A DNA stretch of 63,513 bases, counting the filler, from Hyphochytrium catenoides (taxonomy: Eukaryota; Protista; Hyphochytriomycota): NCBI GenBank assembly GCA_900088475.1. It is 7 parts of 7 records of this genome, joined end to end, with 100 filler letters (N's around TTAATTAATTAA, not from the genome) between each part and the next. Parts side by side here need not be neighbours in the genome. Positions count along the whole stretch, not along the records: positions 1 to 22,752 come from FLMG01001939.1; 6 more parts are not named here. The stretch is one strand, 5' to 3'. Of the stretch, positions 1-63,513 are shown piece by piece. Each line of letters opens with the position of its first letter. Within the stretch, counting starts at the first letter, position 1. A model generated the notes under the pieces. That model had not been told where the DNA came from. It saw nothing but the letters and a program-made list of their open reading frames with translations, and searched no databases. The position numbers and the translations under genes were made by a program.

Positions 1-647
1 TGGAGGGTGGAAGGTAAGGGACCCATAAAAGTACAGTGCTGTGTTTGATATAAAGGAATTAAGGGAAGAGAGCTCAATCTTCACAATGTCCTTTGGCGGG
101 TCAAAATGCCACGGTGCTCCAGGACAGGACAGGACAGTGCTGCTAAGCCCGTCCGCCTTAGCGCGTGTTGGATGTCAGCCCCATAACGGTCCTGCTTCTG
201 GATAGACCATCATTGTCATAGGTAGTTCTAGTAACATCCAGCAGGAAGGGGATATAAGCTCACGAGAAAGCAGTATCGCAGACCAGAGTCAATGATGGCA
301 ACAGCAAAGTAGGCCAGAAGGGAAAGAAGCTTACAACGAGAAGACACTATGCTTAGGTGTTGGATGAAGGCAGCGCATCGTCCACCGTCGCCTAGATCAG
401 GCATCACGTGCGCCTCAGTGGCGAATTGTTGCTTAATGCTATATGTCTTGTCGTCGTTGTTCATGACGGACTAAGTGGAAGCATAATCCTTACGCTTTAG
501 GATCTTCTTGTCGTTGTTCTTCCGTGCCCATTGTTGCTTAATGCTATGACGACAAACCTTCTCCTGACGTGTCGTTATGGTCTAATACCTTGCTCCTGGT
601 GACTTGGAACCGTGTTAGGGCCCTTTTAGGGGGCTTTTGGTTACTGC

Positions 648-2948
648 ATGCCCAACCATAGATTTCCGCGGCAACGCTGCCAAGGTCCTATGACTTCCTC
701 CACTACGAGTGCTCCCCTCTCTTCTGAGGGGGGGACAACCTTCTCCAGTTCATCGCCAAACACTTCTAACAATGGAAACCTCAAAGATGGAAAGCGTCAA
801 TCCTGGAGAAAGCTGATCTTTTCGAGAGACAAGCTGCATGTCCAACGTATCATCTTCTCCCTTCCCCGCTTTCATGTCCTTGGCTTCCTATGGGCAGTCA
901 TCGAGCTAGCCATCTTCATCGTGACTGCTGCGCAAACAGACTTTGAAGCTTTGGACACTGTAACATTGATGCTGAAATCGCGACTTACACAGCAAATTTT
1001 TCTCAATGAGAACGCACAGAGCATTCTTCGAGACTTAGACCAAGATACGATTGTCTCAATGGTATACGGCTCCTTTGGCCCTTCCTCTCAGTTTTGCGGA
1101 CCTCCAGCAGGCTCGCCGTACTCTATCTACATCAATGCTCATGCCTATTACACCATCAAGACAGCTAGAGCAGATGTTATGGCGCAGCAGCGAGACTTTA
1201 ATATGGCAGAGGAAAACGAAGAGTCCGAAAGAAGATTTGCAGATAATAGTTCTACCAGGTTTGGTTTGGATCACAGCCAAGAAGCCCTTAGTCGCTACGT
1301 ACTGCGACAGCTTCTCTGCAATAGGACAGAGCCGCTGATAGACCAGAGATACATTATGAGCAACGTCGGGCAGTCCTGCTCTGGCGCTGAGCTCTTGCTT
1401 GACATATCCAGAGATCTTGACATCTGTGAAAACACGGCAGACTATAATGTCCAACTTATTGTGGCAGGAACCAGAAATGTCTGCATCTTCTACTTTCATG
1501 GGTGGGATCCCGTTGTAGCACCAGAACCGGAGTGGACAACGACCTGCATCCATTTCGGCACTAAAGAATTGAAAAGGACTGAACTGCGGTGGATCTTCCG
1601 GCGACTCGAGGTGCTTTGGGATAGGTTTAGAGCCGCGGCTATGGCCTGGATACTACTCTCTGTCTTTATGCGCCTGCTCTATTGGTACAGGGTAGTTGAA
1701 GTCACACGCAGAAGCCTGGTGCACCTAAGGACGGAATGCCCTCAGACAAATCAATGGTCTCACTCGTTAGAAAGAAAATTAGGGCTTAGTGAGGCCGATT
1801 CGCGCCGCCGCCCTGTGAAGGCAACTGCCTCCGCACACGTAGTCACCATGAGAAGGTCCGAAAGGGCCATGACAGACATTTTAAACAACAGAATGAAGGA
1901 TTCAGTGCAAAACGTGAGGCTATCTGCTGAACTACGGACCTTCCTGACTGCCTCCTCTATAGGCATCGCTTGTGCCAACAATGACTCTTGGTATCTTGGT
2001 CTGTCCATTTTGAGGCAAATACTTGGGGGCCCTTATGTTGAGATGCTTCTGGCCTCGGCCGTGACTACCCCTACTGCAGCGTGGCAGGCCTTTGGGATAG
2101 TCATATACCATGAAGCCATCATTCAGGGCATCTTCTGGAGCCTCTGCCGGATCTTTCACAGGCAACCGCGATCGATGGAGGGCGTCATCGACGTTGGAGT
2201 TTTAGGCTATGTCTCAATGCTGTACTTGTCTATCAGCGTCCAGTCCTCACAGCTGTTCAATGTGGACATCTTAGGGTTGTTCAGAGTCACTAACTGGCTG
2301 ATATCCTCTATGTGGTGGATTATCCTGCCAGGCTGTGGGCCGGATGGGCCTTGCCTGTGGTCGAGAGGTGATATCGTTATTCACACTGTGACGGCCATCT
2401 ATATCTCCGCCTTTGCCGTAATAACGCAGACGGTTGTAAGTGCCTGGAGGAAAAGTCGCCGGAGAAAGGCAAAGGCGGTTCATCATAGCAGCTTTTCCGG
2501 CCAAGCACTGGAGCTGAGAAGTTTGAGGGAAGAAGAAAGACATTTTTTTGCCTCTCGGATGCGGCCACCCCCGCCGAGCTCATGGCTATATTTGGGAACC
2601 GTTGGTTGTCCTTCTTGCTGGTCGCAGCTGGTAAAGCAGCCCACTATGATTCCAGCTCTGGCTACCGATCTAAGGGATAAGAAAAAGCTGGCAGTGGATG
2701 TTGAGCCCACCTGCGCGGAGAAGCAGTCGGTAAAGCAGCATCACATCACCAGAAGTAGCGCTCTCGCAAGCACCAACGCTGGTGCTGCCAATGAATCAGC
2801 ATCATCATTAAAGGGCTGCTGTCTCTGGTATGCCTGCGATCACAGTGAGAGGAACGTAGACGACACCGCAACATCTCCAAACAACAACAAACAGCCCACA
2901 AAGCTAAGTAGCTATCGCTTCATGCCTCTCTCTCGTAGGAGTAACTAG
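648..2948 (+). CDS. Uncharacterised multipass membrane protein, family A paralog 1 (intact, intronless, 766 aa)
   Basis: Long uninterrupted ORF sharing blocks with three neighbours: PRFHxLGxLWAxIEL, CGPxxGSPY, LCNRxEPLxDQRY, SIGIACANND, AWQAFGIVIYHEA, DVGVLGYxS, RGDIVxH, WLYLGTVGCPxC, YRF. About 6 hydrophobic segments. Confidence 0.9.
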   Translation: MPNHRFPRQRCQGPMTSSTTSAPLSSEGGTTFSSSSPNTSNNGNLKDGKRQSWRKLIFSRDKLHVQRIIFSLPRFHVLGFLWAVIELAIFIVTAAQTDFEALDTVTLMLKSRLTQQIFLNENAQSILRDLDQDTIVSMVYGSFGPSSQFCGPPAGSPYSIYINAHAYYTIKTARADVMAQQRDFNMAEENEESERRFADNSSTRFGLDHSQEALSRYVLRQLLCNRTEPLIDQRYIMSNVGQSCSGAELLLDISRDLDICENTADYNVQLIVAGTRNVCIFYFHGWDPVVAPEPEWTTTCIHFGTKELKRTELRWIFRRLEVLWDRFRAAAMAWILLSVFMRLLYWYRVVEVTRRSLVHLRTECPQTNQWSHSLERKLGLSEADSRRRPVKATASAHVVTMRRSERAMTDILNNRMKDSVQNVRLSAELRTFLTASSIGIACANNDSWYLGLSILRQILGGPYVEMLLASAVTTPTAAWQAFGIVIYHEAIIQGIFWSLCRIFHRQPRSMEGVIDVGVLGYVSMLYLSISVQSSQLFNVDILGLFRVTNWLISSMWWIILPGCGPDGPCLWSRGDIVIHTVTAIYISAFAVITQTVVSAWRKSRRRKAKAVHHSSFSGQALELRSLREEERHFFASRMRPPPPSSWLYLGTVGCPSCWSQLVKQPTMIPALATDLRDKKKLAVDVEPTCAEKQSVKQHHITRSSALASTNAGAANESASSLKGCCLWYACDHSERNVDDTATSPNNNKQPTKLSSYRFMPLSRRSN

Positions 2949-4267
2949 CATAGGGCCACTATTCCCAAAGATGGTGAAAGAATGGAGTAGAAGGAGTGAT
3001 CTGATAAGTTTTGAGAAAAGTCTTGATCTATGACACATTGGCTATCTTCCCGTATGTTCTATGGGCGACTCCATGGCGCTCGCTTCGTGGCAAGATCTCG
3101 TCAGAAGATGCCATACTCCATGAGTTAGGGATCATCACCACCTCCTCGATCATTGGCAGGGGCAGCGGCGTTTCGGGAGTCAGGGGACCAAGGCACAGGA
3201 CGGAAGCCCCTTGGAACAATCATATAAAGGGACAAGGAGCTATCGGCGTAAGGAAAAAGGGGAGAGAGAGGAGTGAGGCCACGACGCAACGTGCCTGGTG
3301 CAGCAGGCGGCCGGAGTGGCTTGATGAACAAGTTGGCGAAGAGGAAGGAAGAAGGAGCGATGATGGGAGGAGGCAAGGGCCCCACGATACAGCCCTCCCC
3401 TCGGAGTATGTTGGGAATCTGTAACGGACGGGAGGGAGGGGAAGAGAGGAACAAGTGCACTGACAATGGAAACTGACGGGCCGGGCGGTTGGCTTGATGG
3501 CTACCGATGACGGAGCAGCAGGTGCACAAGACTAGGAGCCGTCGCAAGCCCCAGGCCAGGCAAGGGGCGACAGTCGTCCATAAGACCGAGATTATAAAGC
3601 AGAAGACCCTCCTAGAGTTCCCATCCGGTTAAAGGGTTACTCATCAACGGAGAGTAACCAGCAGCTACGCCCACAGCACCAAGGCTGGGCCGCCCTTAGA
3701 ACGATTTTGATGTTTGACAATGTTCCAAGGCCCTACCCATCACGTCCATTGCTCCTCTCTGTAATCCTTGTGTCTCGCACTTGAGACGACGGAACTATAG
3801 CTATTTGTCTAATGTTGGATGCGAAGCTACTTGTTGCTCTGATGTAACGACAACGCAGAAGGGCGTCAGCCTCCCTCTGCCAGTCTTTCTATACTTTGTC
3901 TTTCATTTGCTCCCTCTTCCAGTTGGTCCCCTCTTCTCTTTCCTAGTTCTTTTGTCTCTCGCTCAATCGTCATTGATCCTAGAAGCCCAAGCACCACCGG
4001 AGGGGCCTATCGAGCCGCATCCGCATCATCTTTCATTTGCAAGCGCCACAGCCCCAGCGCTATAATCTGCAAGGTTAGGCCCGATATCGCCCTTCAGAGA
4101 GGAACGTGACATGGTCTACTCTACCCAGCGGCTAGAGTCTATTCCACTTTGCCGCTGAGAGGGGATACGTCGATTGTCTTCACAGCTGGGTCGCTCTTGC
4201 CGCACTGCCTTCTCTAAAATAGCTGCAATAGCTGCAGTAGGGCTCTTACTATAGCCAGGACCTGCCA

Positions 4268-6644
4268 ATGCCATCCACGAAGATCCGAAGCTTTAAGAAC
4301 AATGGTACGCTAACAGAGCCACCAGTAGTCCATACCGCCGCTCCATCCTCCGCAACAGGGAGAATGCCAAATGATGGTGGTGAGCCGGTGAGGGGGAAGG
4401 ACTTGGGGCCTGATTGTGACGATAAGCAGTCCCAGCCCCAGCCCCTAAAGCGTTTACTTCTGTATCGAAACAAGCTGCATGTACAGCGTATCATCTTCTC
4501 CGTCCCTCGATTCCACTTTCTCGGCTTTCTTTGGGCTGTCATCGAGCTTGTCATCTTCTTCATTACAACTGCCCAGATGGACTTTGAAGCTCTCGACACT
4601 GTGACACTTATGCTGCGTCTGAGGGTTACTCAGCAAATCTTCGTCGACAAAGACGCTCAGAGCTTACTGGGAGATTATGAACGGGACACGATCGTCTCCA
4701 TGTCTCTAGGCTCTTTTCGTCCTTCTTCTGCCTACTGTGGGCCACACGTGAACTCTGGCTTTGCAAAGTACATTCGGGCACATGCGTTCGACGCTATAAA
4801 GGCGGGCAAGTACTGGAATGACCCGACAGGCGGCGGCGCCCTTCTGTCGGACCCAGACACTACGCTTTTGGCCCTTAGAAATAGCTTTGCGTTCGATGAG
4901 AAGCAAGAAGAGGTGAGGCGCCATATGTTGCAGCTGATGCTCTGCAATAGGTCGGAGCCCCTTATCGATCAGCGTTACATTCTCAGTAACATTGGACAAG
5001 AACGTACGGGCCCAGGTTTACTGCTTGATATCAACGGTGGGCTGGACCTTTTGCCAGCAGCCTGAGCAGTATAACTTCCAGCTCCTCGTTGCAGGAACCA
5101 GAAGTGTCTGCATTTTCTTCAACCGAGATAACTCGACTGCCATAGACAAAACCCTAGGCGTTGCTCCTGCATGGCCCGTGCCGGAGTGGGCAGTCATCTG
5201 CATTCATTTCGGCACGAGGGACCTCGTCAGAGAGGATTGCCAGTGGATCTTCAGGCGGCTTCGTGTGCTCTGGGACAGATTTAAAGCCTCAGCTCTAGCA
5301 TGGATACTATTGTCTGCTGCCATGCGGGTGCTTTACTGGTGGCGGATGGTTGAAGCCACCAAAAGAAGTCTGGTCCATCTGCGAACTGAGTGTACTGCTG
5401 AGCAGGACAGGCCGTTCATCATCGCACCCAACGGGACAAACGGATCTCGCCATCTTTCCCTTCAAAAAACACCTAAAGAAATGGCAGATGAGAGTCTTGC
5501 AGCCGCCAACAGGACCGTAGGGTCTTTCAGAAGAGGCAAGGAGAAAGAAACTCGAGGCACTACCATTCCCCATGCATTGTCCCCTAATAGGTTTTCAAGC
5601 GGAATGATCCAAACGTGGATGACTGCTGCTTCTATTGGCATTGCGTGCGCGAACAATGACAGTCTCTACCTCGCTCTTGCTGTCGTGCGGCAAATAGTTG
5701 GTGCTCCTTACGCAGAGATGCTTCTTGGCTCAGCCGTAACCACCCCGCTAGCTGCTTGGCAGGCGTTCGGCATTGTAATCTACCACGAGGCCATCATATT
5801 GCTCATCTTTCATGGTGTTGACCGTTTGCTGAGAGGGAGAAGGAGCGTGATAAACGGCGTCACGGACGTCGGTGTTCTTGGCTATTTCTCTATGCTCTTC
5901 CTCTGTCTGAGCGTGCAATCCTCCCAGCTCTTCAACATTGACGTTCTCTGGCTCTTCAGAACGACCAACGCCCTAAATGTCCCCGTTCGCTGGCTGATAC
6001 TTCCTGGTGCTAGCCCTGATGGAGCGTGTCTGTGGTCCAGGGGAGAGATTTTTCTCCACACCTTGGCCGCTGTGTACACTTCAGTCTTTGCCCTTCTAGC
6101 TCAGAGCGCCGTCAACTATTGTAGGCACAACATCATGATGTCCAGCTGCTGCCGTCATCCAAGAAGAGGAAGGAACATCGTGGTTGCCTCGACATCTGGT
6201 GATCATCAAATGCGGAGAGACAGCTCCACGTCTACCTGGTGGCTCTACCTCGGGACTATTAGCTGCCCATCCTGCAGCTGGCGGATTGTCACGCAGCCGA
6301 CACTCATCCCAACATCTCCCTCTTGTGCCACTGCCTCACTTGCCTGTGAAAAGGCCCCAAGGCCTTCAGCCGTCACTCAGTGTGACTTCCAAGCTTCCCC
6401 TACAAGGCCATCCAGCAGCCCCGGTGATCCACCGCTTGGAAACCATGAGAAAGACCACCAAGGACCTGAGATATCTTCGACTTCGAATTGCTGTCTCTCC
6501 ATTCCTTGCACACATTCACTACTATCTGAGGAGGACAATCAGACAGAGAAGAAGGTAAGGCAGACGTATAGTCGATATCGCTTCATCAGTACCAAGAGAG
6601 AGCCGCCTGTGAGACCAAGAACGGCCCAAGCAGCTAGGAGCTAA
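4268..6644 (+). pseudogene. Family A paralog 2, split by a +1 frameshift at about 5048-5051 (pseudogene or homopolymer error)
   Basis: ORFs 4268-5065 and 4992-6644 are the N- and C-terminal halves of a paralog 1 homolog. Removing one T from ctg gac ctt T tgc cag restores LDLCQQ (paralog 1 LDICEN). A conserved ectodomain Cys is Arg here (GQERTG vs GQSCSG/SQPCSKG/SQPCKG). Confidence 0.8.
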
Positions 6645-6992
6645 TGTTAGTTACATCATGGTACGACGCGGTTTAAGAACTAGAAGTACCGATCCTGTCT
6701 GATGGAAGCCTTTCTGCAGCGGAGTAGAGAGATCTAACTTATCTAATAAATAGCGTAGATGTATAGAAAGAACTGGGGTCAGGAGGAAGAAAAAGGCTGA
6801 GAGCATGGACATAGAGAAGCTGCTGGTACACCTCGCCCCGCTGTCCGCGCAGGATACCGAGCGCAACTCGCTTGAGAGATGAAAACCCCAGCTCAATGCT
6901 TCCTTCACCTGAAGAGTTATCTGGTCCCTCCTGCCGCCATCAGTATTGACTTCACTGGCAGGGCCAAAGCACCTGCTAAGCTACCAATATAA

Positions 6993-9328
6993 TCACCAGA
7001 AGAGGAGGTAGCTTCTCTTTATCCTAGGGAGTCCCCAGGACCCACCCGTCATTGCCAGGAAGCGATAGTTGTTGACCCTTTTTCCAGCCTCTCGCCTCTT
7101 CCTTGTCACTGCAGCGGGCGAGCAATATTTGCTACGCATGGTCCAAAGGCAGCACCTATTGCTCTCCTTCAAGCGTTTGTCTACCATTTCGGTGGACACA
7201 TCCTCCGTCGCCCTCGTGCCATCCTTGCCCTTACCTCTGCTACCGCAGGTAGCCCGTCATTCTGCTGGATAAACGTCGGCCGCTTTATGATAAAAGCGAG
7301 GCAGTGTGGACACCCTACAGTACCTAAGTAGAGCCATTGGTGGGTCACTTTGCATGTCTCCACCTCCATCTTGTCCTTATGCGGCCCTACAGCTGAAGAC
7401 CGTGCATCCCTTAACGCCTCTACTTTCTCATCATATATGCCCGGGCAAAAAAACCCTCGTCGGCCCTTCTTCTTTCTGTTGTCCCACGCAGAAAGACAGA
7501 AGGCAAGAAGAAGCTGCAGCAAGAGTGTAGCGCTTGCTGTGTAAAGAGCAGCAGCTGAGTGCAGGACAATGTCTCCGCGGATGTAAAGACATGGCCCGTC
7601 AGGTTCACAGTTTGGGAGAATGATCCACCAGAGCCAGGTGATCAGCGTGTTTGTGGCGCCGAAGAGGCAGAAGATGTCAAAGTTCACCATCTGCACTGAC
7701 TGAGTGGCGAGACACAGAAAGAGAAGAGACACGTAACCCAGCATCCCGACGTCTAAGATAGCAGGGACTAGGCGCTCTCTTGGAGAGTAGAACAGACGTC
7801 TTGCTCCCCTGAAGGACAGCTGGATGACGGCCTGGTGATACACCACCATACTGAATGCTTGCCAGCCAGCCAGCGGCGTAGTCACCGCCGAAGCGACGAG
7901 TACTTCGCCATAGACAGCACCAAACACCTGCCTCAAGACGGCCAGCACGAGGTACGCTGTGTCATTGTTTGCACAAGCAATGCCGAGAGACAGAGCGGTC
8001 AGACTGGTGGCCAACCATCCTCCCACTCTCTTTCTTTGTGACGCTGCTTTTCTAGGTAACGTCTCGTCCACCGCAGCTCTAGGCACTTGAACCACAGATA
8101 AAGACGGCTTCCGCTCCGGCAAGGACTGGTCCGTAGGAGAAGAAGAAGGTGGCAGGTTGGTCTCATGCGGGTGCAGATTGGGGACAGATGATAGAGAAGA
8201 AGAAGGACAGTCATGCCTCAGGTGCCATAAGCTCGCTCGCGCCACCTGGAAGACTGTGAGCCAGTAGGTCAGGCGCATAGCAATAGACAAGACAATCCAG
8301 ATGATGGCAGAGCTCCAGATTGCCTCCCATGCCACCTCTAAGCGTCGAAAGAGCCACTGAAAATCCTCTCTCTCCATATCTATCGCTCCAAACTGTATGC
8401 AAAGAACGGTAGCTCCTGTGGTCGCTCTATCTGAAGGCCGAAGAGCATACGTGTACAGGCAGACACTTGTCACGCCGGAGACTTCTAAGAGCGCCCCGTA
8501 GTTCTGAGGGTTAGCGCAGACGTCCAATTCCTGTACCGAGCGTATCGAGAGATTGGCCGCGCCCTTGCTGCACGGCTGTGAGAGGGCGCTCAAGACATAG
8601 CGCTCGTCAAAGATAGGCTGTGACCTCCTGCAAAAGAGAAGGTCTAAGAGTTCTCCGTCTATCTTGCCTCTCATCTCCCACAGCTGCAACGCGGCGTCAG
8701 ATGCTTCAGACGTGTCTTCTTTGTCTCTCTGGGGTAGCAGCGTACCGTCAATGGCCATCATTGCCGCGCTCTGTCTCTCTTCTATCGCCATCAGCGCCTG
8801 GCGGTTGATATAAACAAAGTACGGAGAGCCCGGTTCAGGGCCGCAATAGTCAGAAGACAGGGAAGAGAAGGCGCCTGAGGTGATAATCAACAATGACGTT
8901 TGCCCTTGTTCTTCCATGCTCTCTTCCTCATTCACGTGGCCAACGCCGCCTGTGGCTCCTGATCCTGTCTCTTCTTCCTTCCCTAACATTGCCTGTTGCT
9001 TGTGTCTGGACTCCAGCACCTCTCCTGCCGTGTCTAAGGACTGAAAAGAGTAATCTGTCTTGGCCAAAGCGAGAAGAAAGATGCCCAGCTCTATGGCCGC
9101 CCACAGGATGCCCAGGAAATGGAAGCGTGGAAAGGAGAGAGAAGGTCCCCGCTTTCTTCTCTTCACGCGAAGATTGTCCCTCTCAAACAGGAGTCTTCCG
9201 AGATTTTTTACAGCTTGAGAGGGGAGAGAGTGACGAGAGAGACTCTTGGGAGGATTCGCTCCTTGCTTCTTATCTGTTCCTTCTTCTCCTGCTGCGTCGT
9301 TGTCCTTACCCTGCTCTTGCTGCTGCAT
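6993..9328 (-). CDS. Family A paralog 3; C-terminal tail continues in another frame (frameshift at about 7200-7258)
   Basis: ORF 7181-9328 carries all family motifs through WLYLGTVGCPHC. The family tail motifs CCLW and NYRF lie in the overlapping ORF 6993-7199. Confidence 0.8.
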
Positions 9329-9377
9329 CGTTCACCTTCAAGGACGACAGACTTCGAGAGGAAGCAAGACGGACAGC

Positions 9378-9425
<48 letters not shown>

Positions 9426-9992
9426 TAAAGGCGAGAAGGGTTCGACAGTGGCCGAACACACTACGCCCGACAATAGTTCTGATGAAGAGAAGGACGATTA
9501 GAGAGAAAGAAAGAGAGAGTGAGAAGGAGAGAGAGAGGGAGAGAAGTGGGACGGGGGGCGCACGACCCCAAGCTTCTGTTCAATCACGCGCTCGGCTCAT
9601 TTACCCATCGTATCTATCCACTCCTTCTTCACTTTGCTGGGACAACAGTGACATGTTGCTGCTTCCATCATCGTGCCCTTGTCCCCTTCTCTTTCTCTTC
9701 TCTCCTTCATCTGCTCCCAAGAGCCGCGTTATCATGATGAGCAGTTCCCTTCTCTCTTCTCAGGAGGATGAACGAGGGGAAGGAGGGAGAGAAGGAGAAG
9801 AGAGATAAGAGAGGAGAAGAAGAGGAGAGAAGTAGAGGATGAGCGCCGCGAGAAGAGCTTTAAAAAAGAAAGGGAGAAGGAACACGTCAGGACGTCCACT
9901 GTGCCGCCCCGCGCCCCTCCCTCTTCGGATCATCCCCCTACAAGCTCCCCTCCTGCCTGTGGCCTTGGTCTCCCTCTCCCACTATCTTCCCA

Positions 9993-10043
<51 letters not shown>

Positions 10044-10114
10044 NNNNNNNNNNNNNNNNNNNNNNNNNNNNNNNNNNNNNNNNNNNNNNNNNNNNNTCCT
10101 CAAGTGGGACGAGT

Positions 10115-10145
<31 letters not shown>

Positions 10146-10810
10146 AGAGGGAGAGAGAGAGAGAGAGAAAGAAACAGAGAGACAGACAGAGAGAGAGAAG
10201 AAGGGAGAGAGAGAAAAAGAGAGAGAAGAAGAGAAAAGGAGAGAGAGTGAGGGACAAGCATCATTCGGCCTTTCTCCTGGCAGCTAGGTGGGAGGGGTCC
10301 CGCTAGTGCTATAGATGCACATAAGGGAGTGGAGCACGCAGGAGAGAGACGAGAAGATCCAATGGAGGACAGCGGCGGCCGCCAGCAGCAGCAGCCAAAC
10401 GGCGGGGCTCGATGCAGGCCACTATCTGCTGGTAGAATGGGAGGAGGAGCAGCTCTTTCATCTTTCTTGGACTATTACTGCCTACAATCAGAAGCAAGCT
10501 AGATTAAGAAGCAGCGAAAGGGACCTCTCAGACCACCAGAGGACGTGAGAGAGAGAGAGAGAGAGAGAGAGANNNNNNNNNNNNNNNNNNNNNNNNNNNN
10601 NNNNNNNNNNNNNNNNNNNNNNTAGGATGTCCTCTGTGTTAGCGATTAGACAGTCGTCGATTGATGGGTATATCTAAACCTGACTTGTTTCTTTCTCGGT
10701 ATTCTATGTTCTTGTTAGCGCTGCCTGTTGGTCCATAGGTGTAGAGATGTATAGAGACCAACTAAAGAAGAGAGCGAGAGTGAGAGAGAGAGAGACAGAG
10801 AGAAAGACTA

Positions 10811-10847
<37 letters not shown>

Positions 10848-10975
10848 TGAAGATAAAGGGGAGAATGATAGAGAGAGAGCTAACAATGTAAATAAGAAGC
10901 TGACATCTAGCTAACAAATAATGTGCAAGACTAGAGAAAATTTTTCCCCTCCCGTCTCGCTCACTCGGTGTCGTC

Positions 10976-13465
10976 TCAACTACCGTAAGGTTTCTGAGAG
11001 GAAAGAGTTAAGAAGTGATAGTGGCTGAACGCTATTGCTTCTTCTTCTTCTTTTCTTTGGTTTGTCTGCGCTGCTTCGCCTTTCTTCTCTTCCGCAGGCC
11101 CCTGATGCTTCTTCGCTGCAGGAGGACGGAGAGTCGGGACGCCCGAGGAGGAAGAAGAAGAAGGACATATCCTCCCGTTGGAGTTTGTCTTCTTCTTTTG
11201 CCTTACTCTCTCCTCCTCCGCCGCCACTTCTCCTTGTCCTTCCTCTCCACCCACCGTCGCTGCGCTCCATTGCTTGACAATCAACGCGCCACAGCGCGGA
11301 CAGCCCACCGTTCCGAGATAGAACCACCACCGTGCCGCAATAACCCCTTCCTCCGTCGTCTCTCCTCCCTTCATTCTCTTCTCTGCTCCTGAAGAACAAT
11401 GATCCTCGTTCGAGCGTGGAACCTCTCTCTCCTCTGGTCTTGCTTTTCCTTTTCTCTTTGTCATGAGGTGCACAGCCATTTGAAGAAACAGAGCAAAGAG
11501 AGAAGCCTCCACAGCTGAGACAGTGTGGAAGACAATATCTCCTCGGATCCAGAGGCCCACGCCCTCGGGCCCAGAGCTAGGCAGAAGGAGCCACCAGAGC
11601 CAAGAGATGATCCAGTTAGACAGCCTTACGATCCAAAGAAGGTCAATCTTAAGTAGGCGCGCACTCTGGGCAGTTGAACAGATGAGAAGGAGAGACACGT
11701 ATCCCAGCACGCCGACGTCAGTGATTGACGCAACGGCTCCCCATTTCCTTCTCTCTCTCTTCTCTCTCCTGTCTAACAGCCTCAGCCCATGAAAGAGCAT
11801 CATTATGACGGCCTCGTGATAGACGACGATCCCGCAGGCCTGCCAGGCCGCCAGTGGCGCTGTCATCGCCGCAGCAGTCGTGATCTCGCCGTAGGAAGCC
11901 CCTACAAGCTGCCGCAGCACGCCGAGCAGGAGGTAGACGGTGTCATTGTTGGCGCAGGCAATCCCAATAGAGGCCGCTGTGGCCACATCAGACAGGTCAG
12001 GAAGAGAGATACATGGCCCTTTGCCTGCACCTCTTCTCCTTGGTAGTGCCACCTGAGAGGAGGAAGAGAGATTCATGGGAGAGGGAAGACCAGGGGACCG
12101 ACCGGGGTCGAGAGGAGGGGAAGAGAGGAAAGAGGAAGGCACCGTTTTCGCAAGGAGAATAGTATGCTGCTTTCCCTCCTGCTCCTTACCTCTAGGAAGT
12201 GAGGATGCAGAGGCGACAGCAGAAGAGACAGTCTGCATTTTCTCTTTCTCTTCTATGGGATGAGATAGAGATGGGCCGCACGGAGAGGAAAGAGGGAGAG
12301 AAGAGTCACTCTGCTGTATGCTTCCCGTGCACTCTGTCCTGAGATGAGTGACGCTCCTCCTGGTTATTTCTATGACTTTTACCCAGTAGATGATCCTCAT
12401 CAAAAGAGAGAGAAAGATCCAAGACAGCGCAGAGGCTTTCATGAGCTTCCACACTCTCTCCAGACGGCGGACAACCCATCGCAGCTCTCTTCTCTCCAGA
12501 TCTCTCTTGCCAAAGCGCACACACGGAGTCGTGGCAACGCCTAGCGGGTCCTCTCTTGAGAAGCCAAAGACACAGACGTTCCCTATGCCTGAGACGAGCA
12601 ATTGGAAGACATGTGCCTCAGGGTCCGTGCAAAGGCTTAAGCTCTTGCTAACGTTAGTGAAAAGCTCAAGCCCTTTGCACGGCTGAGACAGAGCGCTAAG
12701 GACGAATCTTTGGTCAAAGAGAGGCTCTGTTCTATTGCAAAGAATCATCGCGAGATACTGACGATCAAGCTGCTCAATAGCTTCTTCTCCCTCTCTCTCT
12801 CTCCCTTCTCTTCCTTCTCCTGTCTCTCTCTTCTCCTCAATGGTACTGGTCGTAAAGCCAGCAATCGGGCCATTCTTTGTGACGAGCCCATACAGTGCCT
12901 GGGCGTTGAGATAGTTATAGTACGGAGTCCCAGGCTGTGGGCCGCAGTTGTCTCCTCCTTGACGTGTCCCTTGCGTCAGCGAGACGATAGAGTCTCTCTT
13001 CATATCAAAGACACGCTCTTCCTTCTCTGTCAAAAACGTCTGCTGGTCTGTCCAGGACTTCAGCAGCTGTGTCGGCGTGTCTAAGAACTCAAAGGAGTAG
13101 TCCATTTGCACCAGCGCCAGGAGGAAGACAGCCAGCTCTACGACTGCCCAGACGGCTCCAAGGAGGTGGAACCGGGGAAGAGAGATAGGGATCGCCTCTA
13201 CATGCAACTTCTCCTTCAACAGAATAAGTCCTCTCCATCCTCCTCTTCGTGAGGTCCTCTTCTTTCTCCTGCTAGAAGAGAGAAGGTCTGTTTGTCCCGT
13301 CCTAGGGAGAGATGTGAGAGGAGAGACAGCAGCAGGCACAGAAGAAGAGGGCAGGAGAGGGATGGCAGTGGTGGTAGGAGGAGAAGCCGCGGGAGATGAC
13401 GAAGAGAGACTCTTTAAGGTTCTTTCTCGTCGCTGCTCTCCCTTCTTTTCGTCAATCTCTGCCAT
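10976..13465 (-). CDS. Family A paralog 4 (intact, intronless, 829 aa)
   Basis: Uninterrupted ORF with PRFHLLGAVWAVVEL, CGPQPGTPYY, LCNRTEPLFDQRF, SIGIACANND, YHEA, RGDIVFH, FYLGTVGCPRC and a terminal YHF. Confidence 0.9.
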   Translation of the reverse strand: MAEIDEKKGEQRRERTLKSLSSSSPAASPPTTTAIPLLPSSSVPAAVSPLTSLPRTGQTDLLSSSRRKKRTSRRGGWRGLILLKEKLHVEAIPISLPRFHLLGAVWAVVELAVFLLALVQMDYSFEFLDTPTQLLKSWTDQQTFLTEKEERVFDMKRDSIVSLTQGTRQGGDNCGPQPGTPYYNYLNAQALYGLVTKNGPIAGFTTSTIEEKRETGEGREGREREGEEAIEQLDRQYLAMILCNRTEPLFDQRFVLSALSQPCKGLELFTNVSKSLSLCTDPEAHVFQLLVSGIGNVCVFGFSREDPLGVATTPCVRFGKRDLERRELRWVVRRLERVWKLMKASALSWIFLSLLMRIIYWVKVIEITRRSVTHLRTECTGSIQQSDSSLPLSSPCGPSLSHPIEEKEKMQTVSSAVASASSLPRGKEQEGKQHTILLAKTVPSSFLSSPPLDPGRSPGLPSPMNLSSSSQVALPRRRGAGKGPCISLPDLSDVATAASIGIACANNDTVYLLLGVLRQLVGASYGEITTAAAMTAPLAAWQACGIVVYHEAVIMMLFHGLRLLDRREKRERRKWGAVASITDVGVLGYVSLLLICSTAQSARLLKIDLLWIVRLSNWIISWLWWLLLPSSGPEGVGLWIRGDIVFHTVSAVEASLFALFLQMAVHLMTKRKGKARPEEREVPRSNEDHCSSGAEKRMKGGETTEEGVIAARWWFYLGTVGCPRCGALIVKQWSAATVGGEEGQGEVAAEEERVRQKKKTNSNGRICPSSSSSSGVPTLRPPAAKKHQGPAEEKKGEAAQTNQRKEEEEAIAFSHYHFLTLSSQKPYGS

Positions 13466-13959
13466 CTTCTCCTACTCCTGCCACGCTCTCGTCACGATGG
13501 TGCCTGCATTCTTCGTGTCCGAGGCTCTTTCCTAGAGACACATGGAGCGCAAGCTGCAGGTCTGAAGAGAAGCCTGGCGCCGCAGATAGAACTTTCTTTG
13601 CTCGTTATAGCAAGCTCCTCGCTTGTCGTTCTGCGTCCCTCAAATGATCATGTGTCTGTCCCTTAAACGCTACTCTGAGTGCTGCCTTGCTCTCCTGCTA
13701 CTCTCTCGCTACCTTTCTCCCGTTTCGTTTGCTTTTCTCTCCTTCTGTCTCTCTCCCCTCATCTCCTACGGTACCTCTTTACGGGGAGAAGAAGAAAAAG
13801 AAGAAGCGGCGACAACGGGTTGTAGGTCGCTCCTCTCTCTTAGCCCGGAGCCCAAGAAAGCGTTCCATGCCTGTGCCGCTGGTATAAGCTAGGCCGAGTT
13901 GAAAAGCAACGTGAGAACAAGGGCGCCGACAAGAAAGAGAGAGAGAGACAGAGAGAGAG

Positions 13960-14014
<55 letters not shown>

Positions 14015-17000
14015 AAGAGGGAGAAAGAGAGAGCAAAAGAGAGAGAGAGAGAGAGAAAGACAGAGGAGGAACCCCAAGTGTTTATAGAGGGTGGATGGGT
14101 TAGCCGTGAACCTTGGGCCAAGTGGAAAGAGTGAACAGCGGGGAGAGAGGGTTGTTGGGCCCACCCGTCCTCTGGGGGCGTTACGATCTGTGAGAGTGTA
14201 ACGCCTTTGCTCCTCAGTGTAGTGCACTACTTCTGTCCTCCTTGACTCATAGCCGTTCTCTTCCTCTCTCTTCCTCTTGCGTTAGCGCCAGTGGGCTCTA
14301 TCTGTAAGGAAAGCCTGCAGTCTCTGAGGCTGCTGTGTCAGAGCTAATCGCCTAAAGCGAGAGAGGAGAAGTCACAGATAAAAATTAGCCAGCGGAGAGC
14401 CGCATGATGATATCTTCTTCGCGGTCGGAGGTGGGCGACGGGAGATTGTTGAGATGGCCGAAGAGGTAAGAAGGAGAAGGGAGAATCAGACAGAAAACAT
14501 AGGATTGCATATCCAGACAAAAACGAGCAGAGGCGGGAAGATGAAAATGAGTTTGAGAGGAAGTGGTATGATCACCCCGAAGAGGAATAGAGTACATCAT
14601 GTAGAGGGAACAATGGTTAACGAGGGCTGATCAAGATCCTCCATCAACACCAGAAGAGAGAGGCGGGGCCCAAGAGAGTTAATAACAACTGGAGATATAT
14701 ATAAAAGAGTGAGAGCGAGCATTTATATATGGAGAGAGAAAGAGGGACAGATTCATGTGAAGCGGGACTAGAGTCGTCTGGCGCGCCGGAAGACTTATAG
14801 TTTCCACCTAGCGGCGAGCGGAATTTGCTGAGGTCGTCCCGGTGAAGAGTGACATGAGAGGAGGACGGACAGTTATGCTGTCTTCTCTACCTGTTCCCTT
14901 TGTCTCTACCTTGTCTTNNNNNNNNNNNNNNNNNNNNNNNNNNNNNNNNTCTTCTCCTCTTCCATCTTATCGCTTCACCATGGGATCAGGTTCGCTCACT
15001 CCTCTTTGGGAAAAGAAGAACCCGTTGGAAGATCACCGCCCGCTCTCGCATGGCTCTTCTACTTCAGTCACTCCAACAACCTTGTTTTAAGAAAGCAGCT
15101 ATCCTGCAGGGGATGATGTCTCTTTTCTTCACGAACAGACACCAACGGAAGGATAAACATCCAGCTATTGTCAAGATAATATTATGTTCTATTATGGCAT
15201 CTATGCTTTCTGACCTCAGGTCTTCTCTCCTAGCCGTCTATGTAGCGTAGACTATTATGAGGATGATGGCCGTCACGAGGACGGCCACCAACATCAGCAC
15301 TTTGACCACCTTTAGAACCTGCTCCGCTTGGTCCTTGAAGTCCGCCGTCGCCGCCCGCTGCTCCTCCTCCACTGCGTAGGCATTGCCTGTTACGCGTCCC
15401 ATTCCGCACTTCATCCTTTTAGCCCTTTATCGGCGATGGTGTCCTCGCTTCCAACTTTGCTGGTATTCTCCTTCAGAGTTTGATTTTGATATGATTGTCT
15501 TGACAACTGATTCCGGTGACTTCTGGTCCTCTGCGTCAGTCTAGTAGAACTCTGGAATCAGGTGAGAAGACAGTCGCTCTCCACTCCAGAGGGACGAGAG
15601 GTAATCCAGGGGATGATGAGAATGAAGGGCAAGAAAGGTAGCGTCGCGTGGATGGCGTGCCTGCTGAGACTAGTAGAGCCAAGAGCGGAAGGTGGATAAT
15701 GGGGCCCTAAAAGGGATAAGTGGTGGCTTGAACTGTTGCAAGAGGCGGCAAAACAAAAGCGTCGGGCGACGCAAACTGAGCGCTTTCGGAAAAGATGAGA
15801 TTGACTCAGAGGCCGAGTGCGAGAGGAGTGGGAAGAGATAGAGGTAGAGAGAGAGAGGGTGCGGTAGAAGAAGGGACGTCAGCCACAAGACAGAACCAGA
15901 GAGAAGAGATCCACCACCGGTAATGAAGAGAAGGGCGTCGTAATGACAGGAAACAGCCCGTGAGACTGACAGTTAGGCGTCAAAGATAGAGTGAGAGGAG
16001 TGTCGAGTGGCGATGGAAGCCAAGCCATCGTCGCTGCTGCTCCCGCTGCTTGCCCTGCTGCCCAGTGCTGGAGACTGCCCGACAGCCGCGAGAGAGAGGG
16101 AGCAGAGGAGCCGACAGAGAAAGGTAAATAAGGTCAAGTTGAGGTTGGACAATCGCGTCCTTTATTAAGGGCACACAGGAAGGCTGCGACCATGTTGTTA
16201 TCACCTGTTTGACGGTGTTAGCACTAGTGATTATAGGTAAAATGAAGGTGTATTCGTTGCCGTTAGCTTTGTTCTAACGGCTCCCTTTGTCAACAACCAG
16301 CCTCCTCCTTCCTCCTGAATCATCATCATCATCATGCATTATGATGATTGATGATTCTTCTTGTTGGGTTCCTCGCTGCTGGCGGCCTGTCATCATCGTT
16401 ATCAGCCATCATGCAGGCAGCCGGCTGGCCCGCGGGTGCTCCTCTACCTCCTTCTTCGATCTTCCTTTCTTCTGCTCCTAGCCCAGCCCTTCTTCTCGTC
16501 CTCTTTGTCCTCCTCTTGATTCCTCCTCCTCCTCCGCGTATCATTTTTGATCATTACTATCATCTTTTGGTGATAGTAGAAGTAGTGGTGTGCTGCTGCT
16601 GCGGTGATGAAACTAAGGATAAATCGCTTCTTGGCTCGGTGGTGGTGTTAAGGCGAAGGAGAAGCAGCGGGTAGCAGATCCCGCAGCAGGAGGTGAAGTT
16701 GATGAATAAGTGGAATACGTAAAGGTCATAATATGACCCAGTCAATATTCTATTATCTCCACTGATCGATGCACAAGCAGGCAATGCACTTCTTCCTCTC
16801 ATTCTTCTCTTCTTTTCTTCTATCTGTTATATTTGATTTAAACTTTTCTCACACTGAACTTCAAAATTTTTGCCTCCTCCTCCTCGTCAACAAGAAGGAA
16901 CATTGTTGCATGCTCTCCTCTCCCTCAACAGCGCTTTTGTTAATGCATAAATAATTACGTACTCTGCTGATCCTAATCTCAAGTGTAGCAGGTCTTTATA

Positions 17001-20000
17001 TATTATTAGTTCGGGTTATGTCTCATGAGCTTAGTCTTGCATCATCATGATGAGCGCAAGCCGATGATGACGGTCCAATAATTGTCTTGAAATGATGCGA
17101 CTACCTACTTGTTGGCGCTGTTTTGTTGGTTATTATTATTATTATCAGGAGATGACCGTGGGAATCTACCAAGATTTTGAACCGTGTCCCCTCCACTTCG
17201 ACAGCGACTACTACTGCTGGTCCTGTTGTTGGCTCGGACTTCATCACTTTCTTGTCGCCACAAACAACCCCGTTCCTGCTAATAGGGCCTCCTCGCACAG
17301 CCAGGAGGGCTCCAAGCTTTGATCTTGCAATTTACCATCGTTATTCTGATGATGGTTGATGGGAGTCAAAGCCTAAATGGCCTAAGTAAAGAAGCAGGAT
17401 AGAGCGTAGAAGAGAAGACCTAAAAAAGGCGGTAAAGAGTCATCCGCATAGCAATGCTGCGTTCCCAAGGCACCTAACAACAAGAATAGTAGCGCAAAAC
17501 CGCAAAAAAGAAGAGATGGAGCGCTGCTTCTTGTTCGTCTTCTTCGCCATTGCTGCTGCTGCTGACCCCTCGTAAGGAGGGTGCAGAAGTCAGCAACAAC
17601 AACAGGAGGAGGAAGGCTACCACTATCATCATTGATGATACGTCATTGTGTTCTTGTCATTATGAATCACAAGAATTGTGATGCTTGTGCACTAGCTGCA
17701 CTACTAATTATGATGATGATGAAGAAGAAGAATGATGATGACTTCGTGAGGAGGGGGAGGGATCCATGGTCCCGATGAATGATAAGCAGAAGGGGTGAAT
17801 AACCTCTTTCCATTCACTTTTTACGTTTTTGTCGAATGAGTTTTTCTAGGCTAAAGTCTAGTTCTATTGTGGAAGAATCATAGGCGGCAGCTCTGTAGTT
17901 CTCTAATCGTCGTTCTGGTTAGACGACAGGGAGGAGGAGGAACAACGTTTTACTTACAGTCTACTATCATCAACATCATCAACACCCTTTTATAGGAAGA
18001 AGATCTTGGTCAACCACCGCTGGGCGCGCCTTTGGACAGACGATGACAACCAAGCCTGCCATTGACCAACCATCATCGCTGCCGTAGCTTACTTATTACG
18101 AGTAGGAACTACTGGTCATCACTCCTCCTCGACAAGGAAGAAGAAATCTGTTCTTCTTTGCCTGTCGTCGACCCCAAGCCTGCCATCAAACAACAACAAC
18201 AACCACCACGCCGCAGCTTACTGAGATAACCATCACTACTTCTACTTTACGATGAAGACGAAAAAACACGATCTACCTTTCTTCTCGTCTCCTCCTACTA
18301 ATAACCATCAAGCTTTTCTTTTTCTTCCTGATTATTTGCCCTCGTTATGGCCGCTCTGTCTAAATGTAATGTTTTCTATAAAAGCGGCTAAAGTCCAGCT
18401 AAACAAATGACAGACCTCACACCACTTCCTAGTAGTGCATAGTGCATACATCATAACACAGTCGTTTACCTATGGCTGGCGGTACAGTAGTGCTGTTGGC
18501 GTCTCAGGTCTTGGGGAGGGTGAAGGAGGAGAAGGAGAAGGAGGGTGGGACAATGCGGGCAAGGGAAACGAGACGATATCAAGTATGACACACGTCAGAT
18601 TGTGGATCCGTGATTCTACTATGTTACGCAGTCTTCGTAGTGTCTACCATCTAAAGATGTGGCAGCCACAATCAGTCGAGTCCGACCCGAAATGACTTAT
18701 AAAAGGTCCTCTGCGGCTGGGAAAAGGCTTATCTATATTGTGAATATTGAGGAGCTTTCAAGAATATTATTCGTCATAATGGGTATTGTGGGGTGGGTGG
18801 GCCATCGGAAATTCTTTAAATGTTCGGATAGCTTAGAACACATTCTTCTGCCTGTTCTGTCCCACCCGACTGAAAGTGAACAATTCTTTGTCTCAGGGGC
18901 AGTGGGACCTAGCCTTCCTCTGATCCCTTGGTCCTCCTGCCCCTTTGTGGCGGTACTAATAACAGGCTTTGGATGTGGACCAGACTTGGCGGGGGATTTA
19001 TGTGAAAATATTATCGCTTCCACAGTGCGGGTGCGAGGAAAGGACGAGGGGTTTGTGAAAAGCTGTTGACTCTGTTTCTATCTCTTTCTTGGTCTCCTTT
19101 TCATCTAGTCCTCACTCTTCCTCGGTTCAGACTCCCTATAAGGTTATAAAAGTGGATACAATCGGATCACCTAGTCCGCATCTCTACAATGACTCTGGCT
19201 CTCATCACCCTATATCTCTTGCCACTCCTCTCCCACTGCTGTTAGACTTTGGACCCCTGCCGCGTCGACATTAAAGTCTCAATCCCATCGAACACCATCG
19301 AGACAGAGTACTCTAGAGAGAAACGAGTGCCGAATGCGAGTCAAGTAAGAGATTTACAGAAAGACCTTTCTAGAGTTTTATTAAAAAAAGAACGAGATCG
19401 AATGAGAAAGAGATGGAAGCGTTGACGAGAAAGAGAGAGAAGTGCTGTGAGAGACGGTGTGGATGTGAGGACAGAGAGAGAAAGGGAGGAGAGAAGCCGC
19501 ACCTGCCGCTCGTTTTTCGTACCCGATCGGANNNNNNNNNNNNNNNNNNNNNNNNNNNNNNNNNNNNNNNNNNNNNNNNNNNNNNNNNNNNNNNNNNNNN
19601 NNNNNNNNNGACCGACGAGCTGCATTGCTGGCTTCCACTTATGCAAAGCGGCAATCTCTCTAAGCGCCAGAGTTTGACCGATTGAGGAGGGAGAGAAAGA
19701 GGCCTTGAGCTGTACAAAGACTCATCTTTTGTTGAACCTTGCAGACTGGCCTCTTCAAGAAGGAACGAAGTTGAAAAACAGAGAGAAAAAGAGAAAGGAA
19801 TTCTCCCTACTTGGCTCTCTCCCGCCTGGTGTTCTCTCTGTTCTCCAGCGCGTCATTGCAGCTCAAACTTCAGCTGAGGATCGAGGAGGCATCTACATCA
19901 CGCCTGCCTTCCCCTTCCTCTTCTTTTCTCTTCTCCCTATTGAAGGAGAAAGAAAGAGCAACACACAGAATCTAAGTCGCGCGGTTGCCTCTTGCCTACT

Positions 20001-20171
20001 TGTCTTCTCTGTCAGGGCAAGACAACTGACATAGAAACCCTGCCCATAGACTATGCAGCCAAGCATACACCTGTAGACTGTTCTCCATCTCTCTCCTTCA
20101 GGCAGTCTCTGCCTACGGCGCCGGTGGCACATCCTGCTGCCATCTTTATAGAGAAAAGAGAGAAAGGCGCA

Positions 20172-22121
20172 ATGAGAGAGATCGAGAGAAAGATGACCGT
20201 CAATGGCTTTTTCCAGGGCTTGTTTCAGCGCAAGCGTTCAGACTCAGACGACAGCATGGATAGCTTCTCTGCTTCTCAATACGAGCCGCCAGGTAATAGC
20301 GCCTGGCCTTCATCTCCTTCTCGTGCCTTCTCAGTCCGACCGATATACTGGCCCGTCTGCTGTGTCGTACTCTCTCTCCCGGTCGGTATCTCTTAGTAGA
20401 GATCGTCTCTGGACTGATGACTGATCCTTCTTCCTTTCCTTGTCTTTTTTTCTTAGAGGGTGAGCTCTTCCGTCCAAGAAGCAGCAATCACAGCGACAAT
20501 AGCTGCATCTCCTGTCTCTCGCCCTCCTCTCACAACCGCTGGATGAGGCGTATGTTCTACGTCCTGCCCGAACATGTGAACGAGGTGAAAAGTCTGTTAG
20601 AGCGCTCATTGAAGCTGAAGGAAGAAGGGATGCAGCACCATGTCTACCTGGACAACACGGATAGTGAGCTCTTCCAGGCCAGAGTTAGTGGCGCGGAGAT
20701 GTCTCCTCTTGTCAGGCTGAGTTGGAATAGGTAAGGAAAGAGAAGGAAGAAACTTTATGGGACAGATCTGTGTTTATCTCGTCTCTTGTCCCGCATGTGC
20801 CCCCTGGGCAGAGCTCTGAGAGTCTCTATCTCTTCTCATACGAAACTTGCTCTGTCTTGCTTTTCTATGTACCAAGCTAGCTCACTTTGTGGGCCCTGTC
20901 TTCTCCTCTCCTGTGTCGCTGTGTCTGACTATGTCTCTTTATTCTCTCGATAGATATTGCCGGAAAGGCGAGATGAACCTAGAGATTGAGACCTATCATA
21001 AGCGCCAGCTCTGTGAGGTTGTCACGCATAAGATCTCCTCCTGCAATGGCAAGGCTATTCTTCGGGGCAAAGTGCCTAACTTCATCAACATGTCGGAGGC
21101 CATAGAGAATGTGTTCAAGGCCAAGTCACTCGAGCCGGTAGTGATGATGGAATATTGGCGCCAACAGTATGAGAAGAAGGCATCGGATGGGGAGCTGACG
21201 GTCAGCGTCTTCTTGGATGAGAACTTCCGCTGTACGCCCAACATAAAGTGCTCGCATATTGGGAAGTTGGAGCCTGCGGCGCCAGACAACCAGACAAGGC
21301 AGTTTCCTTATGCCCTTCTCTCTCTCTATCAGGTCATTGATGCGGCGAACAATCAGGTGTGTCTCAATTCCTTTCATAGACTTCTTGTCCTTCTTGAGCG
21401 CGCCTTCCTTACCTTGTCCTTTCTCTTCTCTCTTATATAGCTGCTGAGCTCGCTGCTAGACAGTGGCATGATGATCGAAGTCTCTTGTGAGTTCCACAAG
21501 TACATCGCCTCCTACGCGAAGCTCAACGGAGTTCCAGACGCCGTCCAGATGCGTCTCATGCCTGCTTGGGTTTCTATGAGCTGGGAGGAGATAACAGAAA
21601 GCATAGAAGAGGGGGAAGGAGAAAGTCGTGGACTTTCACTCTCTCTTTCGAGGAGCCGGTCAGGAAGAGGCTCCCGCTCTGCCCGGAGCAGTAGGAACTC
21701 TAAGACTGACCAGCGCAGCTCTGTCTCCAGCTTCTCTCTCTCAGAACCGAGAAGGACAAAGTCAGCATTTCAGAGGCTCTTTAAGAAGGAGAAGACACAG
21801 GGAGGACAGAGAGGAAAGCAGCATCTCTCACGTCTTGGAGGCGTCCAGAACGTTGTAAACAATGCGAATGGGGAAGATATGCTTCTGCAGACGCCTCGCT
21901 CTGACAGGGCGAGACAGTGGGATACTGCGGGTGAGCTGCACTATGGAGATAGTATGGGAGACAGTGTTCCAGCTCGTCTCTCTTCTCGCACGCCGACTGT
22001 GCCTCTCTCTATCCCACGGGCCAAATCCTCAGAGAAGATCAATCAGCTTCTAGGAAGCTTTCTGCCCAAGTCCAGACAGCCAGAGGGCGTCAGCAGACGC
22101 GTTCTCGCTCAAGTTTGCTGA
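20172..22121 (+). CDS. VTC (polyphosphate polymerase-like tunnel) domain protein, degenerate; 4 exons
   Basis: Spliced model at about 20172-20292, 20458-20730, 20954-21357 and 21441-22121. Motifs RRMFYVLPEHVNEVK, VYLDNTDSELFQARV, VRLSW, PVVMMEYWR, SVFLD, FPYALL and FHKYI are colinear with Vtc4 TTKYWVH, IYFDN, RLRWY, PVVRSFYNR, RISLD, FPYAVLEVK and FSKF. Confidence 0.75.
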
Positions 22122-22324
22122 TTGGAGAGAAAGAGAGAGAGTGATAGAGTCTGGCAAATGGAGAGGGAGAGAGTCTGGCAAGTCTCTCCACTAAAGAGAG
22201 ACAAGGGCCTGTTCTCCATGTCCAACAGGGAAGAAACGGAGGTAGATGTCTCCTATTTATTCGTGCATGAGAGCCGGCATGACGCGGCGCGTTTTGGGGA
22301 TGGTGTGACCATAGTGTTAGGCTT

Positions 22325-22752
22325 ATTAACTTATATACCATAATAGACAGAGACAACGGTGATTCTGCTAGTCGCGCGGACGCATCTCTCTCTCTCTTTC
22401 TCTCTCTGACTTCTATCCTAACTCATATGCCATAACAGACAGAGACATCAGTGACCCTGACAGTCACGGACGCCTCTCTCTCTCTCTCTCTCTCTGTCCG
22501 GCCTCCATACTAACTTGTGTGCCATGATAGAGAGATACAATAGTGACCCTGACAGTCACGGACGCCTCTCTCTCTCTCTCTCTCTGTCCGGCCTCCATAC
22601 TAACTTGTATGCCATAATAGAGAGAGAGACATTAGTGACCCTGACAGTCGCGGACGCCCCTCTCTGCTCCTCTCTCTCCCACACACACTCTCTCTCTCTG
22701 ACCTCCATCCTAAGTTGTATGCCACAATACACAGAGACATTATTGACCCTGA
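22325..22752. repeat. Minisatellite of about 90 bp (about 5 copies) with embedded (CT)n
   Basis: Recurring unit taacttgtatgccataatagagagagacattagtgaccctgacagtcacggacgc-(ct)n-gtccggcctccatac, running into a gap. Confidence 0.85.
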
Positions 22753-22852
22753 NNNNNNNNNNNNNNNNNNNNNNNNNNNNNNNNNNNNNNNNNNNNTTAA
22801 TTAATTAANNNNNNNNNNNNNNNNNNNNNNNNNNNNNNNNNNNNNNNNNNNN
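22753..22852. other. Artificial contig linker N44-TTAATTAATTAA-N44 (also 38101-38200, 42253-42352, 56798-56897, 60661-60760, 61885-61984)
   Basis: Identical 100-nt spacer with stops in all six frames, present six times. Confidence 0.97.
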
Positions 22853-23345
22853 TGCTTCAGCGCGAGCATAACCAGCTCCCTCCAGATGCGGAAGTTCGTT
22901 CCGTAAGCTTGGGGATGGTCGCGGTTGGCAAGGTATGCTCCATGGTCGTTTGCGCAGCCATGTTTCAGTGACTAACTGCTGCAAGTTCAGCGGGTCCAGA
23001 ACCTTTGTTGATATAGAGAACAGAGTTGAGTCAACGAAGGAGGCAGCAAAAGAGCTGCCGACTGGAGGCGATGAAGTGATGCAGCGCAGTGCGTCATTCT
23101 CTCCACCCTTACCCCTGAAATCTTCTCTGATGTTATCGGAGTGAAGACAGCGCCCGAGGTATGGGATATACTCAAGCAAGAGTATGGGAAACTTTGCCCA
23201 GCAGAAGCGATGAGGATCAGAGACGATCTTCAGAACATCAAGAAGCGCAAAAGCGGGACCATCCATCAGTACATTGCCCGAGCAAAAGGAATGATGCGTG
23301 AGCTTCTAGATGGTGAAGAGAAGATTGATGAAAGCACGGTGGTGA
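22853..23345. mobile_element. Scrambled Copia fragments: minus-strand gag start/PBS/LTR end (22853-23032) fused to a plus-strand gag piece (23033-23345)
   Basis: 22853-23032 is a diverged direct copy of about 24040-24230. 23033-23345 is a diverged inverted copy of about 23672-23980 (KTAPEVWDILKQEYG...KIDESTVV). Confidence 0.8.
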
Positions 23346-35802: not shown

Positions 35803-37394
35803 GAGAAGAGAGTCAGAACCAGCCGCAAGGGTTCTGACTCAGTGAGGCGAATCATCCCCTCATCTTGTCCAAGCCTGCTAAATTCCTAAAAATAAGCCGC
35901 AATTCCACACAAGACATCTCCATCTCTCCATTCCCGCCCTGAACCTTATCCGCCCTCCGCACGGCCTTTTCTCTTCATCATCATCTTTCTCTTCTCCCTA
36001 TTCCTCGATTATAATGCACCAGCAGTGCCTGCTTCTGCCTCCTCCGCCTCATGGTAGTAGGTCGGCAGCGCCTGTCATCTTGCAGACTCCATCCTTCATA
36101 GATAGTACTCGTAGGGACGAGAAAGAAGAAGAGCAGGACGGGAAGACGTCGTAGGAGGAGGACCTGGAAAGGAGTTGCAGACTGGTCGGATGATGGCTGC
36201 GCAGGACCAGCCAGCAAGTAAGGCGAGAAGGAGAAGGGAGGGCATGTAGAGGGGAGAGTAGGAGAAGAGTCGTAGCAGCCAGCAGCCAGGAAGAGTAGTC
36301 CCTGACGAGGGAGAGTGAAGAAAAAGAACACGGGCACCCGAGGGAGCAGCAGCCGGCAGCCAAGAAGAGTAGTCCCTGCTACTACTGGCGATGCTGCCGT
36401 TGCTTCTGATATCAGATTGCTATCCACTAGCATAGTATTTACGCCGCTACCCGCTCATTCTTCTTTCTTGCCAGTAGCTTCTACTAGCACACCTGTCATC
36501 TGTTCGCGGCCACCGACAGCAGAGATGAATCACAGGACGACTCGCCTCTCTCGCTCGTCCCTGCTTAACGCTCTTAATCGCAGCAGCAGACTGGCCCGAG
36601 ACTCTCCTCTATATATCTCGTCATGCAGCTCTACCCTAAGTATCGGATGTCTCAGGGACTCGGAACCTTGATCTCATGGATGATCAAGCACGCGTGCTAC
36701 CGCTAAGACATTGCAGCAGATATTCAAACGAAGAGTGGAGTGACAGCCCCCAACAGACTCAGAGTCCTAACAAAGTAGGCCAAAGGAGGTTCATTTGACG
36801 TGGAGCAAGGTTCAGCAGGGCAACGTTCAAAACCATCGGGAAACTTCAGAGAGCTTCTCGGCCCTGGCGATTGACACCTTCTCACTCACTCTTCCTTCAC
36901 TCCTGGACGTTGCCCTTTTAAACCTTGCATCTACGTAGAACGAACCTCCTCTGGCTTGGTCCTGCTCGCGCTTTATGTGAATGATATTATCCCTTTTGGG
37001 ACAACTTCGTCCTCTCTCCTCACAAATGTTCAGCAGGTGCTTCGCTTACAATTTACCATGTCAACGTCGTCCTTACTCTGAGTATTCACAGTGACCGTGA
37101 CCTTGTGGCCCGCACCTGCCACCTCTGCCAACTTCTCTAGAGGACTACTACCACTATCTTGGGACGCTTTTGCCTCGCTGATGCTAACGCTGCTGCCATT
37201 CCTATAATCAACGATATCCTGAGTACTGCCCAAGGGCTCTCTTCTCCCTCCTGCGTACTCTATCTAGTGCCCTTGGCTGTCTGCAGTACCCTCTCTGTCT
37301 CACTGGGAGTGCTTAGCCGCATATCTAGGTAACCCCACAAACACAAGGTCTAGATATAATGTACCTTTCAGTCCTAATAATCCTGGCAGCCAGC

Positions 37395-37853
37395 CGCTGT
37401 TCCACTGCAGAATGTATTGCTGATACTCTTACCAAGCCACTAAAACGGAGCCCTTCGAGAAACATCGCATCAACCTGTGGGTGTGTGACTTATCAGCCTC
37501 TGCCAAGGCCGCTGTTCGCGAGCGCAGTGAGCAGGAGCATAGCAAAGATGATGGTTTTCCTCAGCCACTACTAGTGACTATAGCTACTCTGTCGAGTATG
37601 GAGTGAAGATAGAGTGAGAGGCAGCAGACCAGTTCAATGGACAGCCTTAGATACTGTCGGTGGGAATAGTAAGCTGAGTTTATGAACGGCGATAGGAGTG
37701 ATGTCTGTGCACCAGCAAGTGTCTGGAAAATCTCCTAGCTTACATATCTCTGTAGCTCTACAGACTCATGAGGCTCAATATACTATTGCACAGTCTCTGA
37801 GCACATCCTTCTCCAGATAGAGCTTACACTCATGGGATTCTGGTAGAGTTCAA
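37395..37853 (+). mobile_element. Degenerate Copia 3' remnant (RNase H end plus probable LTR)
   Basis: CSTAECIADTLTKPL followed after a frameshift by PFEKHR, then a purine-rich tract and about 310 bp ending ttcaaca. Confidence 0.6.
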
Positions 37854-37947
37854 CAACTCCAAGGTTAAACTTCATCTGATATATCCTGGCTCTTTTACAA
37901 GCAGCAGCAGCGGAGATGACCATTCGCCCTATCCCTTCCCTATTTGT

Positions 37948-38100
37948 CAAGCAGGAGCAGCAGGAGCAGCAGCAGCAGCAGCAGCAGTAGGAGCAGCAGG
38001 AGCAGCGGCTGCTGGAGGAGCAGCAGGAGGAGCAGCAGCAGGAGCAGCAGCAGCAGCAGCAGCAGGAGCAGCAGCAGCAGCAGCAGCAGCAGGAGCAGCA
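37948..38100 (+). repeat. (CAG/GAG)n trinucleotide repeat at contig end
   Basis: agcagcagc/aggagc run into the linker. Confidence 0.9.
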
Positions 38101-38697
38101 NNNNNNNNNNNNNNNNNNNNNNNNNNNNNNNNNNNNNNNNNNNNTTAATTAATTAANNNNNNNNNNNNNNNNNNNNNNNNNNNNNNNNNNNNNNNNNNNN
38201 GGTAGGGAGAGGCCAGCAGGCAGAAGGGTTAGAACGACCAAAGAGGAAAATGGAACAGAGAGAAGGGGCGAGAGAGAGAGAGAGAGAGAAGAGGGAGAGC
38301 GACGGAGAAGAGGAAGAGTCATCCCGATTGCTCTCTCTCTCTCTCTCTCTTTGCTCAGACCTCTTTCCGCCCTTCTCTCTTTCTTCTCTCCACTACTAGC
38401 AACATCAGTTGTCAGCTTTCCTTTCATCTCGTGAAAGGAAGAGAGAAAGAGACAAAAGAGATAGAGAGAGAGTAGAAGTTCAGGCTGCACCCATCAGCAT
38501 CAGCCCGCGCCTCTCTTTTCATTTTCCGAAAAGACTCCCCAGGCAGACTCCCGACCAATTGTTTCTCTTCTCTTTTCAAGGTCAAGCCTCCTTTTTCCTC
38601 TCTCTTTTCAAGACAAACAACTGGGCACGCCCGTCATTTATAAAGCAAAAAGAGAACCAGGAGTTAGGAGAGAGACAACATCTACAAAGACACCAAG

Positions 38698-40440
38698 ATG
38701 GTCATCTCTGCTGCCTTGCCATCTGCCTCTACAATGGCTCCACGGACAAAATCTCTCTCGTGGGAAGCTTCCAGCGCAAAGACAGAGGAAGACTCTTCCT
38801 CTTCGTCAAGTCGCTTCTCTTGCTTGGGCAGCGTAGGGACAGAAGTGGAAGAGGCGTATGTCTCTCTCATTGGAGAGCTGTACCTCGCGACAAACAGTGC
38901 AAACGAAGCATCAGACCCAAAGAAGACAGCGCATTTTTATATCAAGTCCAGAAATTTTATCGATAAACTGCTTTCTGCTGCCTTCCGCGCGGCCTCAAGA
39001 ACTGACCATGAAGATTCCTTGGGCGCTAAGCTCAAGCGCCTGCGTGCCCTTTCAGTCTCTGTTGAGGGCAGAAAGAGCATTCAGACAGGCATCGCGCACA
39101 TGCAGGTCCTTCATCAGCTAGGAAAAGTGGCAAAGCTGACCGATATGGTGACGATCTCTCCCTCTTCTGCCGCGAACATCTGTCTTGCGGCTCTGGAGCC
39201 CGTTACTCAGTGTCTCGAGAACATTGTCCAGGCTCTGTCTGTCCAGGGTGCCGACACTCGTCTACGTGCTGCTGGAGAGTATGAGAGTGACAGTGACTGC
39301 AGCAGCTGCACCACTCATTCTTCTCTGAATGAAGATCCAGTTAGCGCTACTCTCTCCTGGGCTCACACTAACAACGTTGTAGGCTCTCCCAGCCACTCTC
39401 TCACATGGTCTCCCATGATCTCTCCGTCTCCACTTCACATGGAGATCTCTAAAGAACCTGCAGGCCAGGCTTTCTCCTCTTCCTTCTCCACGTTAGACAT
39501 TGTGGGAAGCTCAGGCTTTCTCTCATCTGACCCTATTGGCACTCCTACCTATCTATCAAGCACGATTGATGGTACAGCTACACCTCCTTACCTCGCTGGG
39601 ACGAGCACGCCACCAGCTATTGGCTCTCCACCTCGCTCTCACGCGTCTCCTATCGCGAGAGCGCCTCCAGGGCTTCCAAAGCCGGATGGAAAGGGAGTCA
39701 TCGGCAGGAGAGACAGCAAGCGGTTCACTGAGCCTTTGGGAGAAGATATGTTCGTTGAGATTAGCAGAAAGCTCTTGAGTCAGCAGCTAGGCGGAGAGGA
39801 AGAGAAGCTGCACCACCAGAGAGTGAAGATGGTCAGCCAATCTTCCTTTCTCTCTTCTGGCAAGCCTGGGATGCTGAACAGAAGACATTCCACCCCGGTC
39901 ATTATCGACTCTTCCTCATTCAGAGGCTCTCCAGGGGCAAACCACATCATGTCTCCCACTTCTTCACGCTCTCGCGGTGCTTCTCTGAGCAGCAGAGCCG
40001 ATGGCGATGGAGAAGGAGGCAATAAGAAGGGCCAGCTGTGCAAGTATGGGCTCATCAACCAGTGCAAGTATGACTCTTGCTGGAGAGCACATTCTATCGA
40101 AGAAGTGGTCAAATACAACGAGTTCTTCCGCACTCATAAATGCCACAAGGGAGAGACGAACTGCAAGAACGGCGCAGCTTGCTCGTACTACCACTCTGAG
40201 GACCAGAGAGACGAAGCAGATCGGTATCGTGCTCTGTATCACGGCTGGACTACCGCCAACCCTCCAGCACATCTCAGCGCCCCGTCTCCTATGGCTTTCT
40301 CTTCTGCTGATCTGGCTTTGACGCCTCCTTCTTCTGCTCGGTCGGTCCCTCCCGCTCCTCTCCAGAGAAGACAGTCAGCTTTAGGCTACCTTGGCAGCCC
40401 GCCGACCCGCTCTACCTCTCCACCTCTCTCTGGCAGGTAA
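38698..40440 (+). CDS. Ser/Pro-rich protein with two CCCH zinc fingers (putative RNA-binding), intronless
   Basis: 580-aa ORF with CKYGLINQCKYDSCWRAH and FRTHKCHKGETNCKNGAACSYYH. Confidence 0.8.
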   Translation: MVISAALPSASTMAPRTKSLSWEASSAKTEEDSSSSSSRFSCLGSVGTEVEEAYVSLIGELYLATNSANEASDPKKTAHFYIKSRNFIDKLLSAAFRAASRTDHEDSLGAKLKRLRALSVSVEGRKSIQTGIAHMQVLHQLGKVAKLTDMVTISPSSAANICLAALEPVTQCLENIVQALSVQGADTRLRAAGEYESDSDCSSCTTHSSLNEDPVSATLSWAHTNNVVGSPSHSLTWSPMISPSPLHMEISKEPAGQAFSSSFSTLDIVGSSGFLSSDPIGTPTYLSSTIDGTATPPYLAGTSTPPAIGSPPRSHASPIARAPPGLPKPDGKGVIGRRDSKRFTEPLGEDMFVEISRKLLSQQLGGEEEKLHHQRVKMVSQSSFLSSGKPGMLNRRHSTPVIIDSSSFRGSPGANHIMSPTSSRSRGASLSSRADGDGEGGNKKGQLCKYGLINQCKYDSCWRAHSIEEVVKYNEFFRTHKCHKGETNCKNGAACSYYHSEDQRDEADRYRALYHGWTTANPPAHLSAPSPMAFSSADLALTPPSSARSVPPAPLQRRQSALGYLGSPPTRSTSPPLSGR

Positions 40441-40497
40441 AGCGCTTGAATAGAGCCCATTGGGGAAGAGAGAAGGAGAGAGACACCTTGAGAAGAT

Positions 40498-40528
<31 letters not shown>

Positions 40529-41303
40529 TTGTCTGTCTGTCTGTCTGTTTTCCTTTTCTCTTCAGTTCTCGCTCTTTTCTCAAAAACATTTCAAAAGAAA
40601 CATATATTTTTATTGCGGATCTAATTGTTTAACGAGTACCAATAATAGCAGCACCGTTAGGTAGTATAAAGAAGGCAGTGAGGATTGAATCAATAAAGAG
40701 CTAATAAAGTTATATAAAAAAGTTATCGCCTGGAGAAGGAGAGTGCCAGAGACCAAGAGAGAGATCTCTCTCTCTCCTTTGCATGCGCCTCTCTCTCTCT
40801 CTCTCTCTCTTCCTCATCTTCTGGTGCTGGCTCTCTTCCCAGTGTAATGGCCTCGGCAAGTCATGGTTGTCTCTTCTCTTTCCTCGATCTTTCTCTCTCT
40901 TTCCTCGCTCAGTTCCTACTCAGGGTGTTGGGGTACCGAAGTCTACTGCCCCAGTCGTGAACACTGACATCTTTTCTCTCTCGTCTCTTATTACTGGAAG
41001 ACCTCATACCAACACAAAGAGAGAGAGAGAATAGAGCGCGTGACAGGAAAGCATTCGCAAGAGCAGACTCCATCTGAGGATAAGTTTACTGCTTTTATCT
41101 TATCTCTTCTACAGGGAAGTTGGCAGCGCGGTGTGCCCTCATATTATTGACCCTGAGAGGAGAGAGGCCAAGAAGAAAGGAGAAGAAGAAGAGAAGACGC
41201 ATGGACTTGAGGAACTACGGGAAACAAGAATAGAAGAGACAGAAGAACGAAATCACTCTTGTCCTTTATCTCTCTCTCTTTCTCTTCCTGTGCCTCCAAT
41301 GCC

Positions 41304-42121
41304 CTAGAAGGAAGTGCCTTCAGGAGGCTGGGGCAGTCTTTTATTGGCAGAAGAGGCCATTTCGTTTCTGATGGAGACAAGGACCTGCTCTATGCCGTAA
41401 CTTCTATTCCAACGAGCTAACACGGGCAGCGCGTTGGGGATAACCTGCAGCGGAGAAAAAAAGCGCCAAAGACAAGGTGAGAGAGACAAAGACGCAGAGA
41501 GAGAGAAAGGGAGAGAGAGAGAGAGAAACCAAGACATGATGAAGTTTGAACAGAGCGAGACACAAAGAGACATAAGACGAAAAGAGAGAGAGAGAGGACC
41601 GCGGGGCGGGGGCCCGGGGGGAGAGGGAAGGTTAGAGTTTGAGAAAAGAGGACGAGAAAGAAGAGAGAAGGAAGAGAGTAAGAGAGAACAAGAAAGAGGG
41701 AGAAGAAAATTGAGCCGAAGACAGATAGACAGAAGGAGAGAAGTCGGTGCGAGACAGATCCCTTAAGTTATCATCAAGGAAGCTTGATTTCAACCAAGAG
41801 AGAGACCGAAAAATAGTGGTCAACCCAAGGGGAACTCGATGATAGGAAAGGGCTAATAGAGAGAATAGGGAACGAAGAGGTAGACTCCAGCCCCAGGCTC
41901 AAGGACTTCCAAAGGAGAGAGTGAGAGAGAGAAAGAGAGACACAGAGAGAGAGAGACACAGAGAGGGAGAGACAGAGAGCGGCGTCGATCTGTACCTGCC
42001 CTCTGCCTTGATCGACGCAGGTCATGTTGATGCGGCTGACAAAGAAAATCTTAGGCGGCTCGTCGGGATAGCGTTCCCCACAGTGAATCCTCAGGTTATA
42101 GATACGACCATCGTGGCAGGT
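41304..42121 (-). CDS. MMS2: Ubiquitin-conjugating enzyme E2 variant (UEV1/MMS2), last two exons; 5' end lost at linker
   Basis: Exons 41996-42121 (TCHDGRIYNLRIHCGERYPDEPPKIFFVSRINMTCVD) and 41304-41444 (LARWNRSYGIEQVL...KRLPQPPEGTSF*), joined by a phase-0 GT-AG intron. The C-terminus is typical of UEV proteins. Confidence 0.93.
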
Positions 42122-42454
42122 CTGGGAGAGAGAGAGAAAGTGAAAGAAAATAGAGTGACAGAAAGACAGAGAGAGAAGCAGAAAGAGAGAGACAGAAAGA
42201 GTATCGATTAGACAGAGAAAGGTGACAAGCACAGCAGAGAGAGAAGAGAAGANNNNNNNNNNNNNNNNNNNNNNNNNNNNNNNNNNNNNNNNNNNNTTAA
42301 TTAATTAANNNNNNNNNNNNNNNNNNNNNNNNNNNNNNNNNNNNNNNNNNNNCAACTTCTGCAATGCCCGGCAGGCTGAGAAGGAGACCTGGCCTTTCAG
42401 TTCAGGGTAGGGCTGCAGATGCCTGAGGACTAAAAGAGTCAGAGGTAAGACAAA

Positions 42455-45400
42455 ATGTCGGCTCGACTTCGGGGCGACGATGACCTCGATGCAATTCTCG
42501 CTTCCATGGAGACCTCAGTGTATGGCGAAGAGAAGCCGTCACTCTCTCTGGTTCATCCATCTTCAGCATCTCCTGCTGCGAAGAGCAAGCCAGAGACTAG
42601 CACTCAGAGGAGCAAGGAGAATGAGCAGGGCGATGTCCTCTGGCGGCCAAGAGTCGTGCCTGACGAAGGTTCCAAAGGAGCTTACCTCTCTTGCTCTCTC
42701 TCTGTTGTCAGTGCAAACAAGCCCTCTTGGCAGTCCGGGCAATGGTCTCTATCGTCTCTTTGCCGATACGGCAGAGTGCTGTTCCTGCTTAGACTGCCAG
42801 TCTGTGCCCCCACCTTCTCTCGCTATAGGCTTTTACGTCTATTGCTGTCTAAGTCGTCCCATCACAGCTCGTCGTCTATTTCTCTCTAGTGCCTGCATGC
42901 GTGTGTGCATGTCCTCTCAGCCTCTTTCCCTCTCTTTGTAGAGTAAGTGTCTAATGCCTTGTGTTTGACTCACTTTGGTCTCCCTTAGACGTGGATGCGT
43001 TTATGACCCAGAAGAGCACGAACAGACGGCCCGCCCCTTCGTCCTTTCCTCCGTTGAACCCTACCGCTGAGCAGCTCCGCTGCAGGGCCGCCGAGGGCCT
43101 GAGGAAGCACTTTCAGGATCTCTGTAGGGCAAACGGTACACTTGATAGGCACCTGTTTGTCTCTCGTCTCTTCCACTTTAGCTTGTGCTTCGTGGATTTA
43201 ATGTAGTGCACTCACTTGGTGTTTGTCTATTCCTGGTCTGTGCTTCTCTTCTTCTGGGACTTTGTACTTGCTCTCTTCCGGATGTTCCTCTCCGGTAACT
43301 GTTTTATCAGTCTTCTTGTCCCTCTTGGCAACGGTTCCCTAAGCTCTAATGCCCTATGCCCATGCTGTTCTCACTCTACACGGTAGATGTGGTGCTTCCT
43401 AACTCTGCGTATGAGGAGTGGCAATTCACACAGAAGCTGAAGTTTCCGAAGGTCGGTAGGGTCTCAACAGTCATATCAATCTGTCTCTACTTTCCTTCAG
43501 AAGGACATCCCTTGCCCTACATCGAAGCCTTGATCGCCTTGCCGGATACCTATTTCTGCTCTTTCTCATGTAAAACATTTGGGCTCGGTGTCTGAATACC
43601 TTGCATCGAGATCTAGGAGTGTCTGCTCTACAGGTTACTAAATAGCGTCCCTCGCTTGGTGTACACAGGGTGACCCTCTCCTCCCTGAGGAGATGGAGGA
43701 ACAACCCGCAGATCTTTATNNNNNNNNNNNNNNNNNNNNNNNNNNNNNNNNNNNNNNNNNNNNNNCTACCCTCTAATGCCTAGCACTTGCTCTCGATGAA
43801 ATATCATCTTCGCGATCCTTGCTATCTTTCTTTGTCTCTCGGCATGGTTTCTCCTTGAAAACACACTGGTCCTCCTTTGTGCTGATTTCTTTGCTTGCCT
43901 GCCATTTCTCTATCTTTGAGAGATAGGAGGACCCCCCTCTCTCTTTATGTTACATTTTCCTTCTAGATATTCGCTTTTTCCGCTTCTTCATTAGCCGGGC
44001 ACTGAGGAATAGCTCCATACCGTGGCGCTTCAACTGATCTCCTATGTATCTCAGGTCTATCCTAAGAGATCTGAAAAGGGAAGCGATTGTAGTCAGTGGA
44101 GTCCTTAAGAACAAGCTAAAGCATCTCCCTGAAAGCTCGAAGAAACACGCCACAGTGGAGGAAGAAGAGAATGGCTCATTTTCCATCACCTATAAGAAGC
44201 ATAAATCCCATATCAACAGGCCGCACTTTTATAAGCTTCGTTACCTCTTTGATCACTATCGAGAGAAGAGGGGCCTTAAAGAGATCCAGTTCAATGACGC
44301 TCTGTTGACCCTACTTCTACGCTACGAAGCGTTACAGGGTGGAGGTTATCAGGTCAGTGAGCAAGCAATGTTTACAGTTCTCCTCTGCTTTCACGTGCTT
44401 CTTGTCGGACAGGCACTATTCCTGTTTCGTACAGATCTAGAGGTTGAGCTGCCCTCCAATCCGCTTACAGTCAAAAGTCGTGATGTTCGCATGTTTCTCT
44501 GCCCTCCATGTTCCAGCTTCAAGGTCTTTGTTGCTTCCCAATTGTCTCACGTAACCTTCATGTCAATGCTTAGGCAGCACTTAACGAGGAATGCTTCGAT
44601 GTATTGCTGAAGCATTTCAATGTCCGGCTTGAATGCTTTGCTTCTCCACTAAACTGCCGCTATGAGCGCTACTGCAGCGCATTTCCTGACACGGATACTC
44701 CTTTTGGTAGCTTGGGAAGCTTCTTTGACTTCAGACCTCGAGAGGGCTCATATGAGGCGAATCCTCCCTTTATTCCGTTCCTTATCTCTCGGATGATGAA
44801 CCATATGGATAGATGTCTCTCTCAAGCGGATGGCCCGTTGTCATTCGCCATTGTAGTTCCGGCTTGGAAGCACACAGAGGTACGACAGATAGTGCGGACA
44901 TCCTCAGGGAAAAGAGAAAGATTGTGGATTTTGAGGAGAGAGACGAAGGGCTTGTTTCTTGGACTGTTTTCCTTATTCCTTTCCATCTCATCAATTGCTT
45001 GAGTTCAGGGATGGCAAGGGCTAGTGGGAAGTAAATGGAATAGATACCACCTGGAGATCCCACAGCGAGAGCATGGCTTCTGTGAGGGTAAACAGCACAC
45101 AAGGAAGACTAGATGGCGTATAGCCTCTTTCGACACAAGCGTCTTCTTCTGGCAGAATGAGGAGGGTAAGTTCTTTCGCTACTCTGCTACAGATTACGAC
45201 TCGAAGTTCACCGAGGCTGTTGGTGTGTGTTGTCTGTCTGTCGCAGGGTCAAAGAAATGGCCAGTGAGTGACGATGCCATAGCAGAGCTTCGTAAGGCAT
45301 TTGCTTCCAAACAGCAACTGCGTGACCTTGCCACCTCGGAGGAGGCAGCGCAACCGCTTCACGAACCTAAGAAGCGCCCTGCTTCATCTCTTCAAGCCCA

Positions 45401-45467
45401 ACCTTCCTTTATAAAGAACAAAAAGCGGGGCAAGCATTCCTCTGTTCCTCCCGCGACAAGACGCTAA
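42455..45467 (+). CDS. PCIF1: PCIF1/CAPAM-like cap-specific adenosine N6-methyltransferase, multi-exon with internal gap
   Basis: EQLRCRAAEGLRKHFQDLC..AYEEW..GDPLLP (helical domain), LLLRYEAL.GGGYQ, ECFASPLN, YCSAFPDTDTPFGSLGSFFDF, catalytic ANPPF, LSFAIVVPAW and HGFCEGKQH. Confidence 0.9.
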
Positions 45468-45598
45468 GAGGCGGAAGAGCGGCAAAAGCTACAAGTCTTT
45501 ACATATCTCTTGACTATTTATTAGCAGAGTCACCAGTGAGCCATAAACGGCCCCACGTTGAACATCTAAGTGAACGGCAAGTTGACGGGGCTCTTCTA

Positions 45599-47131
45599 CT
45601 ACGCGTCGCCCTGACTAAAGTCTGTGGCCGAATGGCCAATGATGATAACAGCCGGAGATAAGCTCTTATCCTTCACCTTCTCAGGCATGCTACCCAGCTC
45701 ACCTCGGTATACCTCGGTCTCATGACAGTATGCGTTTTTGACAATCATACACGGAGTATTTGGCCTCGTCCCCGCAGACATCAGTCTCCTAAATCCCATC
45801 AGGCAAAAAGGAAGAGCGGATAGGCCCCAGGGGAGCTAACGTTAGACAATATTGACAGAATCATACGGCAAACAGAACAGACTATTAACCAACAGCCCAG
45901 CTCACCAAACATAGCGGTGCAACCATGTTACCAAGAACCTCAAGTGGCATGGACCAGCTTTCCGTAAGGGCAAAAGCCAATAACGCAATGAAAGCTACTC
46001 TTAGTAGACAGAGATATTGTTGAAGCCACTATGCTTACTCTGCAATCTGTGGAAATGTTCTTGTTCCCATAACAATGATCAGATTGTGCATCTGTGCTAA
46101 AGTATCCCAGTTCATCTCTGGATCAGAGGGGTTATGACCGGATAGTACAGCAAAGTGCTTTCCCATTTTGGCGTCAGTTATGGGTGCGTTAACTAACGCC
46201 GGCGCCGCTAGCACGGAACTGATGCCTGGCACTATCTCAAACCTAAGCCCAAAGGGCGGTGAGAAGATCCGCGAGGACTCCATGCCGTGATTTGAAGCAT
46301 AACAGAAAAGAACTGAGACAGCGACACATAAACGAGAGTAACATGACTCAGACATAGCGAAAATGAGAATCTCATGACGAAGGCTCAGGAAAAAAAAAAA
46401 ACAGCGACTCATATAGCAGTAGTCTCCAGGCGATGGGATGATGTTGAAAGAGAGGTTGGCCCCAGTGCCAGCTTGTGTTGATGGCTGTAGTCTGGATGCC
46501 TTACCTGATGTTGTTGTCAACCAGTGTTTGAATCTCAGAGCCCAATCTTCCGAAGACTAGAGAGTCACCTCCTTTGAGCCTAACAACAAGCTTATCGGGT
46601 TGGCACTTGCTGACCAAGAGCTGGTTTATATCTTCCTGCTTTGCTGACGATGCTTTCCCTCCCCTTTTGCCTACACGGATAACCTCACAATGCTTTGGAG
46701 CCTTCTGTAAGAGCTCCTCCCCAGCGAGTTCATCCGTGATAATGACATCCGCGCAGTTTATAAGATGAGCACCTAGGAAGGTGGAAGAGTGTAGCGATAT
46801 GGGAGAAGGTGAGCAGGAAGCGAGCCAACTGGGCGCACCCTGGCAGTTGACGTTCAAGGCTACCTCTAACAGTTATTAGCTCAGGATCTCCAGGTCCAGC
46901 TCCTACAAAATAGACGATACCCCTCCTTATAGCGGCATGGCCCTTTTGCTTCCTGAGATGCGGAAGAACAATACTTCTTAGAGGCACCAGAGACTTGCCT
47001 GTTAGAGGTACCTCCCTGCTGTACAGAGGATCTTTGGGAAGAGAGACTTATACTCCATACCTGCGTCTCCATTCAGACTTGTACGCCCAGACAGCGGTGG
47101 TAGAAACGAGAACTAGAAGAGAACCTGTCAT
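45599..47131 (-). CDS. cobA: Uroporphyrinogen-III C-methyltransferase (SUMT; CobA/UPM1-like), 5 exons
   Basis: VYFVGAGPGDPELITVRG, VGKRGG, VVRLKGGDSLVFGR, EIVPGISS and SPAVIIIG. A 42-nt first intron (47019-47060) joins a hydrophobic leader exon in frame; the start is inferred. Confidence 0.92.
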
Positions 47132-48132
47132 AAACGACCAGTGCAGGCATATCACGATTTATCAGCAAGAGCAAGTCGCGAGATCTCCACAATTGTCACA
47201 CCGACTTACATGCTGCTGCTGCTCCAGCGGCAAGTAGTGCAGCTCTAGGGGTCGGAGCCAGCGACCCCATAGTCAAATTGAAGACAAGGTCGGTTAGATG
47301 TCCTAGATTGGTGCAGAAAGTTGCACGTTATGAGAGCTCCGAAGTCTAGACAAAGAAATCCAATAATCTTCAGAATCATCTCTTGCCTGCAGCTTGTGAA
47401 AAGAGTGAGGCAACAATGACGCCGCGTGCGTTGTCCGACCGATCTTGGCCCAAACACTGTACAGACGGGTTGTAGCTAGACGTTTGCGGTAGAGAAGGAT
47501 CTTCATCCGTTATATCTCAGTGTTCTGAAGTTCTCGGGCCAAGATCGTCCGGAGACGTCGGATGATCGGGTCTCAAGGAGATAGGAGATAGCCCTCGTGA
47601 GTTTCCTCATGCTATACGTACGCCTTCCTTTATAAAGCTTCTCTCACTTTGTTGAAGAGCGACTCCATCCGTGGCTCGGCGGTCTTGAGGCATCAGCTGA
47701 CGAGAGTTTTAACTTCAGCATCGCGCCGCCCTGGCTGCCGGCAGCCTTCTACGAACTCACCTTTACGGACAAGCCTCTCATTGAGCAGAAATCTACCACG
47801 CGGTTCTCACCCCGGTCAAATTCACCTATTGACCCTGACGAAGAGAAATAAAAAAAACAACGTAGCAGTCGTCAAGAGATCAGACATATAGTGCCTAAAA
47901 ATTAGGTAATGAGACGGCTGACCTTGCCATAACGGGACTTCCGCCAACTAATGCAGTAAGATAACACCCTTGAAGTCCACTTTATTAAAGGTTCTCAAAG
48001 ACGCACAAGTGGGAGGACTAACCCAACGTGAGCTGCTTAAAGGTTAAGGGCTCGCACTCGTCAAATCACTGGGCAGTTGACTACTTTTGGGGCGGTAAGA
48101 ACAACCGCTCAGGCTGGGAAGAACCTTCTAGG

Positions 48133-51100
48133 TTAGTAAAAATAGCCTGGCTTCGGTACAGTAAAGGCAGGTTTGACAACAGGTGATGCTCTCTGGTCAT
48201 CAGCTTCATTTGAGGCCCCGTTGCTGGTTGGTAAGGAGGAGCAATTCACCGAGCCAGCCAGCGAGGGCGACTGCTGTCTCCCTGTTTGCAGCTTCCCTTC
48301 TCCCTCCCCTACAGTGGAACCTTGATCGTCCTTCCGCCTCCCCTGTTGTTGCCTTTCACGTGCATCTTCGACTTCTTTTTGATCCATGTCCCATATTTGC
48401 CATCTCTGAGTTCTGAGATCCCTGGAGCTGAGCTCTAAGCCCGTCATTCCCATAAGATACGAGTAATGAATGCCACCTTGGCCATCAACCATGTCACTAC
48501 CATACATTGCAGGCTGGATCTGTCGGTACTCTACCATCCTCTGAACACTCCCTGGTGGTAAGGCGTTCCTAAGGGCAACTCCCAGATCGCTCGTGCTGTT
48601 CCCAACAGATGACAGGAGGAGGCCATCCAATAAGAGAGAAAAAATGACAGCAAAGAGGTCCAGGTCAAGCGTTGAGCCTACAGGACCGTTCAGCATGACT
48701 GTGACGGTGCCTGTGGCAGAAAGTACTCCGACAGTCGCTGTCAAGAGTCGTCGGATCGAGTTTTTGTACCGGTCTAGGAAGAGTACCTCACTGACAGCTC
48801 TAATTCTACCGGCATGTAAGCTCTCAATGACTCCCCACATAGCCAAGAGAGTGATCAGGCAGATCCACGCAGGCGATTCAGTGGTACCGGTCAGTAAGTC
48901 CCATTCAACTTCAGCGTTGAGGCCCAGGATAGCAGAGAAGGAGCGCAAGTTACTTGCTACAGTGAGAAGAGAGGGCAGCCCATACACGACTTGGGCGGTA
49001 GTGCCGCCGGCCGCAAGAACGTCATAGCCAACATCTAGAGCCATAAGGAGGCGCTTGTCAACAGGAATTCTTCCTGGTTGCGATGCCTTGAACTCCTTCA
49101 TGACATGGCGCAGTAGGTGCAGCCGCTCCATATAGCAGACCAGCATTCTAACCCAGACAGTGAACGACAAAACGATGGAGAAGTACAGCACTGTGTTATA
49201 TTTTCCCCGCAGGAGATTCGTGTTGAGTCGGACTTTGTCTGGCTCCGTTCTCCCGCCAAGCACCCAGCTCTTCTGTGTCTTGGACAAGATGCCAATGGAC
49301 GTATCACCAATGAGGGCGGCCTTGTAGATGCGAGTAAGGCCTAGGCCCTTGAACCGCACCCCAAGCATGCATGTACTGTTCCACCATGCTTCCAGGCCAA
49401 GGTAGCTCTCTAACGCCCCAGCGGAGACGTAACCTTTGCCCATCTCCCAGTCAGTAAATATCTGGTTATGTGAGGCGTTGGTTCGATTGAGAACGTAGAC
49501 CTCATAGTACGTCTCAGGCAACCACGTTGAGAGGAATTTTTCATCAGGGCTCCTCCACTTCTTCATAACCTGAGTGAAGCCGCATCCGCCGTGTTTGTTT
49601 ATATGATAACGTCCGGGGCTGGTGTTCTGAGTAAGACCTCCAGAGACGTATCGAGTGCAGCCAGAGTCGACGTAATAAGCAACTTTAGAGTCAAGGGCCA
49701 CGTGCAAAAGAGATGTCTGTCTCTCTTGAGCAATACCCTGGAAGACTGCGGAGCAGCCGGGGTCAATGATGGAGCCCTCAGCAAAGTAGCCGTCAGAACG
49801 ATTCCACATCCTCTCCAACATCTCAGTATAGGCGTCCTGCACCTCCACTGTTTCCTTAGTTGCGGGCTGTTGCTCCTTACCTTGCGAGGTAGACTGTTCA
49901 TACTGGAGGAGCTGGCTAGGAACATCAACGAGAAAGACGAATTGCCGTCTGCCACCGAAAACATCCGTATAGCTGCCCTCAGCCACACCACCAATGTAAC
50001 TCCAGTCGTTTCTGGCAAACTCGGTTAGCTCCGCAGCGTTGTCGCATATTTGCGCCCCATTAAAGTCTCGGTTGCAATACTCTGCGTCATATCCGACGGC
50101 TGAGAGCACGACCTCAGGCCCTGCCCAAGCTTCATTATTGCAGAATGGATCGGTTACTGCGCTCGGGAGCAGAAAAGCTTCTTTGTCGAACGAGTCACCT
50201 AATCGCCGGCCGCCCTGCACCTTCAGAGACAGCTCACCCACATCCAACCCACAGCCCGTTAAAAAGTCCCAAATAATGGCATTGGCGTAGGAGTCATTAG
50301 CAAGCAACCAGCTTATGCGATCGCGGGCTCCCATAATGGTTGATAGAGTGTCTATTTCAGCGTCCCAAGCGCGCGGAAGTTTGTACTTGATACCTAGAAG
50401 CATCGCGTAACCCTGCAGAGACCGCATCATTGACACTTGGTCCACAGGCAACCCTTGTATGAGCTGTAGGAGGCGACTGGTGACCAGAGGTGCGCCGTAG
50501 GTTGACTCCCTTTCCTTCCAGAACCGATTGGCGTTCTCTGGGCTCGACATCAGCCGGTAGAGACGGTTGAGTCGCGCTACCTCCTGATCCATATTCAAAT
50601 AGGTGCTTTGATACTTCAAGCCGCGGACATAGTCACGTTGGTCGTCGGGATCACCACGAACAATGGCAGGAACGTAAGGCTTGTCGGTAGCGATGTAGAA
50701 ACCCATACGACGATAACTCTCTAACACGCGGTTCCCCAGAGCGCTCTTGTCCCAGCGCACTTCAAACCTCAAGTGACTTGGCACATTCAGTAGAGTGGCG
50801 ATCGCTCTGTTGATGGCAGTGGCAGAGGAGGGCGCGGTCGAGGAATTTGCAGGGATGGATGACATTTTCCCTTTCTTACTGGACTTCAGGAACTCAAGGG
50901 TTGCGACAGCTTCATCTCCCCAAAAGAGCTGGACTGTGCTACTCTTAGCGAAGAGCTTCCAGGTGATGTCCGGTAATGATGACGAGTTTCTTTGGGATAA
51001 GGAAGAGGTGGAAGAGACAGAAGAAGCGGCCCAGGTAGGAGCCAACCGAGGTAGCTCCAAGCTGGCTGACAGAAGGCTCTCATCTAATCGGAACAGTAAG

Positions 51101-51174
51101 AGCTGTCTCAAGGGAGAGAAAACATACCATAAAAATTGAAGTACAATCAGTAGGAGTACAAAGGTGGACTTCAT
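48133..51174 (-). CDS. Large uncharacterised intronless multipass membrane protein (about 1013 aa from MKSTF)
   Basis: Uninterrupted ORF of over 3 kb: N-terminal TM, about 640-aa Cys/N-glycosylation-site-containing ectodomain, about 5 C-terminal TMs, and a disordered tail ending KPGYFY. Confidence 0.85.
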   Translation of the reverse strand: MKSTFVLLLIVLQFLWYVFSPLRQLLLFRLDESLLSASLELPRLAPTWAASSVSSTSSLSQRNSSSLPDITWKLFAKSSTVQLFWGDEAVATLEFLKSSKKGKMSSIPANSSTAPSSATAINRAIATLLNVPSHLRFEVRWDKSALGNRVLESYRRMGFYIATDKPYVPAIVRGDPDDQRDYVRGLKYQSTYLNMDQEVARLNRLYRLMSSPENANRFWKERESTYGAPLVTSRLLQLIQGLPVDQVSMMRSLQGYAMLLGIKYKLPRAWDAEIDTLSTIMGARDRISWLLANDSYANAIIWDFLTGCGLDVGELSLKVQGGRRLGDSFDKEAFLLPSAVTDPFCNNEAWAGPEVVLSAVGYDAEYCNRDFNGAQICDNAAELTEFARNDWSYIGGVAEGSYTDVFGGRRQFVFLVDVPSQLLQYEQSTSQGKEQQPATKETVEVQDAYTEMLERMWNRSDGYFAEGSIIDPGCSAVFQGIAQERQTSLLHVALDSKVAYYVDSGCTRYVSGGLTQNTSPGRYHINKHGGCGFTQVMKKWRSPDEKFLSTWLPETYYEVYVLNRTNASHNQIFTDWEMGKGYVSAGALESYLGLEAWWNSTCMLGVRFKGLGLTRIYKAALIGDTSIGILSKTQKSWVLGGRTEPDKVRLNTNLLRGKYNTVLYFSIVLSFTVWVRMLVCYMERLHLLRHVMKEFKASQPGRIPVDKRLLMALDVGYDVLAAGGTTAQVVYGLPSLLTVASNLRSFSAILGLNAEVEWDLLTGTTESPAWICLITLLAMWGVIESLHAGRIRAVSEVLFLDRYKNSIRRLLTATVGVLSATGTVTVMLNGPVGSTLDLDLFAVIFSLLLDGLLLSSVGNSTSDLGVALRNALPPGSVQRMVEYRQIQPAMYGSDMVDGQGGIHYSYLMGMTGLELSSRDLRTQRWQIWDMDQKEVEDARERQQQGRRKDDQGSTVGEGEGKLQTGRQQSPSLAGSVNCSSLPTSNGASNEADDQRASPVVKPAFTVPKPGYFY

Positions 51175-51539
51175 CGTGTCCTTCGTGTTACTCCCAGGCG
51201 GCAGTCTTGCTCCTAATAACCAAAGGTAGGTGGTACCTCGATGGACTCTCCTCTCCGTTGTCCCTAGCTCGGTATAAACAAGAAGACAGCGGACGTGGAA
51301 GGTGCTTCTCTCCAATTGCCTAACCTTCGTCCCGTCCGCTAGGTCAATAGAGCAAAGAAAGTTCCAAACTTCTATCCCCTGCCTTGCTCATGAAGGCGGC
51401 CTCGGTCCGTCGTAAAGCTCAACCCGGGCCACAGACGAGACGGTGCGCCAACAAACCTTCGTTGTCTAGAGAGTGGGAAAAGCTAGTTGAGAAAGTGCAT
51501 CAGCACTCAAAGCTGCTAGCTGCAATCTCAGACGACAGC

Positions 51540-53190
51540 GGTGTGTTAAGATTCTCGAGGTAGGGCTGCAGCCCGACCACCACTAATGCTGGCCGAAGAA
51601 GGGATGCCTGAAGAATCCATACATTCCAGAATAGCGGAGCAAACTAGGTCTAAGTCTACGTTGCCCCTCGCCGTTGGGGACAACAAGAGAAGAGTTAAAG
51701 TAAGAGAAGCAAGGCCTTCCGCCACAAGTGGGATGAAAGGCCAAAGATCGGAGAAGAGTGAGGATGATAGGGATCAAAAAGTTGACACCTAAAGAAGGTC
51801 CAATGCAGGCGATTTGGTTCTCCCACTCCTGGTGGTTTCATTCTACTCGCTTAACATTGCATCGATGGATGGACCTGTGCAGAGACATGCAGCGCAGCGA
51901 TGAGAGGATGTGCCAGGCCATGTACCTTATAAAAGTTCTGAGTTAACAGGTTAGAGCCGCAAGGGGCAAAAGGTAGAAGAGAATCTACTTTGTATATTGC
52001 CCCCAGCCCGCCAATCTAGAGATAGGGGATGGCAAGTGAGAGAGGAAGAAGAAGGAGAAAGCCTCCACAGAAGACTTGATTTCACTGCTAACCACCACTT
52101 CTCATATGCCTTCTCACTGGTGCGAGCTAATGTTAATGGGCACAAAGAGAAGAGTTGACAGACTAGAGAGTATCAAATGGACACAGAAGAAGGGGATGTG
52201 GCGGCGGTGACGTGTCGTCGTAACCAACGATGGACGACGATGAAGAAGATTCCATAATGCCTAGGAAGTCCTTTGCTTCCTCTCTCGCCGCTCTCCAAAC
52301 CAAAGAATCCATCACAAGGGCCTAGGAAGCACCACAGATGCTACTGTCGGCGGCTTCTGCCTCCTTCGTGCTGAGCCTTGTGCGGTGGGATTATCCTCCT
52401 TGTCTTCTCTTAATAACCTACCTGTTAGTCTCCCTGCATAACTGCCACCACCTCTCCTCTTCTTCGTCTATCCAGTCCCCGCTTGTCTGACTTTTCCAGT
52501 CTCCTCATCTCTCTCACCTGTGGCATTCCCCTCACCCATCGCATTGACCTCATCGGAGGCGGCAGCCCACGACCCATGACCTATGACAGAGACATAACAA
52601 CAGATGTCTCTCCCTCAGCGCCAACAGTAATACTAGTACCGTCCAGAGCCTTCCAAATTCGTGCCTCGGGCTCAGGGACAAATTAGATTCGGTCCCGTTA
52701 AAGGAGTTGTTGAGTTGTGGATCAGCAATAAAAACGTGAAATCTGCTAAGGTTCGGTTGTCACAGGGAGGCTGGCGTTACATTCCCCCATCTCATCATCC
52801 GTTACAAACTTGCACTTCTTTGTTGGACGATCCTACCGCCCTCAGCTCCCATTCCTCCTCAGCTCACCTCTCGTTGCCTGCATATCCCCGTCAGCAGCAA
52901 CGGGTGGAACTTAGCGGAGTGGGGCAGTACGAAGGTTTGCACAGTGTTAACGACGGTGACCCTTAGTCGTGAGGGTTGTCCTCTAGATCTCTCCCATGCA
53001 GCAGGCTTTGATGGAGAGGAGATATAAGTCGCGGCAGAGGGAAAATGTACTTTGAAGTGGTCTGTTGGTGGCCGCTCTCCTCCCTGCCTGGGCACTCAAC
53101 AGCGCAGAGGAGAGCGAGGTGATGATCAGTAAAGAAAAGTAACTCTCTTCTTGTCCTCCATCATATTGATTTGCCTTAGACCGCACGGTT
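51540..53190 (-). pseudogene. Decayed multipass membrane protein gene
   Basis: One frame reads ...AFSFFFLSHL...YTK*ILFYLLPLAALTC*LRTFIRYMAW...VE*NHQEWENQIACIGPSLGVNFLIPIILTLLRSL...FSYFNSSLVVPNG...GMYGFFRHPFFGQH*WW. Upstream hydrophobic pieces (FSLLIITSLSSALL; LWTVLVLLLALR) lie in other frames. Confidence 0.5.
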
Positions 53191-53826
53191 GTTGAGGGAT
53201 CATGAGATGAGTGTGATAAGCAAACGAAGGCAAGCGTGGCTTATCCTCTCTCCTACTTCTTTGTTGGAAGGAGTCGGGTTAGATCGAGCCTCATAATGGG
53301 AGTAAAATTTGTGGCCTACTTCTGAGATATAGAGTAACACAGCAAGAAAGAGGAGATGCTAGAGTTTGCGGAGGAGGAAGGGGATCTGATGAAGCTCTCT
53401 GTAGAGATTGCTCAGCGCACGATCGAGTTAGAGCTAAAAGCTGTCGTTGGTAGACATATGTTCTTGGCGGCAGGCAGAAAAAGACCTAGGGATAATAAAT
53501 TGTACTCCCTCCTCCTGCTGCACAATGATTACTACGACGCCTTTCAGATGTCTCTCCCTTTCTTGAAAGAGCTGCCCACGCATTCTGCTGCTCTGCGGTG
53601 CTCTACTACTTCGCATCTTCACTTTCTTAGACCCAGCTAGTACAGCTCTTCTATAGGCGAGAATCAAAATAGGCGAGGATCGAAAGAGCAGCTACGAAGG
53701 TCTATAAGTCGGGGCCCAGAACAGCAACTAAGGTCTATCAGTCGCTCTGGGCTCAGAAAGAGAAAGAGCTGACATTGAGAGTAGAAAATCTCTCAACACC
53801 GACACCAGATAATCTTTAGCCAAACG

Positions 53827-56024
53827 ATGGGAAGCTATATCAACCTTGCTGGCACTGGCTGGCATGGGCCAGCCGTAGCATTGCTCGTTGTCAACACCAT
53901 AGCTATGCCCTCTCTGGCAGTACTGTTATGGAGACATCGACAGCGCTTTCCCCTGAGTTCTACCCCTTGGTTTCTAACTATCTCCACCCAGGTCGGCGCC
54001 TGTCTTTATGTATTTACTTTGCTGCAGAACATGATCTCCTCCCAGCCGATAACCTGCGGCCTGGCAATTTTTATGGCTTACTTTGGTATGTAGTAGTAGG
54101 GACTTGCTCTTTGATATGCCTTCGAGATGTTTAGTATGCTGGCACCCAGTGAACGTCCTAAGACCTTGGGAACCTCCACTTCTCTTCTCCATTCTGATCT
54201 TTAGGTCTTTCTAACATCCTAGTGCTTCCTAGCTGCGTGGTCTATCTAAGCTCTCCCATTGAGAGCCTCTTGCGGTGTGGACTAATCTTTTTGATGGATC
54301 TGCTCACTTCTTGTTGGTCTGTTGTGTCTTTGTACAGAGCTCTCACCATTCTTGGTGGGCACACTGCTGCAGCTGTTTCGCACCTGGTTTATATATAATC
54401 TGCAGCAGAGTCGTTCCAAGGGACAGCAGACGGTTTTCACCTCATTCTCGTTCCTCGTCGGGGATCGCAGTTTGAAGGTTGGTTGGGCAGCGCTATCGCT
54501 TCTATCTTTGGTACAACCCATAGTACAGTTTGCCAGCCACTCGTCAGTGCTTTCTGACCCTGTGGATGCTATTAAAGAGGATTCAGTAGACAACAATCCA
54601 GAAGAACGTAGTTGCTTGGACAGAACAGATGCTGAGGTTTGTTACGCAATGGCGTGTTTTTATGCCCTCCGCTAATCTCAATGGTTCTTTCATGCCAGTG
54701 GGTTTCCCGTCTCTTACATCTCTTTATGGCTACGTCAGCAGGGCAGATCCTGCTTACCTTGCTTTGTCAGCTCTAGTTACCTCGCTTTTTCTATGGGTTC
54801 GATCGTGTTGTTAACAACATCTGCTCAGACTCATATGTCCTTCTGATTATTAATCTCTCTTACTCCGTGTGCTGCAGCAAGCACTCCTCAAGGTCTTTTG
54901 GGGTACGCTCGTTGTCCTTAACCTCCTATTTGCCTTTCTGGCGCGGAACATAAAGGACTCCTTCAACCTAAGAGAGAATTGGCGAAACATTATATACTGG
55001 TTTGCCATTGGAGCTCCACTTAATGCCCTAGCAGCCCAGGCAGGAGAGGGTCTCGACGGAACGGTCAAAGAGAATGCCTACGCTATGGGGCAGCTTGCCT
55101 ATGTGGTTGCTCTCTTCTCTTATCTCTGGTATGCCTGTGTGAAGCCTCTTCGCACCAGCAGCCGACTATTCGCTGGGGCATCTTCTCGTTCCTCTTCTGG
55201 TTATCTAAGCGAGAACGCTACTAAGATTGAGGATGAGGAACCAGACGACTCTGCAGTCGAAGGACGAGCCGACGGCGTCGGCGACAAAGCCAAAGGCAGA
55301 AGGCGCCCAAGACCTGGAGGCACGAGGGTGAGCTCACTGCATGCTGGCAGATATATTCTAACCTTACATCATGCTACTTAAAAGGCCTACCTCTTGGTCT
55401 GGACTCCTAGACTCCTTCTATTTTTACATTTGATGCACCTCTGCTAAGGCCTTCCTCCCTCCCCTTCTTATGCACGCTCCTGTCGGCAGTCCGTCACCTC
55501 CACACAGGAGTTGCGTGAGGCGTTGCAGCAAGAGGAGACACTGACTCGCTTCAAGCAGTACCTCGTGGGAGAATTTTGCTGTGAACCTATCCTATTTATA
55601 ATCTCCTTGAGAAGACTTAGGCAGGAGGCTAGTTCGACACAAAGGTTGAAGGCAATGGATGCAATCCGCAGAGACTTCATAGCTGTTGGTAGGTCATCAG
55701 AGTTGTCCTTTGCTCTAAGATACCAACAGGAAAAACGTGGTACTGACCAATCTGCGTTGTTTGCTAGGATCTGTCACGGAGATCAACATTAAAGATAGCA
55801 TGCGGTCGAACATTATGGCGACTTCTTTGACTGACGAGAATGAAGCAGTACTCCTCACGGCGCTGGAGCAAGTTGAGGAGGAGATGCACCGGCTGTGCCT
55901 AGACCCTTACAATCGCTATGTGAAACGAGCAGAGTTGAGCGCAGGAGAGAGGCGAAGTAGGAACCGTATGTCATCGTCAGCACCTGGAGGAACGTCAAAG
56001 ATTCTTCCTTCCGCCAGCGGCTAG
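53827..56024 (+). CDS. 7TM-RGS protein (AtRGS1-like architecture), 5 exons
   Basis: Exons 53827-54085, 54338-54636, 54878-55327, 55490-55688 and 55768-56024 splice in frame with GT-AG. About 7 TMs including the IKDSFNLREN loop motif, then the RGS box FKQYLVGEFCCEPILF...IRRDFIAVGSVTEINI...DPYNRY. Confidence 0.88.
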
Positions 56025-56980
56025 AATCGTTGATCCATTGATTCGCCACAAATAATGACATCTGACTTTTAGAGAGGTCTAGCCCAAGGAATGAACAGTA
56101 CCAAGCTGGTAGAAGAAGGAGAAGCGGTAACTACTAAGTCGACCGCAAGTCACGAATAGTAGCCAATGAGAGATAGAAAGAAGATCTTCTTCAAGGGAGC
56201 TGTCAGATAGTCGCTGATCCTGGCCTCTGCCCAACACCAGGACAAGGACTTGTTGAAGTTGAAGAGTATTAAACGGTTTGGGCCAAATGTACCACGCCCC
56301 ACAAAGAAGCCAATCAATGTTATGAGACGAGCAATAAACAGCAAAACGGTGGATTAAATGAGTGCTCAGCGAGCGGCTTTTTGCCCATAGTAATAAATGG
56401 GTCAACAGTAGTAGAGCAGTAAACGGTGGTCCTTGTTTGAGATCTTCCTGCTTGCACTGGCTGATGATTATGATCGGGCTCCTCCAACTGTGGTCTTCTC
56501 CATCTTCTTTCTTTCTGCAGCACTACCTTGCAGACAACTGACGGCTATTAACCTCCTACATACAACTGCTGCGTCGCCAGAGGAGCGGGGGTATCCTCCC
56601 ATTGTCGAGTGAGAAGACGGAGGCCCTCTAAAAGACCTCTCTTCATTATTCGAAGGCGTGGTGGTGGTCTGCCTGCCTGGTGGAGCATGCAGAATAAGAA
56701 GAGAGCGGCACTGCTAAGAGCTCCAATGGGTAACGACGTAACGTGGAGAAGGAAAGGAGAACCCAGCCAGGGGGAGAGAGGGAAGGCGCTGAGGATANNN
56801 NNNNNNNNNNNNNNNNNNNNNNNNNNNNNNNNNNNNNNNNNTTAATTAATTAANNNNNNNNNNNNNNNNNNNNNNNNNNNNNNNNNNNNNNNNNNNNTGG
56901 TAGGTTTATTCCTAGGATGGTAGTGTAGAGATTTGTAGTACTTCTTTTGGATAATAAAAATAGTACTGCTTGCACCAAAC

Positions 56981-59900
56981 TTCTGATTTGGATGTAAAAC
57001 AGTTCCAGATGCACAATTATGACCTACACTAGTTGAATGAACCGTTATCACATCACACTTCTGTATGGACGCGTTTTGAGAAGAAGATACCTGCCTCTTT
57101 TTGTAGGAAAAGGCGCTGAAGGAGCAAGGAAGGACTGAAGGAGGAAGGAAGGAGAACTGGCAACATATTGAGATGATGAGATAGAAGGAGATGAAGGAGC
57201 TATGGCAGCTATGGCACCGGGGAAAGAAGGGACTTCCTACTAGGCTGGTGCCGTGCCTGCGTTGCTTGTTGCTTGCTTGTTGCCAGCTTATGATGAAAGA
57301 AGAAGGACGGTGCCTGCTGTTGATATATGTGGTGGTGCTTTATCAATCAGTCACCTCCTCTCTTTAGAAAGAGTGCAGTTATTATTAGTGGAGGCACAAT
57401 GAAGCGCAGGCTGTTAATAGAAGGAGAAAGTGACAAGGTGGAGGAAGGATGCAGAGGAGGGGGAGAAGAAGAGATAAAAGAAGAAGATGGTGACGCAGGT
57501 GAGAAGGTCAAAGAGCAGCAGAAAGCAGCAGCTGCAGAAGAAGGTGAGCGAGAGCCGACGGACAAAAAGAAGGGCAAGAGCAAACAACCCACTTCCTCCT
57601 CTGCCGCTGCAGATCGGACGAGGAAATACCGAGCTGCTCGGAGTGACGAAATGAGGGAAAAGGAGGAGCGAAAAGTAGCTATCGAGCGAAGGAAGTTTTT
57701 GAGGAATAGCCGCACGGATGAACAGAAGGAACTGGATCGGTCGTAAATCGGCAGCAGAAAAAGGAGGAGATTGCTGAGAAACAGCAGCCGCACTGATGAT
57801 GAGAAGGAGCATGATCGCAAATTGGCTTCAGGAACGAGGAAATTGCTGAGAAACAGCCGCACTGATGATGAGAAGGAGCATGATCGCAAATCGGCTGCAG
57901 AGAAGAGGAGATTGTTGAGAACAGCCGCACAGATGAGGAGAAGGGGTGTGATCGTAAATCTGATGCAGAGAGAAGGAGATGGACGAGGATCAGCCGACCG
58001 AACGGATATAGAGAAGGAGAATGGACGTATCTCTGCTGCTGAGCGACAAAAATAAATCCTGAGGGCCAGGAATCGGAGGGTAAGAAGGCAGAATATCGGT
58101 TGGCTAACACCACCGAACGAAAGGATGAGAATTAAGAGAAGCCGCCAAGAAGGGGAAGAGGTAGGGAGGAATCTTGCCGAAGGCAAAGATATAGACGAGG
58201 GGAAAGATAATACTTACTGACGACGAGGGAATGCACGGTGGGAATGCACGGTGGGAATGACGACGAGGGAATGCACGGTGGTGATAATATAGTAGACGAC
58301 GACGTTAGGGCTTTCGCGAGAAATTGGACGACGAGGAGGAAGGAACCGATTAGAAGAAGAAGACAGGCCCCTTTTACAGCCTTATTAGAAGATGTGTTGA
58401 TGAGCATTGAGGACCAGCAGCATATCTTGGCAGCTGAATGAAGAAGTCTTTTTTGTTGCCACAGATGAGCATCAAAAGCGAATTTTGGAAGCATCATGTC
58501 GCTGAAGTCCCACTATAACAATAGAACAACAACCACTATCAAGGAAAGGACTATCCAACGCAAGCAAGGACAGCGCCTACATCTATGCTACAACAGAAGA
58601 ACGGCCCCCAAAACAAAGGAATCGAGCGAAGCGGTTTGATGCCTTCCCAGCGGGAGGGCCTTGAGTCTGTTCGCTCGGTAGTAGTAAAACAGACATTTAT
58701 AATACCAAATGCTATGGCAATATGAGTTATATAACCCTCGATATAATAGTACACCCTTCGACAAATTTCTGATTTGGATGTAAAACAGTTCCAGATGCAC
58801 AATTATGAACCTGTATTGACGCCCTTTATCACTATCATCAGATACTGTATTGTACCGTTTGAGAAGAAGATACCTGCCTCTCTCTGTCTTTCTTTCTTGG
58901 AAACTGCTGAAAACGCCGCTTGTTGCTTGTTGCTTGCAGCTCATGATGAAAGAAGAAGGGTGCTGAAGCTTCCTATATAATATCGTATCTGCCTGTGTTG
59001 TATGTGGTGAATTAAAACCCAGTCACTTCCTCATTCATCACGTTAGGGAAGAAGAGAGTTGCAGTTTCCATTAATTAGTGAAGGACCAATGAAGCACAGA
59101 CTGTTATTAATAATAGAAGAAAGTGACAACGTGAAAGAGGATGCAGAGGAGGGGGATAAGAAGAGATAAAAGGAGAAGATGGTGACGCAGGCGGAAAATG
59201 AAAGGCAAGAGCAAACAACCCACTTCCTCCTCCTCTGCCGCCGCAGATCGGATGAGGAAATACCGAGCTGCTCGGAGTGATGAAATGAGGGAAAGGAGCG
59301 AAAAGTAGCTAACGAGCGAAGGAAGTTTTTGAGGAATAGCCGCACAGAATGAACAGAAGGAACTGGATCGTAAATCGGCAGCGGAAAGGAGGAGATAGCT
59401 GAGAAACAGCCGCACTGATGATGAGAAGGAGCATGATCGCAAATAGGCTGCAGAGAAGAGGATTTTGTTGAGAACAGCCGCACAGATGAGGAGAAGGAGC
59501 GTGATCGTAAATGTGATGCAGAGAGAAGGAATTTGACGAGGATCAGCCGAACGGATGTAGAGAAGGAGAATGGACGTAGTATCACTGCTGCTGAGCAAAA
59601 ACAAAAAATTCTGAGGGCCAGGAAGAAAGGAGGATGAGAATTAAGAGAAGCAGCCAACAAGGGGAAGACGTAGGGAGAGATCTTGCCGAAGGCAAGAAGA
59701 TACAGACGACGAGGGGAAAGATACTGACGACGAGGGAAACGAATGATGCACGGTGGTGATAATATAGACGTGACGACGACGTTGTTAGGGCTTTCGCGAG
59801 AAATTGGATGACGAGGAGGGAACCAATTAGAAGAAGAAGACAGGCCCCTTTTACAGCCTTAGATGTGTTGATGAGCATTGAGGAGCAGCAGCATATCTTG

Positions 59901-60175
59901 GCAGCTGAGGAAGTCGTTGTTGTCACAGATGAGCATCATCAAAGGCGAATATTGGAAGCATCATGTCGCTGAAGTCCCACTATAACAATAGAACAACTAC
60001 CACTATCAAGGAAAGGACTATCCAACGGAAGCAGCAACGACAGCGCCTACATCTAGAACTATGCTACAGAACGGCCCCAAACAAAACAAAGGAATCGAGC
60101 GAAGCGGTTTGATGCCTTCCCAGCGGGAGGGCTTTGAGTCTGTCTGTCTGTGTGTCTGTCTGTCTGTCTGTTCAC
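56981..60175 (+). mobile_element. Diverged tandem duplication (units of about 1.5-1.8 kb) of a Helitron/Helentron-like relic encoding 22-aa charged repeats
   Basis: 56981-58670 and 58767-60143 are colinear copies. Both carry 66-nt repeats encoding RTDDEKEHDRKSAAEKRRLLRNS (STPR-like) with stops and frameshifts. A hairpin is present in both, and a (GTCT)n tract follows it in the second copy. Confidence 0.55.
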
Positions 60176-60760
60176 AAGGTAGTAAATCGTACCCCGGGAC
60201 CAGCACAATTCTAAGGTTGACGTTAATTCATGATTTGTTTCCAATCACCATTTAGATAAGCTTTCTTGGTTCGAATAAATGTAAGTGCTTACGTAAGTAG
60301 GAACATGAAAGGGGTGTGAAAAGAAGCCAAAGGGACTTTGAAAACAAATGCAAACGTCGTTTATTCTGTGATTGGTCAGTTTTTGTAATCACCAAATAAT
60401 CAATTCATTGAAAGCATATTGTTCGTCTTGGGGTTCATTAGTTCCTTCTCAAAACAAGCCAAAGGGTGTATCTGTTGCACGAAAGGGGACAGGTTTTGGT
60501 ACTGTATAGTCCAATCGGACTCTAGTTCTTGTGACGCTGTACTCTGTAGTCGTTGTTCCGCTTTTCCCTATTCCCCATACTATACTGAGGAACCGAATCC
60601 ACTTTAACTGTTAGATTTTGTTATTTGATGGTGAGCACTTTGAATTAATATTGGGGGTTGNNNNNNNNNNNNNNNNNNNNNNNNNNNNNNNNNNNNNNNN
60701 NNNNTTAATTAATTAANNNNNNNNNNNNNNNNNNNNNNNNNNNNNNNNNNNNNNNNNNNN

Positions 60761-61571
60761 CCTCCTCCCCAGTGAGGACGAGGCAAGAAAGGAAGATTTT
60801 TCGAGTGAAGACGATGATGTTGACGATTGGGCAGCAGAGCTTGAGGCGGACTTATTCAGAGAATATCAAGAGTCCCGCCGGCCTCTTCCATCTCTTCCTT
60901 TCGAGATCCTCTGTCATATCTTCCGCTATTCTAAGCCTTCTGGCAAGGTCTGCAAGCACTGGGATGTGGCTTCAGTCTCAGGTTCTTACCCATTTTCTTC
61001 AAGAAAGAGCACTCATCCTTTCTATCTTCGTATTCCTCAGTCTGCCTTGCAAGTCTTGTCTCCTAAACTTTTTTTTTTAATTCTCTCTTACATCGACATC
61101 TGTCTCTCTCTCTCTCTGGCTACCTTGTGACACATGAATGACTGTCTCGCTTTCTCCCTCTTGCTGACGGTGAACAGTATCGCGAGAGAAGTGTCGAGAA
61201 GTCCTGGGTAGGGCTTTGGAACCTTATTTTGTAGAGGCGAAAGAGATGGCTACCGCCATTGAGGAAGCTCTCTTTACTCTCACAGACAGAAGGTGAGAGA
61301 AAGACATCTCATCGGCCGCAAGCTATATTTGCTATAGAAGTCCACTCAAGACAGATAGTTGAACTTCTTCTCTGCAGCTTCCTTATACTTCTTCCCATTG
61401 TCAGGATTTTGGACTCGGGATGATCGTTTCTAAGAGAGCTGTCCTCTGGGTTTTCCTCTCTTCTGCTCTTTGAGCTGATAGATCGGTGTTGTCAACTTAC
61501 GTCGCCGCTTTTCCCTTTTATCCTTTATCTAAACCCCTCCCTTCTGCTTGATCTCTCATCTTATCTCTCTC

Positions 61572-61603
<32 letters not shown>

Positions 61604-61884
61604 TTTTCTCTCTCTCTTTCTCTCTCTTTCTCTCTCTTTCTCGCTCGCCCTGTTCCTTTCTCTTTGTTCATCGTCTCTCGCTGCCGCTTAATTCTCCCGA
61701 AAGCATCAATCAAAAGTATAACATGCGGGCGCGTCATCTCATGTTCAACTTGAAGGATCCAAAGAACAATTACCTGCGGCAAAGAGTATGCACTGGGGAG
61801 CTGCCTTACACAGAGCTTGTGGCCATGGACTCAAGGGCTATGGCCTCGCCAGAGCTTATACAGCAGAGGAAGGCATGGATGAAG
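60761..61884 (+). CDS. Partial gene: F-box-like motif followed by TFIIS central (TFS2M) domain
   Basis: Exons 60761-60981, 61178-61292 and 61704-61884 splice in frame: LPSLPFEILCHIFRYSKPSGKVCKHW, then REKCREVL...ATAIEEALF...KYNMRARHLMFNLKDPKNNYLRQRV.TGEL....LVAMDSRAMASPEL. Both ends are cut by linkers. Confidence 0.78.
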
Positions 61885-63172
61885 NNNNNNNNNNNNNNNN
61901 NNNNNNNNNNNNNNNNNNNNNNNNNNNNTTAATTAATTAANNNNNNNNNNNNNNNNNNNNNNNNNNNNNNNNNNNNNNNNNNNNCTCAAAAAGCGCAGAA
62001 GCTTGGCGCCACACAATCTTCACGATGGCGAAGACCATTAGAAATAGATGAAACATTTAGTGAGCATGTTCCGAATACAGACAAGTGGCAAGAAGCAGTT
62101 TTGAGAATTTATCTAGTAACTAATACTGAGCAGTGATATCGATAACCGCCAGGATTATCGTTTAGCAGAGCTAGTGATAAACCAGTCATTTAGATTGATG
62201 ATGATTATGGCTCTGATAATCATTACTAAGATTATCGCTGACATCGAAGAGTCACAAGGAGGAGGAAAGGTTCTGCATTTTTTGCCATCTCCAGCAGCCT
62301 CTCCCTCCTCTCTTTTTAGAGAGAGAGAGACAGAGAGACAGAGGGACAGAGAGAGAGAGAGACAGAGGGACAGAGGGACAGAGAGACAGAGAGACGGAGA
62401 GACAGAGAGACAGAGAGACAGAGAGAGAGACACAGAGAGAGAGAGACACAGAGAGAAGAGAGAAGGGCAGAGGAAGAGTGAGGACGTGAGGGAAGGTGGT
62501 GGGGGAGGAGGAAAAGAAGCCATGCTCCCAAGAGCAAAAGAGAGCAGGAAGAGGAGAGAGAGGAGAGAGAGAGAGAGAAAAGAAGCCTCTGCAATTGGAG
62601 CAAAAGAGATAGGTCTGTCCTCCTCTGGCACCTGCACCTTCCTGATCGTCGCTTGCTTTGGCGTAGGCGGGGAAGGATCTTCCTTCCCCCTCGACCTTTG
62701 TACCAAGGAAGCCTTCTGGCCGTTGAAGTTCCGCGCTGATCTGAGGAGAATCCTGTTTGTCTCTCTTTCTCTATTCGATTTCCTGTCCTTCAAACAGGCG
62801 AGAAAGAGAGTCAGCGGACCCTGGAAACAGAGCTCGCGAAGCTCAAGAAGTCGAACAGATAGTGAAGAGTTCCCTAGCGACAGAGACTTCAATCCCAGAT
62901 ATAACAGGATAGAGGAAGAGGAAAATAAGAGAGGAAAAGGAACAGGAGAGAAAGTGGCAGAGAAGAGGAACGATGCCGTGGATGAGCTCTAAGATCGCTC
63001 GAGGAGGAGGCGACGAGGAAAGCAAAGAGGGATTCGATGGGTTTGTAAGGTAGGAGAGAAAAGAGTGTGAAGCTACGGAGTCTCCTTTGTCTGCACTACT
63101 GAGGGTCTTCCAATATTGGCTTTCTTTCATCTACGGAGTTCTCAATCTGCTTCAGATTCTTTCCGTTCTTGA

Positions 63173-63212
<40 letters not shown>

Positions 63213-63513
63213 GACTCTGTCTCTGTCTCTCTCTCTCTCTTCTTCATTTATCTTCTCTCTTCTTCGCTCTTCTCCTGTGCGTCGATCTCTCGCTTTCCCT
63301 CCTACTTCTCTTCTTCCCTCTCTCTGTCTTTCTGTCGTCCAACTTTGTTCTCTCTTCCACCTTTGTTCTCTCTACATCAATCACTCGCTGTTTCCTCACC
63401 GACGCTCCGCTGCTTCTCTCTCCCTCTCGCTGTCTTCCCTACAGACTGTTCATCAATCACCCAGATCACTCTGAAGCCTTTCAATGCTTGCTTCCCTACA
63501 AGCCCAGCCAGAC

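Follow-up and report, generated by a model that had tools for sequence, protein, structure and literature searches.

The tandem genes at positions 648 to 13,465 of this Hyphochytrium catenoides DNA raise two questions: whether four ORFs without a recognizable name encode a real membrane protein family and, if so, what such proteins may do. The initial annotation had described them as intronless paralogues of an unrecognised multipass membrane family, and had proposed a sensory receptor or ligand-gated channel system. Throughout this work, the window is the whole stretch of DNA that was analysed (63,513 nucleotides, filler included).

Organization of the gene cluster

Four paralogues in the order + + - - were recovered where they had initially been placed, and tblastn returns exactly four copies in the examined piece, with no further fragment. 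The features of the cluster are as follows:

648..2948, + strand: Paralog 1 (P1), intact ORF, 766 aa
4268..6644, + strand: Paralog 2 (P2), ~791 aa, frame-broken at 5048
7181..9328, - strand: Paralog 3 (P3), intact ORF, 715 aa
10976..13465, - strand: Paralog 4 (P4), intact ORF, 829 aa
10044..10096, no strand: assembly gap 1, in the P3-P4 spacer, between (TC)24 and (GA)n
10573..10622, no strand: assembly gap 2, in the P3-P4 spacer, after (GA)13

Three of the four copies (P1, P3 and P4) are intact, and the chance probability of a 715-codon ORF is about 1e-15. P1 and P2 share 49% protein identity, every other pair 36-38%, and approximately 95 residues are invariant across the four-way, end-to-end protein alignment. 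The paralogue ORFs can be aligned over their whole length without invoking an intron in any of P1-P4, which can indeed be called intronless. The neighbouring genes had been described as intron-rich housekeeping genes; one recognizable neighbour, a VTC-domain gene, does carry a canonical GT-AG intron of ~220 nt, but it is the only such neighbour within the examined piece.

Both assembly gaps sit in dinucleotide microsatellites and no ORF crosses them, the gap region lying 716 nt upstream of the P3 start codon and 354 nt past the P4 stop codon. As the two gaps fall in the P3-P4 spacer, the adjacency and orientation of P4 rest on scaffolding. The spacers are rich in (GA)n, and the proteins carry low-complexity inserts, features reminiscent of coccidians. 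An Rfam search of the examined piece gave no match, and telomere-type heptamer repeats are absent from the window.

A frameshift in the second paralogue

P2 had been taken for a single ORF. Instead, it is split into a pair of ORFs, 4268-5065 and 4992-6644, that are read in different frames, and the break amounts to one surplus base at 5048, within a CC/TTTT run:

4268..5047, + strand: P2 N-terminal part, 260 codons, covering the N-terminus, TM1 and the start of the ectodomain
5048..5048, + strand: one-base frameshift, also present in the contig of run X2 (record 15)
5049..6644, + strand: P2 remainder, 531 codons in the +1 frame, with all family invariants retained

The contig from X2, an independent sequencing run, passes 5048 without an indel and hence carries the same break, which is therefore not merely an error of this assembly. 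A micro-intron at the frame change was ruled out: the only GT..AG pairs near 5048 span 21-33 nt, all of them multiples of three in length, and their removal would delete a conserved cysteine. In run X2, the remainder of P2 shows two more 1-base gaps (5698 and 6248) and ~2% mismatches. A 486-nt contig of the soil relative (X4 record 18), matching positions 4884-5370 and thus overlapping this site, shows one single-base gap. Because of the frameshift at 5048, a lost ectodomain cysteine and these additional frameshifts and mismatches, P2 looks like a copy in early decay.

An orphan family under purifying selection

The claim that the family is unrecognised holds strongly, as all sequence searches were empty with the exception of one near-identical orthologue. 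No Pfam family was matched by any copy at E<=1 or E<=10, and no NCBIfam family at E<=10. When 1.84 billion representatives were searched exhaustively with a profile HMM, P0001 was the sole relative retrieved, a 97%-identical orthologue of P1 located on a soil-metagenome contig (L001). Word-index searches with the whole protein, with the TM core, and at fragment length with core alignment returned P0001 or nothing. None of the pattern matches obtained by scanning JGI metagenome and IMG/VR contigs was confirmed, and no sequence of a soil metatranscriptome aligned to the cluster. Profile searches of the PDB with the whole family and with the core yielded chance matches only, all at E>1 (carbonic anhydrase, E=3.2; carboxypeptidase, E=1.2). 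In the ESM Atlas, P1 scored 0.95 to oomycete 'transmembrane protein' clusters, a match of low recognition value; P3 did not reproduce it, its best Atlas score being only 0.64, and the lead, which speaks neither for nor against any reading, was dropped. The leads obtained with P3 (TMEM117, 0.64; DC_STAMP, 0.59; WLS-like_TM, 0.54) are all in the range that the tool itself calls 'a lead only'.

Contig L001 is 95% identical to the cluster DNA and collinear with it, intergenic DNA included. Coding DNA differs from L001 by 2.0-2.9%, with in-frame indels only; flanking non-coding DNA differs by 5.9-6.7%, with many indels. Purifying selection was found for P1 (dN/dS against its orthologue = 0.37, p=0.0013) and for the N-terminal part of P2 (dN/dS against L001 = 0.15, p=0.00016). 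The ORFs are real protein-coding genes that are selectively maintained. Between paralogues, synonymous sites are saturated (pS ~0.75), so that the duplications must be ancient.

In this regard, intronless orphan genes beside an intron-containing neighbour, one of them frameshifted, could also be thought of as mobile-element ORFs, as ORFs of a giant virus integrated into the genome, or as non-functional relics. We regard such an origin as extremely improbable, since IMG/VR holds no relative, the four-gene cluster is bounded by no terminal repeats (just microsatellites), GC3 is uniform over the copies (0.56-0.59), the core is conserved while dS between copies is saturated, and both purifying selection and collinearity, intergenic DNA included, are seen with a related soil organism. 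Taken together, the four genes very probably constitute a real orphan membrane protein family which, as judged from its sequences, is old and lineage-restricted, without a detectable relative in known families.

Predicted architecture and topology

Hydropathy and alignment uphold the prediction that these are multipass membrane proteins in which intramembrane polar residues are conserved and the ectodomain bears cysteines. The segments of P1 are the following:

876..941, + strand: TM1, residues ~77-98, the most hydrophobic segment by hydropathy
942..1622, + strand: ectodomain, residues ~99-325, with conserved Cys 150, 224, 244, 260, 279 and 300
1623..1742, + strand: TM2 and an invariant H-L-R-x-x-C segment, predicted cytosolic, residues 326-365
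1743..1931, + strand: variable TM2-TM3 loop, K/R-rich and of low complexity
1932..2447, + strand: polar helical core, residues 429-600, five predicted helices
2583..2618, + strand: C-tail motif W-L-Y-L-G-T-V-G-C-P-x-C, invariant in 4/4 copies
2913..2924, + strand: Y-R-F-M near the C-terminus, of Y-x-x-hydrophobic form, common to P1, P2 and P4 and missing from P3

TM1 of P1 is preceded by a K/R-rich N-terminus and an invariant LPRFH motif, and is directly followed, on the predicted lumenal side, by a conserved acidic motif, D-x-F-E-x-L-D-T. The ectodomain cysteines number six in P1, P3 and P4 and five in P2, where the third is replaced by R, as first described. They are widely spaced, in a way that suits disulfides better than zinc sites. 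A conserved sequon (NR[TS] in the family, NRT in P1) follows the second cysteine. The TM2-TM3 loop varies in length from about 60 to 150 aa by paralogue, the shortest being the 63 aa of P1. Within the core, P1 carries the motifs IACANND, RQ, Y.E, TTP..WQ, YHE, DVG.LGY.S, QS, D, N, P.[DE]G and RG[DE]I..H, and those that had been singled out at the outset (IACANND, RQ, Y.E, YH[EQ], DVG.LGY.S, QS, N and RG[DE]I..H) are all invariant in the four-way alignment. No internal duplication was found in the core (hhalign, E=0.53 over 8 columns), and the proteins have no S4-like, voltage-sensor-like arginine ladder.

Seven hydrophobic helices are predicted in total. The chain is rich in K/R before TM1, before TM3, at residues 500-513 and in the first 18 residues beyond the last helix (5-7 K/R, 0-1 D/E), and poor in K/R after TM1 and at residues 454-466, 535-541 and 560-575. 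This charge distribution favours an arrangement with both N- and C-termini inside. In line with this notion, the N-terminus lacks a signal peptide and is K/R-rich ahead of TM1, beyond which the chain turns acidic, and the tail after the last helix (~100-230 residues, depending on the copy) opens with 5-7 K/R, which indicates a cytosolic location. The distribution of K/R together with hydropathy favours six spans with cytosolic termini and a putative re-entrant pore helix with filter between the last two spans. Helix 541-559 of P1 is the shortest, is Trp-rich and has the lowest hydropathy (1.25); with both termini inside and seven predicted helices, this helix and the P-x-x-x-P-[DE]-G loop are most likely re-entrant, the helix dipping into the membrane from outside without crossing it. 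A 7- or 8-span topology is a possible alternative, although eight spans would require the 41-residue helix 464-504 to form a hairpin.

AlphaFold2 models of full-length P1 (pLDDT 32.8) and of its core, residues 296-668 (pLDDT 40.0), are both of low confidence; they put helix boundaries at the same places, and in one model the TM3 helix is interrupted precisely at N444-N445-D446.

Divergence by domain and the receptor hypothesis

The original proposal was that these proteins are sensory receptors or ligand-gated channels whose ectodomains diversified for different ligands and which possibly form heteromers. Local expansion to four old paralogues agrees with it, and four distinct subunits would suit a heterotetramer. 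Additionally, the non-synonymous difference per site (pN) between paralogues is higher in the ectodomain (0.31-0.49) than in the core (0.25-0.33). The values for the N-terminus, the loop and the C-tail, however, are 0.55-0.70 (0.56-0.70 for the loop). Divergence is thus greatest in the N-terminus and the TM2-TM3 loop, as first described, and in the C-tail, and not in the ectodomain, which keeps a conserved scaffold of cysteines and motifs. In the comparison with the orthologue, no other long segment is as constrained as the ectodomain (omega 0.12, from 3 non-synonymous and 7 synonymous changes). The most divergent segments are all predicted to be cytosolic and disordered, and the fact that variation concentrates there and not in the ectodomain weakens the idea of a diversified sensory receptor. 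Accordingly, the pN and omega comparisons give no sign of a ligand-diversifying ectodomain. Four copies, one of which is broken, do not make an expanding repertoire within the examined piece, nor is there similarity to any receptor or ligand-gated channel family. On balance, we consider this reading quite unlikely.

Particular receptor and channel classes were rejected as well. For insect OR/GR-like 7TMIC proteins there is no 7tm_6 or 7tm_7 match, and the tail is long and of cytosolic type instead of a very short C-out end. For GPCR-type receptors there is no 7tm Pfam match, and the N-terminus points to N-in and not to an extracellular position. Cys-loop, iGluR, P2X and ENaC/ASIC proteins gave no profile match, and at least six helices are predicted here versus 4, 3+1, 2 and 2, respectively.

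Likeness to known membrane proteins and possible function

In polycystins (TRPP/PKD2) and mucolipins (TRPML), the large domain is located between S1 and S2. The cluster proteins resemble these channels in layout, without being members of either family. As in TRPP/TRPML, the termini would be cytosolic, and a large lumenal or extracellular domain, of ~200-230 residues, disulfide-stabilised and glycosylated, would follow the first TM helix and cap the transmembrane core (PMC7054860). P1 agrees with this arrangement, in layout only, by its 225 residues between TM1 and TM2, six Cys and the NR[TS] sequon. Further likenesses lie on either side of the last helix, which is preceded by a possible re-entrant helix and an acidic Pro/Gly loop and immediately followed by a K/R-rich segment with Trp in first position; another is a tyrosine-type sorting motif in the tail. 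Unlike TRPP/TRPML, however, the family shows no sequence similarity to these channels (no PKD_channel or Ion_trans match at E<=10, no PDB profile match), its disordered TM2-TM3 loop of 60-150 residues contrasts with the short S2-S3 linkers of TRP channels, and its linker before the putative pore helix is only ~6 residues long.

Four old, distinct paralogues could also, by analogy, supply the four subunits of one pore, as CatSper1-4 are four distinct subunits in one channel. In contrast with CatSper, the family has no voltage-sensor-like arginines, and shared assembly is purely hypothetical; the frameshift of P2, seen in no fewer than two data sets, speaks against a complex in which all four subunits are obligatory.

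The layout that we propose for the family is as follows. A K/R-rich cytosolic N-terminus would lead into TM1 and a lumenal or extracellular domain of ~225 residues with three disulfides, probably N-glycosylated. TM2, the invariant H..x..C segment and a disordered cytosolic loop would come next, followed by a compact core of ~170 residues, built of helices and crowded with invariant N, D, E, R, H and Q. The tail would be cytosolic and would bear an invariant CPxC knuckle as well as a sorting-type motif of Y-x-x-hydrophobic form. The core would form an ion- or solute-conducting pathway, as a channel or transporter subunit, and the ectodomain would sit on top as a structural or regulatory cap. 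Such a function is plausible from topology alone, and we advance it tentatively, at somewhat less than an even chance; a pore-loop channel specifically is unlikely. Low pLDDT values of both AF2 models speak against the channel proposal, as does the lack of PKD_channel, Ion_trans or transporter Pfam matches even at E<=10. Neither an internal repeat such as carriers often have nor an S4-like arginine ladder was found, the linker from the fifth helix to the putative re-entrant helix is, at ~6 residues, shorter than a pore turret would be expected to be, and an intramembrane enzyme could make equally good use of the many invariant charged residues.

This last point bears on a different reading, in which the family is a very divergent member of a known non-conducting fold, such as a Wntless/GOLD-7TM cargo receptor, an intramembrane enzyme, or a protein of fusion or adhesion that resembles DC-STAMP. 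Wntless/GOST proteins have one N-terminal helix, a large disulfide-bonded lumenal domain and then a helical bundle, which matches TM1, the large cysteine-rich domain and the helices of the family, provided that its core holds seven spans. Seven or eight hydrophobic helices are predicted, the invariant charged residues would serve an active site (D/E/H/N catalysis), the acidic D-x-F-E-x-L-D-T motif would lie on the lumenal side, and the weak P3 leads in the Atlas name DC_STAMP, WLS-like_TM and TMEM117. Those scores nevertheless stay within the lead-only range, that for WLS-like_TM being at chance level, and there is no Pfam match at E<=10 to the named families, WLS-like_TM and TMEM181_GOLD among them. 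Moreover, only six hydrophobic helices are predicted after TM1 instead of seven, an odd span count in that part fits poorly with the positive-inside pattern, and a cargo-receptor bundle would need far fewer invariant charged residues than the core contains. A non-conducting fold thus appears doubtful, if worth keeping in view.

Within the conducting proposal, the core may alternatively represent a previously unseen class of pore, with its own fold or pore architecture, a six-cysteine ectodomain of a new type as its gate and a distribution restricted to poorly sampled soil-associated eukaryotes. Its pathway would be built from the discontinuous IACANND helix, YHE, DVG.LGY, the Trp-rich re-entrant helix, the P-[DE]-G loop and RGDI..H. 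Its likelihood is low, about that of the pore-loop channel.

Orphan membrane families are common in under-sampled protists, and our finding is a well-documented lead, not yet a discovery. If the organism is parasitic, a lineage-restricted surface or organellar membrane protein without a host homologue would be of practical interest. If the core conducts or transports, these genes would represent a membrane transport family that escapes all current profile libraries, with a compact set of invariant polar residues directly open to mutation.

Genomic organization of the cluster

A tblastn search with all copies as queries recovers four paralogues (P1-P4) of an orphan multi-pass membrane protein family in the piece of the window that carries the cluster (1-22752, G+C about 50%), and no further family copies there. 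Of the four paralogous genes proposed in the initial annotation, P1, P3 and P4 are complete, while P2 is split across two frames. P1 and P2 share 49% identity, and each other pair 36-38%. Five ORFs of at least 250 codons lie between 648 and 13465; ORFs of this length cannot be ascribed to chance, the probability for one of 715 codons being about 1e-15.

Family genes and assembly gaps
648-2948, + strand: P1, complete ORF of 766 aa
4268-5065 and 4992-6644, + strand: P2, two overlapping ORFs in different frames, jointly one paralogue
7181-9328, - strand: P3, complete ORF of 715 aa
10044-10096, no strand: assembly gap 1 (N run) in the P3-P4 spacer, between a perfect (TC)24 and a long impure (GA)n
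10573-10622, no strand: assembly gap 2 (N run) in the P3-P4 spacer, after (GA)13
10976-13465, - strand: P4, complete ORF of 829 aa
14918-14949, no strand: assembly gap outside the cluster, N run right of P4
19532-19609, no strand: assembly gap outside the cluster, N run right of P4

Gap 1 begins 716 nt from the P3 start codon (9328), and the P4 stop codon (10976) lies 354 nt past gap 2; since no family reading frame spans a gap, frame continuity across the gaps is not at issue. P4 and everything to its right are joined to P1-P3 through scaffolding alone, and the repeat strand switches at gap 1, from (TC)24 to (GA)n, so that the join there calls for caution. The spacers are full of long (GA)n/(TC)n microsatellites (9372-9440, 9996-10251, 10547-10572, 10769-10879 and 13932-14065), which border both gaps of the cluster and also lie just upstream of the P3 and P4 start codons. 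Shorter ORFs of 155-229 aa, at 1056-1553 (-), 8893-9501 (+), 9119-9808 (+) and 9839-10306 (+), are antisense to P1, overlap the 5' end of P3 or fall in the P3-P4 spacer; the last three, placed in purine-rich microsatellite, look like by-products of composition and not genes.

Only one neighbour can be recognised, a gene at about 20417-22121 (+) that encodes a VTC domain (polyphosphate polymerase type) and is spread over three or more ORF pieces that differ in frame (Pfam VTC matches, E=5e-4 and 2e-5). One or more canonical GT-AG introns interrupt it (one at about 20733-20951; donor AG|GTAAGG, acceptor with a pyrimidine tract and AG), which marks the host as a eukaryote that has spliceosomal introns; possession of a VTC gene also makes an animal improbable. 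To the right of P4, nearly 7 kb (13466-20300) hold no ORF above 150 aa and no Pfam match among the scanned ORFs, and represent either a long spacer or a gene of short exons. A tandem repeat (22327-22678; 92-nt unit, 3.8 copies, 83% matches), every unit of which holds a (CT)n tract, extends to the end of the piece.

An orphan family under long-term constraint

The proposal of a new family is borne out by the searches: there are no family matches in Pfam (E<=10), NCBIfam or PDB sequence profiles, and the family profile, run by exhaustive hmmsearch against 1.84 billion cluster representatives, returned a single protein, the orthologue P0001 (764 aa), 97% identical to P1. Nothing new came from word-index searches with whole P1, with its core region or, at fragment length, with the core alignment, and scans of JGI metagenome contigs and IMG/VR were negative. 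This lack of relatives refers to annotated or gene-called public sequences, outside of which lie unannotated eukaryotic assemblies and the proteins of this genome itself. In the ESM Atlas, P1 scores 0.95 against oomycete membrane-protein clusters, a match of low recognition value, and P3 reaches at best 0.64, against scattered unrelated families; the oomycete lead was held unsupported.

The gene for P0001 lies on L001, a soil-metagenome Logan contig of 7231 nt. This contig matches window 18-4896 collinearly (94.75% identity), and the match takes in intergenic DNA as well as the first 210 codons of P2. The organism of the window has a sister lineage, some 5% divergent, that inhabits soil or passes through it. 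The contig (1-2361) also reaches 2.3 kb past the left end of the piece, where no ORF above 124 aa and no recognisable gene were seen.

Substitutions against this contig amount to 1.96% in P1 and 2.86% in the P2 part, versus 5.9% and 6.7% in two non-coding stretches, and coding indels are limited to two of 3 nt each, versus 35 and 46 gap columns in the non-coding stretches. In this regard, purifying selection is detected in both genes compared, with a dN/dS (Nei-Gojobori) of 0.37 for P1 (25 non-synonymous, 20 synonymous; binomial p=0.0013) and of 0.15 for the P2 part (6 non-synonymous, 12 synonymous; p=0.00016). Between paralogues, synonymous differences per site are saturated (about 0.75), and non-synonymous ones range from 0.10-0.26 around TM1, 0.25-0.33 in the core (the polar helical part after the TM2-TM3 loop) and 0.31-0.49 in the ectodomain (between TM1 and TM2) to 0.55-0.70 in the N-terminus, TM2-TM3 loop and tail. 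The duplications are therefore old, with every copy constrained for most of that time, and P1-P4 are shown to be real, old and conserved genes that are orphans in sequence.

A disrupted copy and variation between sequencing runs

When aligned with P1, P3 and P4, P2 follows its first frame to 5047 and the +1 frame from 5049, which places one surplus base at 5048, within a CC/TTTT run; an intron as the cause of the frame change was ruled out. In X2, one of two independent sequencing runs, a contig of 919 nt (record 15, depth about 330) spans 4602-5517 with a 3-nt insertion at 4769 as its only gap, and thus carries the same frameshift. A further X2 contig (record 16, 5529-6452) has 18 mismatches, one 3-nt insertion and one-base gaps at 5698 and 6248, which would disrupt the core-coding part of P2; a contig from the other run, X1, is gap-free over 5751-6452. 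A small contig of the soil relative that covers 4884-5370 has one base fewer than the window; should the absent base be 5048, P2 would be intact in the sister lineage. P2 has lost one ectodomain cysteine, yet its N-terminal part was strongly constrained in the past. In this species, P2 may be a copy that was inactivated recently or is decaying.

At P1 codon 5 (window 662), one base is absent in about half of the contig depth (X1, 21.7/41.3; X2, 230/439), which could be an artefact of contig ends or could reflect another haplotype, frameshifted right at the beginning of P1; an in-frame Met is found downstream, at codon 16. X1 and X2, both labelled as the same species, disagree at many single sites over 648-6644, with each other as well as with the window, and two alternative X1 contigs cover 2871-3059 with 0 and 11 differences. 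This points to heterozygous or mixed samples, or else to an assembly made from a different isolate.

Conserved features and predicted membrane topology

A five-way alignment of the paralogues and P0001 contains about 95 invariant columns, among them all the motifs listed in the initial annotation (IACANND, RQ, Y.E, YH[EQ], DVG.LGY.S, QS, N and RG[DE]I..H) and the following additional ones.

Further invariant motifs
LPRFH, before TM1
H-L-R-x-x-C, after TM2
T-x-P-x-A-x-W-Q
P-x-x-x-P-[DE]-G
W-x-Y-L-G-T-x-x-C-P-x-C, in the tail

The six ectodomain cysteines noted earlier (150, 224, 244, 260, 279 and 300 in P1) are all present in P1, P3 and P4, and P2 has five, its third being an arginine. An NR[TS] sequon immediately follows the second cysteine in P1, P2 and P4.

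AlphaFold2 with a shallow alignment yielded pLDDT values of 32.8 for full-length P1 and 40.0 for core 296-668. At this low pLDDT both runs place the same helices (P1 numbering: 73-95, 311-362, 427-459, 461-504, 510-537, 541-559 and 568-605), with helix 427-459 interrupted in one run exactly at N444-N445-D446. Alignment-averaged hydropathy agrees with seven segments, the weakest being 541-555 (1.25), and hhalign finds no internal repeat in the core. Over the four copies, K/R residues are abundant before TM1 (4-9), before TM3 (1-6), at 500-513 (3-8) and in the 18 residues after the last helix (5-7, with 0-1 acidic), and scarce after TM1 and at 454-466, 535-541 and 560-575. The positive-inside rule would thus assign the variable loop, 500-513 and both termini to the cytosol, which the chain at 513-598 would then leave and re-enter just once. 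The simplest solution would be that the short Trp-rich helix 541-559, together with the Pro/Gly/acidic loop that follows (with a Cys pair in P1 and P3), forms a re-entrant element on the outer side, giving a predicted six full spans. Eight spans, with helix 464-504 as a hairpin, or seven, with the C-terminus outside, are possible alternatives to this six-span arrangement.

Proposed function

Invariant Asn, Asp, Glu, Arg, His and Gln residues crowd the core. Such polar density is unusual in purely structural or ligand-binding bundles and typical of ion/solute pathways or intramembrane active sites. We tentatively consider that the core could act as a channel- or transporter-like unit capped by the ectodomain, a reading that is a guess because function is argued here from architecture; a pore-loop channel in particular is less likely still. 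The invariant H..C after TM2 and the CPxC of the tail could jointly bind metal or form a cytosolic redox switch, and P1, P2 and P4 each carry a Y-x-x-hydrophobic motif close to the C-terminus, which may point to sorting through adaptors.

Polycystin and mucolipin TRP channels carry a lumenal domain atop the membrane core (PMC7054860). The family resembles them in the large disulfide-type domain directly after the first helix, the inferred cytosolic termini, the possible re-entrant helix and acidic loop before the last helix, and the basic stretch opening with Trp after it, but differs in that its TM2-TM3 loop is long and disordered and that a very short linker precedes the putative pore helix. 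All profile tests failed, and TRPP/TRPML membership is unsupported.

The idea that a variable ectodomain points toward sensory diversification is weakened by our results: compared with the orthologue, no long segment is more constrained than the ectodomain (dN/dS 0.12), its cysteine and motif scaffold is kept across paralogues, and the hypervariable parts are low-complexity segments predicted to be cytosolic. An obligatory four-subunit complex is likewise disfavoured, because P2 is broken.

P1-P4 make up a genuine orphan family of membrane proteins with clear limits, and the evidence that selection has long acted on it is good. Its channel- or transporter-like architecture is plausible but unproven. 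On present evidence the family is of moderate, not high, interest, and merits pursuit with a deeper alignment or better structure prediction.
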